DNA of 64,000 nucleotides, taken from the NCBI GenBank assembly GCA_001793095.1, contig MGHG01000005.1, forward strand, positions 6,569-70,568, given 5' to 3'. The stretch is from Candidatus Woesebacteria bacterium RIFCSPLOWO2_01_FULL_39_23 (GTDB lineage Bacteria; Patescibacteriota; Microgenomatia; UBA8517). Shown here piece after piece: positions 1-64,000 of this stretch. Position numbers and translations under genes: made by a program. The notes under the pieces are model-generated. The model was not told the origin of the DNA, did not search any database, and saw only the letters and a list, made by a program, of their open reading frames with translations. The number at the start of each line of letters is the position of its first letter. Within the stretch, counting starts at the first letter, position 1.

Positions 1-1808
1 TCAATTTCCTTCCTGTGGCTTTTTACAACAGACGCAGCATTTTTATAAGCTACTTCTACGAGCTTTCTAATTTCATTATCAACCTTTTCCTGCATCGCAG
101 GAGAAATCTGTCCCGGTTCGTACCACTGTGTTTTACCCATTTCATCAACATCATACTGCGGTCCCAAGCTGATTGGTCCGAGGTCACTCATGCCATATTC
201 CACAACCATAGCACGGGCAAGTCGAGTTGCCTGCTCGATATCATTAGATGCTCCCGAGGTCATTTCGTTAAATACTTCTTCCTCAGCAGCCCGTCCGCCC
301 AACATGGCAGTTATTTGTTGCAGCATTCTGCTTTTAGTTTCGTGCGTCCGATCAGCTGCCGGAGGAATAAGCGTATGTCCCAAGCTCATACCACGGGCAA
401 CAATTGATATTCGCTGCACGGGATCCATCTTGGGCAAAAAGTGTGTAACTATCGCGTGTCCCGCTTCATGATAAGCAGTAATTTTTTTATCCTCTTCGCT
501 TTGCAATCTCTTTTTAGCAGGACCTAACTTCACTTTTGTAGCTGCTTCTTCAATATCCGCCGCTTCAATTTCTTTTTTATCTGCCCTTGCTGCGTGAATG
601 GCCGCTTCGTTAAGCATATTTTCTAAATCAGCTCCTGAAAAACCGACAGTGCGATCGGCAACACTTCCCCATTTAATATGGCCTGCAAACTTTTTACCTT
701 TAGCGTGAATTTTAAGTATTGCCTCCCGGCCTTCTTTATCAGGCATATCGAGCATCACGCGCCTGTCAAAACGACCGGGTCTCAAAAGTGCAGGATCAAG
801 TAAATCTCCTCTATTAGTTGCAGCAACAACTACAACATTATCGTTAGGCGTAAAACCATCCATCTCAACCAATATCTGATTCAACGTTTGTTCACGCTCA
901 TCATGTCCACCAATGAAACCACGACCGCGTTGTCGGCCTATGGCATCAATCTCGTCGATAAAAATTATTGACGGTGCTTGAGTCTTAGCAGTTGCAAAAA
1001 GGTCACGTACACGACTTGCTCCTACCCCAACCAACATTTCCATAAATTCCGACCCCGCCATTGAGAAAAAGGGCACCCCCGCCTCTCCCGCTACTGCCCG
1101 TGCAAGCAACGTTTTTCCGACTCCTGCAGGACCAAATAAAATTACTCCTTTTGGCGTTCTTGCGCCAATCTTTCGGTATTTTGCAGGATTCTTTAAAAAG
1201 TCGACAATTTCTTCCAACTCCTTCTTTGCTTCGTCTACTCCGGCAACATCGGTAAAGGTTACATTTTGTTTACCCTTAGCAAAAAGTTTTGCCCGCGACC
1301 TACCAAAAGAAAAGATATCCTGCGCGCCTTTATTTTGCGCCCGCATAATCATTAAAAAGAAAACAGCCATTAAACCCAAGGGGAGAACAATGCCTAATAT
1401 TTCGCCTGCAACTTTTGAAAGCGACTGGTCTACCACTGTGTATTTAACGGATGAAGGTTCAATACCTTCCTTGTCAAGAAGTTCTGCAAAACTCTCACCA
1501 GCTTCTTTGGTAGTAATTTTCGCAGTTCCGTCATTATAAGTAAGGACCAACTTTTCATTTTGGACTGTCACTTCGCTAACCTTCCCCTCTTTTATGTCCG
1601 TTAGTGCCTGAGAGATTTCGAGCTTTTGACTCAAATTTTGAACCTCAAAGATGGAAAGGAGGAAGGGAGCAAAAAAAATAAATAGAATAATCGCAATAAT
1701 TACCTTCCACAGGTTTATCCTAAGCTTTATTTCGACTCTTTTTTTAGTTTTGCCTTTATTTTTACCGGTTATTTTTTTAAACGGTAATTTCTTTGTAATA
1801 GAATCCAT
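1..1808 (-). CDS. ftsH: ATP-dependent zinc metalloprotease FtsH (C-terminus truncated by window edge)
   Basis: Minus-strand translation from ATG at 1808-1806 reads MDSITKK..., with an N-terminal TM segment, AAA+ Walker A GPAGVGKT, the [11 protein letters not shown] motif, and the HEAGHAIV zinc-binding motif. The frame stays open to position 1. The listed plus-strand ORFs in this span are antisense junk. Confidence 0.9.
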
Positions 1809-1935
1809 AAAATATAACTAATAACTCATAACTGATAACTTATTGCGACAACAGAATTATAACATGCAAATCAGTAGAAAGTAGAACGGAGAAGATAGTT
1901 TGGGAAATTGCTTGCTACTTGCTACTAGCTGCTCA

Positions 1936-2349
1936 CTACATTATTTTCGTTCCATCCGGAACGTTCTCTTTCGGTATTAGTAAGACTGGCGGTGTTGTTT
2001 CACTTGCCTCGCCGCCAGGCGGGTCATCCTTTTCTACAACCATCAGCATCATGCCCTCGCTTATATCACCCTCCGGACCGATCTTTTTCGGTTCCAAATT
2101 AATAATAAAAGGAAACTGCTTCCCTTCCAAATCCTGGGGTTTATAAAACTTCATTATTCCTGAAAATACGACAATTGTATTTTTTTGTCGTCCAAAGCGA
2201 GCAGGGTGAGTCGAAGGATCGTTCTCTAGAGGCCCTATATCTACGGTAAGTTTCATTACCCAATGGCTCCATTCCGGCACTTCAGCCTTAACGACAGTTC
2301 CTATTCTGATATCTAATTTTTGGAATTCACCAATACTTATATCTGACAC
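1936..2349 (-). CDS. tRNA-binding domain protein (CsaA/Trbp111/EMAP-like)
   Basis: 137 aa; LDIRIGTVVKAEV...IVVFSGI pattern typical of the tRNA-binding OB-fold found at the MetRS C-terminus and in CsaA. Confidence 0.55.
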   Translation of the reverse strand: MSDISIGEFQKLDIRIGTVVKAEVPEWSHWVMKLTVDIGPLENDPSTHPARFGRQKNTIVVFSGIMKFYKPQDLEGKQFPFIINLEPKKIGPEGDISEGMMLMVVEKDDPPGGEASETTPPVLLIPKENVPDGTKIM

Positions 2350-2395
2350 ACTGAAGTAAATATAACTAATTAATTAACTTTATTAAAGAAGATAT

Positions 2396-2725
2396 TTACC
2401 GTTGATTCGGTTTTCTAACTCCATTCCTTATGCTCAAAACGAAATTATCGCTTAGTGTGTGAGGAGGTCTAGTAAGATTTTCTAATGTTCTTTTAATATC
2501 TCTTGAAACTAAACCATCTGTACCTTTAATAATCAAGCGCAAAACATTACCTACTTCGCTTGATTCTAGATCTACGCCATCGACTCTAATTCCTCCCCGG
2601 GCATCTTTTATTACTGCTCGTTTTAATAAACTATTGATTACAATTTTTCCTGCACCCTCTGTCTTAGTTTTTATTACTCTCTCAACCATGTTTGATATAT
2701 TATTATAGGAGAAACTTATTGTCAA
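2396..2725 (-). CDS. hypothetical protein
   Basis: 109-aa ORF with compact spacing to trpS; no recognisable motif. Confidence 0.35.
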   Translation of the reverse strand: MTISFSYNNISNMVERVIKTKTEGAGKIVINSLLKRAVIKDARGGIRVDGVDLESSEVGNVLRLIIKGTDGLVSRDIKRTLENLTRPPHTLSDNFVLSIRNGVRKPNQR

Positions 2726-2729
2726 TTCT

Positions 2730-3737
2730 TTAAAGGAGTCCCATCTTTTCTTTAACCTCTTTTAAGGTTTGACCTGCGATATCCCGAGCTTTCTTTGCAC
2801 TTTCCTGAATCACATTGTCAACATAAAACTCGTCCTTTTCCAGCTCAGTGCGTCTTTTTTGTATCGGTCCCAGTTCTTTATAAATCGCTTCAGCAAGTTC
2901 CGACTTTAATTCGGAATATTTTATTCCATCAGAAGTATATTGCTTCTTATAATCTTCTTTCTTTTCTATCGTTTCGAAAAGTTCAACTAATGCAAATAAA
3001 CTTGCAACTCCTCCTGTTTCGGGGATTTTATCTCCTCTTCCAGAATCCGTCGGAACCTTAGCTAACTTCTCTCGTATCTCGTTTTGTGTATCACTTAAAA
3101 GTATATAGCTTCCCTCGACGCTCTTACTCATCTTTCCCTCCCCTGTTAGTGAGGGTACATAGTGACCTTCAGTTTTAAACTGATCGGGTTCGGGAAAATC
3201 TAACTCATACTTCTCATTCATCTTTCTTGCCACCTCGCGCGTGACTTCCAAATGTGGAAGCTGGTCGTCACCAACGGGTACTGCATTAGCCTTGTAAATT
3301 AAAATATCCGAAGCCATTAAAACCGGATAGTACAAAAGCGCCATATTTACGTCATCCGGATACTGTTTTATCTTCTCTTTATAAGTCGGTAAATGCAGCA
3401 TTCTTGCAACTGTCAGTTCTGTTGCAAAAAGATATGATAACTCGATATGCTCTGGAATATGGGATTGGACAAATATTGTAGACTTTGACGGATCAAGCCC
3501 GGCGGCTAAATAATCCAACACAACGTGCCTGATATTTTTCTTTAAATCCTCGGGCTTATAGGGAACGTTTATCGAGTGGAGATCAGCAACCATATAAAAG
3601 GTTTCAAAATCAGGATTTTCCTGCAATGCTAGCATGCCCTTGATTGCACCAAGGTAATTACCTAGATGCAGCCTCGAATTGGCTCTAATCCCCGACAGAA
3701 CACGCTTTCGGGTATTTGTTCTAATATTGTCTTTCAT
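2730..3737 (-). CDS. trpS: tryptophanyl-tRNA synthetase
   Basis: 335 aa; class I aaRS signatures: HIGH-like SGIRANSRLHLGNY and KMSKS; length and motifs typical of TrpRS. Confidence 0.85.
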   Translation of the reverse strand: MKDNIRTNTRKRVLSGIRANSRLHLGNYLGAIKGMLALQENPDFETFYMVADLHSINVPYKPEDLKKNIRHVVLDYLAAGLDPSKSTIFVQSHIPEHIELSYLFATELTVARMLHLPTYKEKIKQYPDDVNMALLYYPVLMASDILIYKANAVPVGDDQLPHLEVTREVARKMNEKYELDFPEPDQFKTEGHYVPSLTGEGKMSKSVEGSYILLSDTQNEIREKLAKVPTDSGRGDKIPETGGVASLFALVELFETIEKKEDYKKQYTSDGIKYSELKSELAEAIYKELGPIQKRRTELEKDEFYVDNVIQESAKKARDIAGQTLKEVKEKMGLL

Positions 3738-4366
3738 AACTGTTTAATTATTCTCGCTTTTAATCCATAACAATTATATGAGTTTTTTCCTGCAAAAAGT
3801 GGGATAAATCCCTCGCGACATTTAATAAAGTTTTTATACTTACCTTGTTTATCAATCTTACCAAAAACTTCATATAATGTAACTCTCTTTACGCTCGGTT
3901 TATTTAAATTGCTAACTATTCGTATTGTATTTTTAATGGACTTGAAAGAAAAATGCTTTCCTACCTCAACAGACACCCCAGCAAAATAATCTATAAGTGA
4001 ATAGCCTTTCTTAATGTTATATTTCATAAATACAATTTTCGGAATTCCCAGCGTTGAGGCAAATGGTATCATTTTTTTGTCTACAACAATGACAAAAGCT
4101 TCATTCATTGATTGATTTGTATGCAAGTCTATTACTAATTTATTTTTATCTAATCTTCTAACTAATTTTTTTGCCAGTCTTTCCTCATAGGACATACCCG
4201 AAGTACCAAAAGAAGCATTCAAATCTTTTTCAATAAATCTTACATTTTTTGCTAATGCTAAAGTATTGGCAACCACTTGTTCCTCGTTTATACTTGCAAG
4301 CGCAATTATGGGAAGTTTTTCATCTCCGTGTAAACCAGTAACAAATTGAATTTTATTCATAATCAT
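3734..4366 (-). CDS. succinylglutamate desuccinylase/aspartoacylase (AstE/AspA) family zinc hydrolase
   Basis: 210 aa; GLHGDE and DLH metal-ligand motifs of the AstE_AspA deacylase family; stop overlaps the upstream gene start (4-nt overlap). Confidence 0.5.
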   Translation of the reverse strand: MIMNKIQFVTGLHGDEKLPIIALASINEEQVVANTLALAKNVRFIEKDLNASFGTSGMSYEERLAKKLVRRLDKNKLVIDLHTNQSMNEAFVIVVDKKMIPFASTLGIPKIVFMKYNIKKGYSLIDYFAGVSVEVGKHFSFKSIKNTIRIVSNLNKPSVKRVTLYEVFGKIDKQGKYKNFIKCREGFIPLFAGKNSYNCYGLKARIIKQL

Positions 4367-5442
4367 CCTTTCTTATTTATTCTCGCCGTTAGTCTTAGAG
4401 ATGGTAAATCAATAAATCTAACGGCATCTTTTTCTCCTTCAATTTCAGTAGATTGAGGATTATAGTTTAAAGTTACTTCGGCTTCAATTTTAGAAAGTTC
4501 GTTGTGAGTTTTAAATTCACAGGCAGCCATGATAAGTGCCGGACATGTTCCACCAAGTCTTCCAGTAATATCCGTAATTCCGCTTAGCGAATCCTCCTTG
4601 CTTGTCTTTCCAAACAAACAATCATAACTGATTCTTGATATTGATGGATTGAAATAGGAATAAAACTGATCAAATTTTTGTGATTTTATAATAGCAATTT
4701 CTTCGTTTCTATTATTAGCAATTGCTGACAAATTACTAATATTTCCCCGAACAACTCTAATTTTTGCCCCCATATATCTATCTCTGCCATCCTCCGGAGC
4801 AACATCATTCTTTTGAAGAGCGAGAAAGCTATATCTTTCCCCTTGCAAATCACAGTAACCAACGGAGATTGTATTTTGGTCATACAAATTTACCTCTAAC
4901 ACGAGTCCTTCTGTAGATATTTTTTCCTCTTGTAATTTATTTATTACAGTTCTTAATTCCGTTTGGTTCTCTACAGTAAACTGGTCCCTACCATCTGACT
5001 CATTGGGAATTTTTATCCTAACAGCTCGAGATACATACCCAATCTCTTTGTATGCTTTTTCTATACCCTCTTTCGAAAAAACCGTAACACCAGGTAAAAC
5101 CAAATCTTCCACTATCTTAGAAAAATTAACCGAGTAAAAATCGGGTGTATTTACTGTATTTGTTTTATGAAGAATTGCTTTATGTACATGACCTATTTTG
5201 TCAATTAATAATCCATAGAAATCATTTTTATCATTTATACCTTTTAAGTGAGAAAGTCCTCTAACTTGAGTTACGGGCGGGACATAGTATACGTTCATGT
5301 TATTTTTATCAATTTCTTCTTTTTCATCAACATAATCTACACCAAAGTAATTAGCTATATATTTAGCAACTAGGCCATTTCTGCCTCGATAATAATTCCT
5401 ATAAGGCAAAGTCGTTGTAACACCCTCTAAATCGAGCTTCAC
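4363..5442 (-). CDS. hypothetical protein, possibly ATP-grasp-like, translationally coupled to the AstE/AspA-like gene
   Basis: 359-aa ORF with 4-nt overlap to the downstream deacylase gene; no unambiguous motif, and the ATP-grasp assignment is a guess from spacing of Gly-rich and acidic segments. Confidence 0.4.
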   Translation of the reverse strand: MKLDLEGVTTTLPYRNYYRGRNGLVAKYIANYFGVDYVDEKEEIDKNNMNVYYVPPVTQVRGLSHLKGINDKNDFYGLLIDKIGHVHKAILHKTNTVNTPDFYSVNFSKIVEDLVLPGVTVFSKEGIEKAYKEIGYVSRAVRIKIPNESDGRDQFTVENQTELRTVINKLQEEKISTEGLVLEVNLYDQNTISVGYCDLQGERYSFLALQKNDVAPEDGRDRYMGAKIRVVRGNISNLSAIANNRNEEIAIIKSQKFDQFYSYFNPSISRISYDCLFGKTSKEDSLSGITDITGRLGGTCPALIMAACEFKTHNELSKIEAEVTLNYNPQSTEIEGEKDAVRFIDLPSLRLTARINKKG

Positions 5443-6129
5443 TGAAGATTTCGAGCCAAACTAACCCCCGTCCTTCGGCTGCACTCAGGATCTTGGACCC
5501 TGTGACAGACTCAGAACTAGAGGCTCCTTTCCCTACAATCCCTCTAAATTGATCTAATTCTTGTTTTCCCATATTTACTCTCTGTTTTACTACACTACTA
5601 CGTAGTGATGTAGTAAAATCTTGTTAAACAACAAATAGAGCCCTTGCAAAACCACCAAAAAATGATGATCTTACAAGGGCCCTTTCGACTTTGCTCAAGA
5701 CTATAGCCTTCTGGGTGTGCCACCCTGTTTTGTCGACTTATTCCAGTTACCCTCCTTATTTTCGCACTCAGCTTTTAAGTTTTATTCAAACACGCTTCGT
5801 GCCAAAATTATCGGAGGGTTGTGTACTATTTTAAGAACTCAAGGTACACAAAAAATCCCGATCAAATCGGGACTCATCTTAAATAAGCAAACCTTATTCT
5901 TGACGAGCTCCACTTCGATTACATTCAATGTAAACGTTACGACACTCGTTGCAGTCTTATTACGGTTTCGCCTCCGTCGCATATTTTTGCGCTCCTTGTC
6001 TCGCCTTAGCTTTACGCGTAGGCGGACGACCCAGTTCCAACCCTCTGGATCAAAGGATTTATTAAATTATGAATGAATGATATCAAAACAAAAATTAAAA
6101 AGCAAATCGAAGCTAAAGGGAAGAAAATA

Positions 6130-6357
6130 CTATTCGATCTTATTAAGAACGTTCATTAAATATTCATCAGTAACCTCAATGCTTGAAACTACACTACCAT
6201 CAACACCCCTAACAGGCATAAATCCATCGCCGTTTGATCCGAACACTAACGGCCTAGCAATAGCCAATCTCCTATTCCTATTTTTTTCTGACAGGTTTTC
6301 GGTTGGAATACCTCCTAAGGCCTGAATAGCTAGTTCTTGAGCTTCTTTACTTAGCAT
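6130..6357 (-). CDS. hypothetical small protein
   Basis: 75-aa ORF with plausible composition (MLSKEAQELAIQALGG...). Confidence 0.3.
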   Translation of the reverse strand: MLSKEAQELAIQALGGIPTENLSEKNRNRRLAIARPLVFGSNGDGFMPVRGVDGSVVSSIEVTDEYLMNVLNKIE

Positions 6358-6440
6358 AAATCTGTAACAATAGAGGTAATTATATAATTAAAATAACTAT
6401 TTGATAAGAAGCCAAAAAGAAGAAATAAGCTTTATTCTCT

Positions 6441-6743
6441 CTATTCAATCTTTGGTATTTTCACTATTGCTTTTGTTCCCGGACCTGCAGGTTTACCCTT
6501 ATTCGTAAAAGTGTTGTCCAGTTCAACTATAATATATAGATCATCCGGGCTCTGTTCTGCTTTCAATTTACCCGCTACCCGCTCTGCAGTATCTTCAGCA
6601 TTAGAGATTATTCTGCCGTCTTTAGTTACACCTCGCCTGTAATTACCAATAAATACCGTTCCCACTGGTAGGTCATAAAACTCCCGAAGTCTTTTAAAAA
6701 TTAGGTCACTCTCTTGTTCGAGTTTCGACTTCTCGGGCGTCAT
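6441..6743 (-). CDS. hypothetical protein
   Basis: 100-aa ORF, non-repetitive composition. Confidence 0.35.
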   Translation of the reverse strand: MTPEKSKLEQESDLIFKRLREFYDLPVGTVFIGNYRRGVTKDGRIISNAEDTAERVAGKLKAEQSPDDLYIIVELDNTFTNKGKPAGPGTKAIVKIPKIE

Positions 6744-6798
6744 AGAAAGATATTATAACACGATGTTTCGAAGCTAAAGGGAAGAAAAAAGTTTTAAT

Positions 6799-6999
6799 TT
6801 ACTTCTTGTTTAACTTTGTGGGTTCTATTTTCACTGAGGTCTCTATTATAACAACTTCACTTTTCCCAACTTCCGAAGGTAGGCGTTGAACTATTCTTTC
6901 TTTACTACTTATAATTCCGATCCTGTGAAGATGATATTTCTCCACAAGTCTTACTTCCCCTCCCCTTCCTGCAATCTTTCTTATTAAATTCATCACCAT
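6799..6999 (-). CDS. hypothetical small protein (KOW-like?)
   Basis: 66-aa ORF just upstream of the tRNA cluster on the same strand. Confidence 0.3.
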   Translation of the reverse strand: MVMNLIRKIAGRGGEVRLVEKYHLHRIGIISSKERIVQRLPSEVGKSEVVIIETSVKIEPTKLNKK

Positions 7000-7131
7000 G
7001 AGTGCCAGCGATTGGGATCGACCTACTAATCTTAGCTTTCGGCTTCAGGAACTATTCGTTCACGCCTCTAGCTGCGATTTCAGAAGGGTCAGCCTTTGGC
7101 TGAAACCCTTCACGATTATAAATTTGTCTTG

Positions 7132-7204
7132 TGTCAGCGGGTGGATTCGAACCACCGGCCGCTGCGTTATGAATGCAGTGCTCTAACCACTGAGCTACGC
7201 TGAC
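7132..7204 (-). tRNA. tRNA with CAU anticodon (Met, or Ile2 if lysidinylated); CCA not encoded
   Basis: Minus-strand read GTCAGCG TA GCTC AGTGGTTA GAGC A CTGCA TTCATAA CGCAG CGGCC GGTGG TTCGAAT CCACC CGCTGAC A. The cloverleaf is canonical with a 7-bp acceptor and TTCGAAT T-loop; 31:39 is an A-C mismatch. Confidence 0.8.
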
Positions 7205-7205
7205 A

Positions 7206-7291
7206 AACTTGAACTCTGAATGATGCGCTCCCCGCCTGCAGTACACTATGCGTAAGCATTACGGGCAAGTACCACTGAGCTATACTGGCGC
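7206..7291 (-). other. tRNA-like 5' fragment (acceptor strand + D-arm only) fused directly upstream of tRNA(CAU)
   Basis: Minus strand reads GCGCCAG TA TAGCTCAGTGGTA followed by about 60 nt that cannot be folded into anticodon and T arms. No matching 3' acceptor strand found. Confidence 0.4.
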
Positions 7292-7308
7292 GTCGAGTTT
7301 ATATTTTA

Positions 7309-7992
7309 CTACAATCGTGTTTGCAATCTCAAACCTTCGATATAACCTTGAATTTTCCTTAAAAAATCTTTACTTTTAAGAACTTTAACTCGTAATAAAC
7401 CATAATATTCATCGGGATGATCGTATATTTTTTTCCACTTCACATTCTGAAAATAGGGTTTTCTAAAATTATTAAGTGGAATATTTGTTAAGTCAGACCA
7501 ATGTCTTTCAATCTCTCTGATCCTAGATCGATGACTGTCATTAAGGGTTACACGTACAGTAAGATCGTTATAGTTATAATTAAAACATTTACTTAACCAT
7601 ATCAAAAACAAATTAATCATTGTTGGATCTGAATTAGCAAATCCAGCCTGACTATCTTTTTTAAAACCCTCGCTCCAATAGAGAGCTATTCCCACCAAAA
7701 ACAGCTCCCTTTTAGACAATAAGCCAACTTCGTTAATCCCCTTTCGTTTTAACTCCTCAACTTTCTTATTAGTTTGTAATTTTATATGATTTATATAATC
7801 TAAACGTTTACCATATAGAGGATCTCTTGCATGACTTTCTAAAACTTTGTATTGCTCTTGGGTTAGAATAATATCCCTTGTCCAAAGACTAACAGAACTT
7901 GTTGATACATTTAATTTTTTTGCTATATATTTAATGCTTAACCCTTTTTTTCTTAAATTTATAGCTTCAATTTTTTTCTGAGATTTTGCCAT
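7309..7992 (-). CDS. HTH-domain protein with LAGLIDADG-like motif (homing-endonuclease-like), paralog 1
   Basis: 227 aa; N-terminal HTH (LRKKGLSIKYIAKKLNVSTSSVSLWTRDI). Central LVGIALYWSEG resembles a single LAGLIDADG motif, followed by the conserved GFANSDP box. Paralogous to 55051..55770. Confidence 0.5.
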   Translation of the reverse strand: MAKSQKKIEAINLRKKGLSIKYIAKKLNVSTSSVSLWTRDIILTQEQYKVLESHARDPLYGKRLDYINHIKLQTNKKVEELKRKGINEVGLLSKRELFLVGIALYWSEGFKKDSQAGFANSDPTMINLFLIWLSKCFNYNYNDLTVRVTLNDSHRSRIREIERHWSDLTNIPLNNFRKPYFQNVKWKKIYDHPDEYYGLLRVKVLKSKDFLRKIQGYIEGLRLQTRL

Positions 7993-8032
7993 GTATACGA
8001 GTATTATTGTACCATACGGTCAAGTATTATTC

Positions 8033-8061
8033 TTGATTATTTTTTATACAGCAGCTATAAT
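8033..8061 (+). promoter_or_regulatory. sigma70-like promoter for tmRNA
   Basis: TTGATT (8033-8038), a 17-nt spacer, then TATAAT (8056-8061), about 28 nt upstream of the mature tmRNA 5' end; consistent with an RNase P-processed leader. Confidence 0.5.
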
Positions 8062-8089
8062 CATAACGTTCATTAATATATCAATACAT

Positions 8090-8424
8090 GCGGGGTAGTG
8101 TACGGCTGCACGGAAGGCTCGAAGTAATTGGGCCCTCAGATAAGAAATTATTATGAGTGAATTTGGTCACGGTACCATGTAGTACGTGATCGTGCGCTAA
8201 ATAGTGCGCGACTATATCGGTGAAACCTAAGTGGTAAGTATAAGCGGAATCATAAGGTAACGCCGAGGAAAGATCCTGAATAAAATTGAAGGAAATCCGT
8301 AGAGACTATACGCCAAATACCTAAACTATATTTAGAATGGTAAAGACATAGTCCGATACTCCGGGAAACCGGAGAAATTTTTAAGCATAATCTTCCAGGC
8401 TGGGTTCGACTCCCAGCCCCGCAA
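8090..8424 (+). ncRNA. ssrA: tmRNA (SsrA)
   Basis: 5' UGCGGGGU pairs with 3' ...GCCCCGCA across about 335 nt. The 3' end is a tRNA-like T-arm, CTGGG TTCGACT CCCAG, plus acceptor strand, discriminator A, and no encoded CCA. The 5' region GGCUCGAAG resembles the conserved tmRNA GGAUUCGACG box. No D-arm is present. Tag reading frame not resolved. Confidence 0.6.
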
Positions 8425-8429
8425 CACAT

Positions 8430-8475
8430 TCGACTCGCTTCGCTCGCTCAGTGCGAGCCGAGGAGAATGTGTGCT
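8430..8475 (+). terminator. hairpin cluster downstream of tmRNA
   Basis: CACATTC...GAATGTGTG long-range inverted repeat enclosing the GCTCGC TCAGT GCGAGC hairpin. Confidence 0.35.
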
Positions 8476-8559
8476 GAGCCCGTCGGAGCTCGACTTATTC
8501 GCTCCATTTCAATTACTATTGAAATGTCCACTTAACCAAGTCGGCTCCTCCTCTCAAAA

Positions 8560-8853
8560 TTGCATAGCAATTTTGAATTAACTGCTATACTACTCCCAAT
8601 GAAATCCGAATACGATCTTTACGGTGCCAGAAGGAAGGAAGATGAAGAGAAGTGGTTAAAATTAGTTAACTACTATCTTGACTCACTGGAATCCGGAAGA
8701 AAGATAAAACTAAAAGATGCTGCTGAAGCATCCGGTTATACTCCTAATTCAGCCTCTAACCAACTAAAAAAGATCAGAAGAGAAATAAATAAAAATAAAC
8801 TCGTTCTTACAAGAGATGGTAAGTTCATCGAACCGTCAGAAAAAATAACTTAA
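8560..8853 (+). CDS. hypothetical protein
   Basis: 97-aa ORF downstream of ssrA; charged C-terminus (KKIRREINKNK). Confidence 0.35.
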   Translation: MHSNFELTAILLPMKSEYDLYGARRKEDEEKWLKLVNYYLDSLESGRKIKLKDAAEASGYTPNSASNQLKKIRREINKNKLVLTRDGKFIEPSEKIT

Positions 8854-8954
8854 TCCATCCCAGCACATTCTTCCCACTCGTCTTTCCTGCCTACCGGCAG
8901 GTCAGTTTTAGCCAAACTCGGCTCGTAGAGCTAATAATCGGGATTGTTTGTTAT

Positions 8955-9308
8955 TTATATGCCAAAAAGATGAAACCATTTCTTCCAGTTTGGATCGGGA
9001 AGGGTGTCCTCTTGCTCTTCAATTTTGGGAGCGAGTTTCCTTACAACCTCGGGTGGTGGGAGAACTACCACTATCTCCCCCTCTTTCGCTAAGCCTAATT
9101 TATCCCTTATCTGCTTCTCAATATAATCGTCGCTTTTCACCTCTTCCAACTTTTTCTCAAGATCTTTTTCCTCTTCCTCTAAAGCCTTTACTTTCTCTTC
9201 TTTTTCCTTAGTCATTCTCTTGATCTCCTGCACTCGACCTATATTCTTGTAGAATGAAAGCGCCAACGAGAGTAGCAAAAAGTAAAAAAGGAATTTTTGG
9301 AATCTCAT
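8955..9308 (-). CDS. septum formation initiator (FtsB/DivIC/FtsL-like) coiled-coil membrane protein
   Basis: 117 aa; N-terminal TM, long Glu/Lys coiled coil, IEKQIRDKLGLAKEGEIVV segment typical of FtsB/DivIC. Confidence 0.5.
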   Translation of the reverse strand: MRFQKFLFYFLLLSLALSFYKNIGRVQEIKRMTKEKEEKVKALEEEEKDLEKKLEEVKSDDYIEKQIRDKLGLAKEGEIVVVLPPPEVVRKLAPKIEEQEDTLPDPNWKKWFHLFGI

Positions 9309-9532
9309 ATTATAATTTTACAGCTCATTTCAATTTCTTAAAGCTAGGTTATTCCGAGTTCAAAGCAAGATCCAACATCATTCACCTTACATAATTCTAA
9401 CAAGAGTTTGTAATTATTCTTACATAAATAGACTTATAATGTATTGACCTCTTGTGCAAAGATGTGTTAATATACTGCCCATAAGCCTTTAAAAAAGGGT
9501 ATAGATAATTCTCAGGCTTAAGTTCTGCATAT

Positions 9533-10396
9533 ATGGTACAAGATTCCTTAAAAAGTCTGCTCCCCAAATTTATTAAGAATTTGGAAGAAAAAAAACGTTC
9601 CCCCTCTACTATACTCGCATATAGAGCAGATCTGGAACAATTGGTATCATTTCTAATAGAAAAAGGTAAAGTAACCAGTGATCAAGTTAAATCTGAAGAT
9701 ATAGAAGCCTTTAGAGATTCTCTCTTAACCCAGAAATATACCCCAAAATCCGTTTCAAGGAAGCTAAACGCAATTAAAACCTTTTTCAGATGGATTATTG
9801 ACGGCAAATTTGCAACATACGATCCTTCCTCAAACGTATCCCACCCCAAAGTCGAAATTTCTAATCCCAAGTTTTTATCTCCCCTCGAATACCGCGCTTT
9901 AAGAGATGTTGTCCGGGGTGATTTGCGAGTTGCAGCCATAATTGAGCTTATTCTCCAAACAGGACTCCGAATTTCCGAAGTATCAAACCTTAAAATTGAT
10001 GATATTAAAGATAGTAACTTAAAAGTCAGAGCATATGCGACCCAGCTCGAGCGTGTAATTCCACTTAATAATCCCGCCAAACAAGCACTAGACCAGTATC
10101 TCAAAGGTAGGCCAAAAGGAGATTCCGAATATATTTTTGTAAGTAAGAATTCAAAACCTCTGGCTATAAGAAACGTTCGCGCAGCAATTGATAGATATTT
10201 CCAAAGAGCCGAAATAGCAGGCTATTCGGTAAATGATCTGAGAACAACTTTTGTCGTTCAAAACCTTAAGGCGGGTGTCGATTTAGTCTTTTTATCTAAA
10301 GTTTCCGGCCACAGACGCCTTTCAACCACCGAGCGCTACCTCGAACTTGCTCAAATAAAAGAATCCGGCAAGAAACAAACCCTCGAAGAATTATAA
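9533..10396 (+). CDS. tyrosine site-specific recombinase (XerC/XerD-like)
   Basis: 287 aa; N-terminal core-binding ILAYRADLEQLVSFL; C-terminal catalytic R...HRRLSTTERY (R-H-R-Y) signature. Confidence 0.8.
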   Translation: MVQDSLKSLLPKFIKNLEEKKRSPSTILAYRADLEQLVSFLIEKGKVTSDQVKSEDIEAFRDSLLTQKYTPKSVSRKLNAIKTFFRWIIDGKFATYDPSSNVSHPKVEISNPKFLSPLEYRALRDVVRGDLRVAAIIELILQTGLRISEVSNLKIDDIKDSNLKVRAYATQLERVIPLNNPAKQALDQYLKGRPKGDSEYIFVSKNSKPLAIRNVRAAIDRYFQRAEIAGYSVNDLRTTFVVQNLKAGVDLVFLSKVSGHRRLSTTERYLELAQIKESGKKQTLEEL

Positions 10397-10532
10397 TATT
10401 CCAAGGTGAAGTCAGCGATTTGTAATCCTGAGTGGATCTCAGATGGTGAGCGCAGTCGAATCCCTCGAAGGAGTCGAAGGACAAACTTTGGAAGAACTAT
10501 AATCCGATAAAGTAGAGGCTTCTCCTTGCCAA

Positions 10533-10823
10533 TTAATCGCTTTCGCGTAAATCTCTAGGACGTTTTTCCTCTCTACTTAATCCAGTACCAGTCGAAGTTG
10601 GAGTAATTGGATTAGTACCTCTTCCTTGTGGTTCAGGATCAAATACACTCTTTAAGTCTGCTTCAAGTTGGTTTCTTCTGTAAGGGTTATCTCCCGCCCA
10701 ACTTTCTAATATTTTTCTTGAATCTTCAATCGGACCGAAGTTCCCACCCGTTTTAATATTTGGTATATGAATACGATAATCTACCGGAAGCTCGCCTAAC
10801 CGCTCCTTTTTTATTTCCGACAT
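10533..10823 (-). CDS. hypothetical protein with low-complexity C-terminus
   Basis: 96-aa ORF immediately upstream (same strand) of tRNA(UAU). Confidence 0.3.
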   Translation of the reverse strand: MSEIKKERLGELPVDYRIHIPNIKTGGNFGPIEDSRKILESWAGDNPYRRNQLEADLKSVFDPEPQGRGTNPITPTSTGTGLSREEKRPRDLRESD

Positions 10824-10880
10824 AATAAGTTTTTATCATCTTAATTATAACAAAAATCTCATTTTCGACATATCGAAATT

Positions 10881-10955
10881 TGGTGGAGCCGCTTGGAGTC
10901 GGACCAAGTACATCGATCTTATAAGGATCGCGTTCTGCCGGTGAACTACGGCTCC
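10881..10955 (-). tRNA. tRNA with UAU anticodon (putative tRNA-Ile decoding AUA), CCA encoded
   Basis: Minus strand: GGAGCCG TA GTTC ACCGGCA GAAC G CGATC CTTATAA GATCG ATGTA CTTGG TCCGACT CCAAG CGGCTCC A CCA. All stems are Watson-Crick, giving a 72 nt body plus CCA. Confidence 0.7.
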
Positions 10956-11034
10956 CCAAATTCCGCTATAAGCCAAGCTTGCATCTCACTACGTTCGATG
11001 TAAGAGTCGCGCTCTACCATTGAGCTACAAGCCC
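10956..11034 (-). other. tRNA-like 5' fragment fused upstream of tRNA(UAU): acceptor + D-arm + anticodon 5' stem/loop with UAC, no 3' half
   Basis: Minus strand GGGCTTG TA GCTC AATGGTA GAGC G CGACT CTTAC..., then no complementary anticodon 3' stem or T-arm. Same architecture as the fragment at 7206-7291. Confidence 0.4.
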
Positions 11035-11079
11035 AAGATTTCGCTTTATCTGAAGCTATATTATATAACAGAAGGTAAG

Positions 11080-11319
11080 TTAAAGAAACTTAATTATATC
11101 CTTGACTGCAAAGTTACGTTCCTCATTCTTTTCCAAATCTAAAGCTTTTAGAAACCATTGCTCTTTCGGATGCCACTGGGTCTTGCCATACCAAAGCTTG
11201 ACAGGTTGAACCCGCCTAATGGCTACTTCACTCTGCCAGTTGGTGTATTCGAATTTTAGGGGTATAACACGAGTCTGTTTCTTAACCATAACGTTTATAT
11301 TTACCACTAAGTAGTTCAA
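11080..11319 (-). CDS. hypothetical protein
   Basis: 79-aa ORF. Confidence 0.3.
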   Translation of the reverse strand: MNYLVVNINVMVKKQTRVIPLKFEYTNWQSEVAIRRVQPVKLWYGKTQWHPKEQWFLKALDLEKNEERNFAVKDIIKFL

Positions 11320-11351
11320 GTAGAACAGGTACTACAAGTAGAACAAGAAAA

Positions 11352-11720
11352 TTAACTTTCGATCTTGTCTTTGTAACGATATAAAAGAAATGAAACTTTA
11401 GCTCTCTGTTTATCAAATTCTTCGTACTCATCACTACTCCAGTAGTTAACCGCTTTCACCACTTCACCTTGGCTTTCAAGTTCAAGAAGGGAGCCCTCAG
11501 CTATCTCAAGATATCGAAGCTTATCTTTAATAGATCTTCTTACCCAACCCTCTGCAATTTGGCTCATTATTGAAACAGTTGCTCTTCTCATCTGAGATTT
11601 AAGTCCAAATTGCTCGCTATTCGGAAAATTCTCTGTTAACCGGTAAACTAATATTGTCAATTCCTTCGCTTCTTGCCATACAATTAAATCTCTGTACCCG
11701 GAAATATTTTTATACGTCAT
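11352..11720 (-). CDS. four-helix-bundle protein (23S rRNA intervening-sequence protein family)
   Basis: 122 aa; YRDLIVWQEAKEL...FGLKSQMRRATVSIMSQIAEG matches the conserved signature of this family. Confidence 0.7.
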   Translation of the reverse strand: MTYKNISGYRDLIVWQEAKELTILVYRLTENFPNSEQFGLKSQMRRATVSIMSQIAEGWVRRSIKDKLRYLEIAEGSLLELESQGEVVKAVNYWSSDEYEEFDKQRAKVSFLLYRYKDKIES

Positions 11721-11768
11721 ATATTATTCCTGCTCTACCTGATCTACTTGTAATACGTGTTCTACCTG

Positions 11769-14090
11769 TCAGAGCTTTGCTCTTCTTGATATTTCCGCTT
11801 CAACCAAACGCAGATCCCGTCCATAATTAAGCTTGCTCATTTCCTTTATTATGTCAGCAATTTTCGGATTATCCTTCTTCTTTTCTTTAGCAAGATCTTT
11901 AGTTACATCCATCGAAAAAGGCGGAACTGGCTCATTGTTGACCGTTGTTTTAATATAAGCATGAAACTTTTCGATATTAAGAAGATCGTCTTCTCCAAAA
12001 ACAGGGCTATACTCATGAGCCAGATAATTTGCGTCAGTTACGCCAACTCTGAAGGAAATAATAGTACCGACATTCCCGAACACCGCATTTTTCACCTCTT
12101 CTTCAACCTGACCTATAAATTGGTTGGCAACGGTTAAGTTCAGTCTGTATTTTCTTGCCTCAGAAAGAATTTGGGCAAAGTCAGGAGTAGCAAAGTTCTG
12201 GAACTCATCGACATATAAATAAAAATCGCGCCTCTGATCCTCAGGAACATCTGCCCGACTCATGGCCGCCATCAGAATCCTGGGAACCAATATGAGTCCT
12301 AAGAAACTCGAGTTTTCCTCCCCTATTTCACCTTTGGATAAATTGATGAAAAGAATTTTACCCTTATCCATTACGTCTCTGAAAGAAAATGAAGATTGGG
12401 ATTGGCCTATGATATTTCTGATCATCCTATTTGTTACAAAGCGGCCGAATTTCGAAACAATATAATCCAAAACTTCAGATTTATGGAAGTCTGCCGTTTG
12501 AGCAATTTGATCAGTCCAGTACCGTCTGATAATAGGGTCTGTTACCTTAGGCAACAGCTCCTGTACATAGCGCGCATCAGTGAGGGCTCTCATAACCTCA
12601 ACGAACGTTGCTCCCTCATCGCACATAACAGTCAACATTGCATTTCTGACAGCGTGCTCAAAGCGAGGACCGACAATACCGGTTTTATAGGGATCGAAAA
12701 GTTTATACATCATATTAATAACTGCCGTTGCTGCAAAATGCTTTTGATCTTCGGTCCTTGCCTCTAAAAGATTAAGTCCCATCGGGCGTTCGGTGTCGGC
12801 GGGATTGAAGTAAATTACGTCTTCAGCACGCTCGGGCGGAATTCTTTTTAGCAGATCCTCAATTGCATCACCGTGCGGATCCATGTAGCACAGTCCCTTC
12901 CCCTCATTAATATCCTGCATAATCATTTGCTTCTCCAGCTCGGTTTTACCGGTACCCGTCTTACCGATAATATAAATATGTCTTCTTCTGTCATCTTCCC
13001 GTATATAAACCGGCCTCCTGACGCCTCTATAGGTACTCATACCAAAATAAAGACCTTCTGACGGAATTTCCTGAGGCGCGGGTGCCGTTTTTGCGTATAC
13101 CCAATGAATATGGGGTGTTGTTATCTGTTTATTTGGGAAATGGTAAATTGTTGCAAGCTCCTCAGAATTCAAGATCGTTCGTCTATTTCCCCAAAGGTGA
13201 AACATCGGTTGATAACGGTAAATAAAATCTTCGATGAAAGCACCTTTTTGGCGGATAGTTCGACTCTTGAGATTATTTAAATCACTCGAGAGCTGGGCAA
13301 AAGTGCTGCTAATATTTGCTAAATGCGCCTTAGCTGAATTTTCATCCCTTGAAACAACAACTACCCTAACTGATGTTTCAAACCCAACCTTACTGACTTT
13401 GTTTTCGATTGCCTCTAGCGTCTTTGCAGGAACTGAAAATTTCGCTTTTTGTGGGTCCGACTCCTGTTTTTTAATATTTGATACGAAAGTTGACCCGGAT
13501 TTTTGCCATAACAAATCAACCGGTGTCAGTAGTATCTGAATTGCGGCAGACTCACCTTCACCCATTTTCGCCAATGCCGAAGTAAGCGAAGAAAGCGGAT
13601 CGGTAGCCAACTCTCTAAAAGTTTTCAAGGGGTAATAATTATCTTTCGCCAGTTGAAAAGCTTTATAAGCAACCTTCCCGTCTTCGGTAAAAATATTATA
13701 TTCCTGAACTTCGACAATATCGGCGTCTGTATAGGCTCCGTGAATCTGTTTCTCGACCAAATCCTGAAATTCTTTTGGTGTCCATATATAGAATCTGATA
13801 TCTTCTTTCTTAGCTACAATCTCAAAAGAAACATTCGGCTGGAATGAATACTTCTGCTTCCAACCTCCCTTTTTAATCGCGAAGAGGGAAGCAAACAGTT
13901 GTTCCATTGCATCGATTTTGACTTCGTTATTTTTATGGACAGCAACCTGAAGTAAAACGGAATCAACCGATCTTTCCTCCCTTCCTCTATAACGAAACTT
14001 CGTGTAAGCATAGATTGAAATCGCGGCAATTATAAAAATAAAAATCGATACAAAAAACAAAATTACAAAAATAAGATTAACGTCAATCAT
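11769..14090 (-). CDS. membrane-anchored VirD4/TraG/TraD-like type IV coupling protein ATPase (DUF87-type)
   Basis: 773 aa; N-terminal TM helix; Walker A IIGKTGTGKTE and Walker B LYVDEFQNF; TraG/TraD-like C-terminal region. Confidence 0.6.
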   Translation of the reverse strand: MIDVNLIFVILFFVSIFIFIIAAISIYAYTKFRYRGREERSVDSVLLQVAVHKNNEVKIDAMEQLFASLFAIKKGGWKQKYSFQPNVSFEIVAKKEDIRFYIWTPKEFQDLVEKQIHGAYTDADIVEVQEYNIFTEDGKVAYKAFQLAKDNYYPLKTFRELATDPLSSLTSALAKMGEGESAAIQILLTPVDLLWQKSGSTFVSNIKKQESDPQKAKFSVPAKTLEAIENKVSKVGFETSVRVVVVSRDENSAKAHLANISSTFAQLSSDLNNLKSRTIRQKGAFIEDFIYRYQPMFHLWGNRRTILNSEELATIYHFPNKQITTPHIHWVYAKTAPAPQEIPSEGLYFGMSTYRGVRRPVYIREDDRRRHIYIIGKTGTGKTELEKQMIMQDINEGKGLCYMDPHGDAIEDLLKRIPPERAEDVIYFNPADTERPMGLNLLEARTEDQKHFAATAVINMMYKLFDPYKTGIVGPRFEHAVRNAMLTVMCDEGATFVEVMRALTDARYVQELLPKVTDPIIRRYWTDQIAQTADFHKSEVLDYIVSKFGRFVTNRMIRNIIGQSQSSFSFRDVMDKGKILFINLSKGEIGEENSSFLGLILVPRILMAAMSRADVPEDQRRDFYLYVDEFQNFATPDFAQILSEARKYRLNLTVANQFIGQVEEEVKNAVFGNVGTIISFRVGVTDANYLAHEYSPVFGEDDLLNIEKFHAYIKTTVNNEPVPPFSMDVTKDLAKEKKKDNPKIADIIKEMSKLNYGRDLRLVEAEISRRAKL

Positions 14091-14424
14091 TCATGCTTCC
14101 TCCACTTTTAATCATCCGCCAGCCAAAATGAACTGCCTTTTGAATAAGTCTAATCCAAAATACTGCAAACCATGTCAAGGCATCATCGGCAGATCCTTTA
14201 GTCCAGGCAGTAAGTTGTGTTTGAGATGCCGGAATTTGAATAGTAACCTGCTGGGTTTTCGGTGTTCGAATTAAGGGTTTCCCCGAGTCATCGGTTACTT
14301 GCGCAGTAAAGTCATCACGCCGTGTTTTTACACCAAGCCCTTGTTCTACCTCCGGCGGAATCTCTGTGGGTCGCTCCGTTACTAATTCCTCCTTGGATGT
14401 AACACCCCGTTCAACATCTGCCAT
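14083..14424 (-). CDS. small membrane protein, coupled to the T4CP-like gene
   Basis: 113 aa; C-terminal hydrophobic helix (LTWFAVFWIRLIQKAVHFGW); 8-nt overlap with the upstream ATPase gene start. Confidence 0.4.
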   Translation of the reverse strand: MADVERGVTSKEELVTERPTEIPPEVEQGLGVKTRRDDFTAQVTDDSGKPLIRTPKTQQVTIQIPASQTQLTAWTKGSADDALTWFAVFWIRLIQKAVHFGWRMIKSGGSMND

Positions 14425-14496
14425 AGTAATACCATTTTAGCAAATGGCGAAATTTCTTAATAGTACCTGGAGTCATGCTGAACTTGTTTCAGCATC

Positions 14497-15045
14497 CTAT
14501 CTCTTTTTCACAATCCAAATTATTTCCTTTCCACCTTCTTGTAAATTAGCCCACCTAGCAAAAGTGTAAAGAGAATCTGATAAACGGTTAAGATAAGTTA
14601 ATATGGAAGGTTTTACCTTTCCAGACTCGGAATAAGCTACTACCTCCCTTTCCGCTCGTCTAGATAATGCTCTGGCAAATTGAAACAGTGATGCGGTTTT
14701 GGATCCGCCCGGGAGTATAAAATTTGTTAATGGTGGAATTTCTGTGTCAAGCAGATCTATAAGCTTCTCTAAATGAGTTGTTTGGCTTTTAGAAAATTTA
14801 AGATCGGATCCAGCAAGAATAGAGCCTATATTTAAAAGGTTGATCTGCATTCTTTCGATTTCTTTTTTCACCAGAGGCAAACCCTCACTAAAAGCGGAAA
14901 CGATTCCCAAATAACTATTCAATTCGTCAACGGCTCCGATTGCAGAAATAAGAGGCGCGGATTTTGGAAGTCTTACGGATTTCCCCTCAACTTTTCTATA
15001 TATTCCCGTCTCCCCCCGATCCCCTTTCTTTGTATAAATGGACAT
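14497..15045 (-). CDS. ATP:cob(I)alamin adenosyltransferase, PduO type
   Basis: 182 aa; N-terminal IYTKKGDRGETG signature of PduO/MMAB adenosyltransferases. Confidence 0.8.
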   Translation of the reverse strand: MSIYTKKGDRGETGIYRKVEGKSVRLPKSAPLISAIGAVDELNSYLGIVSAFSEGLPLVKKEIERMQINLLNIGSILAGSDLKFSKSQTTHLEKLIDLLDTEIPPLTNFILPGGSKTASLFQFARALSRRAEREVVAYSESGKVKPSILTYLNRLSDSLYTFARWANLQEGGKEIIWIVKKR

Positions 15046-15068
15046 AGGTTAAATTGTTAACAGTATAT

Positions 15069-15443
15069 TTAATCAATTTTGGGTTCGGAGTGGTGAAATT
15101 CTCGATAAATAACTTCAGCATTTCTTTTCGACTTAATCGAACCAGCTACAATCTCACCTAATACTTGCGCGTTTTCTATTTCTGTCCAGGAAAAACCCAA
15201 CTCTCGTTTCTTATGAGACATATCAAACAACTTCGAAGAATCTTCTGTTATTCTAGGGTCTGAATTTTTATAGCCTTTTACTTGCATAAAGAATTTTAAA
15301 TAATCAAGCAGCTCACGATGTATCCAACCTTTACTACTTTCCACAATATCTTTCCTGCCATTTGGAGTTACCACAACGACTTCTACCATATCTTCGCGGC
15401 GTCTCTCTATCTTTTGATGATCAAATCCGGTTTCAACTCCCAT
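15069..15443 (-). CDS. hypothetical protein
   Basis: 124-aa ORF between pduO and nrdJ; no motif recognised. Confidence 0.35.
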   Translation of the reverse strand: MGVETGFDHQKIERRREDMVEVVVVTPNGRKDIVESSKGWIHRELLDYLKFFMQVKGYKNSDPRITEDSSKLFDMSHKKRELGFSWTEIENAQVLGEIVAGSIKSKRNAEVIYREFHHSEPKID

Positions 15444-15809
15444 TTCATTTACCTCGATATATCTTATAGCTCTGAGGTTAGAAAATTGTATAACAAATCA
15501 TTAATTGAGTCAAAAGAGGTTCCTCACTCCGTTACTACCACACCCTGTAGCGTGGTAGTAAGAATTATGTGTTATCTTTATCAATTTGAAGTTCCTTTAG
15601 ACGTGGCCGAAGCCATTGTGTGGTCAAGCGTCCCCGCTAGGCAGGGCATTTCCAGAAGTTCTGGTGGTTCTGCCAGCATAACAGCTCCAGTCACATCTAA
15701 AGACCCTCAATGCAAGATATTAAGCGATCCGATATTGAGATATCAGGAGAAAATCCAATCCAATTCTCTTAATATCTTTATATCCCAATATCCTAATATC
15801 TCCGTATTG

Positions 15810-17966
15810 TTAAAGTTCGCAGGTCGAATACCCGCATTTTTTACACTTAAGACATTTTCTGTCTCTAATCAGTTTACCACTACAGTTAGGACAAATATTT
15901 ACTCCGCCGGCTGGCGGATTTTTTCTTCCCCCGAATTCAAACACTTGATCGTTCTTTGTTCTATCGCGATAAACAGTCAGTCCTTTACAACCAAGCTTCC
16001 AGGCTAGCACATAAGCTTCCTGAATATCTTTAGGAGTTGCCGAAGCGGGCATATTTATCGTTTTTGTAATCGCGTTATCTGTCCACCTCTGGAAAGCTGC
16101 CTGCATTTTTATATGATCCCTCCAATTTATATCGTGAGCCACTTTGAAAATCCGCCTAATATCGGCGGGAATTTCTTGTATATTTTGGATACTCCCATGA
16201 TGATCGATAACCATTTGTATTAATGCATCCGAATATATTCCCCGCTCTTGTAGCTTCTTCACAAAAAGAGGCACCACAGTTCGAAGATGCATGCCATCAA
16301 GTACATTTTGTTCATAGGCAAGTGCAAAATAGGGTTCAATTCCAAAAGAAGTTTCGCAGATAACGGCATTTCCGGAGCTTGGAGGAAAAGTAAGGAGAGC
16401 AACATTTCTGGGTTTTTTCGCTCTTTTTGCCCATATTGAGTCTTTGACTAAAGGAAACGGACCTTTTTCTTTAGCAAGCTTGCATGAAGCTTCAAATGCT
16501 GCCTCGTACATCGTTTTTGTTACATGCTCAGCTAAGTCAAAAGCTTCCTTGGAGTCATATGGAATTCCAAGTATCGTAAGAGCTTCAGCCCATCCGACAC
16601 AGCCAATTCCTATTCTTCTGTGCGCTCTCACCGATTCAGTGACCTCCGTAACCGGAAACCATGAGGCGTCAATCACGTTATCCATTAATCTCGTGGCAAT
16701 TACCATAACGCTTGTCAATTTGTCAAAATCGAAGGTACGAGCTTCAGGATTGACAAACTTAACGAAATTAACATACCCCAAATTACATGATTCATAAGGA
16801 TACTGGGGAATCTCACCGCACACATTAGTAGCTAATATCGGACCTTTTTTGGCCAATAACGGATTCCCGAATTGCGTGCCTTTATTAATTGCTGAAAGAT
16901 TAAGTATTCCCGGATCTCCTGTTTGCCAAGCCATCGTTGCCATGAGCTCCAAAATCGAGCTTGCCTTGACAGTATTTACTACCTCGTTAGTTCTTGGGTT
17001 AACTAGTTTCCAGTCTTTGCCCTTCAATGCAGCTTGCATAAAAGCATCGGTAATACCGACCGAGATATTGGTTTTACTTAAATAGCCGTCATTTTGTTTT
17101 GCTGCAATAAAATTAAAGATATCCGCATGGTCAGCGTTGAGAACCGCCATATTGCCGGATTCATATCTGCCCTCCTGACGGAAAAGCGACGTCATCAAGT
17201 CAAACATCTCGATTATCTTAACCGGTCCTGCTGCAAGATCCGGAATACCCCCTACAACATCCCCCTCAGGTCTGACATTAGAAAAGTTGTAGCCGCATCC
17301 TCCGCCATGTTTTTTAATAAGAGTCGATTGATGGAGAATCTTAAAAATAAAATTAATATCATCTTCCACCGGCCAGACAAAACAATTCCCGAGCTGAGCG
17401 GCCTTCTTGCCTGCATTTGCCAGAGGCCTGGTTCCCGGGTGGAATTCAAAATTTATCATGACATCATAAAATTTCTTGTACCACATATCCTGATTTTTCT
17501 TACCCTTTTCAACACTTGCTAAAAATCTGGCAACTCTGTCAAACATTCCGCCGGGAGTTTCGATAATTTCTCCCTTTTCATTTCTACTGAGGTATCTTTG
17601 CTTTAATATGTATAACGTATTATAGGAAAGCCCAATATCGTCTTTTACTCCAAGAGATTCCTTATCCTGCCGGGCGTGTTTCTTATTCTCACGAAAGCGG
17701 ATAAACTCCTTGGCAGTTTTTGCGTGACCTCGTTCAATCAAGACTTTTTCTACAAGCTCGCCAATTTCAGTCGTTTTAATACTTTCACCATTCGGATATC
17801 TTATCTCTAAAGTCTCCTTTACCAATTCTCCCAACTCGAGTGCCAAGTTTTTATCATTACCGCCTACTTTTTGCGCAGCCATCCAAATACTTTCCGTGAT
17901 CTTCTCAACTGAAAACATTTCCTTCTGACCGGAAAGTTTAATTACCTTTTTTGCAGTTTGCGTCAT
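15810..17966 (-). CDS. nrdJ: ribonucleoside reductase class II (adenosylcobalamin-dependent) with N-terminal ATP-cone and C-terminal zinc ribbon
   Basis: ATP-cone region VIKLSGQKEMFSVEKI; active-site NVCGEIPQYPYESCNLG (NxCGE family motif); C-terminal CPNCSGK...CLKCKKCGYSTC. The ORF is listed to 18125, but M54 at 17966 avoids overlap with the upstream nrdJ. Confidence 0.85.
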   Translation of the reverse strand: MTQTAKKVIKLSGQKEMFSVEKITESIWMAAQKVGGNDKNLALELGELVKETLEIRYPNGESIKTTEIGELVEKVLIERGHAKTAKEFIRFRENKKHARQDKESLGVKDDIGLSYNTLYILKQRYLSRNEKGEIIETPGGMFDRVARFLASVEKGKKNQDMWYKKFYDVMINFEFHPGTRPLANAGKKAAQLGNCFVWPVEDDINFIFKILHQSTLIKKHGGGCGYNFSNVRPEGDVVGGIPDLAAGPVKIIEMFDLMTSLFRQEGRYESGNMAVLNADHADIFNFIAAKQNDGYLSKTNISVGITDAFMQAALKGKDWKLVNPRTNEVVNTVKASSILELMATMAWQTGDPGILNLSAINKGTQFGNPLLAKKGPILATNVCGEIPQYPYESCNLGYVNFVKFVNPEARTFDFDKLTSVMVIATRLMDNVIDASWFPVTEVTESVRAHRRIGIGCVGWAEALTILGIPYDSKEAFDLAEHVTKTMYEAAFEASCKLAKEKGPFPLVKDSIWAKRAKKPRNVALLTFPPSSGNAVICETSFGIEPYFALAYEQNVLDGMHLRTVVPLFVKKLQERGIYSDALIQMVIDHHGSIQNIQEIPADIRRIFKVAHDINWRDHIKMQAAFQRWTDNAITKTINMPASATPKDIQEAYVLAWKLGCKGLTVYRDRTKNDQVFEFGGRKNPPAGGVNICPNCSGKLIRDRKCLKCKKCGYSTCEL

Positions 17967-17973
17967 GATGGTA

Positions 17974-20562
17974 TTAACATTCCGAGTATCCACATGCTTG
18001 GCATTTGGAGCAGCCTTCCTCATAAACCAATGCACTTGCACCGCAGGATGGGCAGATATCTCCAACACCCTTAATATCCGCAAGGCTAAGTTGGTTTGCA
18101 GACATATTTTCTTGCACTTCTGCAACTCCCCCAGGATGAAGACTAAAGTTCGTTACCCCATTCGTGTTTATTCCTCCGTTCCCGTTTGTAACTAAGTAAC
18201 TCTTACCATCCCCCTCCGTTTTGTGATTATTGTCAATTTCATCCGGTTTTACATTTTCGTAACCCTCCCGTCCCTTGAGAAAGCCATTAATTCTGAAGCC
18301 AAAATGAAGCGAAAGTGCCATTGCGATAGCATCCGGGAGTGACAATACTTTATTAGGCCCAAAACCCACGGACCGTCTCCCTCCAATACCGGCTAGCTGG
18401 AGAGCAATCTCTTTTGCCCGATCAACCGGCCTAAGATCACTTCTAAAACGTAGTGCCGTTGATATTGTTCTGCCTAAGGCTTCCGACATTGCTGCAACAT
18501 CGCTTCCGGCTTTTCCTACGTTGACAAAAAGTTCTAAGGGTTCCTGCTTCTCGTCTTGATTTATTGTCACAAAAGCAGTTCCAACAGGCGTATTAAGCCG
18601 ATAAGTTGCACCTGTAACCTTAAATGGCCTACTAATAGTTGACTCTTTAGGTAATTCCTTCTTCTTTTTGTCATTAATTCCTAAATTAAGAACTTGAGCG
18701 GCTTTGCAGCCATCTCTGAAAACAGTTACTCCCTTACAATCCGTCTCCCAAGCCAATAGATATGCCTCTTTTATATCCGATACATTGGTTTCATTTCTCA
18801 TATTAATAGTCTTACTCACGGCATTTTCCGTATATTTCTGGAATGCTGCCTGGTGCCTGATATGCCAATCGTGGTTAATTTCGTGGGCAGTACCAAAGAC
18901 TCTCTTGACGTCATCCGGCACCCCGTCAACTTCTCTTACAACTCCATGTTCGCCGATTTTTCTTTTTAACTCATCCGTCCAAAAGCCTCTTCTTTTCGCT
19001 ACCTCTTCAAACTTTGGATTTACAAACGTCAGGGTTCTATCCAGACTTTTATCTTTAACAATATGCTGGTATGCAATTGCAAATAGGGGTTCGATGCCGC
19101 TACTCGCTCCTGCCAGTATTGAAATCGAACCTGTCGGGGCAATAGTTGTAACGGTCGAATTTCTTCGCGGTTTTCCATTTTTATAAATACTAACTCCCCA
19201 GAGCGGAAATGGCCCGCGGTCCTTTGCCAACTCGTGAGTGGCGGCAACAGACTCTGTCTCAATAACTTTCATAATTTTTTCCCCAAGCGTTAAGGCTTCT
19301 TCCGAATCATAAGGAATCCCCAACTCAACCAGTAAATCCGCCCATCCCCCAACTCCAAGACCAATACGTCTAATAGCCAAAGATGTCTGGCGAATCTCTT
19401 TCAAGGGATACGGATTCATTTCAATTACGTCATCAAGAAATCGTGTTGAGACTCTCGCAACTTCTTTCAACTTTTCCCAATCAATAGACTTTTCGCCGTT
19501 ATTATCAACTACAAACTTCTGAAGAAAAATACTACCTAAATTACATGAATCATACGGATAAAGAGGTTGCTCACCACAGGGGTTGGTTGACTCAACCGGA
19601 CCGAGTGGCGGAACCGGATTTGCTGAACCTTTATTTATCCTATCCAGAAAAATTAATCCAGGATCGCCGGTTTTCCAAGCTCCTTCGGCGATTTCATCCC
19701 AAACCTTTCGAGCAGAGAGCTTTCCGACAACTCGTAAGCTTACACCTTTGTCATCCTTTTTGGGTGCAATAAGGTCGTATTCACTATCGTTTTTGAGAGC
19801 CTCCATAAAGGCATCAGTAATTGCAACAGATATATTGAAATTGGTAATTCCTCCTTCTTCCTTACAATGAATGAATTCAAGAATATCCGGATGATCAACT
19901 CTTAATATTCCCATATTTGCCCCACGCCTTTTACCACCCTGTTTTATTTCGTTTGTCGCAGCGTCAAATATCTTCATAAAAGACACGGGGCCTGAGGCAA
20001 TTCCTCGGCTTGACCGCACTATTTCTCCATGCGGCCGTAATCGACTGAAAGCAAAACCCGTTCCCCCTCCCGTTTGGTGTATCAAAGCCTGATATTTAAT
20101 AGCGTCAAAAATACCAACTAGCGAATCTTCAACAGGAAGAACAAAACAAGCAGAATATTGTAGACCGTTACCCGTTCCCGCATTCATCAGGGTCGGAGAA
20201 TTCGGGAGAAATTCATGAGTTACCAGAAGATTGTAAAACCTGCGTGCAGTTGTTAAAACCTCACTTTTTGTTTTACCCCAACAAACCTCAGCCGATGCGA
20301 TATCCCAAGCAACCCGCCAACATAACTCTTCGGGAGTTTCGATAACTTGTCCATCCTCATTCCTGCGCAGATATCTCTCACTGAGAACCCTTAAAGACTG
20401 CTCAGTCCATTCTCCCTTGGGCAAATCGGAAGGTACATCAGGCCTTTTTCCAAGTTTTTTATGCAATTTCTCGACGAGTTCCCCGTACGTAGGAAAGTTA
20501 AGATGCTCTAAACTAAGTTCCGAGTGGCCGTTGCTTTTAATTTTTTTAATTTTTTTGGACAT
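17974..20562 (-). CDS. nrdJ: ribonucleoside reductase class II, second paralog, without ATP-cone, with long C-terminal extension
   Basis: 862 aa; TNPCGEQPLYPYDSCNLGS active-site motif; C-terminal CPSCGAS...CSKCQACGYSEC zinc ribbon; no intein-like insertion seen. Confidence 0.85.
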   Translation of the reverse strand: MSKKIKKIKSNGHSELSLEHLNFPTYGELVEKLHKKLGKRPDVPSDLPKGEWTEQSLRVLSERYLRRNEDGQVIETPEELCWRVAWDIASAEVCWGKTKSEVLTTARRFYNLLVTHEFLPNSPTLMNAGTGNGLQYSACFVLPVEDSLVGIFDAIKYQALIHQTGGGTGFAFSRLRPHGEIVRSSRGIASGPVSFMKIFDAATNEIKQGGKRRGANMGILRVDHPDILEFIHCKEEGGITNFNISVAITDAFMEALKNDSEYDLIAPKKDDKGVSLRVVGKLSARKVWDEIAEGAWKTGDPGLIFLDRINKGSANPVPPLGPVESTNPCGEQPLYPYDSCNLGSIFLQKFVVDNNGEKSIDWEKLKEVARVSTRFLDDVIEMNPYPLKEIRQTSLAIRRIGLGVGGWADLLVELGIPYDSEEALTLGEKIMKVIETESVAATHELAKDRGPFPLWGVSIYKNGKPRRNSTVTTIAPTGSISILAGASSGIEPLFAIAYQHIVKDKSLDRTLTFVNPKFEEVAKRRGFWTDELKRKIGEHGVVREVDGVPDDVKRVFGTAHEINHDWHIRHQAAFQKYTENAVSKTINMRNETNVSDIKEAYLLAWETDCKGVTVFRDGCKAAQVLNLGINDKKKKELPKESTISRPFKVTGATYRLNTPVGTAFVTINQDEKQEPLELFVNVGKAGSDVAAMSEALGRTISTALRFRSDLRPVDRAKEIALQLAGIGGRRSVGFGPNKVLSLPDAIAMALSLHFGFRINGFLKGREGYENVKPDEIDNNHKTEGDGKSYLVTNGNGGINTNGVTNFSLHPGGVAEVQENMSANQLSLADIKGVGDICPSCGASALVYEEGCSKCQACGYSEC

Positions 20563-20569
20563 ATTATTC

Positions 20570-21010
20570 TTATTCTTTTATCGCCTTAGCGAAATCTTCT
20601 AAATCTTCAAACTGCAAATAGACACTTGCAAATCTAAGCCAAGCTACTTTGTCTATCCTTCTAAGCCTCTTTAATACTGCCTTCCCTATCGATTTACTGC
20701 TGACCTCTTCTTTCTGGCTTCTTAGCATCTCTCTTTCGACACTCTCGACCAAATCGTTAATAAAATCCATTGAAATTGGTCTTTTTTCGACTGCTCTAAG
20801 AACCCCTCTTTTTACTTTCTCTTTGTCAAACGACTCTCTTCTGCCGTCTTTTTTTATTACCCAGAGAGCGGACCCTCCAACTTTTTCGTAAGTTGTAAAA
20901 CGTTTTTTACACTTAAGACATTCTCGCCTTCTTCTTATTGATTTCCCCTCGTCTACGGTTCTTGATTCGAGTACTTGAGTATCCCTGGCTGCACAAAACG
21001 GACATTTCAT
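20570..21010 (-). CDS. nrdR: transcriptional repressor NrdR
   Basis: MKCPFCAARDTQVLESR...RRRRECLKCKKRFTTYE zinc ribbon plus ATP-cone. The ORF track starts at 21037, but the conserved MKCPFC start at 21010 is more likely. Its stop lies 8 nt from the nrdJ start. Confidence 0.85.
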   Translation of the reverse strand: MKCPFCAARDTQVLESRTVDEGKSIRRRRECLKCKKRFTTYEKVGGSALWVIKKDGRRESFDKEKVKRGVLRAVEKRPISMDFINDLVESVEREMLRSQKEEVSSKSIGKAVLKRLRRIDKVAWLRFASVYLQFEDLEDFAKAIKE

Positions 21011-21033
21011 ATTTTCATAGATGAAAACAAATA

Positions 21034-21110
21034 TCACTACCCCTAGTGTCTAGAGACTATTTAACCACCAGATATTGAATAGTCAACTAGTAATATATAT
21101 GTCAAAAAAT
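21034..21110 (-). promoter_or_regulatory. putative nrdR promoter with NrdR-box-like palindrome
   Basis: Minus strand: TTGACT, 17 nt, then TAAATA, followed by ACACTAGGGGTAGTGA (arms CACTA/TAGTG as in the NrdR-box consensus, with a GGGG centre). Confidence 0.35.
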
Positions 21111-21231
21111 ATCAACTGCCGCATGTTGTGAAGCTAAAAATTGAACATTAAATGAAGAATTTGCAGGATTATTATGGGGTAGAGTTGGGACTGAATCCAC
21201 ACATCCAATAATAATTATTCAATAATAAAAA

Positions 21232-21864
21232 TTATTGCCAATTAAAGGGATTATCCGGGGGGGCGATTCCCTTTTCCAGAAGTGCGTTACGTGACCTCTC
21301 GTATACTTTTGTTGAAATGTTCTGGGTAACTTTTAACCCCGCAATTGCATCTTCCGGTGCCGTTGCCAGAATTGCGTCAATCACCTCATAATGCTTAAGG
21401 GATGCATTCGCGAGTCTTTTCACAAGTTCTGTAGTATCTACTCCCTCTTTCCTGATTTTCTCCTCTTCGATTGATGCTTCTTCCATGTACTTCTCGCCTT
21501 TTGTCAAAGTTGAATATGCAACTTCGGGTTTTCCCTTATCGAACAGGATCTTGCTTGCCCCCAACCTTTTATCGGAAAACAAAAGAAGAAGCTCTATTTT
21601 TTTTGTTTTATTCGTCGTCAATAATAACCAAACCCTGTCCCTAGCAGCTTTAATTCTCCAAAGCGGACTATCAGGCAAAACCTTCCCGGGGTAGGCTAAG
21701 TAATAAATAATTGAATAAGACTTATTACCTGATACCATATTCAGATCTAAACCTTTTCCCTGGCCAAATTCATACTTAACAGAGGCTGTACGAAGTATTG
21801 ATATAAATAGTATCCCAAAAGCAAAAAAAAGCGTTGCTACAACAAAAATAATCTTGCGCCACAT
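21232..21864 (-). CDS. hypothetical membrane-anchored protein
   Basis: 210 aa; N-terminal TM helix. Confidence 0.4.
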   Translation of the reverse strand: MWRKIIFVVATLFFAFGILFISILRTASVKYEFGQGKGLDLNMVSGNKSYSIIYYLAYPGKVLPDSPLWRIKAARDRVWLLLTTNKTKKIELLLLFSDKRLGASKILFDKGKPEVAYSTLTKGEKYMEEASIEEEKIRKEGVDTTELVKRLANASLKHYEVIDAILATAPEDAIAGLKVTQNISTKVYERSRNALLEKGIAPPDNPFNWQ

Positions 21865-22037
21865 TGAGGTAGTTTATCTTAAATCCGTGCTCTTCTTAAG
21901 TCAAGGAATCAGATAGTCTCATTCGGAGAAACAGAAAACTCAGAATACTCGGGGAATCTGAATATCAGACACTCCGATTAGGTAAAATCATCGGTCTATC
22001 AGACTATCTGAATCTCCGATTTTTCAGAGTATTCTGA

Positions 22038-22685
22038 TTATCTGAAAAGAATTACTGGCCATTCCCAGAGAACATGCAGGAGAATTGATGAGGCAATATT
22101 TTTTGTTCTCGCAAAGACAAAAGCGGATCCGACTCCGAAGAGAAAAATCAAACCCAGATAAATTGCAGCCGAAGGTAAGGCTAGTTTCCACAAAAATACC
22201 GCTACCGGGACATGCATGGCAGCCCAAATCAAGCTGGTTACACAATTAGCCGCCCACTCCTTCTTCAAGATAGTTAACAGCCTGTTGAAGATATAACCCC
22301 TGAAAGTCGTCTCCTCAACCGTCGCCGTTATGCAAGAAATAGCCAGACCGTAAAAAAACGGATAATTTCCGATATTTGCGGTAAAGTCAAAGCCTCGATA
22401 TTTAATGAAACTCACAATTAACCCGGCAATTCCGAAACCAGCCCCAAGAGCTAATGCAAAATAAAGCGAAGGAAATAAATTTTTAAAAGTTACACCCAGT
22501 GAAGAAACTGAAGCATGTTCTCGCTTTAGTAAATATATGATTGGAGCCAGCCAGAGAATCGGTTTTACTAACAACTCGTCAATTGGCTCCGGTAAGTTAA
22601 AGTTTGAGCGATAGACGCCCCAAACGATTAATAAATAAACCGAAAATAAAATTACATTCTTAATGAGAGGTTTCTTTTTAGACAT
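22038..22685 (-). CDS. CPBP family intramembrane metalloprotease (CAAX protease/Abi)
   Basis: 215 aa, polytopic; EETTFRGYIF (EExxxR), AAMHVPVA and SSILLHVLWEW (HxxxN/W) motifs. Confidence 0.7.
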   Translation of the reverse strand: MSKKKPLIKNVILFSVYLLIVWGVYRSNFNLPEPIDELLVKPILWLAPIIYLLKREHASVSSLGVTFKNLFPSLYFALALGAGFGIAGLIVSFIKYRGFDFTANIGNYPFFYGLAISCITATVEETTFRGYIFNRLLTILKKEWAANCVTSLIWAAMHVPVAVFLWKLALPSAAIYLGLIFLFGVGSAFVFARTKNIASSILLHVLWEWPVILFR

Positions 22686-22697
22686 AAGGAAATTTTA

Positions 22698-23255
22698 CTA
22701 TGTTCTTTGCACTTTGTTGCTTGTCCTATTTATCTTACATTCCCGATAAGCGAAATCGATAGACGCAATTACCATATTTATTTTTTCCTCCGCCTCAGGA
22801 AGGCTGATCGCGTTTTTTTCATTTGGGAACCAATGAAAAAGGAGATTCCGGCACTCTTTCCAGGTTTGCCACAGATTATCTGCTAATACTTTATCTTTAG
22901 AAAATTCCACAATTTTGTCATAAACACTTTCTCGATCCCTATATTCTTTCTCAAGCGATGGATTAAGAGCCTTCCCTACTCTAAAATGTTTACCATAATA
23001 ATCATCCTCTCTAATAAAATCTAAATCTAAAAACAATGTTTTTAAAAAGCCTTCATATGCTTTTGCCGCCGGAAAAACCGCGAAAGCATAGTCATGGAAT
23101 TTAGTCCTTTTAATAGAACCCCTACCATAGCTTCGGCTTAGTTCGCTTTCCCATCTTCTGGCTGTAGTAATTAGAAGCACTGATTGCGTAAGAAGCTCTC
23201 GCAGGTCCTCGTGAATATAGCCCCACCAAGGTTTCGTTTCCAAATTATTCTCCAT
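22698..23255 (-). CDS. hypothetical protein
   Basis: 185-aa ORF upstream of the CPBP protease gene, same strand. Confidence 0.35.
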   Translation of the reverse strand: MENNLETKPWWGYIHEDLRELLTQSVLLITTARRWESELSRSYGRGSIKRTKFHDYAFAVFPAAKAYEGFLKTLFLDLDFIREDDYYGKHFRVGKALNPSLEKEYRDRESVYDKIVEFSKDKVLADNLWQTWKECRNLLFHWFPNEKNAISLPEAEEKINMVIASIDFAYRECKINRTSNKVQRT

Positions 23256-23391
23256 GTCTTTCTCATGGTATCAAATTCTTTCGAACCAGGCAAAAAAAGA
23301 GCATAATATCATACTTGAGTTATACTCTGGGGATGAAAGCCCGGAGTTTTCTTGAATGCTGCTATAATTACTAACGACAAACAAAAATTTT

Positions 23392-25665
23392 ATGTCTAAA
23401 AAGAAAAAAGCAAAAAAATATCTAAAAAAGCTATCAAAGGTTGAAAAAATTAAATCCTCATCTAAGAAAAAGACAAAACGCGGAATTTCTAAAAGGAGAA
23501 TATTTGCAATTGCATTAATAGTAATCGCGTTAACAGGTTTTTTTGTTTGGCTTTTTTGGGGGGTCCCGCTTCCGACGAAACTAATGCAAAGTAAAGTCCC
23601 CGTCTCCTCAAAGCTATACGACAGAAATGGTAAACTAATCTACGAAATCTACGGCGATAAACGAAGCACTCCTATTGAAATCGATGAGCTTCCCAAATAC
23701 GTTATTGATGCAACAATCTCAATTGAAGATAAAGATTTTTATAAACACCACGGTTTTTCAATAGCCGGGATAACCCGGGCAGCTTTCAATACTATCTTTA
23801 AAAGAAAGCTCCAGGGAGGCTCAACTCTGACTCAACAACTCGTTAAAAACGAATTATTGTCCCCCGAGCGAACGGTAAAACGGAAAATCCGGGAATTTGC
23901 ACTCACTTTTTTTGTGGAGATAATCTACAGCAAAAAACAAATTCTCAGCCTGTACCTCAACCAAATTCCTTATGGCTCCACGGCTTACGGGGTAGGTGCT
24001 GCAAGTGAGCTATATTTTGGCAAAAATGCAAAAGACTTAAGTCTAGCTGAGGCAGCGCTCTTATCAGGACTTCCGGCAGCACCTACAAAATACTCTCCGT
24101 TTGGTGCCCATCCGGAACTTGCAAAAGGCAGACAGGAAACTGTACTTAAACGCATGGTTGAAGATAAATATATCACCCAAGAGGAAGCAGATAATGCAAA
24201 AGCTTCCTCTTTAAAATATGCTGAACCTGAAAGCTTAAGGGCACCACACTTTGCACTTTGGGTAAAAGAACTCTTAGCCGAAAAATACGGAGATTCAGTT
24301 ACAGAGCAAGGAGGACTGCGGGTCAAAACTACGCTTGACTTGGACCTACAGGAGTTGGCCGAAGCAGAAGTTGCTTCAGAGGTGGCTAAGCTTAAAAAAC
24401 TGCATGTCGGTAATGGTGCAGCTATTGTTACTCGTCCTAATTCCGGGGAAATATTAGCCATGGTGGGCAGTAAAGACTATTTTGCGCAAGATGAAGATGG
24501 GAAAGTTAATATCATTTTTGCTAATCGCCAACCCGGATCTTCCATCAAACCTTTAAATTATGCTCTCGCCTTAAAAAATAGAAAAATAACTCCAGCCACA
24601 CCTTTAGCTGATGTGCCGACTTGTTTTTCAGTTTACGGACAACGAGCTTATTGCCCGGTCAATTATGACAGAGGTTTCCACGGAGCCGTGCAGGTACGCT
24701 ATGCACTGGCTAATTCCTACAATATTCCGGCAGTCAGGGTTCTCGCTTTAAATGGTATTGAAAACTTCATAAACTTTGCCACTAAAATGGGTATAACTAC
24801 ATTTACGGACCCGAAAAATTATGGATTATCTCTTACGCTCGGCGGAGGCGAAGTAAAACCTTATGATATGGCAGAAGCTTTCGGGGTTTTTGCCAATCAA
24901 GGTATAAAAATACCACTAATTTCAATACTAAAAGTTGAAGATTACAAAGGAAAAGTTTATGAGGATGTTAATCCCGATGATATAGAAGGTGAAAGAGTTC
25001 TTGACGCTGATACGAGCTTTCTAATTTCACATATTCTCCAAGATAATGGTGCCCGTTCGGCAGCTTTCGGGAGTTCGTCATACTTAGTTGTTAAAGATCA
25101 TCCACAGGTGTCAGTAAAAACAGGAACGACAAACGACAGGCGCGACAACTGGACAATCGGCTATAACGGCCACGTACTCGCCCTCGCTTGGGTAGGCAAT
25201 AACGACAACTCCGAAATGAGCGGAGCTGTTTCAGGTGTCTCAGGCGCCTCCCCGATCTGGAATATTATCATCAAGGCAGCACTTGATAAATCAGAAGAAG
25301 GTTACTTCAACCTAAAAGATAAAAACGATGCCTGGCCAAAACAACCGGAGGGCGTAATAGGCGCTAACGTTTGTACCCCAAGCGGGAATCTGCCAAATGA
25401 CCCTAATAATCCCGGCTGTGCGACTAGATATGAATATTTCTTAAAAGACAGAGTTGGGGCGGGAATAGAAAGCGGTAACAAAGATGTTTTAATTGATAAA
25501 ACCAACCAAGCCCTCGCTTATCCCGAACTACCCCCCGAATTAACAGAAACTCAAAATCGAGCATTTCTCTTGGACCCACTTGGTACCCTGGTTTGCTTAG
25601 ACTGCCCGATAGCATCCGCTTCAGCCAAAATCAGCTACCCCATACAAGCAAAAATTGGCCAGTAA
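23392..25665 (+). CDS. class A penicillin-binding protein (PBP1A; GT51 transglycosylase + transpeptidase)
   Basis: 757 aa; Lys-rich N-terminus + TM; GT51 motifs EDKDFYKHHGF, GGSTLTQQLVKN, RKIRE; transpeptidase SSIKP (SxxK), SYN (SxN), KTGT. Confidence 0.85.
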   Translation: MSKKKKAKKYLKKLSKVEKIKSSSKKKTKRGISKRRIFAIALIVIALTGFFVWLFWGVPLPTKLMQSKVPVSSKLYDRNGKLIYEIYGDKRSTPIEIDELPKYVIDATISIEDKDFYKHHGFSIAGITRAAFNTIFKRKLQGGSTLTQQLVKNELLSPERTVKRKIREFALTFFVEIIYSKKQILSLYLNQIPYGSTAYGVGAASELYFGKNAKDLSLAEAALLSGLPAAPTKYSPFGAHPELAKGRQETVLKRMVEDKYITQEEADNAKASSLKYAEPESLRAPHFALWVKELLAEKYGDSVTEQGGLRVKTTLDLDLQELAEAEVASEVAKLKKLHVGNGAAIVTRPNSGEILAMVGSKDYFAQDEDGKVNIIFANRQPGSSIKPLNYALALKNRKITPATPLADVPTCFSVYGQRAYCPVNYDRGFHGAVQVRYALANSYNIPAVRVLALNGIENFINFATKMGITTFTDPKNYGLSLTLGGGEVKPYDMAEAFGVFANQGIKIPLISILKVEDYKGKVYEDVNPDDIEGERVLDADTSFLISHILQDNGARSAAFGSSSYLVVKDHPQVSVKTGTTNDRRDNWTIGYNGHVLALAWVGNNDNSEMSGAVSGVSGASPIWNIIIKAALDKSEEGYFNLKDKNDAWPKQPEGVIGANVCTPSGNLPNDPNNPGCATRYEYFLKDRVGAGIESGNKDVLIDKTNQALAYPELPPELTETQNRAFLLDPLGTLVCLDCPIASASAKISYPIQAKIGQ

Positions 25666-26887
25666 TGCTATATTATTGGTAGTGGAAGAAGACTCTAAAT
25701 ATATTAATCGACTTCAGCTTTCAAAGGACATTATCAAGTTCAGCGCCATTGCTCTAATGCTTATAGTTTGGGCAATTGTTAGTTTTATCGCCCGGTCAAA
25801 TAAGGAACTAATTGAGAAAAATCCGAATATTTCTTCTTACGAGGAATGCGTGGCAGCACCCGGAAGCAAAATTCAGGAAAGTTATCCTTCCGTTTGTGTA
25901 GCCGTGAACGGCAAGCGCTTCGTCGAGCCGATCACCATCCAACAAACCAATTCTGAAACCATTACATCAGACTGGAAGAAATACATCAGCACAGACCAGA
26001 GCTATACACTGATCTACCCTCCAGATTGGCTTGTAAGGGCAAGTGAAAGTGTAATTGAAATTTACTATCCCAAAGCAGTCCGCCTTGATTCTTATATCTT
26101 AATCGAGTCATTCTCCGATGATTATAGTTGCGAAAAACATAGAGACACCGAAACGAAGAAAGGTGAACCGGATCCACTATCTATTCCCTCGTATTTTAAT
26201 GAGGATTATATATGGTTAGGCGATTTCATAGACAAGAAATTTACTTATTTATTTAGGAATACTTTTAAATCGGATGGAAAGATCTATCAAAGAGAATACC
26301 GTCTGATTCCACACAACAACATATGCTATACAATTGATTCATATTCCTTAAGTGAAGAGTATCTAAAAACTCACGACCAAATCCTCTCCATGTTCAAGTT
26401 TATAAATATGATAAATCCCAAGTGGAATAGACACATTAATGAAGAGTTCAATTTTTATTTTGAGTACCCTAAAGATTGGGAATTCACCGAAGATTATTAC
26501 CACCAAAGAGGATTATCAAAATACTCAGACTTGTTATATGTAAGTATTCGCCCAAAAACAATGAAGGTCGATTCTTACTGGCTAGTTAGAGTTATAAATG
26601 ATTTGAGTGTTGACGGAGTAGTACAAGATGCACTCAAAGAAAATCCCGCTTATCCGGACCGTCAAACCGAATTAGTTGCTTTCAAAGACATCACTTTCTT
26701 AAATCTACCTGCAAAACAACTCAACTATAAAGACATGATTACAGATCAATACACTAAAAAAGTTATTACACACGAATATTCTGAGACACTATTAGAAAAG
26801 GATGGTTATATATTTGTACTTCCTGCCAATTCGACAAAAAATACCGTAATGGATCAAGTTCTATCCACTTTTAGATTTATAGACTAG
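25655..26887 (+). CDS. hypothetical exported/membrane-anchored protein
   Basis: 410 aa; single N-terminal TM. Confidence 0.4.
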   Translation: MASNAILLVVEEDSKYINRLQLSKDIIKFSAIALMLIVWAIVSFIARSNKELIEKNPNISSYEECVAAPGSKIQESYPSVCVAVNGKRFVEPITIQQTNSETITSDWKKYISTDQSYTLIYPPDWLVRASESVIEIYYPKAVRLDSYILIESFSDDYSCEKHRDTETKKGEPDPLSIPSYFNEDYIWLGDFIDKKFTYLFRNTFKSDGKIYQREYRLIPHNNICYTIDSYSLSEEYLKTHDQILSMFKFINMINPKWNRHINEEFNFYFEYPKDWEFTEDYYHQRGLSKYSDLLYVSIRPKTMKVDSYWLVRVINDLSVDGVVQDALKENPAYPDRQTELVAFKDITFLNLPAKQLNYKDMITDQYTKKVITHEYSETLLEKDGYIFVLPANSTKNTVMDQVLSTFRFID

Positions 26888-26898
26888 TTTTACTTAAA

Positions 26899-27966
26899 AT
26901 GTACAAACACTCCAAAGGTTTTATTCCTCTCATCATCCTTTTAGTCATTTCATTATTTATTTCTTTTGGTATAGGTTATTATGCATACAAAAATGGACAG
27001 ACCCGCCTGCCGGACGGTGACCTGGCAAATTGGAAAACTTTTAAGGATGAGCACTATAATTTTATATTCAAATACCCTACCAATTGGACAGTCGAAATCG
27101 ATCCCCCTTCAGCCTTGCGATCCCTCGCTATTAAAGACGAAGGGAAAATAAGAGCCATCCGCATCGACACTTCAGTTAACCTATCAATGGGACTAAGTGC
27201 ACCATGCACTCCCCCCAGATGTCAACTAGAACTCATTGAAGGAAATATCGGCAAAATAGGTATCGAATGGCGGGACAACAGTGGCTTTTCAATGCAGGGT
27301 AAAGACAATCAATCCGCCATCAGTTTTACTTTAGAGAAAATTACACCAGAAACAAAGGCTTTTTTTCGCCTTATCCTCTCCACCTTCAAGTTCTTGGATC
27401 AGGCAACGAATAAACGTACCGTCGAAGTCACACGGACAGATGGCACTAAAACTATAATTGACTTGAATTTGGCAAAAAAATACCCAGACGGAAAAGTTAA
27501 TGATGATATCTCTTCCTCTTGGATAGAAAAAACAATCCCTTCTCCCGACGAATCCAAAATAGTTGTGGTAACTTCGGATGGAGGTTCGAGTGTCTACGTG
27601 GTTTTGCTTACTTCATTTGCAAACCCCACAACCTATGAGGAAATAGGACTCAACGACACCTCTTTATTAAATAATATTGTCTGGTCTGACAATAGCCGCT
27701 ATGTGACTTTAGTCTCCAGACCTGCAGATATCGGTCCTTATAGAGTCAAAGTTTGGGATACACAAGCAAATAATATTGCTTCTATCAAAATCCAGTCAGA
27801 CCTTCTCAAGGATACCTGTGCTAGTCCATCTCTTTTCAATCCAAAATGGGTAGACAACTCAACGTTACAAGCTACCTATGAAGCCTACTACTTTGTTTCG
27901 GACGAAACCTGCCGGCCTGATCCTTCGAAACCAATCCAAAAAGGCATAACCACTATAACAATATAG
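26899..27966 (+). CDS. exported protein with conserved KGF...GIGYYAYKNGQTRLPDG N-terminal anchor (family member 1)
   Basis: N-terminus MYKHSKGFIPLIILLVISLFISFGIGYYAYKNGQTRLPDG; about 45 nt are nearly identical at nucleotide level to 28060-28105. Confidence 0.45.
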   Translation: MYKHSKGFIPLIILLVISLFISFGIGYYAYKNGQTRLPDGDLANWKTFKDEHYNFIFKYPTNWTVEIDPPSALRSLAIKDEGKIRAIRIDTSVNLSMGLSAPCTPPRCQLELIEGNIGKIGIEWRDNSGFSMQGKDNQSAISFTLEKITPETKAFFRLILSTFKFLDQATNKRTVEVTRTDGTKTIIDLNLAKKYPDGKVNDDISSSWIEKTIPSPDESKIVVVTSDGGSSVYVVLLTSFANPTTYEEIGLNDTSLLNNIVWSDNSRYVTLVSRPADIGPYRVKVWDTQANNIASIKIQSDLLKDTCASPSLFNPKWVDNSTLQATYEAYYFVSDETCRPDPSKPIQKGITTITI

Positions 27967-27984
27967 CAACAATCAAATTTCAAA

Positions 27985-28671
27985 ATGGATTTAGAGAATA
28001 AAAGTCAAAAAGGCTTTGCCCAAGTTTTGATCATAATAATCCTGGCTGTCCTTGTTGTCGGAGGAATTGGGTATTATGCATACAAAAATGGACAGACCCG
28101 CCTGCCGGACGGGCAGGTAAAAACAACTTCTCAATCATCTCCTTCCCCCACTCCTACAATAGATACCTCAAATTGGAAAACTTACTCAAGCGAAGCCGGG
28201 TGGATACTCAAATATCCGAAAAATTGGTACGTATACGATAAGGGTTATAAGTTAGGTAATAAAAATGAATATTTAAATAATTACCACACTGTATCCTTTA
28301 GCCCCAATAAATTTCCGGAATCTATCCTTGAAGGTACTGAATTTGCATATAAAGGATTATCAGTAAGTTTTGACCCGAGCAACTTGGATCTCGATAAGGT
28401 ATTAGAAAATGCAAAAAATGATAAAAGTTTTGTTAGCGGAAATAAAATCGAAGTTGCAGGTAAATCAGCAGTAAAATTGATTTACGATTCACGAAGTGAA
28501 AATAACTTACCTCCAGCATTCAGGGAACAACGGGTATTATACAAGATTAATTATTCAATGTTTAATTTTTCTTTACTTAGCATTTCTTATAACTTAAGCG
28601 ACATGCAAACTCTCGAAGATAATCCATATAATCAAATCCTCTCCACCCTTCGGTTTGACTCGGGGCTGTAG
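27985..28671 (+). CDS. exported protein with the same N-terminal anchor (family member 2)
   Basis: ...KGFAQVLIIIILAVLVVGGIGYYAYKNGQTRLPDGQ... Confidence 0.45.
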   Translation: MDLENKSQKGFAQVLIIIILAVLVVGGIGYYAYKNGQTRLPDGQVKTTSQSSPSPTPTIDTSNWKTYSSEAGWILKYPKNWYVYDKGYKLGNKNEYLNNYHTVSFSPNKFPESILEGTEFAYKGLSVSFDPSNLDLDKVLENAKNDKSFVSGNKIEVAGKSAVKLIYDSRSENNLPPAFREQRVLYKINYSMFNFSLLSISYNLSDMQTLEDNPYNQILSTLRFDSGL

Positions 28672-28732
28672 CCCTACGATTTAACTCAGGGCTATAGCTT
28701 TTAAGTTTTTAGATTAAAAATTGTGATATAAT

Positions 28733-28990
28733 TTGTTCACAATGGCTAAAAAGAAAGTAAAAATTCTGCAGTATAACGCGGTTATTCAGGAAGAAAAAGA
28801 GGGTGGATACTCTGTTTGGGTTCCCGCCTTACCGGGTTGTACTTCTCAAGGTGAAACATTTGAAGAAGCAGTAAAAAACATCAAGGAGGCAATTGAACTT
28901 TATTTGGAATCGTCCCCTGAAATTCTGGAATATGGCGACGAAAAGAACGACAAACAGTTTCTGGTACCTATAAAGGTAAGGTATGCCTAA
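28733..28990 (+). CDS. hicB: HicB-family antitoxin
   Basis: 85 aa; YSVWVPALPGCTSQGETFEEAVKNIKEAIELYLE matches HicB/UPF0150. Confidence 0.65.
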   Translation: MFTMAKKKVKILQYNAVIQEEKEGGYSVWVPALPGCTSQGETFEEAVKNIKEAIELYLESSPEILEYGDEKNDKQFLVPIKVRYA

Positions 28991-29222
28991 ACTGCCCCAA
29001 GTTAGTGGACGCGAAGTAATAAAAGTCTTGAGAAAAATAGGATTTGAAAAAGTTTCTCAAAAAGGAAGCCATATTAAACTTCAGAGACAGAAAGCAAATA
29101 CCACACAAATTATAATTGTCCCCGATCATAAAATTATAAAGAAAGGAACGCTCCGAAACGGAATTTTAAAACCTATCCCTCTTACTGTTGAAGAATTTTT
29201 AAGTTTACTCAAGAGAAAATGA
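28983..29222 (+). CDS. hicA: HicA-family mRNA interferase toxin
   Basis: 79 aa; GSHIKLQR...VPDHKIIKKGTLRNILK; 8-nt overlap with hicB. Confidence 0.65.
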   Translation: MPKLPQVSGREVIKVLRKIGFEKVSQKGSHIKLQRQKANTTQIIIVPDHKIIKKGTLRNGILKPIPLTVEEFLSLLKRK

Positions 29223-30115
29223 ACAAAAATCTAAGCCCCGTACCAAACTCTGTTCTGGTGCGTGGGTCAAACGGTTTTGTTCCTCTCATCATTCTTTTAG
29301 TCATAACCTTATTAACTTCTATTGGAATTGGGTATTATGCGTATAAAAATGGACAAATAAAATTACCTTCTCAAGAACCTACTCAAAAAAGTGAAAATTC
29401 TATAGGAATTGGATTCGGTCTGTCTGAAAGAACCCTCCCCTTTTTACGCTATCTGACAAATGCCAATGATTTTGTTGATCTCATGAACATCACTAAATCT
29501 TCTGATTTAATAACAAATGCCAACGAAAAATCAATTCAGACAGTATGCATAGCCAGATCTCTCGATGGACTAAAAGAAATCGCCGCTTTGGCGAAAGAAA
29601 AAGAGGTGATATGTAACTATCTTGGTTATAATCCGGAAGATCGTGAGGGAACTCCGGAGGAAGAATTAAACGACTTCGTCGGATCTAGCCAAAAAGCACA
29701 ACAGACTGTGCAAAGTTATGGACTAAAACTGGTTAACGGCCCCGGCTTGAAATATATAAGTAAACAGGAAGAGAATTACGCACAAGCAGCGAAGTTTACA
29801 GATATTTGGCTTATTCAAACCCAAGGTTTAACTATAGATAAAAAAACAAACAAACACGCAACTCCGGAAGAATACAACCAATCAGTAAAAAGGGTTGCAG
29901 ACATGCTTAGGAGTGGAAATCCGGAGGTTAAAATATGGGCACAAATAGTACTCACTCCGGGAGGGGTTGAAGCAGCACAATTTACGCCAGAAGAAATCGT
30001 TGCCTATATTAAGTCAGTTGAAGGAACGGTTGATGCAGTTAGAATTTATACAACAGGTACTCCCAACTTTGAAGACATTCTTCAAAAAATTATCAATCTA
30101 TTACGTCCCAGTTGA
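29219..30115 (+). CDS. exported protein with the same N-terminal anchor (family member 3)
   Basis: ...NGFVPLIILLVITLLTSIGIGYYAYKNGQIKLPSQ... Confidence 0.45.
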   Translation: MNKNLSPVPNSVLVRGSNGFVPLIILLVITLLTSIGIGYYAYKNGQIKLPSQEPTQKSENSIGIGFGLSERTLPFLRYLTNANDFVDLMNITKSSDLITNANEKSIQTVCIARSLDGLKEIAALAKEKEVICNYLGYNPEDREGTPEEELNDFVGSSQKAQQTVQSYGLKLVNGPGLKYISKQEENYAQAAKFTDIWLIQTQGLTIDKKTNKHATPEEYNQSVKRVADMLRSGNPEVKIWAQIVLTPGGVEAAQFTPEEIVAYIKSVEGTVDAVRIYTTGTPNFEDILQKIINLLRPS

Positions 30116-30176
30116 AACCTCCTCACAAAAAAACTCCCTCTTAAAACCTATTGCTTTCGTTGTTACAATATAGGTA

Positions 30177-32435
30177 GTGGAGCACCTCCTCCCATATAAA
30201 CCAGATGAGAAATTTGCCCAAAAAATAGCCAAAGTTGCCTTCAAGCTAATACTAAGGCTACTAGCTTTTATTGGCAAACCCTTTTACCTCGGTATTTTAA
30301 GTGTTTTTCTCTTTACAATTTATATTTATTATGGGGTAAAGAAAATAGACCGAAACCACGATCTTTTTTTGATTAAATTATCCTCTTCATTAAAAACAAG
30401 CCTCAAAAAACCGCTCATAAAAACAAAGCTCTTCTTTCTTCAAAAAACGTACAATAGAAAAGCTCATGTATCGAAAAACTTATTAATTAGCATTTCAATC
30501 ATTACAGTCCTACTTACATTCTCTACCACCTTCTTTTGGACTTATATTATGGAGGATCTTCCCTCTCCTAAAGTTTTATCAACGCGGGCGTCAGAAGTTT
30601 CGACGAAAATATACGACAGAAACGGCGTCTTACTCTACAAAATTTATAAAGATCAAAATCGAACACCGGTAAAACTTAGTGAACTTCCTAAAAATGTGAT
30701 TCTCTCAACTCTGGCCATCGAAGACGCTGAATTCTACTCCCACCCGGGTTTTTCTCTTAGAGGCATGTCGAGGGCATTAATTAAAAATACTTTACAAGGT
30801 AAACTAACCGGAGGCTCAACAATTACCCAACAGCTTGTAAAAAATACTCTATTATCACCCGAAAAAACGTTCAGCAGAAAGCTGAGAGAATTAGTTTTGG
30901 CCATAGAGGTTGAATTCTATTTCAGTAAAGATCAAATTCTCGAAATGTATCTTAATGAAGTATCTTACGGTGGAACGGCCTATGGAATTGAAGAGGCCTC
31001 TAAGTTTTATTTTGGTAAAAATGCACAAGAACTTACTTTAGCCGAGGCGGCACTCTTAGCTGGTTTACCCCAAAGTCCGACTAAATTTTCCCCGTTTGGT
31101 TCGAATCCAAAAACTGCAAAGGAAAGGCAAAAAGAGGTCTTGGATCAAATGGTCAAAGATTTATTCATATCTGAAGCTCAAAAGGAAGATGCTCTTAAAG
31201 AAGAGTTAAAGTACGCCAATAACACAATTGATATAAAAGCCCCACATTTTGTTATGTATGTTCGCGACCTTTTGGAAGATAAATATGGGAAAGGCGTTGT
31301 AGAAAAAGGAGGACTAGAAGTTGTAACCACGCTTGATCTTAAAACCCAACACATGACTGAAAAGGTAGTTGCCGAGGAAATTCCAAAACTTGTAAATTAC
31401 CACGTAGGTAATGGTGCAGCTCTTGTTGCTAATCCTCAAACCGGTGAGATACTTGCAATGGTCGGAAGTAAAAATTATTTTGATATTCCTTCGGAAGGAA
31501 ATGTCAATGTACTTACGTCCCTTCAACAACCGGGTTCTTCTATAAAGATTGTTAATTATGCTTATGCACTTACTCACGGATATACCGCTTCTTCTATAAT
31601 CAACGATGCTCCAATAAGCTATAAAATTGCAGGACAAACCCCTTATTCACCCAAAAATTATGATGGCAAGTTTCGGGGAAAACTCACTTTAAGAAGCGCT
31701 TTTGCCGAATCCCGTAATGTTCCTGCAGTCAAAGTTTTAGCAAGTTATGGAGTTGACAAGATGATTGATCAGGGAAGAAAAATGGGCATAACTACATGGA
31801 ATGATCCGTCAAACTACGGGCTCTCTATTACCTTGGGAGGAGCGGATATAAAACCATTGGAGTTAGCCCAAGTTTATTCCGTCGTAGCAAATTACGGTAC
31901 AAGAGTAGATTTCAATCCGATACTGAAGGTGACAAATTATAAAGGTAAAGTTTTAGAAGATAAAACCGATCGCCATGTTGAGGTGGTTCTGGATCCCCGC
32001 GTTGCATTTATTATAACTGACATATTAAAAGATAATAAGGCTCGTACTCCGGCGTTCGGTGCTAACTCACTTCTTAACATCCCCAATCACAAAGAAGTCG
32101 CAGTAAAAACCGGCACGAGTAATGCTCTTCGTGACAATTTTGCAATCGGTTATAACCAATATTATTTAACTCTGGCTTGGGTAGGAAATAACGACAACTC
32201 TCCGATGTCGAGGATTGCTTCGGGAGTAACCGGAGCAACGCCTATTTTTAACAAAATTATGACTAACCTCCTGGCAGACAGATCAAATCATCCATGGGAA
32301 ATTCCGGCAGGTGTTGAGAAAAAGAAAATCTGTTCCTCCTATAAAAAAGCAGATAGCGAAGAAATTATAGTTAAAAGCTTCGAGGAGTGGTTTTTAAAGG
32401 AAAATGCCCCGAAAAGTACCTGCTTACTTCACTGA
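30177..32435 (+). CDS. class A penicillin-binding protein (second PBP1A paralog)
   Basis: 752 aa; GT51 EDAEFYSHPGF, GGSTITQQLVKN, RKLRE; transpeptidase SSIKI (SxxK), SRN, KTGT. Confidence 0.85.
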   Translation: MEHLLPYKPDEKFAQKIAKVAFKLILRLLAFIGKPFYLGILSVFLFTIYIYYGVKKIDRNHDLFLIKLSSSLKTSLKKPLIKTKLFFLQKTYNRKAHVSKNLLISISIITVLLTFSTTFFWTYIMEDLPSPKVLSTRASEVSTKIYDRNGVLLYKIYKDQNRTPVKLSELPKNVILSTLAIEDAEFYSHPGFSLRGMSRALIKNTLQGKLTGGSTITQQLVKNTLLSPEKTFSRKLRELVLAIEVEFYFSKDQILEMYLNEVSYGGTAYGIEEASKFYFGKNAQELTLAEAALLAGLPQSPTKFSPFGSNPKTAKERQKEVLDQMVKDLFISEAQKEDALKEELKYANNTIDIKAPHFVMYVRDLLEDKYGKGVVEKGGLEVVTTLDLKTQHMTEKVVAEEIPKLVNYHVGNGAALVANPQTGEILAMVGSKNYFDIPSEGNVNVLTSLQQPGSSIKIVNYAYALTHGYTASSIINDAPISYKIAGQTPYSPKNYDGKFRGKLTLRSAFAESRNVPAVKVLASYGVDKMIDQGRKMGITTWNDPSNYGLSITLGGADIKPLELAQVYSVVANYGTRVDFNPILKVTNYKGKVLEDKTDRHVEVVLDPRVAFIITDILKDNKARTPAFGANSLLNIPNHKEVAVKTGTSNALRDNFAIGYNQYYLTLAWVGNNDNSPMSRIASGVTGATPIFNKIMTNLLADRSNHPWEIPAGVEKKKICSSYKKADSEEIIVKSFEEWFLKENAPKSTCLLH

Positions 32436-33659
32436 AGTTTCGCCTTGGTATATTATTTCCGAAAGCTTGGGAATTACCTCATCTGCCTCTTTTTCAACAA
32501 CTCCCTTGGTCATAATAACAGCTACATAAGGCCCCCCTCCGGGCTGGAGGTCTTTCTCCGAACCTTGAGGTTCTCTGAACCGGAGGTCGGCATATATGAT
32601 TCCGCCGTCATTAACTACATGTACTTCACGTCCGTATTTATGGGCAACTCTTATATTCTCCGGCACACCTCCTGCTAGCCAATTTTCAAAGACTGTGTCC
32701 GTCAAATACCCCAGAATCTCATTTGCGGATTTCTCAGTCAGAATAGTTGTCTGCCCGCCACCTGCCCGCAAGGTCTCGCCACGCGTGACAGACGGGTTGC
32801 TGCGCTCAGGCGCTGGCAGGCTGGCTTTCCAAAGTTTTTCAAATATTACTCCGATATCTTTGGGGGTGGTTGCATTCTCAGCCAAATTGGTTGATGTCAA
32901 ACCTATATCAGATATTATTTCCTTGATTTTTTCCTCCCCGAGTAACTTTCGACAAATATTGAAAGCGGTATTATCCGACTGTTTACCCATTAACCCCACC
33001 AAATTCCGATACGTCGTTTCATAACCAACAGGTTTTCCGTATAAACTTCCTGAACCGACGACCTTATCACTGGCCGTGAGCTTGTATTTGGTATCTAAAT
33101 CAATATTTCCTTTCTCGGCTTCCATAAACATACCGACAATTACCGGAAGCTTTATTAAAGAAGCCGCTTCAAATACCTCATCTTCATACTCGCCGTAAGT
33201 AAATCCGCTACTAAGCTCAATAACGTAAAATCCGTAAACGCCGGAGAGATAGCTGGTTGCATCTTTAAATTTCTGAGTTACCTCAAGAGCTTTCTCCTCA
33301 TCTTTCTTTTTACCGGTAATAACAATTGTTTCCTCCCCCCAAAAAGGACTTGATATTTTAGGGATCCCGAATTTGGGCAGACCGGGGAATTTTCCCTCCC
33401 TGGCGTCTAAAGCCAAATAGAATGACGTTCCGGCAGTAAAAATCAACAAGGTTAGAAGTAATATTCTGTCTATCCTACTCCACTCCCGAGGAGGTTCTTT
33501 TCTTTTTCTCCTACCGACGTTGTCGGCCAAGCTCTGCTTATTTTCAGATTTTAAGTCTTTAAAATCTTTACTCTTCGGTCTCCTTCTTAAGGGTTTTTCT
33601 ACCAGCTCCTCATCATAGTCATCTTCATTTATTTTCTTAGTCTTTTTGAATAACACCAT
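32424..33659 (-). CDS. serine hydrolase of class A beta-lactamase/DD-peptidase family, membrane-anchored
   Basis: 411 aa; basic N-terminus + TM; ASLIKLPV (SxxK), KQSDNTAFN (SDN). Confidence 0.55.
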   Translation of the reverse strand: MVLFKKTKKINEDDYDEELVEKPLRRRPKSKDFKDLKSENKQSLADNVGRRKRKEPPREWSRIDRILLLTLLIFTAGTSFYLALDAREGKFPGLPKFGIPKISSPFWGEETIVITGKKKDEEKALEVTQKFKDATSYLSGVYGFYVIELSSGFTYGEYEDEVFEAASLIKLPVIVGMFMEAEKGNIDLDTKYKLTASDKVVGSGSLYGKPVGYETTYRNLVGLMGKQSDNTAFNICRKLLGEEKIKEIISDIGLTSTNLAENATTPKDIGVIFEKLWKASLPAPERSNPSVTRGETLRAGGGQTTILTEKSANEILGYLTDTVFENWLAGGVPENIRVAHKYGREVHVVNDGGIIYADLRFREPQGSEKDLQPGGGPYVAVIMTKGVVEKEADEVIPKLSEIIYQGETSVK

Positions 33660-33832
33660 ATATCCATTTTACAATGAAATTTTGGCTATTAATATATGAA
33701 GTAGATTAGGATTTTCTTCGGAATATTAGTGTGGAATATTGCTTAAAAGATAAGAGGTATTTATTTACTCAAAACAAATTATTTTCTCCGATTATTCGCT
33801 CCAAGCCGATTAATGAAAAAAGGCACTCTAAC

Positions 33833-34858
33833 TTAAGCTACTTTGTACCTAACTAATTCTTTCTCGGTGTTTGCCCGCGCCTGAGGCCATACTTCTTTGT
33901 TAATAATATTTTCAGGTACTTGGCCAGAAAGTACTTGGAGTACCGCATCAACTGCGAGTTGCCCCATCTTTTCCCTGGCTTCATGGGTACCGGAGGCGAT
34001 ATGGGGTGTTAATACAACATTCTCCATGCCAATTAACTCAGGATTGATGTTCGGCTCGACTTCAAAAACATCGAGGGCAGCTCCACTTAAATGGCCGCTC
34101 CTCAGGGCGTCAACTAATGCATGTTCGTCGACAATTGGTCCTCGGGCAGTATTGATTAAATAACATCCCTGTTTTAACTTTCCCAGGCTTTCGGCATTGA
34201 CCATTCCTCTAGTTTCATCAGTCAACGGAACATGCAGTGATACAAAATCGCTCTCGCGAAGTAATCGATCAAGATCTGAAAATTCGATACCTATGTCCTT
34301 CTCGGCGTCAGTATCAGGAGTTCTTTTATTGTATAGGACTCGCATTTCAAAGCCTTTTGCGCGTTTGGCGACCATTGTTCCGATCCTGCCTAAACCGATA
34401 ACGCCCAGGGTTTTCCCCTTCAATGATTTCCCAAGAAAGATATTGGGTTCCCAGCCTCTATAACTTCCCCGCCTTGTCGATTCATCGGCTTCAACAATCC
34501 TTCGGGTTAAGGCCAGAAGCAGTGCCCATGTATGTTCGGCTACGGCTTCATTAACTTCCTCGCATGGCGTATTAGCTGCGATTATGCCCCGATCGGATAG
34601 TTCAGGAACATTGATATTGTCAAAACCTACTGCATAATTTGAAACAACTTTAAGTTGAGGTCCAATTGCATCTACGAGCTCGCCGTCAATTTTGTCTGTA
34701 AGAAGAGTGAGAAGCGCATCGCATCCTTTTCCTTTATCAATTAATTCTTCCTGGGTAATCGGTCTGTCGAACTCGGAGATAGTTACCCCATTGCCTGATT
34801 CTTTTAATCTATCGAGTGCAGTTCCCGGAAATTTTCTTGTAACAAATATTTTTGACAT
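33833..34858 (-). CDS. D-isomer-specific 2-hydroxyacid dehydrogenase (glyoxylate/hydroxypyruvate reductase-like)
   Basis: 341 aa; NAD-binding GVIGLGRIGTMVAKRA, catalytic R...E...H arrangement (LTPHIASGT). Confidence 0.8.
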   Translation of the reverse strand: MSKIFVTRKFPGTALDRLKESGNGVTISEFDRPITQEELIDKGKGCDALLTLLTDKIDGELVDAIGPQLKVVSNYAVGFDNINVPELSDRGIIAANTPCEEVNEAVAEHTWALLLALTRRIVEADESTRRGSYRGWEPNIFLGKSLKGKTLGVIGLGRIGTMVAKRAKGFEMRVLYNKRTPDTDAEKDIGIEFSDLDRLLRESDFVSLHVPLTDETRGMVNAESLGKLKQGCYLINTARGPIVDEHALVDALRSGHLSGAALDVFEVEPNINPELIGMENVVLTPHIASGTHEAREKMGQLAVDAVLQVLSGQVPENIINKEVWPQARANTEKELVRYKVA

Positions 34859-34977
34859 AAACTACTGCGGCCTAAAGGCTGTAGTATTCGCGCCTTTCAG
34901 GCTCGACAAGTTTGTTGCGTTCGATTCACCCCCGGCATAAATGCCGGTGTACTCTCGAATGCAATAGATTAATAGTA

Positions 34978-35298
34978 CTATCCCTGGTGTAATTGGGTCA
35001 AATTTGTTTCTAATATTTTTTCAACGACATCTCTTGGCTCGATAAGGTATTTCTCACTACAATTGGCTCCCGTAAGTATATAAAACTGAGGACCTTTACC
35101 ATTTGTTTCTGTAATTATAACAGCGGGTATTCCTCCCCTCTCATTATCTACAACTTGGAGAAATCTTGCTGTATTAACAAATTTTATTAACCCATCTCTT
35201 TTAATACCGTCTAAAATATCTCTTTCTGCCACCTTAAAACTCCTTAACTTCAACTCCGCTCGATTTAGCTCTAGCCATCCATGTTTGCATCCCCTCAC
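34978..35298 (-). CDS. hypothetical protein
   Basis: 106-aa ORF; 65-nt overlap with the kinase gene start makes it less certain. Confidence 0.25.
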   Translation of the reverse strand: MRGCKHGWLELNRAELKLRSFKVAERDILDGIKRDGLIKFVNTARFLQVVDNERGGIPAVIITETNGKGPQFYILTGANCSEKYLIEPRDVVEKILETNLTQLHQG

Positions 35299-36226
35299 CT
35301 GTTAAAAGACCTTTTTGTGCACCGATATAACCAATCACCGAAGCTGAATTAACAGTTCCCTGTAAGAGTGCTTCGTCGATATTTTTGCCTTTAATGAGAG
35401 CTGCCAGGCAGCCCGACCCGAAAGCGTCTCCGGCACCCGTTCTTTCAAACGAATCCACAGGCATAACTCCTGCTTGGTAATATTTGCCTTCAAACAGCGT
35501 AAAAGAGCCGTTAACACCGTCTGTTATTATTGGAATTTTGGGTCCGAGCGCAGCTACAGCATCCAGCAGTTCCTTATCCTTACCCGTACTTTCCGTCCGG
35601 CCGCTTAATTTTTCCGCTTCTTCTCTATTTATGTAAAGAATAGTTGCAATACTCAAAACATTTTTCAACTTTTCAACCCCTACCCTAAGTTGTCTGCTTC
35701 CGGGATTAAATACCAATTTAACATCAGGGTGGGATTTAACCCAATCAACAACGCGTGTGTAAATACTTTCAAAGTCATCACCCGCAGAGGTCAAATATAT
35801 CCACGAAGCTGATGGCATCTCTTCAGGAAACTTATAATTAATTTCATCTTTGTATGTAAACATCGTTCTCTCACCGGAATAATTTATTGCTAGTGAATAA
35901 TTTGATCTTTTCTCAGGCAACCTGTAAACATGTGATACATCAACGCCTTCTTTCATCAAGGTTTCTACTATCTGATCACCTATTTTATCTGCCCCTAATG
36001 TAAGTATGGTTGAATTTTTTATCCCAAGCCTTTGTGTACCAACCCCGTTATTTGCAGCGTTTCCACCTATTGAAAACTCCAAATCCCTAATTGGAATCTT
36101 ATCGCCATACGAAAAACAAATCAGACAATCCTTGTCGTTTAGTTGACACAGTGTTTCAGTCTCGGTCGGAAATATGAAAGCATCCAGCGACGCATCGCCT
36201 ATTGTTAAAAGATCAAATTCGCTCAT
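35234..36226 (-). CDS. PfkB-family carbohydrate kinase (ribokinase/fructokinase-like)
   Basis: 330 aa; GGNAANNGVG and C-terminal GAGDAFGSGCLAAL motifs. Confidence 0.75.
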   Translation of the reverse strand: MSEFDLLTIGDASLDAFIFPTETETLCQLNDKDCLICFSYGDKIPIRDLEFSIGGNAANNGVGTQRLGIKNSTILTLGADKIGDQIVETLMKEGVDVSHVYRLPEKRSNYSLAINYSGERTMFTYKDEINYKFPEEMPSASWIYLTSAGDDFESIYTRVVDWVKSHPDVKLVFNPGSRQLRVGVEKLKNVLSIATILYINREEAEKLSGRTESTGKDKELLDAVAALGPKIPIITDGVNGSFTLFEGKYYQAGVMPVDSFERTGAGDAFGSGCLAALIKGKNIDEALLQGTVNSASVIGYIGAQKGLLTGEGMQTWMARAKSSGVEVKEF

Positions 36227-36227
36227 A

Positions 36228-37277
36228 TTAATAATCTCCTGACCTTGCTAAACTGTTTAACCTTGCCCGTTCATAGAAAAGTTGCTGTGCATGCGCGATA
36301 TTTTCAGATTTTCCCACCCAAGCTTTGAGGGCGGGCTCCTGAAGAGCTCTTCCGAAAGAGAAACTCAGCTTCCAGGGAATATTTTCAAGCTCATTAAGTT
36401 TATCGAGATGGTCTGTTGAATCCTCGGGAGAATCGCCACCTGAAAGAAATACAACTCCCGGAAGTTCATCGGGTAGAACTTCTTTAAAAACCCGCAGAGT
36501 AGTCTTGGCAATTTCTTTACTGTCCGACTTCTCAGGATAATCAAATCCGGGGTGGACCCAGCTGGCTTTAAGAAGCATGCCTTTTATATAAACCCTGTGT
36601 CTTGATAGAGCAATAAAAAGATTCTTCATCATCCGTTTCGACACCTCAGCCGACCTTTCAAGCGTGTGACTTCCCTCCATTAAAACCTCTGGCTCGACAA
36701 TTGGCACCATGTCCTGTTCTTGCGATAGGGCAGCAAAACGGGCTAACGCTTCACAATTTGCATATATACATCCGTCCGTCGGCAAATCTTTATCAATCTT
36801 TATGACTGCACGCCATTTTGTAAATTCCGCACCAAGATTGACATAATCACTCAACCTCTCGCGAAGAGAGTCCAATCCTTCGGTTATTTTCTCTCCCGGA
36901 AAATTTGCCATGTCTTTTGCGCCCATATCGACTTTAATACCGGGAGTTATTCCAATCTTTGCGAGACAGTCAGGAAAAGCTATTCCCCCGTCCGTATTTT
37001 GTCTAATCGTCTCGTCGAATAAAATAACACCGCTTATGAAATTCTTTATATTGGGTGTTGTAAAGAGCATCTGACGATAAAGCCTGTGGTTTTCGGGAGT
37101 TGAAGCGACACCAACTGAGTCAAAACGCTTCTTTATTGAGCCAGTACTTTCATCGGCAGCTAAGATACCCTTCCCCTCGAAGATCAGTCTATGCACTCGT
37201 GTTTCAAGTTTAGCTTTATCCATAACTATTATCCAATCTACCATTTTCTGGTTGCAAGAACAAGAAAAATAATTCAT
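36228..37277 (-). CDS. fructose-bisphosphate aldolase, class I
   Basis: GKGILAADESTGSIKKRF is the hallmark class I FBA segment; a likely alternative start is MDKAKLE (M19). Confidence 0.8.
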   Translation of the reverse strand: MNYFSCSCNQKMVDWIIVMDKAKLETRVHRLIFEGKGILAADESTGSIKKRFDSVGVASTPENHRLYRQMLFTTPNIKNFISGVILFDETIRQNTDGGIAFPDCLAKIGITPGIKVDMGAKDMANFPGEKITEGLDSLRERLSDYVNLGAEFTKWRAVIKIDKDLPTDGCIYANCEALARFAALSQEQDMVPIVEPEVLMEGSHTLERSAEVSKRMMKNLFIALSRHRVYIKGMLLKASWVHPGFDYPEKSDSKEIAKTTLRVFKEVLPDELPGVVFLSGGDSPEDSTDHLDKLNELENIPWKLSFSFGRALQEPALKAWVGKSENIAHAQQLFYERARLNSLARSGDY

Positions 37278-37290
37278 AATTTAACCCAGC

Positions 37291-38376
37291 ATGAAGCCTG
37301 CCGATCCAACCAGAACTAATCCTAGCGGCCCAACAGGGTCGGTATTTCCGTCTTCGAACGACTTAACCTCCCAACAGCAAACTCCTACTCAAAATATCAC
37401 CGAGCCTCAACCTGTCGAGCCAATAATTAAGCCTAACATAACGGTTCCTGAGCAACCTGAACCTAATCAGCCAACTGCACCGGTTTTCCCTCAATTTCAG
37501 AACACGCCTCCGAGTATGCCGGCAGCTACTTATTCCAATCCTTTTGAGACTGTTACCCCACCCGTAACTCCGCCTCAACCCACAGTTCCTATCACTAATC
37601 AGGCTTCCCCAATGGATCCGCCACCATCTCCGCCATCAGTTGGGCCGTCAATCCAAGATACAACTCCTAATCTGAATGAAGTAATTACTCCTCGAAGATC
37701 AAGAAGTAAATTGCCCATTTTGCTTATTCTTGGAATTTTAATCTTATTAGTTGCTGGTGGCGTCGGGTATCTGGCTTATCAAAATATGCAACTTAAAAAT
37801 AAAGTCACACAAACTCCCTTGACTCAAGTCGCTACACCGACACCTGATATTTATACAAACCTAAAAACTTTTAGGAGTAATATTATTCCTGTTGAATTCA
37901 AAGTACCATCCGACTGGGAAGTCAGCGAAAGTCAAAACCAAGAACTAGGCAATCAGAAAATTATAAGTGTTAAATCTCTAGATTTTGCCTATGAAGGATC
38001 GGCCATCTCGAAGGGCTTTGAATTTAGAGTTGGGCCGATGAATGATCTTACCCAAAAGTACGATGCTTTCGAAGAATTTACAGCCGAAGAGAATAAAGAC
38101 GGGAAAAACGATCTTGTTGTCTTAAATGGCATCAAATGGCTTAAAAATGGATCAAGCGCAAAAACCTTAATAGATAGGACTCCAGTACCAGTCGCGCTTT
38201 ACACCGGAACTTCTCAAGCCAACGTTGGAGTTATTCTTTTTAACAAAATTCTTTCTTCATTCAGAATAGTTTCCCAGGTAACTCAAAGTACGCCGTCTGC
38301 TTCACCTTCTCCAAATTTAACCGGACCGACCACATCTCCCACAGCAACGCCTGCAGTTTCAGTTGACAATTTGTAG
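37291..38376 (+). CDS. proline-rich membrane protein with GGVGYLAYQN-type TM segment
   Basis: 361 aa; about 130-aa Pro-rich N-terminal region; TM LPILLILGILILLVAGGVGYLAYQN resembling the GIGYYAYKN family motif. Confidence 0.4.
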   Translation: MKPADPTRTNPSGPTGSVFPSSNDLTSQQQTPTQNITEPQPVEPIIKPNITVPEQPEPNQPTAPVFPQFQNTPPSMPAATYSNPFETVTPPVTPPQPTVPITNQASPMDPPPSPPSVGPSIQDTTPNLNEVITPRRSRSKLPILLILGILILLVAGGVGYLAYQNMQLKNKVTQTPLTQVATPTPDIYTNLKTFRSNIIPVEFKVPSDWEVSESQNQELGNQKIISVKSLDFAYEGSAISKGFEFRVGPMNDLTQKYDAFEEFTAEENKDGKNDLVVLNGIKWLKNGSSAKTLIDRTPVPVALYTGTSQANVGVILFNKILSSFRIVSQVTQSTPSASPSPNLTGPTTSPTATPAVSVDNL

Positions 38377-38387
38377 AAGTGTGAAAT

Positions 38388-38798
38388 ATGTTCAAACCTC
38401 CACACAAAAAGATCATAAAGACTAAGGAGAAACTTCTTTACCCTTCCCTGATAATTCTTCTTCTTACTGTCATTTCCTACTTCATCCTGGTAAAAATACG
38501 TGTAAATAGATTCCTAAGTACACAAGGATTAACCTCCTTACCTACTCCGACACAAAGTTTAAACCCGAGTCCGACTCAAAAACCCAATATAACGCCTACG
38601 CCTTCTGAAAAAAGCGGGGGCTGTTTTATAGGTGGTTGTAACGGAGAAATTTGCGCTGATGAAAAAATGGCTTCCCCATGTATTTATAAACCCGAATTTG
38701 CATGTTATAAAAAAGCTGTTTGTGAAAGACAGGATAATGGGTCATGTGGTTGGACGCAAACGGAAGAATCAATTACCTGTTTTGGAGCCTCAATGTAA
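38388..38798 (+). CDS. Cys-rich membrane-anchored hypothetical protein
   Basis: 136 aa; N-terminal TM; 10 Cys in the C-terminal 60 aa. Confidence 0.35.
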   Translation: MFKPPHKKIIKTKEKLLYPSLIILLLTVISYFILVKIRVNRFLSTQGLTSLPTPTQSLNPSPTQKPNITPTPSEKSGGCFIGGCNGEICADEKMASPCIYKPEFACYKKAVCERQDNGSCGWTQTEESITCFGASM

Positions 38799-38844
38799 AT
38801 TTGAAAAATTGACAAGAGTCTCAAAAAAAAGCACAATCTAAATA

Positions 38845-39780
38845 ATGAAAATTGTTGAATGGATCAAGAATAATAAATTTATAACTGTTGTTATTCTTGT
38901 TTTAGCCTACTTTTCTATAAATCTTTTCGAAAGCTTCTTTGGTGTAAATTTACGCTCTTTTAACTTGCCTAGCACAACTAAACAAATATCTACTCCAGAA
39001 TATTCATTAGGTACTGGCGGTATTGGCGGATCCTTCGGCTCCGTAATAATGCCCCCAACGAGAGATTATGCGCCACAAACCGATGTTGATGAGCGTCTTG
39101 TTATCCAGGAGTCAAGTCTATCCCTACTTGTTAAAGACGTCACCGACGTAAGAAATAAAATCGTTAAATATGCTCAGGATAACAGAGGCTATATGGTTAA
39201 TTCGAGCGTCTCCAATCCCCAGGATGCACCGACATCAACCGTGACTATACGCGTCCCGGCAGATAAATTAGAAAGCGCGCTTAACTATTTTCATTCATTG
39301 TCTGTCAAAGTAGTCTCGGAAAATCTGGTCGGGCGGGATGTTACTGACCAGTATGTGGATATTGATAAAAGAATCGCTCAGAACGAAAGAGCTATCAGCA
39401 AACTCGAAGCAATCCTAGATTCAGCCACAAAAGTCAGTGATATCACGAGCGTAACCCAGCAAATACTTACGTACCAAAATCAAATCGATGCCCTAAAAGG
39501 CCAACAGGACGCCCTTAAGAAAAATTCAGAGCTTGCCAAGCTTACTCTCTATCTTTCGACGGATGAGATTGCTCTTCCTTATGCACCCAGCGAAACCTTC
39601 AGACCTAAAGTTATATTCAAACTTGCCGTCAGGTCTCTTGTCGGAACCCTCAGAAAGTTAGCTACATTGGCCATATGGGCAGGAGTATACGCAGCCGTCT
39701 TTGTTCCGGCTATCATTATCATCAAACTTATCTGGAAGTGGTTGAAAAAAAGAAAGACTGAGGTGAGTAAAAGTGATTAA
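38845..39780 (+). CDS. DUF4349-like membrane protein
   Basis: 311 aa; N- and C-terminal TM helices; central coiled-coil region typical of DUF4349. Confidence 0.4.
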   Translation: MKIVEWIKNNKFITVVILVLAYFSINLFESFFGVNLRSFNLPSTTKQISTPEYSLGTGGIGGSFGSVIMPPTRDYAPQTDVDERLVIQESSLSLLVKDVTDVRNKIVKYAQDNRGYMVNSSVSNPQDAPTSTVTIRVPADKLESALNYFHSLSVKVVSENLVGRDVTDQYVDIDKRIAQNERAISKLEAILDSATKVSDITSVTQQILTYQNQIDALKGQQDALKKNSELAKLTLYLSTDEIALPYAPSETFRPKVIFKLAVRSLVGTLRKLATLAIWAGVYAAVFVPAIIIIKLIWKWLKKRKTEVSKSD

Positions 39781-39874
39781 ATATCAAAAAGGTTTCGTTA
39801 GTTTCTTTACACTATTGGTAATAGCTTTAGCTGTATTTATAGGAATCGGATTTTACGTCTATAGTATAAGATTT
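39773..39874 (+). CDS. mini-ORF encoding only the family signal-anchor (KGFVSFFTLLVIALAVFIGIGFYVYSIRF)
   Basis: GTG-initiated 33-codon ORF overlapping the upstream stop; the peptide reproduces the KGF...GIG(Y/F)Y motif of the 26899/27985/29219 family. Confidence 0.25.
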
Positions 39875-39889
39875 TAAATCGTCCGTAGA

Positions 39890-40918
39890 CTATTCCTTCC
39901 GTGCTACAACTTTCTTACAGGCTTCAATAATATCAGCCGACTTCATCTTGTATTTTTCTAAAAGCTCATCCGGCTCCCCTGATTCTCCAAAAGAGTCCGA
40001 CATACCGATAAATTCCATCGGAACCGGATAATTTTTAGCTAAAACTTCAGCAACTGCTCCTCCCAATCCTCCGTTTATTTGGTGTTCCTCTACAGTCACA
40101 ACAGCACCACATCTTTTGGCAGCATTTATTATAGTTTTCTCATCAATTGGTTTTATCGTATGGCAATTTATCACCATCGTAGTGACAGGGTCTGACCCTG
40201 TCATAAGATCATTTGCAGCCAATAAAGCTTCATGGACAAGAGGGCCACAAGCAACAATTGCAACGCTATTGGTAATCAGTAACTTGTGATCAGTGACTTG
40301 TGAAACAGAGTCCCAGAAAATTTCTGCTTTACCGATATTAAATGGGGTATAATCGGAAGTTATAACAGGTGTTGCCTCACGGGCAAATCTAATATAGGCT
40401 GGTTTTCCGTTTCCCGCCACCTCAAGAACTGCTTTTTTAGTTTCTATTGCATCGCAAGGTGCAATAACTATCATATTCGGCATTGCCCGCATAATTGCAA
40501 TATCCTCCAAGGCTTGATGTGTCGCCCCGTCCGGTCCGACCGAAATCCCCGCATGAGCTCCAGCAATCTTTACCGGTACATCATTCAAGGCTATTGTTGT
40601 CCGAATTTGTTCCCAATTCCTCCCCGGAGAAAAAGTGGCATAACTGGCTATAAAAGGAATTTTACCATAGTTTGCCATTCCCGCAGCTATCGTCGCCATC
40701 GCCTGCTCAGCAACACCTACTTCAATATAACGCTGGGGAAACTTTTCTTTGAAATAATATGCTCTTGTACTCTCACCAACGTCAGCGGAAAGAACAACTA
40801 CTCTCTCATCTTTCTCCCCAGCTTCAACTAATCCTTCACCAAAACCATTTCTGGTCGGTATTTTTTCAATACCCGCCTTAAATATTTTTTCTGATAACTT
40901 AGCTTTTGAATTAATCAT
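39890..40918 (-). CDS. transketolase, C-terminal (pyrimidine-binding + C-terminal domain) subunit
   Basis: 342 aa; matches the C-terminal half of split transketolases (…GGLGGAVAEVLAKN…). Confidence 0.85.
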   Translation of the reverse strand: MINSKAKLSEKIFKAGIEKIPTRNGFGEGLVEAGEKDERVVVLSADVGESTRAYYFKEKFPQRYIEVGVAEQAMATIAAGMANYGKIPFIASYATFSPGRNWEQIRTTIALNDVPVKIAGAHAGISVGPDGATHQALEDIAIMRAMPNMIVIAPCDAIETKKAVLEVAGNGKPAYIRFAREATPVITSDYTPFNIGKAEIFWDSVSQVTDHKLLITNSVAIVACGPLVHEALLAANDLMTGSDPVTTMVINCHTIKPIDEKTIINAAKRCGAVVTVEEHQINGGLGGAVAEVLAKNYPVPMEFIGMSDSFGESGEPDELLEKYKMKSADIIEACKKVVARKE

Positions 40919-41158
40919 TTAATTCCCCAGATTATAAATTGGGCTAATCAAGTAGTTTGCAATAACTGCTGAAATTAATCCGTATAGGAAAAATATACCT
41001 GTACCAATAATTATTACTAACTTATAATTGCCTCCTCTCTTTTTCTTATAAATTGCCAAACCAATTGTTCCTAAAAATATTAAAGGGTATCCCCACATTC
41101 CCAGGGAGGCTATTTGCCCCATCAAATTCAGTCTTCCTTGGTAATCAAAATTATTCAT
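40919..41158 (-). CDS. small membrane protein inserted between the transketolase halves
   Basis: 79 aa with two predicted TM helices; abuts both transketolase ORFs. Confidence 0.3.
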   Translation of the reverse strand: MNNFDYQGRLNLMGQIASLGMWGYPLIFLGTIGLAIYKKKRGGNYKLVIIIGTGIFFLYGLISAVIANYLISPIYNLGN

Positions 41159-42041
41159 GTTCGCTTTTAATTTTTCCTCTCAATGTTCTCAATTCTTGTA
41201 ATGCTTTTTTGGCTTCTTCCGGATTTGGTGGCTTGCCATGCCATTCCCATCTTCCTTCCATAAAATCAACTCCCTTACCGGGAATGGTATGACAAATTAT
41301 TACCGTTGGATTTTCAGCAATGGCTTTTGCCATATTTGCGGCCTCAATTATTGTCTCGATGCTATGACCATCCACCTCTATTACACTCCAGTTAAATGCT
41401 TCATATTTCGCCTTCAAGGGTTCAAGAGGCATAATCTCTTCTGTATACCCGGAAATTTGGATATTATTACGATCAACAAAGGACGTTAGATTGGACAAAT
41501 TATTTTTTCCAGCAAAGGCAACCGCTTCCCAGTGATTGCCCTCCTGATGTTCGGCATCAGAAGTTATACAAAAAACCCTGAATGTAGCTTGTGCTGAGGA
41601 CGTTCGGCTGAGCTCAGTCGAAGCCCTTGTCGAAGCACCCATGCGGCTAGCATAAGCATATCCCGCAGCCTGGGCTAACCCGGATCCCAGTGGACCCGAC
41701 GTTGTTTCAATTCCCGGCAATCTTTGCCTTTCCGGATGACCCTGGAGTTTACTCCCTAACTTTCTTAATGTAGCCAGTTCTTTGTGAGAGAAAAAGCCGG
41801 CGTGTGCAAGAGTTGCATAAAGCACCGGGCAAATATGGCCGTTTGAAAGAATTAATCTGTCTCTCTCTTCCCAATTGGGTTTAGCGGGATCATAAGTCAT
41901 GACACCGCCGAAATATAATGCTGTAAAAACATCCGCCATGCCTAGCGGCCCCGCGGAATGGCCGCTCCCTGCCTTTAGAAGCATCTTCACAATATCTTGT
42001 CTAATCTCATTGGCCTTAGCTTGCAGATCATTAATGCCCAT
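41151..42041 (-). CDS. transketolase, N-terminal (TPP-binding) subunit
   Basis: 296 aa; GSGHSAGPLGMADVFTALYF TPP-binding region. Confidence 0.85.
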   Translation of the reverse strand: MGINDLQAKANEIRQDIVKMLLKAGSGHSAGPLGMADVFTALYFGGVMTYDPAKPNWEERDRLILSNGHICPVLYATLAHAGFFSHKELATLRKLGSKLQGHPERQRLPGIETTSGPLGSGLAQAAGYAYASRMGASTRASTELSRTSSAQATFRVFCITSDAEHQEGNHWEAVAFAGKNNLSNLTSFVDRNNIQISGYTEEIMPLEPLKAKYEAFNWSVIEVDGHSIETIIEAANMAKAIAENPTVIICHTIPGKGVDFMEGRWEWHGKPPNPEEAKKALQELRTLRGKIKSEHE

Positions 42042-42050
42042 CCAGCCATC

Positions 42051-42635
42051 CTACCTTCCCATTTTTTTCTCAAATCTTCTAATTACTGGAATGATGTCTT
42101 CCTTTCTTTCAACAATCTCAAATACCTTCATTTCGTCTCCACCAAGGCTCAGGTGCTTTCTCAACACATCGATAATTTCCGGCCAAAAATCACCGTAAAG
42201 AATAAAAGGTTTATGGTGACCATAATATAGTTTAGCCAGAACCCAGGCCGTACCAAATTCACTCACGGTACCAGAACCACCCCGGAAAATAATATACATG
42301 TCGGCATGCTCTAAAAGCTTAAACATCCTCTCAATATAATTTGTTGTTTTTATCTCGACATCAACTATATTTCCGATATATCTCCCCTCAAATCCGGGAG
42401 CATCTTTCGGATAAAAAGTAACAGCAAGCGTCTCTCCCCCTACTGCTTCAGCGCCCTTTGTCGATGCATCCATCACACCAGGCCCCCCGCCATTCACAAT
42501 AGTGAAACCCTCTTCTGCAAGCATCTGCGCAATCTGATATGCATCTTTATAAACCCGGCCTGACTCCTTTGCTTCAGCATCTCCAAAGAAAGCAATATTC
42601 TTGATAAGCTGTTTAACAATCTTTTTGTCGTTCAT
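42051..42635 (-). CDS. LOG-family protein (cytokinin riboside 5'-monophosphate phosphoribohydrolase-like Rossmann protein)
   Basis: 194 aa; GGGPGVMDA and RGGSGTVSEFGTAW (GGxGTxxE) motifs. Confidence 0.75.
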   Translation of the reverse strand: MNDKKIVKQLIKNIAFFGDAEAKESGRVYKDAYQIAQMLAEEGFTIVNGGGPGVMDASTKGAEAVGGETLAVTFYPKDAPGFEGRYIGNIVDVEIKTTNYIERMFKLLEHADMYIIFRGGSGTVSEFGTAWVLAKLYYGHHKPFILYGDFWPEIIDVLRKHLSLGGDEMKVFEIVERKEDIIPVIRRFEKKMGR

Positions 42636-42668
42636 AAAAATAATAGTTAACTCGTTAATCAGAGAAGG

Positions 42669-44487
<1,819 letters not shown>

Positions 44488-44600
44488 TTATAATTTAAGT
44501 ATACAGTCAAACCACAAGCATAAGAAAGAAGTACCCATCTCCAAAATATTATAAAGGATGTAATAGTATGAATAATCATAAGCATGTTATAATTCCCTAA

Positions 44601-45002
44601 ATGACAGAAACAAACGAAAACGATAATAAGAGGTTGTCACTTAGAGAGCAATTATCTAATCCTATAATTTATCGTAATGCTGCTAGTTGGCTTCGTGCCC
44701 AATCTGATAAAGATGTCAATATAGATCCGGCTAAATTACATAATACAACCCTTACAGCTTTAGCTATTGGAATGTGGACGACAGCCGGATTAATGGCAGT
44801 TCATAAAACAGAAACGGGTAGTGATAGTGATCCAAAAGTGTTAATCGATGGTGGCCTAACGGCACTTCAAGCATCGGGTATTTTGATTTTGGGTATGGAA
44901 CAACAGCCGGAAAAAGTAAAATTATCAACAGCAGTTTTACCTCTTTTAGCTAAATCTTTAGATAGGATTGCAGAAAGACTTGAGAGCAGAAAAACTTCTT
45001 AG
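44601..45002 (+). CDS. hypothetical protein
   Basis: 133-aa ORF on the opposite strand between gap and pgk. Confidence 0.35.
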   Translation: MTETNENDNKRLSLREQLSNPIIYRNAASWLRAQSDKDVNIDPAKLHNTTLTALAIGMWTTAGLMAVHKTETGSDSDPKVLIDGGLTALQASGILILGMEQQPEKVKLSTAVLPLLAKSLDRIAERLESRKTS

Positions 45003-46015
45003 CTCTTTAGCGCTTCAATTCCAGGTAAAGTGCCTTTTGCCAAAAACTCAAGCATTGCCCCACCGCCGACCGAAATCCAGTCAAAGCGCTCATTTAAACC
45101 GAATTCTGTAATCGCTGCTTCAGCATCTCCCCCCCCTGCCAATTTGAAGGCAGAAGAGGCTGCTATAGCCTCAAAGACTTCCTTCGTTCCTTGTCTGTGA
45201 CCTTCGTCCTCATATTTCCCCGGTACTCCTGCTACAACAAGTGTGCCAGCCTTCGCGATCTCTTCTTTAAACTTTTCAATAGTGTGAATCGTAATATCTT
45301 CGTTGTCTGGAACAAGTTGCCCTAAAATAATTTTTTCAGGGTTTGAGTTATCCTCGCCAAATAATAAAGGCAGCTTTCCTCCAACCAATATTTTATCGGC
45401 AATCCTGGTGAAACTTTTTATATACCCTACTTTATCTTGTTTTATTCCCCCAACAACTAACACTACAGGCCTTTTAGGACTAACAAGCACCCGATTTAAA
45501 TTCTCGACTTCTTTTATAAACCTGAAACCTGCTGCATGAGGTATCAATTTAGGGATTCCTACAATAGAAGCGTGTTCTCTATGTGAATTAGCAAATGCCT
45601 CATTTATGTAAACATCTCCCAAGTTAGCCAAGTCCTTAGCAAAATTTTCGTCATTTTCTTCCTCGCCTTTATCAAATCTTAAGTTTTCTAAAAGCAAAAT
45701 ATTACCTTCCCCTAACATCTTGACTCTTTTTTCGACTTCGTACCCAGTAATATCATGGAAAAAATTTACTCTCTCTCCTACAATTCCACCGAGAACTTGG
45801 GCAATGGACGAGAGGGATAATTCCGGCAGTCTCTCTCCTTCTGGCCTTCCTTTATGACCAATAAGAATAAGTCGCGCTCTTTTGGAAACTAAATAGTCTA
45901 AAGTCTCCTCCGCGAACTCTAAGCGAGTGTAATCATCTTCTACATCAAGATCCATTCTTACAATTACTCTTTTTCCACTAACATCTATATCCTTTAGTTC
46001 TGGTAAATTAATCAT
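44999..46015 (-). CDS. pgk: phosphoglycerate kinase (compact form)
   Basis: 338 aa; RLILIGHKGRPEG, LLLENLRFDKGEEENDENFAKDLANLGDVYINEAFANSHREHAS, GGGDAEAA...GGGAMLEFL motifs. Confidence 0.8.
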   Translation of the reverse strand: MINLPELKDIDVSGKRVIVRMDLDVEDDYTRLEFAEETLDYLVSKRARLILIGHKGRPEGERLPELSLSSIAQVLGGIVGERVNFFHDITGYEVEKRVKMLGEGNILLLENLRFDKGEEENDENFAKDLANLGDVYINEAFANSHREHASIVGIPKLIPHAAGFRFIKEVENLNRVLVSPKRPVVLVVGGIKQDKVGYIKSFTRIADKILVGGKLPLLFGEDNSNPEKIILGQLVPDNEDITIHTIEKFKEEIAKAGTLVVAGVPGKYEDEGHRQGTKEVFEAIAASSAFKLAGGGDAEAAITEFGLNERFDWISVGGGAMLEFLAKGTLPGIEALKS

Positions 46016-46660
46016 ATTTATAAGTATGGATTATGTAGTACCTGCCCGCAAGTACCCGGCCCGAAGTTGCTTCATCGCTGCAAGCGGGTACGCACAAGCG
46101 TTGCAGGCGGGTGTAGCAAGCAACATGTAGTATGCAATAACTTTTGAACTAGTAAGATAAGTTGACAACCAAACATAATTATATATACTATAAGGTATAT
46201 CCATTAAAGTTTATGGAAAGAACGTCTTTATTTGGTTCCGAAGAAACTGCCCTGTATCTAGCAGTTGCCGAAGTTGAAAAGTCCTTTTTGGGTTCAGGGC
46301 CTCAGAATGAGCGACAGGTTGTGTAATTAAGGAATCGGGTTGATAGTATTTTAAGTTCTATTGGTGGTATCAGCGGAGACACGCCAGCAATTGCGTTTTT
46401 AATGAGAGGTTTTCAACGAGTCAAGGGTACCCGAAACTCAAAAGTTCCGTTCGAAGAATGGTTAAAAGGTTAATAGCCATTCGTTATCTGCTTCGATCTT
46501 TTCGATATCCAAAAGCCTTCTTTTACACCCTATCTCTTATATTATCAACTTTCGTTGATGTATCGTTGTGTTTCCGAATATAAGTTTTATAATTCAACCC
46601 AGAAGTTCCTTATGAGCATAGAAAAAGCATCGCATTGTAATATAGAAATAGTATAAAACC

Positions 46661-47110
46661 ATGGAGAGAGAACCTTTATTCAAAGTAATAAAACCACGGT
46701 TAAGGCAAAGAATTAGTGACCCGATAAAAATCTCCTATGTCGACGATGACAAATGGGCAGTTGATGGCCAAACTAACATTCTTTCAAGAAAAGGGTATGA
46801 AGTTACGGGGTTTCAAGTTATTTATCGACCGGGAGTTAGAATTCAAGAAAAACAAATTGAAACACTTATCGAAAAGATCGCTCAAAGTTCTATGCTATCT
46901 ATAGTTGATTTAGGATTGGGAAGTATTAATACTCACGCATTACTTGATAATCTGAAAAGCAAAGGCGTATTAACAATTATTTTAACAGGTGCTATCTCGC
47001 GGGCTGAAAGACTCGAGGAATTTGAGGGTGTTTCCAATCTAATATTATCTAAACCACTAAGGAGAAATGAATTAGACGAAGCAATTAAAAAAGTTCTTCA
47101 TATTTCTTAA
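46661..47110 (+). CDS. stand-alone response-regulator receiver (CheY-like) domain protein
   Basis: 149 aa; ISYVDDD, SIVDLGL (phospho-acceptor Asp), LTGAIS, LSKP (conserved Lys). Confidence 0.5.
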   Translation: MEREPLFKVIKPRLRQRISDPIKISYVDDDKWAVDGQTNILSRKGYEVTGFQVIYRPGVRIQEKQIETLIEKIAQSSMLSIVDLGLGSINTHALLDNLKSKGVLTIILTGAISRAERLEEFEGVSNLILSKPLRRNELDEAIKKVLHIS

Positions 47111-47567
47111 TTATTTTCTTTCACCTTGACTTCAGAAATATTGTGATTATAATTCCAGGTATTATGACTCCAAAAGAACTACTTGCAAAAAGATGTCGTA
47201 ACTGCCGTTTGGCTACACCTTTTTTAGCAGAATATACGGAACAAAGGCGAACTGTCTTTAGTATTAACGGTGTTGTTGTTAATAAGAGTAGCAATTCCGA
47301 ATCTAGTAAACCTAAAATTATACTTCAAAGAAATTGTACCAGGGCATATCCGCTTATTGATACCGTACCGGCTTTTGACAAATGTATTTCTCCTAGAGAA
47401 TTCGAAGCTCACCCCATTATTGAAGCTAGTTCTTAGCTTCAATATTCTCTATATCCAGAAGTCTTTTTTACCAATTTGTTGGCCAGGTGCAGTTAATTAT
47501 TTTCTTCAAGTTTCTTTATTTCGTCTAACCTGTGCTTATACCTTGCAACGAGATAAGTTTTATCCCC

Positions 47568-47834
47568 TTAAACGGTCTCTCTTAATCCACGATGAATATA
47601 CTGTTTAATCAAAGATTGATAAGGAATATCTTTTTGGTGTGCTTTCATCTTAACTCTACTTAACAAAGAGTCAGGAATTCTTATTGTAATCGGTGTAGAC
47701 GTGAGTTTTAAATTCGGGAATATCCACTTTTCTGCTTTTGACCAATCTACATACTCGGTCGAATCAACTTTCTGCCAAAAAAGTCTTTCTTCTTTTTCCG
47801 TCTTGAATTTAGGTATTTTTTTTAATTTTTTCAT
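47568..47834 (-). CDS. brnA: BrnA antitoxin (RHH, COG3514)
   Basis: 88 aa; EKEERLFWQKVDSTEYVDWS...ITIRIPDSLLSRVKMKAHQKDIPYQSLIKQYI. Confidence 0.6.
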   Translation of the reverse strand: MKKLKKIPKFKTEKEERLFWQKVDSTEYVDWSKAEKWIFPNLKLTSTPITIRIPDSLLSRVKMKAHQKDIPYQSLIKQYIHRGLRETV

Positions 47835-48120
47835 ATCTTTCCACCTCCTTTAGATGCATTCTTCTTGCTGAAATAACACGAACTTTGCCTTTCCTAAAAG
47901 TAAAAACTACAAATACATTTACTTTTTCTAACGTCTTACCCGCAATAATAAATCTCTCTTCTTTTTGAGAATGTTTTATATCCGGTAAAACTATAGATTC
48001 GCTGTCCGTAAACACTTCTTCCGTCTCTTTTGGTAAAATTCCGTGTTTTAAATAACTTTTATCTAAATTCCACTTGTCCCAATCAAATTCCAAAACTTTA
48101 CCTTTAACTCTAGCCTGCAT
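47809..48120 (-). CDS. brnT: BrnT toxin (DUF497 ribonuclease)
   Basis: 103 aa; LEFDWDKWNLDKSYLKHGILPKETEEVF...RVISARRM; overlaps brnA start. Confidence 0.6.
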   Translation of the reverse strand: MQARVKGKVLEFDWDKWNLDKSYLKHGILPKETEEVFTDSESIVLPDIKHSQKEERFIIAGKTLEKVNVFVVFTFRKGKVRVISARRMHLKEVERYEKIKKNT

Positions 48121-48198
48121 TGTACATACTATATATGTACATGTTTAAATTGTCAAGTCATTTTTATATTTGTTTCTTGTCATTATCAGCTTTTAACC

Positions 48199-48441
48199 TT
48201 GACATTCACACACAGTCCTATAATACAAGATATGAAATACGATCACGAACAATCAATGGATATTGGTGCGAGGATTGAAAGAATGGTAGCTAGAGCAACG
48301 ACCCATCAAGTTCTTACTAATCTCGCAACTGAACTCGAAGCTCAGGGAAAACCAATTCCCGCTCAAGAATTGCGAGAGGCGGGCAAAAGTTTCTATCAAA
48401 AAGCTTTAGCTCGTGATAAAAAACTTGCGTCTTCCACGTAA
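48199..48441 (+). CDS. hypothetical protein
   Basis: 80-aa ORF. Confidence 0.3.
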   Translation: MTFTHSPIIQDMKYDHEQSMDIGARIERMVARATTHQVLTNLATELEAQGKPIPAQELREAGKSFYQKALARDKKLASST

Positions 48442-48474
48442 ATTCTCTTTATCAACTAGTAGTTCTCCTCAATC

Positions 48475-48696
48475 CTATTTCTCATTGGGTTCAATTGTAC
48501 CTATAACCTCTCCCTCTGCGTTCACCAAATCTATTGGAACCGAGGTTCTGACCACACCCCGCTCTTTAAAAAAACCAAGAATGGTCTCATCAATATGTTC
48601 GCTTCGCCGTCTATTATGTTCTTCCCATTTCCTTCTCCATTCCTCATGCAACTTCTGCTTTCCTCTTCTTCCAAATAATTCAAACAATCTATCCAT
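48475..48696 (-). CDS. hypothetical protein
   Basis: 73-aa ORF, Arg/Glu-rich. Confidence 0.3.
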   Translation of the reverse strand: MDRLFELFGRRGKQKLHEEWRRKWEEHNRRRSEHIDETILGFFKERGVVRTSVPIDLVNAEGEVIGTIEPNEK

Positions 48697-48710
48697 ATCA
48701 CCCCCCCTCC

Positions 48711-49160
48711 TTAATTATTTTCTTCAATCCTCTTAATATCCTCTAACCTTCTCGTGTGTCTTGCGGCCTTGTCGAATTTTGTTTCAAGAAACACTTTTAA
48801 CATATTTTTCGCCTCAATCTCGCTCGTAAAATCAGCTGCAATTACCAAAACATTCATGTCGTCATCTTCTCTTCCTGCCTTAACCTGTTCAACAGACTTC
48901 CCGATTGACGCGCGGACACCGTCGAATTTGTTGGCAACCACATCAACCCCCACTCCGGAGCCACATAATAGAATCCCACGGGAATCTTTATTGTCTGCGA
49001 CGAGTGAGGCAACTTCCGAAGCGTATTTTGTATAATCATCATCCGGATCCAAATGGTCTGCTCCGACATCAGTAAATACATATCTCCACTCAAAGAGCCA
49101 TTTTGCTATTTTTTCTTTTAGACTATACCCACGATGGTCTGAGCCCAAGTATACTTTCAT
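48711..49160 (-). CDS. rpiB: ribose-5-phosphate isomerase B (RpiB/LacAB family)
   Basis: 149 aa; MKVYLGSDHRGYSLKEKI, LLCGSGVGVDVVANK motifs. Confidence 0.85.
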   Translation of the reverse strand: MKVYLGSDHRGYSLKEKIAKWLFEWRYVFTDVGADHLDPDDDYTKYASEVASLVADNKDSRGILLCGSGVGVDVVANKFDGVRASIGKSVEQVKAGREDDDMNVLVIAADFTSEIEAKNMLKVFLETKFDKAARHTRRLEDIKRIEENN

Positions 49161-49169
49161 AACTAGATA

Positions 49170-49292
49170 GCCTGACTAGCCCCACACAAACGACATTGTG
49201 ACGCGAGGACGCCCACCTGCCAACGACTGGCACTGTCGGGCTGGTAGACCTCGGGAACAACGAGTTTTGTGCTGGGGTGATCCGCACCTATG
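49170..49292. ncRNA. candidate structured RNA element (GC-rich, long closing helix) between rpiB and tpi
   Basis: About 60% GC in a roughly 38% GC genome. Long-range pairing CCCCACACAAA / TTTGTGCTGGGG encloses three local hairpins (CUCG-UUGUUCC-CGAG, CGAC-AGUGCCA-GUCG, and a GCGUC-containing stem). Strand and class undetermined. Confidence 0.35.
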
Positions 49293-49302
49293 TAAACTTT
49301 CA

Positions 49303-49328
49303 TATTTTAACTTTTGTAATTTTGATAT
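49303..49328. terminator. 26-bp perfect palindrome TTTTGATATGCACGTGCATATCAAAA (bidirectional hairpin/possible operator)
   Basis: Exact reverse-complement symmetry, read directly. It sits 17 nt downstream of the tpi stop on the minus strand and just after the structured element on the plus strand. Confidence 0.5.
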
Positions 49329-49345
49329 GCACGTGCATATCAAAA

Positions 49346-49999
49346 TTATAGTCTAAAACCGCTCGCCAGATTTTCTATTACCTCATTTGGATCCAAAGCA
49401 AGAACAACCGCAGAAGCCACGCCAATTCCCTTCGCCCCAAGTTTCAAGCTCACCCGGACATCTTCAACGTCTTTTATTCCGGCGCCCACTAAAATCGGAG
49501 TATTGGGAATTGCGTTGACAACTTTTTCAATAATTTCAGGTTTTGCTTTGGCAACAGATGTGTCTTTGGAGGCAACCAACTCTGGCGGTTCATAACCAAT
49601 CCAATTGGGCTTAAATTTAGCGACTTCAATAGATTCCTCTAGAGAGTCTGCAAATATTAAAACTTCTAATCCCAAGTTCCTTACCTTCTCCACAGTCTTG
49701 CCTAGATCCTCATAGCTTAACTTATGCTCAGAATGGTTGAGAATTACGCCTACGGCCCCTGCGTCTTTGACAATCTCCGGAGGAGTCCAACCTGTCGCAC
49801 GCCCCCGTTCCACAAAATCAACATGTTGAGCCCAAGCTCCTTCGGGTAGAATTTTAGCAACTTCCTTAAGATCAGCAAATTGCGGACAAGCAACTGTGCG
49901 GATATTATATTTCCCTCCTGCCTCCAATAAATATCCAGCCAACTTGACAGCTTCCCCGCCGGAAGACGCTTTATAGGTTTTATGATTAACAAGAAGCAT
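49346..49999 (-). CDS. tpiA: triosephosphate isomerase, archaeal-type short form
   Basis: 217 aa; GVILNHSEHK and WIGYEPPELV...GAGIKDVEDV motifs; the length matches the archaeal TIM family rather than 250-aa bacterial TIM. Confidence 0.75.
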   Translation of the reverse strand: MLLVNHKTYKASSGGEAVKLAGYLLEAGGKYNIRTVACPQFADLKEVAKILPEGAWAQHVDFVERGRATGWTPPEIVKDAGAVGVILNHSEHKLSYEDLGKTVEKVRNLGLEVLIFADSLEESIEVAKFKPNWIGYEPPELVASKDTSVAKAKPEIIEKVVNAIPNTPILVGAGIKDVEDVRVSLKLGAKGIGVASAVVLALDPNEVIENLASGFRL

Positions 50000-50037
50000 T
50001 AAAACTAGTGTATCACGGTTTAGAAAATTAGATTTAA

Positions 50038-50310
50038 TTAGGCTGTTACTACATCACCATCTATTAAGCCCAGAATTGAGTTGATCTTTCCTTTATCAAA
50101 ACCTATTACCGTTTCTTTAGTTCCGTCGTCTTTCTCAATTGCAATGAAGGGTACTCCCATAAACCCACCCGAGACTGTCTCCATCTCTTCTTTAGCTGCT
50201 TCATCCTGATCAATTAACTTCTCCAAATATGCAATTCCCTTCTCGTCGAAATAATCTTTGAGCATTTTGCAATAAGGACATGTAGTTGTTGAATAAATAA
50301 TTACTTGCAT
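50038..50310 (-). CDS. glutaredoxin-like protein (NrdH/Grx family)
   Basis: 90 aa; CPYC active site; thioredoxin-fold spacing. Confidence 0.7.
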   Translation of the reverse strand: MQVIIYSTTTCPYCKMLKDYFDEKGIAYLEKLIDQDEAAKEEMETVSGGFMGVPFIAIEKDDGTKETVIGFDKGKINSILGLIDGDVVTA

Positions 50311-50473
50311 TAATAACTCACCTCCAAGTGAGATATCTCTTCAAGATCTCACGGAATACCGTTAGATACGATTACCCTAACTGAAACCTAAAGAAGATTA
50401 ACACGAGTTCATAACACGCTACAAGACCCGTATTTCGGGTCTAGTAGCATATACTATAGTCTTGACAGAAAGA

Positions 50474-51010
50474 TTACTCGATAGTAATTTCACCCTCCAT
50501 CCCCTGAGCCCTATGGTTCCCAACTGAGCAATAGAAAGTAAACGTTCCCGCTTTGTCAGCCGTAAATTCAACCATATCGGTTGTTCCGGGCGTTATCGTT
50601 TTCGTCGAGACACCAAGTTCACTTATAACTAAATTGTGAGGAAATTTACCTGTGTTTTTAAAAGTTATTTGGACTTTTTCTCCTTTTGCTACTGTCAAGG
50701 CGGATGGCGAGAAAGAAAATTCACTGCCTTCAACTGCGACTTCCTTAAGCTGATCCGTAGATCCTAACGTAGTCGTTGGCATTGTAGTCACATTGGTTGT
50801 GCTTGTCGGATTAGTCTGACTAATATTCTGTGCGGTACCCGCAGGAAGATTGGTCGATCTAATTTTATTTTTCGACATTACCAAGTAACCGCCTACTGCC
50901 AAAATTGCTATCGCGAGAACAGCTATTGCAATCATCATGCTTTTATTCCCCGAAGAATTAGTTTGACCACCTGTATCTATTTTATTATTATCTTCGTCCA
51001 TATTTTTCAC
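50474..51010 (-). CDS. membrane-anchored cupredoxin (blue copper protein)
   Basis: 178 aa; TM + Thr-rich linker; H...C..H....M ligand pattern (FPHNLV...YCSVGNHRAQGM). Confidence 0.6.
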   Translation of the reverse strand: MKNMDEDNNKIDTGGQTNSSGNKSMMIAIAVLAIAILAVGGYLVMSKNKIRSTNLPAGTAQNISQTNPTSTTNVTTMPTTTLGSTDQLKEVAVEGSEFSFSPSALTVAKGEKVQITFKNTGKFPHNLVISELGVSTKTITPGTTDMVEFTADKAGTFTFYCSVGNHRAQGMEGEITIE

Positions 51011-51162
51011 CTCCCTACGGGTCAGAGACCCTCTGGGTCGGTGACCTCTTTAGCTAGCAATTTACTTTAATAAAATAACAAATATCTAAAAATGCTATCG
51101 TTATTTACAAATGTTATCTATGAGATTTCTCACAGGCAGTTTAGGGGTTCTATTCAAAGTCG

Positions 51163-51897
51163 CTAAACAAAAAGGAATCCAAGAAGTCTCATCCAAGAAG
51201 GTTTCTCGATCGACAATATTTCTCCCCCCACCGCTGATACTTTAGCTTCAACCGGAAATGTATAATCGTAGACATTAAGTATCGGAATAACTTTTTCAGC
51301 CTGGACCAAATAATAAAGGTTGCCGTCTTCATCTTCTGATATCCTCACTTCATCTCCCTTGGAATGCATGGTTGCGACACCGGATCTGATTAAAGAGGTT
51401 ACTGCCTGCCTCGGAAGAATAGAAAGGAACTTATAACCGGTTGGAGTCGCAAGGGCAAGCTTTGCGTTTTTCGGGTCGATTTCAATCTGATAGTCAGTAA
51501 CAGCCTTGATATCTCCCTGATTCAAGGAAAAGGCACCGTTAACAACACTTATTGATAGCCTCTCTACAGTCGGCCGCTCCTCTATTTGTAAAATTTCATC
51601 TGTTACACCTGAGACGTCAAACTCTTTACCACCCGTCGCACTAAGGACAGACAAGAGCATCTTGCCGTTTTCTTTAGATAACGAAACCTTTGCATTATCA
51701 AATTTTGCCCCGGAGTCTTCGTTGACTATTTTCAAACTTCCCCCATCCGTTTCCACGGCCAATACATTTACAAGGGTACTGCCTTCTTTTGTAATAGTTA
51801 TAAAGGCAGCACTAGCTTCATTTAAACCAACTTTGAAAGTTGATACAAAGGAAAAGACAAAAATAATAAAATACTTTGCACTATTTATTTTCCGCAT
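51163..51897 (-). CDS. hypothetical secreted protein
   Basis: 244 aa; N-terminal signal/TM. Confidence 0.4.
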   Translation of the reverse strand: MRKINSAKYFIIFVFSFVSTFKVGLNEASAAFITITKEGSTLVNVLAVETDGGSLKIVNEDSGAKFDNAKVSLSKENGKMLLSVLSATGGKEFDVSGVTDEILQIEERPTVERLSISVVNGAFSLNQGDIKAVTDYQIEIDPKNAKLALATPTGYKFLSILPRQAVTSLIRSGVATMHSKGDEVRISEDEDGNLYYLVQAEKVIPILNVYDYTFPVEAKVSAVGGEILSIEKPSWMRLLGFLFV

Positions 51898-51997
51898 ATT
51901 TAACGCATAATTTCCGAAGGGTACAATTCTATACCCTTCGAGCCCCGTATAAACGATTCCAATTCAATCGGGATGAATTCTGTGCGGGGCCGGCTCC

Positions 51998-52198
51998 CTA
52001 CCTTCCCATCTTCAGATATATCCCAAATAGAGCTAAAACTGAAGCGACCAATAGCCACTGGGTTGAAGCAAGCCAAATATCAACTCCAAGATATCCAAAT
52101 CCTGCCAAGACTACCGCCGCCACTGCTCCTCCGACCAAAACTTTAGATGCTGTAGCTACATCTTTCTTAGTCATATGTATCACCTTCTCCCGCACCAA
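51998..52198 (-). CDS. small membrane protein
   Basis: 66 aa; two hydrophobic helices. Confidence 0.3.
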   Translation of the reverse strand: MVREKVIHMTKKDVATASKVLVGGAVAAVVLAGFGYLGVDIWLASTQWLLVASVLALFGIYLKMGR

Positions 52199-52336
52199 AT
52201 TAATAGAAAATATTCCATTGATTTTGAATATACCATTTATACATCTTAGACAACATTTAAATACTTCATTTATAAATAAACTTGAGTATCATATTTTAAA
52301 AATCAACTATTAATTTGGTGCGGGACTTCCGCCATT

Positions 52337-52861
52337 TTAATAAATATAACCCTTGATTACAAAGCCCGTCACATAAGCAACCACCGCAGCCACCCCGCCG
52401 ATAAGAAGCATTTCAAATCCGCTTCTTAACCACTTCTTTTTAGTGTAATTTCCCTTGAGTGCCCCGATTATAAAAAGGAGTATAAAAACTAAACTCAAAG
52501 ACAGTATAAAATTACTACTTCTTAACCCCAATATATAGGGAATGAGCGGAACCAAACCCGCTGAATCGAATGCTAAAAATGTTACCAGCGCCTGTCTTTT
52601 AGGAGTTGCTTCAGAAATATGCTTATCTCCTTCTACCTGCTCATACTCCACCTCGCTTTTAACACCAAGATATGTACCTGCGGACATAGAAAGCCCGTCG
52701 GCGAAAAGATTAGCAAATCCCAGTATAACGACCACTGTCGGGTCCAAAGATGCTCCCGTGGCTCCAGCAACCACAGCAAAAGTGGTTACAACTCCATCGC
52801 TTGCTGCAAAAACCGAGTCTCGCAAATAGGATGCCCGCTTATGCAAAAGAGCCTCTTTCAT
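52337..52861 (-). CDS. VIT1/CCC1-family iron/manganese transporter
   Basis: 174 aa; DGVVTTFAVVAGATG and ANLFADGLSM motifs. Confidence 0.65.
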   Translation of the reverse strand: MKEALLHKRASYLRDSVFAASDGVVTTFAVVAGATGASLDPTVVVILGFANLFADGLSMSAGTYLGVKSEVEYEQVEGDKHISEATPKRQALVTFLAFDSAGLVPLIPYILGLRSSNFILSLSLVFILLFIIGALKGNYTKKKWLRSGFEMLLIGGVAAVVAYVTGFVIKGYIY

Positions 52862-52888
52862 CTTATTTCATATTAACATAATTTCCTG

Positions 52889-53386
52889 TTGCAATTATTG
52901 TCAGTCTTGTTAATATTAATCCACCTCATGGATAAATTTAAAACCCTGGTAATAACAATAATTCTAGTTTTTCTTGCTTTTATTGCCGCTTGGTTTTCCC
53001 TTTTTAATAAATTCAAAATCTTCCCGCCAAAAGCAAGCTCAAATCCCACATCCAATATTCAAATAACTGAAACCCAACAAAATGTAAGCCTGAAGGTAGT
53101 TTTTCCTGATGATAATGTCAATTACATTAAGGAGTTTAAAGCGGAAAATAACGAGACAGCATACAGCATACTTACCGAAGCTCTGGAAATCCGAAAAATT
53201 CCATACGAAACTAAAAAATATGATTTTGGTGTTTTCGTCAAGTCGATAAAAGGCCTCGAAAGTACAGCCCAGAAATCATGGATTTATTTTGTTAACGGAG
53301 AAAGCGGAGCTGTTGCAGCCGATCAATATAGATTACAAGCTGGTGACAAGGTGGAGTGGAAATATATACCCCCTTCGGGGGAATGA
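52889..53386 (+). CDS. DUF4430-domain exported protein
   Basis: 165 aa; TM then YDFGVFVKSIKGLESTAQKSWIYFVNGESGAVAADQYRLQAGDKVEW, typical DUF4430. Confidence 0.5.
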   Translation: MQLLSVLLILIHLMDKFKTLVITIILVFLAFIAAWFSLFNKFKIFPPKASSNPTSNIQITETQQNVSLKVVFPDDNVNYIKEFKAENNETAYSILTEALEIRKIPYETKKYDFGVFVKSIKGLESTAQKSWIYFVNGESGAVAADQYRLQAGDKVEWKYIPPSGE

Positions 53387-53389
53387 CAA

Positions 53390-54025
53390 ATGCTAAATTA
53401 TAAATTTCAAATTAAAAGACACAATAAGCCTTCTCGTACTTCATACTACTTGCTACTTTCTACATTGTTCCTCGTTGCTTTCTTAGAACGTACTGTTTGG
53501 GATCTGGGACCGAATGTCGAGCTGGTAACGACGGTGATGATTTTAGCCTCGTTTTATCTTGGCAGAAAAGAATCTTTCTGGCTTACGTTCACAATAATCG
53601 CGACGACAGATAGACTTATCGGAAACTCAAGCATCTTCCTCTTCACCTGGAGCGGCTTCCTCCTTCCGGCATTTCTAGCCGGTAGTGTATTTAAATACCT
53701 ATCTACTAAATACAAGCATCCAGCTACAAAGAAAATATTAGATGGTGTTTTGTTAACTTCCTTAGGTATCTCTTCTAATATTTTCTTTTATCTCTGGACC
53801 AATTTTGGCGTCTGGCTACTCGATTCCTGGGAAATGTATACCAATAATCTTCGTGGACTTCTCCTTTGCTACATCAACGGCCTGCCATTTTTGAAGAATC
53901 AAATGGTCAGCTCACTTCTCTTTATCCCGCTGGGAATTGTCCTAATCGAAGCTGCCTTAAAACTAGCAATAAAATACAAGTCGAATTATGCAAATTATCT
54001 TCAGATCCTTAAAGATTCACACTAA
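53390..54025 (+). CDS. polytopic membrane protein, ECF-transporter S-component-like
   Basis: 211 aa, 5-6 TM helices; 4 nt after the DUF4430 gene. Confidence 0.4.
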   Translation: MLNYKFQIKRHNKPSRTSYYLLLSTLFLVAFLERTVWDLGPNVELVTTVMILASFYLGRKESFWLTFTIIATTDRLIGNSSIFLFTWSGFLLPAFLAGSVFKYLSTKYKHPATKKILDGVLLTSLGISSNIFFYLWTNFGVWLLDSWEMYTNNLRGLLLCYINGLPFLKNQMVSSLLFIPLGIVLIEAALKLAIKYKSNYANYLQILKDSH

Positions 54026-54066
54026 AACTCTTAATTCTTAATCTTTAAGAGGCAAAAAGTGAGACT

Positions 54067-54309
54067 TTATTGCGAAGGTGGTTTATATACAAAATTCGGG
54101 TCAAAGACCTTAGATGAATCTTCCTTCGGTACTACATGAAGTGTAATTGCCGTTATCGGCACTACCCCTTTTATATAGTCCGCTTTACACCTCAAACACC
54201 AATTCGTTATTGCTTCTTCTCCTATGCCATGTGGGTTAACAGACCTAATTATGGCTGGAATGGGACATCCGACTATAGAGCATCCATCGGGTTTTAATTG
54301 TTCCAGCAT
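54067..54309 (-). CDS. hypothetical Cys-containing small protein
   Basis: 80 aa with 4 Cys (C..C...C..C). Confidence 0.3.
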   Translation of the reverse strand: MLEQLKPDGCSIVGCPIPAIIRSVNPHGIGEEAITNWCLRCKADYIKGVVPITAITLHVVPKEDSSKVFDPNFVYKPPSQ

Positions 54310-54345
54310 AGCTTATTATACTTTCACGGAATCTAGAAATACAAG

Positions 54346-54903
54346 CTATATTCTGACTTTATTCGAAGGTTTAAACTTCCACCCCGGTAAATTGTCTGAA
54401 AAATCCTGCACCACACCGATTGCTGCTTGCGACGATTTAATGCGCGGCCCCTTGCGTAACTCTGTTGGTGTCATGCAAAAAATAATATCCAAGGTGTTAT
54501 CTCCCGCACCTGTAACATACACTTGAACGTTAGCTGAATTACCTGTATACTCTTTTTCGCGTTCAAATCCTAATCTTTTAGCAATTACTTCGGGGTCAAA
54601 ATCGAATTCATCTTTCAAATCAAGTTGCCTATTGTTACGTTTGGCCATAACCTCTTCAATTGTAAAACCCTCTCGCTTATATAGCTTAGTCACTGGAATC
54701 CGGAGATAACCAACGCCAGTACGTTCAGGACTTAATAATGCCTGAAGCTTAAGCCCATTAGTCGTAGTTACCGAACAATAAAAGACACCATTTCTAAGTT
54801 CAGCGTCATCCCACTTTTTGACTTGGCGCGAGATTTCGCCTCCATTTTCTTCAATATACTGCCATGTTTCCCTAGATGGTGCCATGTGACATAAATATAG
54901 CAC
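54346..54903 (-). CDS. hypothetical protein
   Basis: 185-aa ORF. Confidence 0.35.
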   Translation of the reverse strand: MLYLCHMAPSRETWQYIEENGGEISRQVKKWDDAELRNGVFYCSVTTTNGLKLQALLSPERTGVGYLRIPVTKLYKREGFTIEEVMAKRNNRQLDLKDEFDFDPEVIAKRLGFEREKEYTGNSANVQVYVTGAGDNTLDIIFCMTPTELRKGPRIKSSQAAIGVVQDFSDNLPGWKFKPSNKVRI

Positions 54904-55050
54904 TTAATGATTAATATGCAATCAATAATTGAATATGAATAGTTAACGTTATATTACAATATATAAGAGAAAACCATCTAGCCTGGCTTCCCTTTCTTTA
55001 GAAGTTATATTACGAATAATGAATTTATTTACTACTCACTTAATATTTCT

Positions 55051-55770
55051 ATGTTCGTATATTACAGTTATTATATGGGTTACTTTGGTAAATTAGATGA
55101 AAGAATCAAAGTACAAGAACTTCGTAGGAAGGGGTATTCTTACAATGAGATACTTCAATATGTAACAGTTTCTAAAGATACTCTGAGCAGATGGTGCAGT
55201 AATATTCCCCTATCTGTCGAACAACAAAACCGTTTATTAAAAAACAAATCTTTAGGACAACGTAAGGGATCGCTAATAGCTGCAGAGAAAAAAAGGGAAG
55301 AAAGGATATTTAGAACAAATGCAATTATGAATAAAGCCAAAAAGGAAGTGGGGAAACTGAACAAAAGAGAAAGATTTATAGCTGGTTTAGCTTACTATTC
55401 AGCAGAAGGCGATAAATCTGAGAGCAAAAGTGGTTTTGCCAATTCTGACCCTAAAGTAATATGTTTCATGATTAATTGGTTCAAGGAGTTCTGTAATATC
55501 CCTGAGTCAAAATTTCGTGGAGCTTTGTGGTTACATGAAGGTTTAAATGACTATCAAGCGAGAAGGTTCTGGTCAAAAATCACAGGAATACCACTAGAAC
55601 AATTTTATAAGACTTACATTGCAAAAAACAAACAAGACAGTAAAAAGGTCAGAAAAAATCTACATCTATATGGGGTATTTTCTATAAGGTTTTGCGATGT
55701 AAACATACAAAGGAAAATATTAGGATGGATTTCAGGTTTATTTGATGCTAAAATCGGTACTGCTCTTTAA
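55051..55770 (+). CDS. HTH-domain protein with LAGLIDADG-like motif (homing-endonuclease-like), paralog 2
   Basis: 239 aa; N-terminal HTH LRRKGYSYNEILQYVTVSKDTLSRWCSNI; IAGLAYYSAEGDKSE LAGLIDADG-like box; GFANSDP box shared with 7309..7992. Ends 3 nt before the intron-containing tRNA. Confidence 0.5.
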   Translation: MFVYYSYYMGYFGKLDERIKVQELRRKGYSYNEILQYVTVSKDTLSRWCSNIPLSVEQQNRLLKNKSLGQRKGSLIAAEKKREERIFRTNAIMNKAKKEVGKLNKRERFIAGLAYYSAEGDKSESKSGFANSDPKVICFMINWFKEFCNIPESKFRGALWLHEGLNDYQARRFWSKITGIPLEQFYKTYIAKNKQDSKKVRKNLHLYGVFSIRFCDVNIQRKILGWISGLFDAKIGTAL

Positions 55771-55773
55771 TAT

Positions 55774-56066
55774 TCCCCGGTAGCTCAGCGGTAGAGCGGA
55801 TTCCTGTGATTTCTTAGCAGCTCTTAAGGGAAACTTTAAGATGAAAACTGGGAGAATTGCGTGAAGCCCCTATCTTCGGATGAGGTAACCCGCAGCCGAT
55901 CCTTTGTTAAAGTGGAAAGCACTGCTTTAGCTTAGGCAGGTTCAGAAACTATGCACCCAGACTCTAATCCAAATCGGCATGAGTAAGATATAGTTCCGCG
56001 TCCCATGGAAACATGGGGGTACGAGTAAGAATAAGGTCGTAGGTTCGAATCCTACCCGGGGAGCCA
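55774..56066 (+). tRNA. tRNA-Asn(GUU) interrupted by a 218-nt group I intron between positions 35 and 36 (intron 55808..56025); CCA encoded
   Basis: Exon 1 is TCCCCGG TA GCTC AGCGGTA GAGC G GATTC CUGU. Exon 2 is UAA GAATA AGGTC GTAGG TTCGAAT CCTAC CCGGGGA G CCA. The acceptor is a perfect 7 bp. The intron has group I core elements: P-like GGGAAACTTTAAGATG, Q-like AATTGCGTGAAG, R-like GTTCAGAAACTATG and S-like AAGATATAGTTCC. An IGS GCAG can pair with exon CUGU, and the intron ends in G. Confidence 0.8.
55808..56025 (+). mobile_element. group I self-splicing intron (tRNA anticodon-loop type, no internal ORF)
   Basis: Conserved P/Q/R/S core sequences are listed above. The 218-nt length is in the range of Azoarcus/Anabaena tRNA introns. 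The ORFs listed on the opposite strand inside it are spurious. Confidence 0.75.
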
Positions 56067-56090
56067 GAATCTTTTGTAGTATAATTAAGT

Positions 56091-56387
56091 ATGCATAATA
56101 TTCCAACCCCAGAAGGCTTGCAAGCAGTTCTGTGGTCAAAAAAATTAAACAACATAGACATTAATAAAGACAAAAACTATATCATTAATCAGGTGCTTGC
56201 CTACGGCCTTATAGAACATATCCAGTGGCTCTTTAAGGTGTATTCAAGAAATACAATTATTGAAACTTTTTTGGAAAATCCTTCCAAGATATACTCAGAT
56301 AAAGCTTTAAATTTCATAAAGTTCATTCTTTTTGAAAATAATCCTGTCAATTTAGACGAGAAAAAATATGTCCGATATCCACTTTGA
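56091..56387 (+). CDS. hypothetical protein (possible antitoxin partner of the downstream AbiEii-like gene)
   Basis: 98-aa ORF overlapping the downstream gene start by 20 nt. Confidence 0.3.
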   Translation: MHNIPTPEGLQAVLWSKKLNNIDINKDKNYIINQVLAYGLIEHIQWLFKVYSRNTIIETFLENPSKIYSDKALNFIKFILFENNPVNLDEKKYVRYPL

Positions 56388-56997
56388 AATACTCGATCCG
56401 GACAGATTGGAAGTATTCAAACTCCTAGCTAAATTCAAAAAATATGGCGTATTGGGAGGTGGTACTGCTATCGCACTTCAAATAAAACATCGAAAATCTT
56501 TTGATTTTGACATTTTTTTAAATCAGAGTGTTCCAGAGGAATTAAAAGAGAGTGTAAAAAGTGTTTACAGAGATTTCCAGATACTTCGTGAAGAAGCTAA
56601 TCAAATAGACTACATTGTAAAAAAGGAAATAAAATTAACTTTTCTAAAACACGCGTTTCCCCCTCTGCATTCACTTATAGATACAGGATATATAGAACTT
56701 TTCAATCTAAAAGATTTAGCTAGTAACAAAGCGGCAACCATCGGCAGGAGAGGAACTTGGAGGGATTATGTCGATTTATTCTTTTTAATAAAAGATGGCA
56801 CCTCGAATTTAAAAGAGATCATAGATGAGACAGAAAAAAGGTTTGGGGGTGAGTTCAATAAAAGACTTTTTCTTGAGCAGCTCCTCTACACAAGGGATAT
56901 AACTGACTATGAAATTGACTTTCTTGGTAAAAAACATGAACCCGAAGAAATTAAAAACTTCTTTGAAGATCAAGTAAAAAGTTATAATAGGTTCTAA
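56368..56997 (+). CDS. AbiEii/AbiGii-family nucleotidyltransferase (DUF1814) toxin-like protein
   Basis: 209 aa; GVLGGGTAIALQIKHRKSFDFDIF matches the GGTALxLxxxHRxSxDxD nucleotidyltransferase signature of AbiEii. Confidence 0.55.
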   Translation: MSDIHFEILDPDRLEVFKLLAKFKKYGVLGGGTAIALQIKHRKSFDFDIFLNQSVPEELKESVKSVYRDFQILREEANQIDYIVKKEIKLTFLKHAFPPLHSLIDTGYIELFNLKDLASNKAATIGRRGTWRDYVDLFFLIKDGTSNLKEIIDETEKRFGGEFNKRLFLEQLLYTRDITDYEIDFLGKKHEPEEIKNFFEDQVKSYNRF

Positions 56998-57068
56998 AAT
57001 CCTCCTATATACCCACCATTCTTCTCAATTAGCTCTTTTTTTAGAACTTTTGATATACTTCAAATATT

Positions 57069-57356
57069 ATGAGGAATTTGCTTAGTAAGACATGTGCTTG
57101 GCTTCCTATTACAATGTCAGCTTCTGCATTGATATTTACACTTGTTTGGTTGGCGGTATTTGGAATTGTGCGCAGCGAAGATGAAGGTATAGCTGCCCAC
57201 ATTTTTCAGCTACTCATGGGTGGTCAGCTGCCAATAATTGCCTTCTTTGCTCTCAAATGGGTACCGCAAAAACCGAAGCAAGCTATAGGGGTATTGGCTC
57301 TGCAATTTGTTGCTGGAATTGTTGCCTATGCTCCAGTTTATTTTTTAAAGCTGTAG
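57069..57356 (+). CDS. small membrane protein
   Basis: 95 aa, 3 TM helices. Confidence 0.3.
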   Translation: MRNLLSKTCAWLPITMSASALIFTLVWLAVFGIVRSEDEGIAAHIFQLLMGGQLPIIAFFALKWVPQKPKQAIGVLALQFVAGIVAYAPVYFLKL

Positions 57357-57414
57357 CTTAATCCAGTATTTCTCTCTAATTGATTTATACAATCATAAAC
57401 TTCATTATTAAATA

Positions 57415-58263
57415 ATGCGCCAGAAAGGATTCATCCACGTTATTCTGCTTATATTAATTGTCTTTATCACTATGGGGGTGATGAGTTTTGTTATGTATAA
57501 CGGATCTAAGAAAGAGCTCAATCTTGAGGGAGATTCAAATTACATCTATAAAGACCAAGCAGAGAAAAAGATGAATAAAAAAGAATTTGGATGGCCAAGT
57601 AATACAGCGAAATACATAACCGCAGTTCCGGTTGATTTGACCCAGATTCAAAGCATATCTAAATACCGATCGTGTGCAGGTCACATTCGGGATGGATACG
57701 ACTTCGACCGTATTCGAGAATACGATAGCTCTATGAAACATTATTTGTACCCGATTCCTATGTATCAAGTCACAATGGATAAGGTAAAACTATTTGCTCC
57801 TTTTGACGGGAAAGTTATTCAGATTGATTACGAAAAAAATAAGGTGATCCCCGGTCGACCACATAACGGTAACGGTATTCATTTTTCAACTTTAGTTGAT
57901 CCTAATGTTAAATTTGTTTTTGGTCACCTATATTTCGCGCGAGATTTTAAAATCGGTGAGGAAGTAACAGCCGGGGAATTAATAGGCTATGCCGCTATTG
58001 GTGATAAAGGAACCGATTTTGATATCGACCTTTCAGGTATTAATAAAACAAATGATGACGTCGAAATCCTCGGTTCAGCCTTTGACCATATGACGGACAC
58101 AGTATTAGCGAAGTTCGCCAAATATGGAGTAACTTTGGAAAATATCAAGTTCAGTAAAGAGTATAGAGATGTCCACCCTTGTGGTTATTACGGAACGAAT
58201 AAAGACAGATCTGACCAATGCATTGGCAGAATAAACGAATGTTGGGTGCAATTAAAGCACTAA
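57415..58263 (+). CDS. membrane-anchored hypothetical protein (possible M23-like peptidase fold)
   Basis: 282 aa; N-terminal TM; HIRDGYD (HxxxD) present but second His motif not clear. Confidence 0.35.
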   Translation: MRQKGFIHVILLILIVFITMGVMSFVMYNGSKKELNLEGDSNYIYKDQAEKKMNKKEFGWPSNTAKYITAVPVDLTQIQSISKYRSCAGHIRDGYDFDRIREYDSSMKHYLYPIPMYQVTMDKVKLFAPFDGKVIQIDYEKNKVIPGRPHNGNGIHFSTLVDPNVKFVFGHLYFARDFKIGEEVTAGELIGYAAIGDKGTDFDIDLSGINKTNDDVEILGSAFDHMTDTVLAKFAKYGVTLENIKFSKEYRDVHPCGYYGTNKDRSDQCIGRINECWVQLKH

Positions 58264-58319
58264 AATTCTTCTTAAAGACTTTCGTTGACTTCGTCAAATA
58301 GAGACCTCATTATTAATTA

Positions 58320-58412
58320 ATGCGCCAGAAAGGATTCATTCATATCTTTCTTCTTTTCTTTATTGTTATCATTTTAGCTGTAGTTGGTATTACAACTTAT
58401 AACAACCGTTGA
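58320..58412 (+). pseudogene. duplicated 5' end of gene 57415 (MRQKGFIH...) truncated after 30 codons
   Basis: About 35 nt including the RBS region (ttattaa(t/a)taATGCGCCAGAAAGGATTCAT) are near-identical to 57405-57440; the ORF terminates after a TM-like 30 aa. Confidence 0.35.
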
Positions 58413-58816
58413 AACGATTAAAATTCACAACAAGACGAAAAAGACAATAAATTCAATTTTATAGAAAAACTAAGACAAAGCAGTAAATATCAAAATCCTT
58501 CCTTAAATTATAGTTTCCCAGACTGCTCTACAGATACTTCAGGAATTTTTACAAAATCTTTTAGGGGGGGTGGTTAACCGACTTATATAATTCCTCTCGG
58601 TGGTTCCATCAAGGCGGGCAAGTTACACCACAGATCATGTTTATCCAATAAGCTTTACTAACCAGAAAATCGTACCTATATATGCGCCGAAGGGCGCTGC
58701 AGTCAAAATGAATCTTTCCAAAAACCGATTACGTATGAATTAAATCAAAACCAACTCTCTGTCTGTTTTGAAAATTTAAATCAGATTCCCCTTTTCAGCC
58801 ATGGTAATATATTAAG

Positions 58817-59386
58817 ATGAACGTTAACAAACGCTTCGTGCTGGAACCGGACATGCGCGACGAACTTCTTAATACTCTGAAAGACCGTTTTGAGAAAAAC
58901 ATGAACCGCCATAAAGGCCTCGTCTGGTCTAAAGTGCAGGCAAGGCTGGAAGCTCATCCGAAAAAACTATTGTCACTTTATGAGATGGAAAGAACCGGCG
59001 GTGAACCGGATGTTGTTGGCCGCGATTCTAAAGCGGTTGAATACAAATTTTATGATTGTTCGGCGGAAACCCCCAAGGGCCGCAGAAATGTTTGCTACGA
59101 TCGTGAAGCATTGGAGTCAAGGAAAGAACATAAACCAAAAGGTTCTGCACTGGATATGGCAGAAACTATGGGAATTGAACTCTTAACTGAAGAGGAATAT
59201 CGGGAGCTGCAAAAACTTGGTTCTTTTGATACGAAGACATCAAGCTGGATAAAAACACCCGCTGACATTAGAAAACTCGGCGGTGCCCTCTTTGCTGACC
59301 GCCGTTACAATGCTGTCTTTATTTATCATAACGGTGCGGAATCTTATTATGCCGTTCGGGGATTCCGCGGTAAACTTCGGGTCTAA
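58817..59386 (+). CDS. DUF4256-like protein in a GC-rich, atypical-codon segment
   Basis: 189-aa ORF. Local GC is about 46%, against an approximately 38% background. It makes frequent use of CTG/CGC/GGC/CCG codons, unlike the flanking genes. Confidence 0.45.
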   Translation: MNVNKRFVLEPDMRDELLNTLKDRFEKNMNRHKGLVWSKVQARLEAHPKKLLSLYEMERTGGEPDVVGRDSKAVEYKFYDCSAETPKGRRNVCYDREALESRKEHKPKGSALDMAETMGIELLTEEEYRELQKLGSFDTKTSSWIKTPADIRKLGGALFADRRYNAVFIYHNGAESYYAVRGFRGKLRV

Positions 59387-59512
59387 TCCGCCAGCCTGCG
59401 TATGCACGAACAGCTAAATTTGAATTTGAGGATCTCCTGAATAAAGAAAGAAATTATCTGAAAAGGAGGGTGAGATTTTCACAAAGCACAATTTGCTGTA
59501 CCATATGCTCAT

Positions 59513-60775
59513 ATGGGGCTATTTATTGAAGCACGAGAGCGGGTAGCTTATGATCGTGTACCTGAAATCAAAGAAACAGAAACACAATTTAGGAGATATG
59601 CGGGGGCAACATGGAACGGGATTGAAGAAGCAAGTAGGACAAAGACGGGATTTATAGATGACCAGATAATTCCAACAAATGGTGAGTATTTACTAAGTGG
59701 AGAAACCTCAATTACAAATATGGGCTTAGTTCTACCATGCACTATTGCAGCTTCTGAGTTGGGACTGTTAAAGGAATCTGCAAGCGAAAGTTTGGACAAG
59801 AGCATATCGGAAATAGAACACCTACCCCGAACTAAAAAGAGATTTTTATATACGTGGTATGACACAGAAAATGGCCAAGGACTTAATAATAGCAAAAAAA
59901 GCGGGGATCCCTGGCCTCTCGTGTCAACAGTGGATACGGCGTGGTTATTAGCGGGATTAATGACTGCACGACAAGCATACCCCGAATTTAAGGAGCGTGT
60001 TGATAAAATAATGAGGTCGGTAAATGTCCCGTTTTTGTATGATAAGAAGAAGGGGTTATTTTGGGGTGTATACGATGGAGTGAGGAATAAACCGACCGGT
60101 TTTCACTATGATTTACTAGCTTCTGAGGCGAGAATGATGACTTACATAGCTATGCAAGAATACGGTATTCCCACAGAAGCATATTTTAAATTAGGCAGAG
60201 AAGGTGTAGGAAAAAGCAGGTCAGAAAGTGGCGGAAAACAAAAATTAATGAGCTCGGGCGGCGGCGCCTTGGAAATATTATCTCCAAGACTTCTCGTACC
60301 GGAGGGAGAATGGAGCGAGTTGGGTCTGAATATTCTCCAAAAGAGATTTGTAGACTGTATGGTAAGAGGTAATCCAAAGATGGGATCAGGAGGTTATAAG
60401 TCGCCATGTGAGGAGGGGGGAGTTTACGGGGAACACGGTATAGGAGAATTTAGCCTAAACAACCCCTGTACGGGAGAGACTGAAACGCCGGTTGCGGCCT
60501 TTTTAGGGCTGTCTATACAACCTGAGAAAATACCCAAATTTCTGTCTCGTATTGAGTGGGAGATTCCGGGTGTATATCGTGAAGATTTGGGTTTCGCGGC
60601 CTCCTTCAACCGCAAAAATAGGACTGCTTCCAAGGCCAGACTGGCTGTTGACTCCGAGATGATATTTTTAGCAATAGCAAATCACGTGCTTGACGGGAAA
60701 ATACAGAAATTATTTGCCCCTCAAGTGGAGGCAACCGTTAAACCTTTACTGGCATCGGAGAACTACTGTGAGTGA
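59513..60775 (+). CDS. hypothetical protein (possible alpha/alpha-toroid glycosidase-like fold)
   Basis: 420-aa ORF; weak resemblance to DUF3131/six-hairpin glycosidases; assignment tentative. Confidence 0.35.
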   Translation: MGLFIEARERVAYDRVPEIKETETQFRRYAGATWNGIEEASRTKTGFIDDQIIPTNGEYLLSGETSITNMGLVLPCTIAASELGLLKESASESLDKSISEIEHLPRTKKRFLYTWYDTENGQGLNNSKKSGDPWPLVSTVDTAWLLAGLMTARQAYPEFKERVDKIMRSVNVPFLYDKKKGLFWGVYDGVRNKPTGFHYDLLASEARMMTYIAMQEYGIPTEAYFKLGREGVGKSRSESGGKQKLMSSGGGALEILSPRLLVPEGEWSELGLNILQKRFVDCMVRGNPKMGSGGYKSPCEEGGVYGEHGIGEFSLNNPCTGETETPVAAFLGLSIQPEKIPKFLSRIEWEIPGVYREDLGFAASFNRKNRTASKARLAVDSEMIFLAIANHVLDGKIQKLFAPQVEATVKPLLASENYCE

Positions 60776-60884
60776 GATCAGTATTATTCGCAATCCAATC
60801 TCGAAGCTAGTATCCCGGAGGAGTACTTCGGCGAGCTCAATGCGAGCTGAAAAGCTGAAGAGTCCAGCTGCCGGAGTAAAAATT

Positions 60885-61391
60885 TTAAAGCAGAGATAAG
60901 GTAAACCAGGGCAAATCGTAATCGTGAGTAAATTTCAACCCTTGCAGTTCATTTGTATCTATTCCAAGTGCATCTAATATACCAGTAATATCTTTCTTTA
61001 AAACAGAATGTGGAACCAAACAACTATTACTGATTCTATGAGAATAAACTACAATTTTTTTCCACTCAGAATCTCTTGTCCTCTCAAGAAATAGTCTGTA
61101 ACCCCTATCCTTGATTTGAGCGTCAACATAGAGGCCATTACCTTGGTCATCAGGTTCTCCGAACCCAGTATGTAGTAAACCGCTATACCCAAGGCTCCGC
61201 GCCTTTTTCCAAATTTCGGAAGGTGGATAATATCTATCTAAAGTAATTTTACCCAATCTTTTACCTTTACATGCATACACACCTTCGATGCTTATTCCTT
61301 GAAGATCAATGAAATATTCGCTAATGATATTAGAAGCTATAAACGTAAATAGAAAAATGACTACCAATATACGGAAAACTTTCTTGAACAC
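60885..61391 (-). CDS. hypothetical secreted protein
   Basis: 168 aa; N-terminal TM/signal. Confidence 0.35.
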   Translation of the reverse strand: MFKKVFRILVVIFLFTFIASNIISEYFIDLQGISIEGVYACKGKRLGKITLDRYYPPSEIWKKARSLGYSGLLHTGFGEPDDQGNGLYVDAQIKDRGYRLFLERTRDSEWKKIVVYSHRISNSCLVPHSVLKKDITGILDALGIDTNELQGLKFTHDYDLPWFTLSLL

Positions 61392-61485
61392 AATACCTAA
61401 TAATATATTTTGCTTGACTTTGTGTCGACTACTTAGAAATCGGGAGTCTAAGAATCTCAGAATCAGGGAGCACTGACTCTGTAAT

Positions 61486-62088
61486 TTGGAGATTTATTAC
61501 TGTTTGTCTATAATACGCTTCGTGAGACCAGAACTAATATTTCATCGCACAAAAACAACCCTGAACAGATTGGTATCGGGCGAGATTTTTGATCAACGAG
61601 AGCTACATAAACTTGGAGTGCAACATGTGGGTTTAGTTACCCACCCTGAAAATCCAGAAGTGGTGTACGAAAGAATCATTTTAGGAACTTCTATTCCGGA
61701 CACTCAAAGAACAGTTTTTAATAAAACTTTTGAGGGGGATGTAATGCATTTAACTCCAGATCCACGCGGTGTCACGGGGAGTGTGGGATTTATTGATTTT
61801 GTTGAAGTTACAAACCGATACGGAAGTCGAGATCTTCAGAAAAGATATGGTAAAGAGATCCATATAACTTATGCGGGTGTTGAGGTTGGGCAGCGTGGCC
61901 AAATTGCAAATATAAGGCTTTTTGAGGCAATAAAATTAATAGCAAAGAAACGTGGCGTGACTTACATTAGTGCCGAGGTTCACAGTAGTAGATTCCGAGA
62001 ACTTTTCCCAATATTTAAAAGGCTGGGTTTTAAAGAAGGAACAACCCTAAACGATGGCCGTGTCAAAATTTCCTGCGAACTTGTGTAA
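61486..62088 (+). CDS. hypothetical protein (possible GNAT-like)
   Basis: 200-aa ORF; QRGQIANIRLFEAIKLIAKKRG resembles GNAT motif A weakly. Confidence 0.3.
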   Translation: MEIYYCLSIIRFVRPELIFHRTKTTLNRLVSGEIFDQRELHKLGVQHVGLVTHPENPEVVYERIILGTSIPDTQRTVFNKTFEGDVMHLTPDPRGVTGSVGFIDFVEVTNRYGSRDLQKRYGKEIHITYAGVEVGQRGQIANIRLFEAIKLIAKKRGVTYISAEVHSSRFRELFPIFKRLGFKEGTTLNDGRVKISCELV

Positions 62089-62274
62089 CGGGGGGGGTAA
62101 TTGGATTTTGGTCCAATAGATCCTTAGATCTCACTTTCATTTTGTAGCATCTTGATCCCCTCATATCTCGTTATTATAACTCCAATCTCAATCGGATTAT
62201 TAAATATCTCGATTATTCTTTCTAAAGATTTTATAATATCGTAAGTGCTAGGGAGCTTTTGGCTTTGGAGTTTG

Positions 62275-62601
62275 TTATGAATTCTCTGAAATATCGGTAA
62301 CGGGTTTAGGAAGTGGTCTTTTCTCATTAATCATTAGCTTTTCTATAAATGCTTTTTCAAGGTCAATCCCCTTTAATTCACATAACCGTAATAAATTCCA
62401 AAAAACATCAACTACTTCATGATTTAAATCATCTTTACTTTGCTTTTCTCTAACAGCTTCAAAAACTTCTCCCACCTCTTCTCCAATCCTAAGAAGCACT
62501 TCCGTTTCATCCTTGGGATAAAAACCACGACGTTTTAACTGGTCTACCATTAATCTCTGTAATTCATTTATTGTTTTTGACATTATGTTTAATTGTACCA
62601 C
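62275..62601 (-). CDS. mazG: MazG-like nucleotide pyrophosphohydrolase
   Basis: 108 aa; EEVGEVFEAVRE...EVVDVFWNLLRLCE (EExxE...ExxD) motifs. Confidence 0.65.
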   Translation of the reverse strand: MVQLNIMSKTINELQRLMVDQLKRRGFYPKDETEVLLRIGEEVGEVFEAVREKQSKDDLNHEVVDVFWNLLRLCELKGIDLEKAFIEKLMINEKRPLPKPVTDISENS

Positions 62602-62926
62602 CGGTCAACTCAAGGCGACAATGGATTGTTTCTGCAACTTCTTTATCTCCCCCCACCCAATTCTTAAAACCTCCACTTCAATGGGGCTTTCAAAGACTGA
62701 AATGATTTTGTTTAAGGCTGGTATAAACTCCACCAACTCGGGTTTACAACTCTTCGTCAGTTATTTTGATCTCCCAAAATGTTATTTCTAGATACGCATT
62801 AGAGTAATTTGGGTATAAGAATTCCCCGCCCGCTTCGATATGCGAAGCATTTCGGGCAGGCAGAGCTGGGGAGCTCATTTCTACGGATTTCTTCAGATTT
62901 AGGACTTTTGATATACTGCAAATGAG

Positions 62927-63562
62927 ATGCCCAAAAGCATATATCAACACTACCAACAACTGCTTCAGGAGTATGGTGACCCTGTAAATTATTGGCCTCA
63001 GTGGTGCGCTAAGAGCAAATCCACAGAAGAGCGGGAGAAAGTTATTATTGGGATGGTTTTGGTTCAGAGAACTAGCTGGCACAATGCTGACATTGCCCTA
63101 AAAAATCTTAAAAAAGAAAACCTTCTGTCTATTGATGGAATAGCGAAGCTTAAAAATTTGGACCAGCTTACTCAACTTATTCGTCCGGCGGGTTTTTATC
63201 AATCTAAACCTCAGCGCCTTTTTGATATTTGTACCTTTGTTGTCAATCAAGGTGGAATAAAAGGACTCATGAAAAAGGATGTCAAAGATATTCGCCAATG
63301 GCTTCTTAACATTAAAGGTGTGGGTCAGGAAACTGCCGATACAATCCTTTTATATGCATTAGACAAGCCTGTTTTTATTATTGATGAATATACCCGCCGT
63401 TGGGTTGAGAAAGAAGGTTTAATTAAAGAGAAAGACTATTCTAAACTGCAGCAATTTTTCCACATAAATTTAAAGTCAAATCTAAATAACTATCAGAATT
63501 TCCACACCCTTATAATTGTGAGCCAACGAGGTAGGGAAAAGTCAGTAATGGAAGTTGTATAA
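62927..63562 (+). CDS. HhH-GPD superfamily DNA glycosylase (endonuclease III/AlkA-like)
   Basis: 211 aa; LNIKGVGQETADTILLYALDKPVFIIDEYTRRW helix-hairpin-helix + Gly/Pro-rich loop + catalytic Asp. Confidence 0.65.
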   Translation: MPKSIYQHYQQLLQEYGDPVNYWPQWCAKSKSTEEREKVIIGMVLVQRTSWHNADIALKNLKKENLLSIDGIAKLKNLDQLTQLIRPAGFYQSKPQRLFDICTFVVNQGGIKGLMKKDVKDIRQWLLNIKGVGQETADTILLYALDKPVFIIDEYTRRWVEKEGLIKEKDYSKLQQFFHINLKSNLNNYQNFHTLIIVSQRGREKSVMEVV

Positions 63563-63569
63563 TCAGTTC

Positions 63570-63731
63570 ATGAGGTGTCCTAAATGTGATACAGAAATGG
63601 TTTTGAAGAAGAAAGATAACAGTTTTAATTTTGATGTAAAACCAAAGAAAAAGTACGAAAGAAGTATGTATTGGTGCGAGAAAGATGATATTTGGATCAG
63701 TATTGAAACTCCTGTAGGGGAAAATAGATAG
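63570..63731 (+). CDS. small zinc-ribbon protein (unlisted 53-aa ORF)
   Basis: MRCPKCDTEMVLKKKDNSFNFDVKPKKKYERSMYWCEKDDIWISIETPVGENR; CPxC...WC pattern. Confidence 0.3.
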   Translation: MRCPKCDTEMVLKKKDNSFNFDVKPKKKYERSMYWCEKDDIWISIETPVGENR

Positions 63732-64000
63732 AAAATCTTCTTGAAAGAAAGGCCACATGTTTACTTTTCAAAAAATCAGTAATACAATCCGGGTATGACG
63801 ATTGAAAAACTAAAAAACAAATTTCCCTGGAATGTCATCGTCAAGATAGAAGAATTTATTAACGGTGGTTATCCTGTCGAAATAACCAGAGAGCCAATAT
63901 GGGAATCTTATGTAAAAGAGGATGGGACCAAGGGTTTCCGTCCTACAAAAGGAACCAGAATTAAATATAATAGTCCGGGTTCAGATATGTAGCAAGCTCT

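What the first reader, a model, noticed from the sequence alone, without database searches (positions are those of the whole stretch)
7206..7291. Orphan tRNA 5'-half fragments fused head-to-tail to complete tRNAs at two loci
At 7206-7291 and 10956-11034 (both minus strand) the sequence opens like a canonical tRNA. One begins GCGCCAG-TA-TAGCTCAGTGGTA, the other GGGCTTG-TA-GCTC-AATGGTA-GAGC-G-CGACT-CTTAC. Neither has an anticodon 3' stem, T-arm or 3' acceptor strand. Each runs directly into an unrelated, intact tRNA (CAU and UAU respectively). Two independent occurrences of the same 5'-fragment + full-tRNA arrangement, each next to a possible nuclease or recombinase gene (LAGLIDADG-like; XerC-like), look like scars of repeated recombination or homing at tRNA genes. 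They could also be a non-canonical split or leader structure.
Basis: seen in the sequence. Interest (0 to 1): 0.55.

Follow-up and report, generated by a model that had tools for sequence, protein, structure and literature searches.

The report
Dead tRNA stubs before replacement tRNAs
The two "orphan tRNA halves" are leftovers of this bacterium's original tRNA-Met and tRNA-Ile genes, each broken in the anticodon loop and replaced by a second complete gene for the same tRNA just downstream; relatives show the same pattern, so these tRNA genes turn over repeatedly.

Summary
The window comes from a Woesebacteria-like (CPR/Patescibacteria) metagenome contig. A 98%-identical strain assembled independently has the same arrangement, so it is not an artefact.

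Both fragments are relics of the resident, syntenic tRNA genes. Fragment 1 is elongator tRNA-Met(CAU). Fragment 2 is tRNA-Ile(UAU), not Val. Each matches intact orthologues up to anticodon nucleotide A35 and then diverges. A complete tRNA with the same anticodon follows 12 or 45 nt later. For Met it has no promoter-like site of its own and sits behind the conserved resident promoter.

It carries a 39-nt hairpin in the D loop and runs on to the anticodon loop. Its T-arm/3'-acceptor relic (7003-7024) lies 106 nt beyond the new tRNA, so the new gene is nested in the old one.

Comparable relic-plus-replacement structures occur in five other Woesebacteria loci.

The neighbouring 227-aa protein does have a LAGLIDADG fold, but it tracks a group I intron in the adjacent tRNA-fMet. 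The XerC-like gene is conserved whether or not relics are present.

The mechanism is inferred only: breakage or recombination at anticodon-loop DNA followed by decay. This is a new variant of known tRNA-fragment scars and is of moderate interest.

The parts
7303..7332 (-). Resident promoter-like site, TTGAGA-18 nt-TAAAAT. It overlaps the last codons of the 227-aa gene and lies 11 nt upstream of the Met relic.
   Evidence: 10/12 match. The same ...GGTTTGAGATTRCAG...TAAAAT is present in the nine relatives listed. No promoter-like site lies between the relic and the intact tRNA.
7270..7291 (-). Met relic, part a: GC + acceptor 5' strand GCCAGTA, TA, D stem 5' strand GCTC, D loop AGTGGTA.
   Evidence: Aligns to intact tRNA-Met of L014/L027/L028/L030 (17-18 of 20) at the same distance from the promoter.
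7231..7269 (-). 39-nt insertion in the D loop of the relic that folds as a hairpin (-14.4 kcal/mol).
   Evidence: About 70% identical to a 40-nt insertion at the same D-loop position in L034-L037.
7217..7230 (-). Met relic, part b: D stem 3' strand GAGC, G26, anticodon-stem 5' strand CATCA, loop TTCA ending at A35.
   Evidence: 11/14 identical to an intact tRNA-Met up to A35, then 4/19. Homologous to the L033 and L029 relics.
7205..7216 (-). Junction 12-mer GAGTTCAAGTTT between the relic and the intact tRNA.
   Evidence: The same motif (GAATTCAAATTT, GAATTCCAACT) is at the same place in L033 and L029 and nowhere else in the 41 loci.
7131..7204 (-). Functional replacement tRNA-Met(CAU), acceptor GTCAGCG.
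   Evidence: 70 bits. 86% identical to the L007 tRNA-Met. Its T stem differs from that of the relic.
7025..7130 (-). 106-nt spacer of the insert. It holds the hairpin GAAGGGTTTCAGCC-AAA-GGCTGACCCTTC. Its first bases (CAAGACAAATTTAT) resemble the 3' flank of the L007 tRNA-Met.
   Evidence: No repeat of it elsewhere.
7003..7024 (-). 3' relic of the resident tRNA-Met: T loop, T stem 3' strand CCAAT, acceptor 3' strand CGCTGGC, discriminator A.
   Evidence: 20/20 identical to the 3' end of the intact L014 tRNA-Met. It pairs 6/7 with the relic's 5' acceptor strand.
11060..11070 (-). Putative extended -10 element TGTTATATAAT of the resident tRNA-Ile gene. Read by eye.
   Evidence: TTGATATAAT, TGGTATAAT or TGTTATAAT sits at a comparable place upstream of tRNA-Ile, or of its relic, in the relatives. 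The strict scan found no site with a -35 box.
11001..11034 (-). Ile(UAU) relic: acceptor 5' strand GGGCTTG, complete D arm, anticodon-stem 5' strand CGACT, loop CTTA ending at A35.
   Evidence: 30/34 to L007 tRNA-Ile; 13/14 identical up to A35, then 5/19.
10956..11000 (-). 45-nt spacer. It contains a T-loop-like ATCGAAC and CAAGCTT, which could pair with the relic's acceptor strand. It may therefore be the decayed 3' part of the old gene, or DNA that came in with the new gene.
   Evidence: local tRNA hit 10974-11034, 21.5 bits, E 0.5: not significant. (z -2.2).
10881..10955 (-). Functional replacement tRNA-Ile(UAU) with encoded CCA, acceptor GGAGCCG.
   Evidence: 56 bits.
7309..7992 (-). 227-aa protein with an N-terminal HTH and a C-terminal single LAGLIDADG-fold domain (motif LYWSEGFKKD). 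Context gene.
8090..8424 (+). tRNA-fMet interrupted by a group I intron (8120-8385) at position 33/34. Context gene and partner of the LAGLIDADG gene.
9533..10396 (+). XerC/XerD-like tyrosine recombinase. Conserved syntenic gene (context).
   Evidence: Present in all relatives, with or without relics.

Best explanation
Both fragments are pseudogene relics of the resident single-locus tRNA genes of a Woesebacteria-like genome: elongator tRNA-Met(CAU) and tRNA-Ile(UAU).

Shown:
- In related genomes an intact tRNA of that kind sits at exactly these positions behind a conserved promoter.
- In this lineage similarity to the intact gene stops inside the anticodon loop, after A35.
- A second complete gene for the same anticodon, of a different allelic type, follows 12 nt (Met) or 45 nt (Ile) downstream on the same strand.
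- At the Met locus the new gene plus about 120 nt of flank lies between the 5' relic and a T-arm/3'-acceptor relic of the old gene, so it is a gene nested in a gene.

Inferred:
- At the Met locus the replacement tRNA is transcribed from the old promoter with the relic as its 5' leader, which RNase P removes. At the Ile locus the same is assumed, but its spacer could carry a promoter that came in with the new gene.
- The relics have no function of their own and are decaying. Signs of decay are the 39-nt D-loop insertion here, a scrambled D loop in L029, and only 10 nt left in L040.

Most likely origin (inference, about one chance in three): DNA breakage or illegitimate recombination targeted to the palindromic anticodon-arm DNA of these genes, repaired by capture of an isoacceptor gene from a related lineage. 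The copy downstream of the promoter is kept because both tRNAs are essential.

A candidate agent is the tRNA-associated HTH-LAGLIDADG protein family encoded right next to these genes. Its apparent cognate site, the intron insertion site in the tRNA-fMet anticodon loop (CTCATAA), differs by one base from the loops of the two affected tRNAs (TTCATAA and CTTATAA).

An almost equally likely origin is simple tandem acquisition of a second copy followed by deletions in the upstream copy. In that case only the promoter-proximal 5' part would be protected by selection.
For: Synteny and orthology. The gene order TraG-like / tRNA-Ile / XerC / DivIC / tRNA-fMet / 225-aa gene / tRNA-Met / TrpRS / FtsH is conserved. 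Intact tRNA-Met starts about 8-10 nt after the TAAAAT box in L014, L025, L027, L028, L030 and L038.

Relics. In 6 of 6 relics, identity to the closest intact isoacceptor is 11-14/14 up to A35/U36 and 4-7/19 beyond it. The 3' relic is a 20/20 match.

Other cases. Met: L033, L029 and L040 (leader ACGGATTCAT). Ile: L007 and L040, the latter with both halves around a 125-nt insert. L034-L037 carry a hairpin-bearing 5' part, but the contigs end inside it.

Different allelic types. The relic and the adjoining tRNA belong to different allelic types at both loci.

Succession at the Ile locus. The A type is alive in L010 and L038 and dead in L007. The B type is alive in L007, L028 and L030 and dead in the window. 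The C type is alive in the window.

Promoter. A promoter-like site lies only upstream of the Met relic.

Not an artefact.

LAGLIDADG fold. A paralogue lies directly upstream of tRNA-Ile in L014 and L028. A homologue lies inside a 21-tRNA array of a 235-kb viral contig.
Against: The three Met relics share G at position 36 and an 11-12 nt junction motif. The D-loop hairpin is about 70% conserved in a lineage that is not the window's sister. Random decay does not predict this. It hints either at constraint on the leader or at one kind of incoming cassette.

The LAGLIDADG gene is present both in loci with relics and in loci without them. It correlates with the tRNA-fMet intron, so a causal role is unproven.

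No donor locus with the insert's flanks was found.

Phylogenies are too poorly resolved to tell one old event from several.

The breakpoints of the downstream 3' pieces in L007 and L040 are blurred by mutations.
Confidence: 0.65

Rival explanations
1. The relic is a functional, conserved 5' leader element: a tRNA-half-derived RNA with a D-loop hairpin. It would control maturation of the downstream tRNA, or act as a decoy for a tRNA-binding enzyme or nuclease. It would be kept by selection since one old event.
For: The relic-junction-tRNA unit aligns between the window and L033 at 77%, while other intergenic DNA does not align. The junction 12-mer and G36 are shared by three lineages. The D-loop hairpin is about 70% identical in L034-L037 and both versions fold. 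The D stem is intact in the window and L033.
Against: The element is absent from L014, L025, L027, L028, L030 and L038. It is reduced to 10 nt in L040 and has a scrambled D loop in L029. Acceptor and anticodon-stem strands differ freely between relics. The folds of the two hairpins differ in their inner pairs and the window's z-score is only -1.6, so no covariation is established. There is no Rfam match.
Confidence: 0.13
2. The fragments are attachment-site scars of a small integrative element. A tyrosine recombinase, such as the nearby XerC-like enzyme, inserted the element into the anticodon loop or T loop. The element brought a whole tRNA gene instead of the usual 3' part.
For: The breakpoints fall in the anticodon loop and at the T loop, which are the two classical integrase sublocations in tRNA genes (Williams 2002, as cited in PMC9897764). 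The XerC-like gene lies about 0.5 kb from the Ile locus. The region between XerC and tRNA-Ile carries variable cargo. The L040 insert is bounded by GACA...TGTC with AT on both sides.
Against: The XerC-like gene is syntenic and 63-72% identical in all relatives irrespective of relics, and it is 2.2 kb from the Met locus. There is no integrase-bearing element and no direct repeat of identical sequence. The relic is a 5' part of a different allele, not a displaced 3' repeat. The GACA junction in L007 and L040 coincides with the start codon region (ATGACAGAA...) of an ORF that follows tRNA-Ile in L014 and L009.
Confidence: 0.1
3. The pieces form a split, permuted or intron-containing tRNA. The 5' and 3' pieces would be joined at the RNA level, with the inner tRNA released from an 'intron'.
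For: The outer 5' and 3' acceptor strands at the Met locus pair 6/7, and the 299-nt transcript folds with them paired (z -2.9). Group I introns do interrupt two other tRNAs in this window, and position 35/36 is a known Patescibacteria insertion site (PMC13011429).
Against: Joining the pieces leaves out the anticodon-stem 3' strand, the variable loop and the T stem 5' strand, so no cloverleaf forms. No group I core is detected at these sites even at E<=10. The 5' piece ends in A, not the U required at a group I 5' splice site. L033 and L029 have no 3' piece at all. Bacteria lack the archaeal splicing endonuclease (established knowledge).
Confidence: 0.02
4. The arrangement is a metagenome assembly chimera at conserved tRNA k-mers.
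For: The contig is a metagenome assembly. Four related contigs (L034-L037) break inside the D-loop hairpin.
Against: The arrangement is identical in an independent assembly of a 98% identical strain. Analogous structures occur in contigs from different projects and assemblers, including a 484-kb contig. The shared tRNA words are far shorter than assembly k-mers.
Confidence: 0.01

Closest known systems
Partial tRNA genes left at the ends of integrated genomic islands and prophages (attL/attR; Reiter 1989, Williams 2002; surveyed in PMC9897764)
   Same: A non-functional tRNA gene fragment lies near a complete tRNA of the same isotype. The breakpoints are in the anticodon loop or T loop. The tRNA locus is a hot spot of variable DNA.
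   Different: In this window the fragment is the 5' part of a different allele. It lies 12-45 nt upstream of the complete gene and not kilobases away. No integrase-bearing element lies between them. The complete gene is not a host/element hybrid but a whole second gene.
Preferential inheritance of a tRNA gene region driven by a free-standing homing endonuclease (phage T4 SegB, PMC2330249)
   Same: An endonuclease-fold gene is embedded among tRNA genes. Neighbouring tRNA alleles are replaced by alleles from a relative.
   Different: SegB is a GIY-YIG enzyme with shown cleavage and co-conversion. Here the protein has a LAGLIDADG fold, its activity is untested, its presence does not track the relics, and the replacement leaves a broken old gene instead of a clean conversion.
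Group I introns in the anticodon loops of Patescibacteria tRNAs (33/34 and 35/36; PMC13011429)
   Same: The phylum is the same. The interruptions fall at the same few nucleotides of the anticodon loop. Two true examples are in this window (tRNA-fMet and tRNA-Asn).
   Different: There is no ribozyme core, no U at the exon end and no restorable tRNA at the two sites of the finding. What follows the break is a complete tRNA gene.
Split tRNA genes of Nanoarchaeum equitans and Caldivirga maquilingensis
   Same: A stand-alone 5' half ends in the anticodon loop.
   Different: Those halves are joined into a full cloverleaf through complementary leaders and the archaeal splicing endonuclease. Here the halves are incomplete, are bacterial, and are made redundant by an adjacent full gene.

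Membership tests
att-site tRNA fragment of an integrase-mediated integrative element | The partial copy is a direct repeat (near-identical sequence) of the matching part of the complete tRNA. | tested here: not met
   The relic and the adjoining tRNA are different alleles. Met acceptor: GCCAGTA versus GTCAGCG. Met T stem 3' strand: CCAAT versus CCACC. Ile: GGGCTTG versus GGAGCCG.
att-site tRNA fragment of an integrase-mediated integrative element | An element of several kb carrying its own integrase lies between the complete and the partial copy. | tested here: not met
   Only 12 nt (Met 5'), 106 nt (Met 3') and 45 nt (Ile) separate the pieces. The XerC-like gene lies outside and is syntenic in all relatives.
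att-site tRNA fragment of an integrase-mediated integrative element | The breakpoint lies in the anticodon loop or T loop (integrase sublocations). | tested here: met
   The 5' relics end at A35/U36. The Met 3' relic begins at the T loop.
Group I intron-interrupted tRNA gene | A group I ribozyme core is detectable between the exons. | tested here: not met
   cmscan at E<=10 over 6700-11300 finds RF00028 only at 8110-8375 on the + strand.
Group I intron-interrupted tRNA gene | U is the last base of the 5' exon, G is the last base of the intron, and the exons join to a canonical tRNA. | tested here: not met
   The relics end in A35. The joined Met pieces lack positions of about 36-52.
Split or permuted tRNA gene | The separate pieces together give a complete cloverleaf with a functional anticodon arm. 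| tested here: not met
   No anticodon-stem 3' strand or T stem 5' strand is found anywhere in the locus. ARAGORN and Rfam find no such tRNA.
Free-standing homing-endonuclease cassette at tRNA genes (SegB-like behaviour) | An endonuclease-fold gene lies next to the tRNA genes. | tested here: met
Free-standing homing-endonuclease cassette at tRNA genes (SegB-like behaviour) | Presence of the endonuclease gene correlates with the converted or disrupted allele. | tested here: not met
   The 225-aa gene is present both in loci with Met relics (window, L029, L033, L040) and in loci without them (L014, L025, L027, L028, L030, L038). It correlates with the tRNA-fMet intron instead.
Free-standing homing-endonuclease cassette at tRNA genes (SegB-like behaviour) | The enzyme cleaves the sensitive tRNA-gene allele. 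| not testable with these tools
   This needs an in vitro cleavage assay.
tRNA pseudogene next to a functional paralogue (birth-and-death of tandem copies) | Same isoacceptor, same strand, adjacent position, and the relic lacks parts needed for a cloverleaf. | tested here: met
tRNA pseudogene next to a functional paralogue (birth-and-death of tandem copies) | The relic evolves without constraint. | tested here: inconclusive
   Signs of decay are seen (D-loop insertion, a 10-nt remnant in L040, a scrambled D loop in L029). However, the junction motif and the hairpin are shared between lineages.

The most novel reading that the evidence does not exclude
A small selfish 'replacement cassette' (a complete tRNA gene with short flanks) repeatedly enters the anticodon loop of the resident gene for the same tRNA. 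It destroys that gene and makes itself indispensable. In effect it would be an intron-like invader that compensates by gene replacement instead of splicing, possibly mobilised by the tRNA-associated HTH-LAGLIDADG endonuclease family. A second novel reading is that the retained tRNA-half leader with its D-loop hairpin is a functional RNA.
Probability: 0.15. Interest if true: 0.75.

Novelty: new variant of a known kind. Interest (0 to 1): 0.45.

Why it matters
tRNA fragments are usually read as footprints of large integrated elements. Here they record something else: essential single-locus tRNA genes in a reduced CPR genome being replaced in place, repeatedly, by alleles of another type, with breakpoints clustering at anticodon position 35/36.

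If the clustering holds in a wide survey, it points to a nuclease or recombinase that attacks anticodon-arm DNA. That would link tRNA-intron homing enzymes to collateral turnover of other tRNA genes.

There are also practical points. Such relics can be mis-called as tRNAs or as 'split' genes. They lengthen the tRNA leader. They also mark recombination hot spots that break assemblies.

Tried and rejected
- Near-identity search of phage records found nothing. The window is bacterial, from the CPR.
- Folding each fragment alone gave no significant structure (z -0.5 and -0.7). A truncated 'acceptor + D arm + T-like hairpin' reading of fragment 2 scored only 21.5 bits, E 0.5. I dropped it as a functional tRNA-like RNA.
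- I looked for a 3' half of the Ile relic and for other orphan tRNA pieces in the window and found none.
- I looked for repeats of the insert flanks, as a MITE-like element would leave, in the window and in all loci and found none.
- I compared the Met junction 12-mer with the 5' ends of the local tRNA-fMet group I introns and found no similarity.
- I read GACA...TGTC at the L040/L007 Ile junctions as terminal inverted repeats. I then saw that ATGACAGAA is also the start of an ORF that follows tRNA-Ile in L014 and L009, so the repeat reading is unsafe.
- I thought the D-loop hairpin showed compensatory changes. The MFE folds of the two available sequences disagree in the inner stem, so I withdrew that claim.
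- NJ trees of the 225-aa protein and of TrpRS do not resolve whether relic-bearing lineages form a clade.
- A scan of viral contigs for the junction motif found nothing.

Full report
**1. What is in the sequence.**
ARAGORN and Rfam find two uninterrupted tRNAs in the window, both on the minus strand: tRNA-Met(CAU) at 7131-7204 and tRNA-Ile(UAU) at 10881-10955. The D-arm word of fragment 2 is far from chance: 2 matches in the window against 0.09 expected.

The window belongs to a JGI metagenome contig. Its closest named relative is Candidatus Woesebacteria GW2011_GWC1_42_9. An independently assembled contig, 97.9% identical (L032), carries exactly the same Met arrangement, so this is not an assembly artefact.

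**2. Orthologous loci.**
I used the XerC-like protein and the 227-aa protein as handles and fetched about 20 related Woesebacteria loci. The gene order is conserved:

TraG-like/DUF8128 – tRNA-Ile(UAU) – XerC-like – DivIC – tRNA-fMet – 225-aa HTH protein – tRNA-Met – TrpRS – tRNA-binding protein – FtsH.

In L014, L025, L027, L028, L030 and L038 an intact tRNA-Met (acceptor GCCAGNG) begins about 8-10 nt after a conserved TTGAGA-N18-TAAAAT promoter that overlaps the end of the 225-aa gene. In the window, fragment 1 begins at that very position.

**3. Anatomy of fragment 1.**
It is longer than first described. In order on the minus strand:

| Coordinates | Content |
|---|---|
| 7291-7270 | Acceptor 5' strand and D stem/loop |
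| 7269-7231 | 39-nt hairpin insertion in the D loop |
| 7230-7217 | GAGC-G-CATCA-TTCA: D stem 3' strand, anticodon-stem 5' strand, loop up to A35 |
| 7216-7205 | 12-nt junction GAGTTCAAGTTT |
| 7204-7131 | Intact tRNA-Met |
| 7130-7025 | 106-nt spacer |
| 7024-7003 | ..GGTCGATCCCAATCGCTGGCA |

In the last segment, 7021-7002 is 20/20 identical to the 3' end of the intact L014 tRNA-Met. It pairs 6/7 with the relic's 5' acceptor strand. So a complete tRNA-Met of another allelic type (acceptor GTCAGCG, 86% identical to the L007 gene) is nested between the two ends of the old gene. The old gene lacks positions of about 36-52 and cannot form a cloverleaf.

**4. Anatomy of fragment 2.**
Bases 11034-11001 match the 5' half of the 'B-type' tRNA-Ile(UAU) that is alive in L007 (30/34). 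They match 13/14 through the anticodon stem up to U34-A35, after which identity drops to 5/19. It is therefore an Ile(UAU) relic, not a Val-like gene.

A 45-nt spacer follows, and then a 'C-type' tRNA-Ile(UAU) with encoded CCA. The spacer holds a T-loop-like ATCGAAC and a CAAGCTT that could pair with the relic's acceptor strand. The local tRNA score is only 21.5 bits, E 0.5. I cannot tell whether the spacer is the decayed 3' part of the old gene or incoming DNA.

**5. The pattern recurs.**

*Met locus:*
- L033 has GCTAGGGTAGCTCAGCTGGTAGAGCGACGGATTCA | GAATTCAAATTT | intact tRNA-Met.
- L029 has a more decayed 5' half ending ...TTTCA | GAATTCCAACT | intact tRNA-Met.
- L040 keeps only ACGGATTCAT between the -10 box and an intact GTCAGGG-type tRNA-Met.
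- L034-L037 carry a 5' part with a homologous 40-nt D-loop hairpin, but all four contigs end inside it.

*Ile locus:*
- L007 has an 'A-type' 5' half (15/15 identical to the living L038 gene up to U36) + 13 nt + a living B-type gene + a further B-like middle piece.
- L040 has both halves of an old gene around a 125-nt insert that contains a living gene.

Types therefore succeed one another at one locus. A is alive in L010 and L038 and dead in L007. B is alive in L007, L028 and L030 and dead in the window. C is alive in the window.

In 6 of 6 5' relics the similarity ends at A35 or U36.

**6. The neighbouring genes.**

The gene does not track the relics. It does co-occur without exception with a group I intron at 33/34 of the divergent tRNA-fMet:
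- Both are present in the window, L014, L025, L027, L028, L030, L033, L034/35, L038/39 and L040.
- Both are absent in L007, L002/L010 and L024.

A 30%-identical paralogue sits directly upstream of tRNA-Ile in L014 and L028 only. A 25%-identical homologue lies inside a 21-tRNA array of a 235-kb viral contig. The family is thus tRNA-gene-associated and probably includes the intron's free-standing endonuclease or maturase.

The XerC-like gene is 63-72% identical and syntenic in all relatives regardless of relics.

**7. How it most likely works.**

*Shown:* the fragments are relics of resident genes, and complete isoacceptor genes of another type lie just downstream. At the Met locus no promoter-like site separates relic and tRNA. 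At the Ile locus the scan found no promoter-like site on the minus strand; the upstream TGTTATATAAT box was read by eye.

*Inferred:* the living tRNA is made from the old promoter, and the relic is its leader (Met: 87 nt plus the bases from the start site), removed by RNase P.

*Origin (inferred, not shown):* the clustering of breakpoints at the centre of the palindromic anticodon arm in two tRNA families suggests site-directed breakage or recombination, followed by capture of a foreign isoacceptor gene. A homodimeric LAGLIDADG enzyme would recognise such a pseudo-palindrome and cut around its centre (established enzymology). The loops of the two affected tRNAs (TTCATAA, CTTATAA) are one base away from the intron homing site in tRNA-fMet (CTCATAA).

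*The plainer alternative:* a second copy is acquired in tandem and deletions then inactivate the upstream copy. Selection for the promoter would protect only its 5' part.

**8. What does not fit.**
The three Met relics share G36 and the junction motif, which occurs nowhere else in the 41 loci. Yet their stems resemble different living alleles: L033 resembles L025 (13/14) and L029 resembles L028 (12/14). The hairpin-bearing lineage L034 is sister to L040, not to the window (98% bootstrap).

The cause could be one old event with a constrained leader and several losses, or one kind of cassette entering repeatedly. The data cannot decide. The two hairpin sequences fold, but with different inner pairs, so covariation is not established.

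**9. Comparison with what is known.**
tRNA fragments from element integration are common (PMC9897764). They are 3' direct repeats that lie kilobases from the complete gene. Group I introns at 33/34 and 35/36 of Patescibacteria tRNAs are described (PMC13011429), and two are present in this window. The finding's sites have no ribozyme core and end in A. Split tRNAs need pieces that complete a cloverleaf, and these do not.

The closest behavioural analogue is endonuclease-driven replacement of tRNA gene regions (T4 SegB, PMC2330249), but the defining cleavage is untested here. The two literature searches I ran turned up no description of a head-to-tail '5' relic + replacement isoacceptor' pattern or of the nested form.

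**10. Verdict.**
The feature is real. It is best read as scars of in-place tRNA gene replacement. It is a new variant of a known kind and of moderate interest (0.45). The score would rise if the 35/36 clustering or a function of the leader were confirmed.

Noticed in passing
window 7309-7992 (-) and 8090-8424 (+); loci L014, L025, L027, L028, L030, L033, L034, L038, L040 versus L007, L010, L024: The HTH + LAGLIDADG-fold gene and a group I intron at 33/34 of the divergently transcribed tRNA-fMet are always present together or absent together (11 loci against 3). The gene is probably the intron's free-standing homing endonuclease or maturase, encoded outside the intron.
   Followed up: partly
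L041 2953-3612 (IMG/VR contig IMGVR_UViG_3300031997_000001, 235 kb): A 219-aa homologue with the same HTH + YWGEGFK motif lies in the middle of an array of 21 tRNA genes of a large viral contig. The protein family is therefore tRNA-gene-associated outside the CPR as well.
   Followed up: partly
window 55774-56066 (+): A tRNA-Asn(GUU) interrupted by a group I intron (about 55808-56025) at position 35/36. This is the unusual insertion site recently described for Patescibacteria. ARAGORN missed the gene. I read the exon borders by eye.
   Followed up: partly
window 5640-6050 (-), compared with L007 1006-1250: About 400 nt without a credible ORF are alignable with the region just upstream of tRNA-Trp in L007 and include a terminator-like hairpin. 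The tRNA-Trp itself is missing at this place in the window. There is no Rfam match, so this may be an unknown conserved non-coding RNA or leader.
   Followed up: no
window 3734-6999: About 3.2 kb lie between TrpRS and the tRNA-Met 3' relic and are absent from L014, L028 and L030. The stretch holds an AstE/AspA-like gene, a DUF3182 gene, the non-coding stretch above and small ORFs of 100 and 66 aa. It is a second insertion at the 3' side of the same tRNA locus.
   Followed up: partly
L038 about 3060-3160: After the intact tRNA-Ile comes an odd tRNA-like 3' piece. It has an anticodon-stem pair CGATC/GATCG with a 3-nt loop, a T-like stem GATGG/CCATC around 33 nt, then CTGCTCC-A-CCA. This resembles the 3' end of the window's living tRNA-Ile.
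   Followed up: no
tRNA-Met genes of the window, L007, L014, L025, L027, L028, L030, L038, L040: The anticodon stem of the syntenic tRNA-Met differs in almost every lineage (ACGGA, TTCGT, ATCGT, TCGGA, GTGGG, CAGGA, CTGCA), while the D arm and loop stay constant. This turnover is unusually fast for a tRNA stem. It would fit escape from something that recognises the anticodon arm.
   Followed up: no
window 11352-11720 (-); L040 10418-10807 and 15657-16016: Genes of the '23S rRNA intervening sequence protein' family (PF05635) are scattered in these loci as presence/absence insertions. One lies between the tRNA-Ile relic region and the TraG-like gene in the window.
   Followed up: no
window 15810-20562 (-): Two class II-like ribonucleotide reductase genes (771 and 862 aa) lie head to tail and overlap by about 150 nt. 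Both end in a similar Cys-rich tail.
   Followed up: no

Follow-up and report, generated by a model that had tools for sequence, protein, structure and literature searches.

Why two paralogous genes of one bacterial chromosome should each lie beside a tRNA gene is the question raised by a 64-kb stretch of Candidatus Woesebacteria DNA, the whole of which is referred to here as the window. ORF A (7309–7992, minus strand) encodes a protein of 227 amino acids with a helix-turn-helix (HTH) at residues about 2–37, a long helical linker, and a single putative LAGLIDADG-like domain at the C-terminus (residues about 94–224) that contains the motifs GIALYWSEG (E108-G109) and GFANSDP. ORF B (55051–55770, plus strand; stop codon 55768–55770) has the same domain order and the motifs GLAYYSAEG and GFANSDP. 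Although ORF B was listed as 239 amino acids, its homologs start at the position equivalent to 55075, which is most likely the true start and would give a protein of 231 amino acids beginning with MGYFGKL.

The initial annotation had described the two genes as a paralogous pair with an HTH, a LAGLIDADG-like region and shared sequence boxes, and had proposed that the proteins be aligned. Both ORFs exist, and BLASTP analysis yielded 31% identity over 229 residues (E = 5e-25), identifying them as paralogs. The boxes L/I-x-G-I/L-A-x-Y-x-x-E-G and GFANSDP were invariant or nearly so in an alignment of the ORF A and ORF B families, as were E108, G109, K111 and G101, and a Pfam scan assigned the N-terminal HTH of both proteins to HTH_23/HTH_38. 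Homologs of ORF A are numerous, with 197 of 225–228 amino acids in Microgenomates. As the window contains only four tRNA genes and two paralogs of this type, chance placement of both ORFs beside tRNAs is very unlikely.

Intron-containing tRNA genes beside ORF A and ORF B

Each ORF adjoins a tRNA gene that is interrupted by a group I intron. The initiator-like tRNA(CAU) gene (8089–8425, plus strand) consists of exon 1 (8089–8119, ending in GGCU), a 266-nt intron at position 33/34 (8120–8385, ending in G) and exon 2 (8386–8425); its 1–72 pair is U1-A72 in the window and C1xA72 or A1xA72 among relatives. This gene and ORF A are divergent, and the 97-nt spacer between them contains a promoter-like sequence (TTGATT-17-TATAAT, 8033–8061, plus strand; consensus match only) located 28 nt 5′ of the tRNA. 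The tRNA-Asn(GUU) gene (55774–56066, plus strand) starts 3 nt past the ORF B stop codon and consists of exon 1 (55774–55807), a 218-nt intron at position 35/36 (55808–56025) and exon 2 (56026–56066), in which CCA is encoded. The tRNA(CAU) and tRNA-Asn introns matched Rfam RF00028 with 51.6 and 56.7 bits, respectively, compared to the Rfam threshold of 50. The boundaries obtained with ARAGORN -i (GGCU/...G/CAUAA and CUGU/...G/UAAGA) would leave spliced tRNAs whose 7-nt anticodon loops contain CAU and GUU, and neither intron contains an ORF. The insertion sites 33/34, in Patescibacteria tRNA-Met(CAU), and 35/36 are those described in PMC13011429. Homologous Patescibacteria introns at 35/36 of tRNA-Asn and tRNA-Asp self-splice in vitro in a protein-free reaction, and Patescibacteria tRNA introns almost never hold an endonuclease gene (PMC13011429).

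These assignments change the identity of the ORF A partner. A tRNA gene had been claimed downstream of each ORF on the same strand, which is correct for ORF B and tRNA-Asn; ORF A is indeed followed by a tRNA fragment and tRNA-Met, but these are not its conserved partner. The constant neighbour of ORF A is the divergent upstream tRNA(CAU) gene, a second intron-containing tRNA gene that was absent from the initial annotation, while its adjacency to the downstream tRNA-Met varies with local gene order.

The region downstream of ORF A contains the parts of a disrupted tRNA-Met gene. Its 5′ fragment, consisting of the acceptor strand and D arm (GCGCCAGTATAGCTCAGTGGTA, 7270–7291, minus strand), is orthologous to an intact tRNA-Met found 19–25 nt past ORF A in other genomes. 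An intact elongator-type tRNA-Met(CAU) (7131–7204, minus strand) is nested within this older gene, the 3′ remnant of which is a degenerate T arm and acceptor 3′ strand (...GGTCGATCCCAATCGCTGGCA, 7003–7030, minus strand). The outer architecture is common to one related locus, L015, which is also the only other place where the motifs TGCCCGYAAT and TGCAGRCGGGGAGC of the 5′ fragment region were found; a permissive Rfam search of 6700–8600 assigned no family to that region. A second promoter-like sequence (TTGAGA-18-TAAAAT, 7303–7332, minus strand; consensus match only) overlaps the last codons and stop codon of ORF A and would be a candidate driver of the tRNA-Met region beyond it. Loci of both families repeatedly show a TAAAAT/TATAAT box where the ORF stops. 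Nested tRNA fragments and small genes of the GIY-YIG type likewise gather at these loci, suggesting that tRNA clusters are general hot spots.

Similarity to LAGLIDADG endonucleases

LAGLIDADG enzymes cleave double-stranded DNA site-specifically, recognizing targets of 14–40 bp and leaving 4-nt 3′ overhangs. As judged from a family profile and a predicted structure, both proteins carry a divergent LAGLIDADG-like domain, whose closest match in sequence as well as in fold is I-DmoI. I-DmoI was the best PDB sequence for the profile (E = 0.015), with the profile motif GIALYaaEGdK aligned to KGLYVAEGDK (also given as GLYVAEGDK) and ORF A residue E108 aligned with the catalytic E117 of the second I-DmoI motif. 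G101, Y105 and G109 were invariant, and residue 108 was E in 26 of the 27 aligned sequences and D in the remaining one. Tandem fusions contain YWCEGAK, and thus the acidic residue, in both halves. In both alignment and profile the putative LAGLIDADG helix ends in an acidic residue and Gly, and the model predicts a core alpha-beta-beta-alpha-beta-beta-alpha domain that pairs via the LAGLIDADG helices. The structural comparison led to I-DmoI as the profile did, and the agreement extended to the catalytic motif and to the way in which the two domains pack.

The profile search suggested by the initial annotation recovered the HTH families; as for the LAGLIDADG part, the curated Pfam models (LAGLIDADG_1/2/3 and related) matched neither the two window proteins nor any of the 27 aligned members at E values up to 10. 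Scans of NCBIfam yielded nothing relevant, PHROGs gave a weak match to phrog_8 'transcriptional regulator' alone, PADLOC gave zero defence-system matches, and a phmmer search of PDB sequences with ORF A as the single query returned nothing useful. Foldseek found no significant match in the PDB, with OmpA-like and IspF folds at E values of at least 0.06, and this result was not used as support for the fold assignment.

Several features set ORF A and ORF B apart from known LAGLIDADG enzymes. Unlike I-DmoI, I-CreI, I-Tsp061I and the enzymes of CPR rRNA introns, they have the atypical motif G-x-A-L-Y-x-x-E-G-x-K and zero Pfam LAGLIDADG matches. In their model, strands 3 and 4 are separated by an extra helix, and the N-terminal HTH and long helical linker are additions. 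Moreover, both genes are free-standing, whereas I-DmoI-type enzymes are intron- or intein-encoded.

Linkage of the ORF and the intron among relatives

The comparison set consisted of about 180 related loci on metagenomic contigs. An intron-containing tRNA(CAU) gene was present on the opposite strand in 38–40 of 40 family-A loci, with a median gap of 91 nt, and an intron-containing tRNA-Asn gene was present 3–33 nt downstream in seven of eight distinct family-B loci. The initial annotation had argued that the tRNA placement was not random and had called for a survey of relatives; we found that tRNA adjacency extends to dozens of related genomes and recurs in essentially every related locus examined. 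We also assembled a sample of 119 metagenomic loci by means of nothing but the tRNA(CAU) exon, so that the ORF played no part in their selection. Counting was limited to loci whose upstream flank spanned 1 kb or more. Of the 29 intron-containing genes, 15 had the ORF and 14 lacked it, compared to one and 47, respectively, of the 48 intron-less genes (Fisher's exact test, p = 2.8e-7). Thus, 15 of the 16 ORF-bearing tRNA(CAU) loci contained the intron. Some of the intron loci lacking the ORF leave no room for it, with DivIC stopping 32 nt from the tRNA. In the L085 locus, the intron-less allele reads ...GGCT/CATAATCT... around the insertion site (slash). Exon variants flanking this site did not differ between intron-containing and intron-less alleles, and therefore no resistance signature was found.

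One syntenic site, Xer-DivIC-[tRNA-fMet]-tRNA-Met-TrpRS, was found in several states. It was empty in two loci (L085 and L151), contained the intron only in three (L125, L173 and L114, in which DivIC ends 32 nt from the tRNA), contained both intron and ORF in two (L096 and L107), and contained frameshifted or truncated ORFs in three others (L088, L154 and L174). Four allele states with the ORF linked to the intron constitute the population pattern of a homing cycle. Xer was 98% identical between L114, which has the intron only, and L096/L170, which have the intron and the ORF. The L096 and L170 flanks were 99.93% identical over 2895 bp up to the module boundary; Xer was identical, but the module was inverted and the ORFs were only 38.9% identical. 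As these contigs are metagenomic, this contrast could in principle have resulted from assembly or from recombination of a larger segment. The side of the tRNA occupied by the ORF differed among lineages, and the inserted unit, of about 700 bp, consisted of the ORF alone and lacked a recombinase, repeats and any further cargo.

In comparisons with the window protein, ORF A identity tracked Xer identity, suggesting that the ORF might have diverged vertically with its host. We rejected this possibility on the basis of an all-against-all comparison, in which ORF and Xer identity correlated weakly (Spearman 0.25), and it is also contradicted by the 39%-identical ORFs in hosts with identical Xer. 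ORF and intron divergence gave a Spearman correlation of 0.50 across 1275 pairs, compared to 0.02 among the 20 loci that also have Xer.

The family is large: when clustered at 50% identity, about 1,000 clusters fall within E ≤ 1e-30 and about 4,200 within E ≤ 1e-10. Its members were annotated in the source records as 'transposase-like' or 'transcriptional regulator'. At the syntenic site, many ORFs have stayed intact and show good conservation across deep lineages. The distribution is sporadic rather than universal. Relatives also occur beside intron-less tRNAs, namely tRNA-fMet (L153) and tRNA-Asn (L010 and L011), as well as downstream tRNA-Gln genes, all of them intron-less, in Paceibacterota, Saccharibacteria and Actinomadura/Spirillospora. 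Self-protection at these sites therefore cannot come from an intron. In tRNA-fMet, tRNA-Asn and tRNA-Gln alike, the amino acid undergoes modification once the tRNA is charged, a conceivable but speculative connection among the three. Scans of viral contigs with the family A and family B alignments identified zero relatives, so that a phage origin is unsupported.

Probable collaborative homing and alternative explanations

Taken together, these data place ORF A and ORF B in a large family without annotation, whose genes resemble those of homing endonucleases, are free-standing and lie beside specific tRNA genes. The two proteins are probably nucleases that act in collaborative homing with the ORF-less tRNA introns. 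We infer the nuclease activity, dimerisation, target site and homing itself from the comparative data. Each protein, with one HTH and one divergent LAGLIDADG domain, presumably acts as a homodimer and would cut the intron-less allele of the neighbouring tRNA gene at the site of intron insertion or close to it. Repair of the break from a donor containing intron and ORF would copy the intron every time, and the ORF, about 100–130 bp from the cut, would often accompany it. The intron of a carrier genome would split the recognition site and so protect the essential tRNA gene. Once fixed, the ORF would be free to decay or vanish, leaving intron-only alleles. The position of both genes outside but close to a gene with an ORF-less intron (97 nt and 3 nt) is the arrangement expected for such a system.

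The intron linkage by itself would also suit a maturase acting in trans, which would bind the RNA of the group I intron in the adjacent tRNA, aid its folding and splicing, be kept because the tRNA is essential, and possibly be bifunctional like I-AniI. LAGLIDADG maturases are an established class that aids intron splicing in organelles, and both the near restriction of the ORF to intron-containing tRNA(CAU) alleles and the intact ORFs conserved over deep lineages are in keeping with this function. We nevertheless regard it as quite improbable, given that nearly half of the intron-containing tRNA(CAU) genes (14/29) have no ORF in their flanks, some of them lacking the space for it, and that relatives adjoin intron-less tRNA-fMet, tRNA-Asn and tRNA-Gln genes. 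The catalytic acidic residue and a DNA-type N-terminal HTH are conserved, and the genes lie outside the intron; a LAGLIDADG maturase would be intron-encoded and co-occur strictly with its intron, and neither is the case. Finally, the protein-free self-splicing of homologous introns (PMC13011429) argues against a need for such a factor. A domesticated regulator is likewise improbable. This would be a former endonuclease that, like WhiA, no longer cuts and instead binds the tRNA gene or promoter region to control how the adjacent tRNA or tRNAs are transcribed. In WhiA, both LAGLIDADG domains are degenerate and lack catalytic residues, the HTH is C-terminal, and the gene is a conserved housekeeping gene. 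ORF A and ORF B, in contrast, encode a single domain with a retained acidic residue and an N-terminal HTH, and their distribution is sporadic; they are not of the WhiA type. The acidic residue is even kept in both halves of the tandem fusions. A regulator is also difficult to reconcile with the patchy occurrence of the ORF in close relatives, where 47 of 48 intron-less and 14 of 29 intron-containing tRNA(CAU) loci lack it, with ORFs that are 39% identical in hosts with identical Xer, and with frameshifted copies, and there is no obvious reason why a tRNA-fMet regulator should track an intron.

The lack of Pfam LAGLIDADG matches and of a significant Foldseek match, the GIY-YIG genes and nested tRNA fragments at the same loci, and the 'transposase-like' or 'transcriptional regulator' annotations would all be accommodated if the ORFs were some other tRNA-linked mobile or accessory gene, such as an HTH protein of a small integrative element. 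The resemblance to the LAGLIDADG fold would then be convergent and the intron linkage indirect, with both elements gathering at a recombination hot spot. This is very improbable in our estimation: sequence profile and structure both lead to I-DmoI, the inserted unit is just the ORF without recombinase, repeats or cargo, and the intron linkage is highly specific (p = 2.8e-7). A tRNA-gene-targeting homing endonuclease fits the comparative evidence best because of the intron linkage, the presence/absence polymorphism, the pseudogenes and the lack of co-divergence with the host. Of the three functions considered in the initial annotation, this one thus gained from the comparative data, while the maturase and the domesticated factor were weakened. 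Several observations count against homing. Members occur at intron-less tRNA-fMet, tRNA-Asn and tRNA-Gln genes; many ORFs are intact and conserved, whereas a purely selfish gene should tend to decay; ORF and intron divergence are not tightly coupled in the Xer-bearing subset; and relatives were not found in viral contigs.

An extension of the homing endonuclease explanation, which is conceivable although we consider it unlikely, is that the ORF and the adjacent tRNA gene form a self-contained, cross-phylum 'tRNA allele drive'. A tRNA-gene-specific HTH-LAGLIDADG endonuclease would travel together with a copy of its essential target that resists cleavage, protected either by a group I intron (tRNA-fMet and tRNA-Asn) or by sequence changes (tRNA-Gln of Paceibacterota, Saccharibacteria and Actinomadura). 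The cassette would overwrite the resident tRNA gene of the recipient, and the nested tRNA-Met fragments (7003–7291 in the window, and in L015 and L014) would be footprints of this process. Such a drive, if it exists, would explain the persistence and spread of 'HEG-less' tRNA introns in the reduced genomes of Patescibacteria.

Relation to known systems and implications

To our knowledge, collaborative homing has been described so far only in phages. There, the cooperation of a free-standing endonuclease with an ORF-less intron is established (PMC3984707, PMC6083498, PMC2790892). As with F-CphI and the psbA intron of cyanophage S-PM2, or T4 MobE and the nrdB intron, the endonuclease gene in the window adjoins the gene containing the ORF-less intron, the expected target would be the insertion site of intron-less alleles with the intron giving immunity, and populations are mixed for intron only, intron plus ORF, or neither. 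However, F-CphI and MobE are phage enzymes of the Endo VII-like or HNH type with protein-coding targets, whereas the present arrangement involves tRNA targets in Patescibacteria chromosomes and a divergent putative HTH-LAGLIDADG-like enzyme, and is widespread over deep lineages. Intron-encoded enzymes with the same host genes, sites and presumed intron-spreading role are known as well: cyanobacterial tRNA-fMet introns at 33/34 encode PD-(D/E)XK enzymes such as I-Ssp6803I, and some Patescibacteria tRNA-Asn introns at 35/36 encode HNH enzymes (PMC13011429). These lie within the intron and belong to other nuclease families, whereas ORF A and ORF B lie outside the tRNA gene. The intron-less tRNA-Gln and tRNA-Asn cases recall the intronless homing of T4 SegB, a free-standing gene in a tRNA region whose presumed targets are the tRNA genes of relatives (PMC13096335, PMC2988022). 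SegB is a phage GIY-YIG enzyme, whereas the genes described here are chromosomal and LAGLIDADG-like; unlike SegB, every subfamily keeps to a single tRNA species, and most are linked to an intron.

A systematic survey published in 2026 sought endonuclease genes only inside introns and concluded that most introns are without one and hence have limited horizontal mobility (PMC13011429). Our observations suggest that the missing partner of such introns is a large family without annotation, encoded immediately next to the tRNA gene. If the proteins do cut intron-less tRNA alleles, they would also constitute a compact new LAGLIDADG branch that has HTH modules built in and natural targets that are both long and highly conserved, and would be of interest for engineering. 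Members linked to tRNA-Gln also occur in Actinomadura, which can be cultured, making the question experimentally accessible. Cleavage of intron-less tRNA alleles would make this the first collaborative homing system known from cellular chromosomes and from tRNA genes, and the view that these introns are immobile would need revision.

ORF A, ORF B and their C-terminal domain

Both open reading frames are genuine: ORF A, which encodes 227 aa on the minus strand (7309–7992), and ORF B, which encodes 239 aa on the plus strand (55051–55770) and probably starts at 55075, judging by the starts of its homologs. As the initial annotation had proposed, the two are paralogs (31% identity across 229 residues, BLASTP E = 5e-25); a tblastn search of the 64 kb found no third paralog. 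The boxes G-I/L-A-x-Y-x-x-E-G-x-K and GFANSDP are common to both proteins and varied little or not at all across 27 aligned members of the two families. The proposed N-terminal helix-turn-helix was identified in both by Pfam (HTH_23/HTH_38), whereas the proposed LAGLIDADG-like character of the C-terminal domain depended on the method. Scanning the 27 aligned members against Pfam and NCBIfam at E values up to 10 returned HTH matches only, and a Foldseek comparison against PDB gave no significant match for the protein. However, the top match of the family profile among all PDB sequences was I-DmoI (E = 0.015), with 'GIALYaaEGdK...' aligned to the second LAGLIDADG motif of that enzyme ('KGLYVAEGDK') and E108 of ORF A aligned to its catalytic E117. 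The structures used for fold comparison were predictions, and the modelled topology contains an additional helix between strands 3 and 4. LAGLIDADG enzymes are built either as dimerising single-domain forms or as fused forms. Single and tandem forms also occur in this family, and on this evidence we treated the C-terminal domain as a divergent LAGLIDADG domain that has kept the catalytic acidic residue.

Homologs of ORF A and ORF B (families A and B; 197 and 223 matches, respectively, with 50–83% identity and nearly all of 225–231 aa) came from Patescibacteria/Microgenomates only, within the searches carried out, and were annotated in their sources only as 'hypothetical', 'transcriptional regulator' or 'transposase-like'. 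A HMMER search of 1.8 billion cluster representatives placed them in a superfamily that comprises 1,026 clusters with a cut-off of E ≤ 1e-30, or 4,229 with one of E ≤ 1e-10. It extends to cultured Actinobacteria, with a 532-aa tandem fusion in Actinomadura parmotrematis (locus L185, 2501–4251) and a single form of 309 aa in Spirillospora sp. (locus L186, 2501–3560).

Neighbouring tRNA genes and their introns

With default settings ARAGORN reported just two tRNAs across the 64 kb and overlooked both intron-containing ones. Two group I introns reached the Rfam gathering score, at 8110–8375 (plus strand) inside a tRNA(CAU) gene and at 55798–56018 (plus strand) inside tRNA-Asn. ARAGORN with intron search recovered both intron-containing tRNAs, with boundaries 8089–8425 and 55774–56066; a misplaced intron boundary led it to label them tRNA-Ser(CGA) and tRNA-Thr(AGT), wrongly. 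The same annotation problem has been described for such genes (PMC13011429). When splice sites were set by the group I rule (5' exon ending in U, intron ending in G) and a restored 7-nt anticodon loop, the insertion was at 33/34 in tRNA(CAU) (GGCU/intron/CAUAA) and at 35/36 in tRNA-Asn(GUU) (CUGU/intron/UAAGA). The 1:72 pair of tRNA(CAU) is U1-A72 in the window and C1xA72 or A1xA72 in relatives, some of which carry CCA after A73; a weak or mismatched 1:72 pair is typical of bacterial initiator tRNA. The intervening sequence of tRNA(CAU) was about 450 nt in a Daviesbacteria-type locus (L037, 936–1389), where the nhmmer match was split in two, compared to about 200–270 nt elsewhere. Similar 'CACTTCGGCAAGCTCAGTGCAGGC' strings followed tRNAs of unrelated loci, at 8428–8500 of the window and just past the tRNA 3' ends in L041, L054 and L010.

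The tRNA-Asn gene starts 3 nt past the end of ORF B, and a 97-nt spacer separates the start of ORF A from the 5' end of the divergently transcribed tRNA(CAU) gene. The initial annotation was thus right to place ORF A beside a tRNA but named the wrong partner, having overlooked the gene at 8089–8425. It had also reported a 5' tRNA fragment after ORF A, and this is a real acceptor/D-arm fragment of an older tRNA-Met (~7291–7270, minus strand). A degenerate T arm and acceptor 3' strand of the same gene lie at ~7030–7003 (minus), and an intact tRNA-Met (7131–7204, minus) is nested between the two remnants. Within the disrupted region as a whole (7003–7291, minus), which matched no Rfam family, the D loop is extended by a 39-nt insertion containing a hairpin. 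One related locus (L015, 2181–2560) has the same outer architecture and 39-nt D-loop insertion, a hairpin with compensatory changes and an extra half tRNA-Met, and in another (L014, 2178–2400) a tRNA begins right after the ORF and then diverges. From these sequences it looks as if DNA bearing a new tRNA-Met copy entered the resident gene repeatedly. The remnants may be traces of such insertions or of gene conversion, perhaps left when breaks at this hot spot were repaired.

Association of the ORF with tRNA genes and introns

Fifty genome loci were collected with the family-A profile, tRNAs being located with ARAGORN -i and intron-containing tRNA with an nhmmer profile. The tRNA adjacency claimed initially was conserved in relatives. 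An opposite-strand, intron-containing tRNA(CAU) was present in 38–40 of 40 family-A loci, with a median of 91 nt separating it from the start of the ORF, and many of these had a plain tRNA-Met 19–25 nt past the ORF stop. tRNA-Asn lay 3–33 nt downstream in 8/8 distinct family-B loci and contained the intron in seven, the exception being L010/L011. Ten distant relatives (30–38% identity; Paceibacterota, Saccharibacteria and others; L050–L059) had an intron-less tRNA-Gln(UUG) within 4–25 nt downstream, sometimes overlapping. The Actinobacteria share this partner: both actinobacterial genes lie in the order ADP-ribosylglycohydrolase–ORF–tRNA-Gln(UUG)–glmU–prs, with the intron-less tRNA 59–81 nt downstream. 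As tRNA adjacency holds across families A and B, the distant relatives and the Actinobacteria, we conclude that a position immediately 5' of one particular tRNA gene is the rule of the superfamily, and that the intron is an addition seen in its tRNA-fMet and tRNA-Asn branches.

Sampling independent of the ORF was obtained by scanning metagenome contigs with the tRNA(CAU) 5' exon up to U33, a pattern that fits intron-containing and intron-less alleles equally. Of the 119 loci recovered, 80 were intron-less and 39 contained the intron. ORFs were called with the family profile against all ORFs of at least 50 aa, counting loci with at least 1 kb 5' of the tRNA. The ORF was present in 15 and absent from 14 loci with the intron, compared to one and 47 without it (Fisher's exact test, p = 2.8e-7). 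Where there was room on both sides of the tRNA, the corresponding numbers were 9 and 9 versus 0 and 32 (p = 2e-5). Three ORF-positive loci (L088, L154 and L174) had a split or truncated ORF.

Mapping Xer, DivIC, TrpRS and tRNAs onto these loci revealed every state of the site Xer–DivIC–[tRNA-fMet]–tRNA-Met–TrpRS. It was empty in L085 and L151, and contained only the intron in L125, L173 and L114, where DivIC ends 32 nt from the tRNA and leaves no space for an ORF. In L096 and L107 intron and ORF were both present, the latter inserted cleanly as about 700 bp of sequence. The ORF was 3' of the intron-containing tRNA in L149, L091 and L119, and between two divergent tRNAs in L121, L135, L170 and the window, which is why a tRNA-Met follows ORF A. 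Xer was 98% identical between L114 (intron only) and L096 or L170 (intron plus ORF), and 92% identical between L089 (intron only) and L085 (empty). L096 (1–2895) and L170 (5549–8443) were 99.93% identical over the 2,895 bp of Xer–DivIC and diverged completely from the module boundary, with the module inverted, ORFs 38.9% identical and intron-containing tRNAs about 70% identical. This break appears to mark a boundary of genetic exchange at the nuclease-like gene, the alternative being an assembly chimera. Comparisons with the window only had suggested that ORF identity tracks Xer identity; the all-pairs comparison overturned this (Spearman 0.25, a weak correlation).

About 17 distinct loci, both intron-containing and intron-less, had a small GIY-YIG gene (YhbQ-like, ~80 aa) beside the tRNA-fMet/tRNA-Met cluster; its occurrence was sporadic, and the window has none. 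Examples are L001 (2377–2628), L042, L044 and L061 (directly past the ORF), L078, L100, L141 and L164. They may be a second selfish nuclease family at this hot spot.

Proposed homing and its alternatives

Introns at tRNA-Asn 35/36 and tRNA-Met(CAU) 33/34 have already been described in Patescibacteria, with in vitro self-splicing of the 35/36 introns assayed (Nakagawa et al., PMC13011429). That study concluded that most such introns are without endonuclease genes and that transfer is therefore limited; its gene search was confined to the interior of introns >500 bp. Neither it nor the other literature searched mentions the HTH-LAGLIDADG-like neighbour gene. Of the functions suggested in the initial annotation, a tRNA-targeting homing endonuclease is the best supported, given the survey association, the occurrence of all allele states and the paralog replacement. 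Taken together, the observations form the pattern that marks the life cycle of homing endonucleases, from which we infer nuclease activity, target and homing. The gene is optional and about 700 bp long, and its product has a fold of nuclease type in which the catalytic residue is conserved. It lies no more than about 100 bp from a tRNA gene that is essential and strongly conserved, almost solely where that gene has a self-splicing intron. Half of the intron-bearing alleles are without the ORF, frameshifts occur occasionally, and the ORF is swapped for distant paralogs in near-identical hosts.

Three observations sit less easily with homing and leave room for two other readings, a DNA-binding regulator resembling WhiA and a maturase acting in trans. 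For the relatives beside intron-less tRNAs (L153, L010/L011, the Actinomadura genes and the entire tRNA-Gln branch), immunity cannot come from an intron. Many ORF copies are intact and conserved over deep lineages, exceeding expectation for a short-lived parasite. Promoter-like −35/−10 boxes for the downstream tRNA overlap the last codons and stop of the ORF in families A and B (7303–7332, minus strand, at the 3' end of ORF A), an arrangement that interweaves the ORF with tRNA expression. A TAAAAT/TATAAT box lies at the stop codon in the window, L001, L018, L024, L035, L181, L183 and L184, and the conserved C-terminal codons (GLRLQ) of family A contain a TTGAGA/TTGCAA −35; the tRNA promoter thus appears to be embedded in the ORF. 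However, a regulator is hard to square with sporadic distribution and paralog replacement, and a maturase with intron-only alleles and self-splicing. Relatives at intron-less tRNAs may home without an intron and depend on resistant target variants, in the manner of the phage Seg and Mob enzymes, or may have acquired a host function.

More specifically, the pattern matches collaborative (trans) homing, where the insertion site of an ORF-less intron is the target of a free-standing endonuclease (reviewed in PMC3984707; examples are F-CphI, PMC6083498, and MobE, PMC2790892). Under this model, every break at that site would lead to copying of the intron. The ORF, about 130 bp away, would be copied only with a sufficiently long conversion tract, which would explain the many clean intron-only alleles, and the carrier's own tRNA gene would be shielded by its intron. 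A free-standing endonuclease paired with an ORF-less intron is a kind of system known from phages; new here is the setting that the sequences suggest, in cellular chromosomes of Patescibacteria. Also new would be its putative tRNA-gene targets, its divergent HTH-LAGLIDADG family, its scale and the way it extends, in a second phylum, to tRNA-Gln loci without an intron.

Follow-up and report, generated by a model that had tools for sequence, protein, structure and literature searches.

Why would a bacterium keep two class II ribonucleotide reductases (RNRs) next to each other in a single operon? The question is raised by a locus of Candidatus Woesebacteria (Patescibacteria/CPR) lying in a 64 kb stretch of DNA, here called the window, in which the genes nrdR, nrdJ1, nrdJ2, orf124 and pduO follow each other in this order, all on the minus strand. 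The initial annotation had described a tandem NrdJ operon, and this observation was confirmed, including its gene content and domain content, by ORF calls and by Pfam and equivalog matches. With a probability of about 0.65, we regard it as the standard deoxyribonucleotide-supply operon of this lineage, in which two separate reductases, one acting on nucleoside diphosphates (NDPs) and one NTP-like, are controlled by NrdR.

Operon layout, promoter and downstream elements

The first gene, nrdR (20570..21010, minus strand), encodes a protein of 146 aa composed of a Zn-ribbon with an RRRR motif and an ATP-cone with the canonical K-K-D-G-R. The ORF listing extends it to 20570..21037 with a GTG start; since the orthologues have 146-147 aa and the Zn-ribbon begins with MKCPFC, we placed the start at the ATG at 21010. 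NrdR passes the equivalog model TIGR00244 with 194 bits (cut-off 125), matches Zn_ribbon_NrdR (PF22811) and ATP-cone (PF03477) in Pfam, carries the features CPFC...RRRR...CLKC and KKDGRRE, and is 61-86% identical to its positional counterparts in related loci. It is followed by nrdJ1 (17974..20562, minus strand; 862 aa), with the Pfam domains Ribonuc_red_lgN, lgC and TSCPD and no ATP-cone match, and by nrdJ2 (15810..17966, minus strand), with ATP-cone, lgN and lgC. For nrdJ2 the 718-aa reading from the ATG at 17966 was preferred over a 771-aa ORF starting with TTG because the orthologues have 707-745 aa. The spacers between the nrdR stop and the nrdJ1 ATG (20563-20569) and between the nrdJ1 stop and the nrdJ2 ATG (17967-17973, 'taccatc') both measure 7 nt; the tight packing described initially thus holds, while the lengths of 8 and about 8 nt do not. 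With spacers this short, the two enzymes would be produced jointly and not as alternatives to each other.

Upstream of nrdR, a -35-like TTGACT (21086-21081) and a -10-like TTAAAT (21064-21059) were read by eye and are not listed by the consensus scan. A distal NrdR box candidate (21065..21080, minus strand; ATTCAATATCTGGTGG) lies within their spacer, and a proximal candidate (21034..21049, minus strand; ACACTAGGGGTAGTGA) starts 39 nt before the nrdR ATG. The two candidates, spaced by 31 bp on the nrdR promoter, form the best-scoring tandem pair in the whole window, each agreeing with the consensus at 11/16 positions with C4/G13 present. Equivalent pairs with a spacing of 31-33 bp occur in orthologous promoters, and the related loci L003, L004, L005, L007, L008 and L009 likewise have the core CACTA-N4-TAGTG in front of nrdR. 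Members of NrdR regulons have two palindromic boxes of 16 bp, about 31-32 bp apart, which overlap the promoter. For the spacing of such boxes, their conserved G:C positions and autoregulation we follow PMC9110341, in which NrdR "often" controls its own gene. One promoter overlapped by two boxes would drive nrdR-nrdJ1-nrdJ2, and by analogy with the Streptomyces nrdRJ operon, NrdR may act as a joint repressor of nrdR itself and the two nrdJ genes. The earlier proposal that the two reductases are differently regulated is not supported, given the common promoter, the 7-nt spacers and an NrdJ2 ATP-cone without its canonical Arg (see below).

Two genes downstream of nrdJ2, as stated initially, and following orf124, is pduO (14497..15045, minus strand), which encodes a PduO-type ATP:cob(I)alamin adenosyltransferase of 182 aa (PF01923; TIGR00636 153 bits, cut-off 108, covering profile positions 1-170 of 171). 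The gene is found at most 3 kb downstream of the NrdJ2 orthologue in 61/67 loci, often only 4-15 nt past its stop, and PduO, usually encoded directly downstream, would adenosylate salvaged cobalamin for both reductases. The hypothetical protein encoded by orf124 (15069..15443, minus strand), between nrdJ2 and pduO, has no match in Pfam, NCBIfam or PHROG and no homologue among 97 related loci, and it appears to be specific to this genome, or lineage-specific as we also term it; a promoter-like site TTGACT-17-TACAAT precedes it. Further downstream, orf113 and a DUF8128/TraG-like NTPase (11769..14424, minus strand) are conserved in the neighbourhood and served as syntenic markers only.

A new item of this locus is a putative structured RNA of 130 nt (15579..15708, minus strand), which starts approximately 100 nt past the nrdJ2 stop. 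It is predicted to form a rod (about 32 bp) that bears two variable apical hairpins, has a minimum free energy of -54 kcal/mol (z = -6.1) and contains an invariant irregular duplex (GCUGUUAUG..GGC / G.CC.CACAAUGGC). The candidate is supported by covariation, 94.8% of cells being paired versus 84.2% in shuffles, with 19 pairs showing double changes. Its covariance model matches here with 95.5 bits and at no other place on the sense strand of the window. The element is single-copy and operon-specific, and the majority of relatives have it within nrdJ1, in frame with the coding sequence. It has no Rfam match, and a published description was not found.

Two complete reductases with different substrate loops

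NrdJ1 and NrdJ2 share 39% identity over 623 residues and, as judged from their sequences, are two full-length genes, each with its own N- and C-terminal modules. Both exceed the NrdJ cut-off of TIGR02504 (699 bits for NrdJ1 and 570 bits for NrdJ2, cut-off 400) and stay below the class I cut-off of TIGR02506 NrdE_NrdA (331 and 329 bits versus 341). NrdJ1 also passes NF006417 (998 bits, cut-off 961), and NrdJ2 with 637 bits falls outside that sub-family. The closest solved relative of both is Thermotoga maritima NrdJ, with whose C134, N320-C322-E324 and C333 their catalytic residues align. The active-site motifs are CFV (beta-A Cys), TNPCGE and SCNL (beta-F Cys) in NrdJ1 and CFV, TNVCGE and SCNL in NrdJ2, so that the NxCGE site reported for both is present and none of the catalytic or beta-A and beta-F redox cysteines is lost; Cys-betaA, N-x-C-G-E and Cys-betaF are found in every other paralogue type as well. 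In a motif survey of 120 NrdJ1 and 120 NrdJ2 orthologues, Cys-betaA occurs in all sequences, the finger loop in 120/120 NrdJ2 and 117/120 NrdJ1 (three of these carrying inteins), and the tail CxxC-(9-10)-CxxCxxC-xxxx-C in 116/120 NrdJ2 and 120/120 NrdJ1. C-terminal Cys ribbons thus exist in both proteins as proposed, with six cysteines and not the four ("Cys4") that had been counted; a Zn finger of four Cys plus a redox-active Cys pair is known from the majority of dimeric NrdJ (PMC9669993).

The RNR-II insertion domain (PF21995), present in the partner gene of locus L011, was not matched by Pfam in NrdJ1 or NrdJ2, and by domain content both are of the dimeric type (NrdJd). Both contain a single aromatic residue in TV[FY]RD, as opposed to the Tyr-Tyr of class I, and the window contains neither an ORF resembling NrdB nor a further RNR among its ORFs of at least 400 aa. 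Together with the equivalog matches and the conserved pduO neighbour, these features indirectly support the use of adenosylcobalamin by both, which we infer. Across the same loci, the orthologues of NrdJ2 are 66-80% and those of NrdJ1 59-71% identical to their counterparts, which argues for purifying selection on both. The two would be catalytically competent and act most likely as separate enzymes.

The best-supported functional difference between them is the one the initial annotation had guessed, namely NDP versus NTP reduction, for which the apical phosphate loop is indicative. Mutation and enzyme assays showed that PNSP specifies NDPs, and P[ASG]GR, PSMR and PQGSP specify NTPs (Schell et al., 2021; PMC8365446). 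The apical loop of NrdJ1 (FLPNSPTLMNAG, aligned to IPNSPTLFNAG of T. maritima) has the NDP motif P-N-S-P, which is kept in 50/54 orthologues and is absent from NrdJ2. Its loop 2 is canonical (KQGGKRRGANM), and the protein further has a cysteine-free IscU-like/TSCPD domain, a linker of low complexity and the predicted Zn-finger tail with six Cys. By these features NrdJ1, which is 100% identical to one Candidatus Woesebacteria protein at NCBI, would be a canonical NDP reductase.

NrdJ2 has the Arg-type apical loop P-G-T-R, in which the Arg of the NTP type is kept and Thr/Ser replaces Gly at position 3 (within the family PGTR 62, PGSR 19, PGGR 1 and SGGR 2). Its distal phosphate loop is remodelled to PPSSGNA, and in loop 2 the Arg-rich KQGxRRRGA is replaced by [RK]Q[EQD]G[RK]YESGN. 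These signatures are kept in the 120 orthologues and in Dojkabacteria-type relatives, and NrdJ2 belongs to a CPR subfamily of its own that evolves slowly. The substrates of NrdJ2 are most likely NTPs, or possibly both phosphorylation levels; the level is uncertain because P-G-[T/S]-R was neither tested nor listed by Schell et al. and because the nearest construct that they tested, the single mutant G68S with P-A-S-R, had little of its GTP activity left and acquired no more than traces of GDP activity (PMC8365446). The ATP-cone of NrdJ2, detected by Pfam at 49 bits, reads K-L-S-G where the canonical motif [VI]xKRxG has K-R-x-G, and the altered position aligns with the K-R of solved cones. In all Woesebacteria orthologues with a readable motif (89/120) the Arg position is variable (L/A/I/V/N/E/...), whereas L011 and the Dojkabacteria-type (J2d) relatives retain KRDG/KRNG. 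The fold of the cone is retained, and canonical (d)ATP control has probably been lost: the missing Arg makes dATP control and canonical ligand binding doubtful, and a non-regulatory cone is plausible since no activity regulation was observed in one published comparison system.

The tandem in related loci and competing explanations

Another class II RNR is located directly upstream of the NrdJ2 orthologue in 66/67 related Woesebacteria loci, and nrdR precedes the operon in 47/52 loci. The tandem is therefore the norm in Candidatus Woesebacteria and not the unusual arrangement it was taken for, and both nrdR-nrdJ operons and genomes with mixed nrdJ types had already been published. The upstream slot contains one to three class II RNR genes of at least five types. 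It is occupied by J1 (PNSP), J1' (PAGR, 35-38% identical to J1), J3, a monomeric type with the RNR-II insertion domain, or two to three of these, giving up to four tandem RNR genes (L070, L078). NrdJ2 is paired with a monomeric-type PSMR enzyme in L011, L018, L063 and L086 and with a PAGR enzyme in L001, L009, L079 and L091.

This turnover of the upstream slot could be taken to mean that the second nrdJ is a redundant gene, recently duplicated or gained horizontally, that is being lost and has no distinct role, all the more as RNR genes are often transferred and redundancy within a class has been so explained (PMC3019208). We consider this unlikely: an identity of only 39% indicates an ancient split, dozens of species with orthologues 59-80% identical have retained the J1-J2 pair, genomes of roughly 1 Mb maintain as many as four tandem RNR genes, and the two families differ exactly at the substrate-phosphate and specificity loops. 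That one copy is a pseudo-enzyme, or both ORFs a single frameshifted gene, had been named beforehand as the finding that would overturn the tandem reading, and only the unusual loop 2, phosphate loops and ATP-cone of NrdJ2 speak for it. However, these odd motifs are invariant across the family, which points to constraint rather than decay, and both proteins have the N-terminal all-alpha domain, the barrel and the tail in full, with all catalytic Cys, Asn and Glu residues and the redox tail, so that the idea fails on the sequence evidence and is very improbable.

An obligate NrdJ1/NrdJ2 heterodimer, in which a catalytic subunit would be joined 1:1 through translational coupling by an ATP-cone-bearing regulatory or catalytic subunit, would fit the 7-nt spacers, the near-universal adjacency, the dimeric type of both proteins without the insertion domain, and the confinement of the cone to one of the pair. 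It is nevertheless rather improbable, as each NrdJ has a complete active site and its own reductant tail and the exchange of J1, J1', J3 and monomeric-type partners makes a conserved interface unlikely. Moreover, in Dojkabacteria-type loci (54% identical; L012, L013, L015, L016, L089, L096) the J2-type gene stands alone within +/-7-9 kb, which argues that it is a self-sufficient enzyme. Specialisation beyond the phosphate level, for corrinoid forms, reductants (IscU-like versus short tail) or effector logic, would be in line with the altered loop 2 of NrdJ2, the different tails and the clustering of cobalamin-handling genes with the operon (pduO; DUF4430/DUF6580 among the neighbours in L001). 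It would also accommodate the PSMR+PGTR and PAGR+PGTR operons, in which both genes would be 'NTP-like' and which a division between NDPs and NTPs therefore fails to explain. We assign it a low probability, however, because the apical phosphate loop is the only experimentally validated determinant that separates NrdJ1 from NrdJ2. We thus favour two separate reductases under NrdR, of which NrdJ1 would reduce NDPs and NrdJ2 most likely NTPs or possibly both levels.

Comparison with known systems

Two or more nrdJ genes occur in 1108 of 24,059 GTDB genomes, and 760 of the 1108 (69%) mix predicted NDP and NTP types, a co-occurrence proposed to be selectively advantageous (Schell et al., 2021, J Biol Chem; PMC8365446). 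As here, such genomes combine a P-N-S-P enzyme with an Arg-type enzyme, whereas operon structure and the Woesebacteria lineage are absent from that paper, and its list of motifs includes neither the P-G-[T/S]-R of NrdJ2 nor the distal loop PPSSGNA.

Co-transcription of nrdR and nrdJ is classic for the Streptomyces nrdRJ operon (PMC9110341), which the present locus resembles in having nrdR first and presumably co-transcribed with nrdJ, in a Zn-ribbon with RRRR plus an ATP-cone in NrdR, and in two palindromic boxes, here candidates, about three helical turns apart and overlapping the promoter. It differs in that two nrdJ genes (elsewhere up to four) follow nrdR, pduO is attached, and the box cores are CACTA-N4-TAGTG, the centre of the proximal box in the window being G-rich and not A/T. 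The dimeric, NDP-reducing T. maritima NrdJ (PDB 1XJE/1XJK) has equivalents of its C134/N320/C322/E324/C333 in both proteins; NrdJ1 shares its PNSP motif, loop 2 pattern and APTGSIS distal loop and has an additional IscU-like/TSCPD domain and Zn finger, while NrdJ2 has an additional ATP-cone and altered loop 2, apical loop and distal loop. Pseudomonas aeruginosa also has an operon with two neighbouring genes named nrdJ, but there NrdJa and NrdJb are one split enzyme, NrdJb comprising only the IscU-like and Zn-finger parts, whereas in the Woesebacteria operon both genes are complete.

Gene content and integrity of the two reductases

The operon lies on the minus strand throughout, and its gene and domain content confirm the arrangement that the initial annotation had described, i.e., nrdR followed by two genes for class II (adenosylcobalamin-dependent) ribonucleotide reductases (RNRs), nrdJ1 and nrdJ2, and by a PduO-type adenosyltransferase. 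NCBI already lists these genes under correct names. The listed ORF of nrdR opens with a GTG at 21037. We place the start at the ATG at 21010, because orthologues have 146–147 aa and their Zn-ribbon begins with MKCPFC; the product carries the Zn_ribbon_NrdR and ATP-cone domains and passes the NrdR equivalog model. The gene nrdJ1 (17974–20562) encodes 862 aa with an all-alpha domain, the barrel and a TSCPD domain, and nrdJ2 (15810–17966) encodes 718 aa from its ATG with an ATP-cone, an all-alpha domain and the barrel. The tight tandem spacing holds, with each reductase gene starting 7 nt after the preceding stop instead of approximately 8 nt. Downstream of nrdJ2, a 366-nt spacer and a hypothetical 124-aa ORF (orf124; 15069–15443) precede pduO (14497–15045). 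For orf124, no Pfam, NCBIfam or PHROG match and no homologue in 97 related loci was found, a promoter-like site lies at 15513–15485, and in relatives pduO is usually located within a few bases of nrdJ2 without this ORF in between; the ORF, together with this promoter-like site, appears to have been inserted in this genome specifically. Upstream of nrdR and on the same strand, genes for a weakly HEPN/RNase-LS-like protein (22698–23255), an Rce1-like CAAX protease (22038–22685) and a DUF5667 protein (21232–21864) retain their synteny with the operon in almost every related locus, and no functional link of these three genes to the operon is evident.

Both proteins score above the curated cut-off of TIGR02504 (NrdJ_Z) and below the one for the class I model, and the closest solved structure for each is the dimeric Thermotoga maritima NrdJ; the insertion domain of monomeric enzymes was absent from both in the domain search. 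NrdJ1 is 100% identical to a Candidatus Woesebacteria protein named adenosylcobalamin-dependent reductase in NCBI, and NrdJ2 has more than 100 orthologues of 69–80% identity, also from Woesebacteria. The possibility that the two ORFs represent one frameshifted gene is ruled out, because the proteins share 39% identity over the core and both possess separate N- and C-terminal modules. Neither is one of the copies a pseudo-enzyme. In the alignment to the T. maritima enzyme no catalytic cysteine is missing from either copy, the β-A Cys, the N-x-C-G-E finger loop and the β-F Cys all being kept, and among 120 orthologues each the finger loop is present in 120 of NrdJ2 and 117 of NrdJ1 and the β-A Cys in all. 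The C-terminal cysteine ribbons are real as well, with six cysteines per tail rather than the four initially assigned: the pattern CxxC...CxxCxxC....C occurs in 120/120 NrdJ1 and 116/120 NrdJ2 orthologues, and such a tail, composed of a Zn finger and a redox pair, is described for most dimeric class II enzymes (PMC9669993). The TSCPD domain corresponds to an IscU-like domain (PMC9669993), which in NrdJ1 is devoid of cysteines. Three NrdJ1 orthologues (P0124, P0147, P0225) extend to ~1240 aa and contain intein and LAGLIDADG domains (PF14890, PF14528); NrdJ1 of the window is intein-free.

Among the ORFs of at least 400 aa in the window no other RNR, and thus neither a class I nor a class III catalytic subunit, was found; these eight ORFs encode the two NrdJ proteins, a DUF8128 NTPase, two PBPs, a beta-lactamase-like protein, a DUF3131 protein and one unknown protein. 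Conservation of pduO would agree with a requirement for adenosylation of salvaged cobalamin. In one relative, genes for DUF4430 and DUF6580 proteins, which could be cobalamin-handling genes, adjoin the operon. Searches against Rfam, in which the whole window was scanned at the gathering score and the operon and the RNA element described below at E≤1 and E≤10, returned neither a cobalamin riboswitch nor any other relevant RNA. Elsewhere in the window a tRNA-Ile (anticodon TAT; 10881–10955, minus strand) was identified with ARAGORN, a tRNA-Met lies at 7131–7204, no rRNA gene is present, and two Rfam group I intron matches (8110–8375 and 55798–56018, both plus strand) barely pass the gathering score. 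Each of these matches adjoins one of two related ORFs of 227 aa (7309–7992, minus strand) and 239 aa (55051–55770, plus strand), which share the motif ..SEG.K.S..GFANSDP.. and which, as a guess, could be homing-endonuclease genes.

Tandem reductases among relatives

For comparison, 97 related loci (L-numbers) were fetched and their ORFs typed against reference paralogues, and layouts were counted only in non-duplicate loci with enough flanking sequence. The standard gene string is DUF5667, nrdR, J1, J2, pduO, orf113 and DUF8128. A class II RNR gene lies directly upstream of the J2 orthologue in 66/67 loci, nrdR precedes the first reductase in 47 of 52, and pduO follows J2 within 3 kb in 61 of 67, often with its start 4–15 nt past the J2 stop. 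The tandem is a lineage rule and not a peculiarity of this genome; since nrdR-nrdJ operons and mixtures of predicted NDP and NTP reducers have also been published, its initial description as an unusual arrangement is not supported. The upstream partner of J2 is J1 in 54 loci, a pair of other paralogue types (J1' and J3), giving three reductases, in L001, L009, L079 and L091, and a monomeric-type enzyme with RNR-II insertion domain and ATP-cone in L011 (5951–14507), L018, L063 and L086; three extra genes, giving four tandem reductases, precede J2 in L070 and L078. NrdJ2 is thus the member that stays constant and evolves slowly, and the position upstream of it varies. In these very small genomes the partner slot is prone to turnover and holds between one and three additional reductases. 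More distant J2-type genes (54% identity) from Dojkabacteria and relatives stand alone within ±7–9 kb (L012, L013, L015, L016, L089, L096).

Several of these loci have further features of their own. The four tandem class II RNRs of L070 (915–9133) and L078 (940–9133) have the apical motifs SGTP, VTRS, PGGS and PGTR, two of which resemble no published type; VNQCGE and CTL replace TNPCGE and CNL in one of the genes, and these operons have an inverted pduO ahead and no nrdR. In the three-reductase variant (e.g., L001:2949–10154 and L009:4231–11142), J1' has the motif PAGR and a TSCPD tail, and J3 has an ATP-cone and an apical loop of the form [VC]-[TS]-[RTG]-[SK], which matches no known motif. 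J1' is only 35–38% identical to J1 of the window, compared with 72–86% for nrdR and J2, which suggests a replacement in the first slot of the operon. MazG, NUDIX and DUF4430/DUF6580 genes are located between J2 and the conserved downstream genes in L001. A separate 178-aa ORF in L015 (12620–13156), 1.4 kb downstream of the J2-type gene, comprises the C-terminal end of the RNR barrel only. Several metagenome loci (L053, L082, L086, L091) carry two ORFs in place of an intact J2 or monomeric-type gene; frameshifts, pseudogenes or assembly errors could account for this.

Substrate level and regulation

The difference between the two reductases that is best supported by their sequences is a split between NDP and NTP reduction, as considered in the initial annotation. 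According to the apical-loop rule, the motif P-N-S-P marks NDP reducers and P-[A/S/G]-G-R NTP reducers, to which tests added enzymes with the minor motifs P-S-M-R and P-Q-G-S-P; more than one nrdJ occurs in 1108 of 24,059 genomes, and 760 of these 1108 mix both predicted types (Schell et al. 2021; PMC8365446). The apical loop of NrdJ1, F-L-P-N-S-P-T-L, aligns with I-P-N-S-P-T-L of T. maritima, and J1 has PNSP in 50 of 54 loci; because of this motif, NrdJ1 is assigned to the canonical NDP type. NrdJ2 has F-H-P-G-T-R-P-L, with the Arg typical of NTP reducers but with Thr/Ser where these have Gly, and across loci J2 carries PGTR (62), PGSR (19), SGGR (2) or PGGR (1). The motif P-G-[T/S]-R is not mentioned by Schell et al. 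(PMC8365446), whose most similar construct, P-A-S-R, had little of its GTP activity left and acquired no more than trace activity with GDP. The distal phosphate loop of NrdJ2 (P-P-S-S-G-N-A versus A-P-T-G-S-I-S) and its loop 2 ([RK]-Q-[EQD]-G-[RK]-Y-E-S-G-N-M versus K-Q-G-x-R-R-R-G-A-x-M) also differ and are invariant in the family. The NDP/NTP idea thus fits the published pattern, but the motif does not settle the substrate level of NrdJ2, and operon variants with a PAGR or PSMR partner are left unexplained by a simple split. The NrdJ2 family may represent a natural NTP/NDP intermediate that accepts both phosphorylation levels, or another one, and this, if true, would explain why its partner varies in Woesebacteria and yet the J2 type is solitary in Dojkabacteria.

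The suggestion that the two reductases are differently regulated is not borne out. When all 16-mer pairs 30–33 bp apart in the 64 kb were compared with the NrdR-box consensus, the single best pair (21034–21049 and 21065–21080, 31 bp apart) was located directly upstream of nrdR, and equivalent pairs with the core CACTA-N4-TAGTG occur in orthologous promoters. NrdR sites are described as lying approximately three helical turns apart, with conserved G:C positions nine bases apart in each box, overlapping the promoter and mediating autoregulation (PMC9110341). The distal candidate box occupies the spacer of a TTGACT/TTAAAT pair, and because this hexamer pair was read by eye and not reported by the automatic scan, we regard the nrdR promoter as putative; the consensus scan for promoters and terminators returned fewer promoter-like sites than shuffled sequences and no convincing terminator and was uninformative. 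Because of the common promoter and the 7-nt spacers, both reductases are predicted to be co-expressed rather than differentially transcribed. The ATP-cone of NrdJ2 is recognizable; the Arg of its K-R-x-G motif is Leu in the window and variable in every Woesebacteria J2 orthologue with a readable motif (89/120), at a position that aligns to the K-R of solved ATP-cones. K-R-D/N-G is kept in L011 and in the stand-alone J2-type genes. [quoted passage not shown]

A conserved RNA element and relation to known systems

The spacer following nrdJ2 contains a structured RNA of ~130 nt (15579–15708, minus strand) that resembles sequences in many related loci, has covariation support and is the least expected item of the locus. 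In the window its two blocks, CTGGAGCTGTTATGCTGGC and GACCACACAATGGCTTCGG, are both single-copy, and exact matches to GACCACACAATGGCTTCGG were found in 12 loci, in each case on the same strand as the operon. A covariance model identified one sense-strand copy in 52 loci and none in the stand-alone J2-type loci. The copies (e.g., L022:6646–6776, L005:7218–7345, L091:6848–6972) occupy different contexts: in 38 loci they are part of nrdJ1, in the stretch that joins the IscU-like domain to the Zn finger, and end 79–253 nt ahead of the stop; in 12 loci and the window they follow the nrdJ2 stop, often 1–13 nt away; and in two loci they are located between J3 and J2. The consensus fold is a rod of ~32 bp closed by both ends. 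Within it lies an irregular duplex that does not vary and that includes conserved G-U pairs, a bulged A and an A/C mismatch; two hairpins, which keep their pairing despite different sequences, form the cap. Double changes occur at 14 of 32 pairs in a structure-independent MAFFT alignment and at nineteen pairs among 35 sequences, in which 94.8% of cells are paired, compared with 84.2% in shuffles (0/500) and 33–44% with the partner slid. For the copy in the window, the folding energy is −54 kcal/mol (z = −6.1). No Rfam match was obtained, and an exact-pattern scan of viral contigs returned no match.

A dispersed repeat or MITE is rejected for the window, as the element occurs only once in the 64 kb and once in each locus, and a spliced intron by the finding that all J1-embedded copies checked are open and in one frame. 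This frame is used in 17/17 copies in which both blocks could be anchored and reads ..AGAVMxA...D[HP]T[MT]AS... A peptide only is disfavoured by the copies after nrdJ2: in the examined non-coding copies (window, L005, L018, L091) the 'peptide' is broken by stops or frame shifts, and the nucleotide blocks and the pairing persist; J1 of the window is without the peptide. The element is a real, selected RNA structure tied to the operon, and a strongly conserved hairpin that tolerates a coding or non-coding context is uncommon. Because a conserved irregular helix is combined with an unconserved junction, our guess is a protein-binding or processing site rather than a small-molecule pocket. The element may be a new cis-acting RNA, for example a protein/ligand-binding operator or a processing site, by which the output of the reductases and of PduO relative to each other is set. 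That this holds together with an NTP/NDP-intermediate NrdJ2 is a tentative reading, to which we assign a probability of about 0.3. The literature searched contained nothing specific on NrdJ in CPR, Woesebacteria or Patescibacteria and no description of the NrdJ2 phosphate loops (P-G-[T/S]-R, PPSSGNA) or of the 130-nt RNA.

As first framed, the finding is ordinary, since the literature already contains the nrdR-nrdJ operon as well as class II reductases of NDP and NTP type that reside in one genome. Genomes of ~1 Mb here spend 5–9 kb on two to four tandem B12-dependent reductases and a cobalamin adenosyltransferase, and the constant NrdJ2 has a phosphate-binding site unlike any characterized motif; the lineage is thus naturally suited to address why both NDP and NTP reducers are retained, a question posed by Schell et al., and NrdJ2 is a variant from nature against which the two-residue specificity rule can be checked. 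Lineage-specific are the constant NrdJ2 subfamily, with a phosphate site not found characterized and a degenerate ATP-cone, the partner slot with its turnover and the embedded RNA. The operon itself belongs to known kinds, namely multi-nrdJ genomes that mix NDP and NTP types and NrdR-autoregulated nrdRJ operons, for which the nrdRJ operon of Streptomyces is the direct precedent (PMC9110341).
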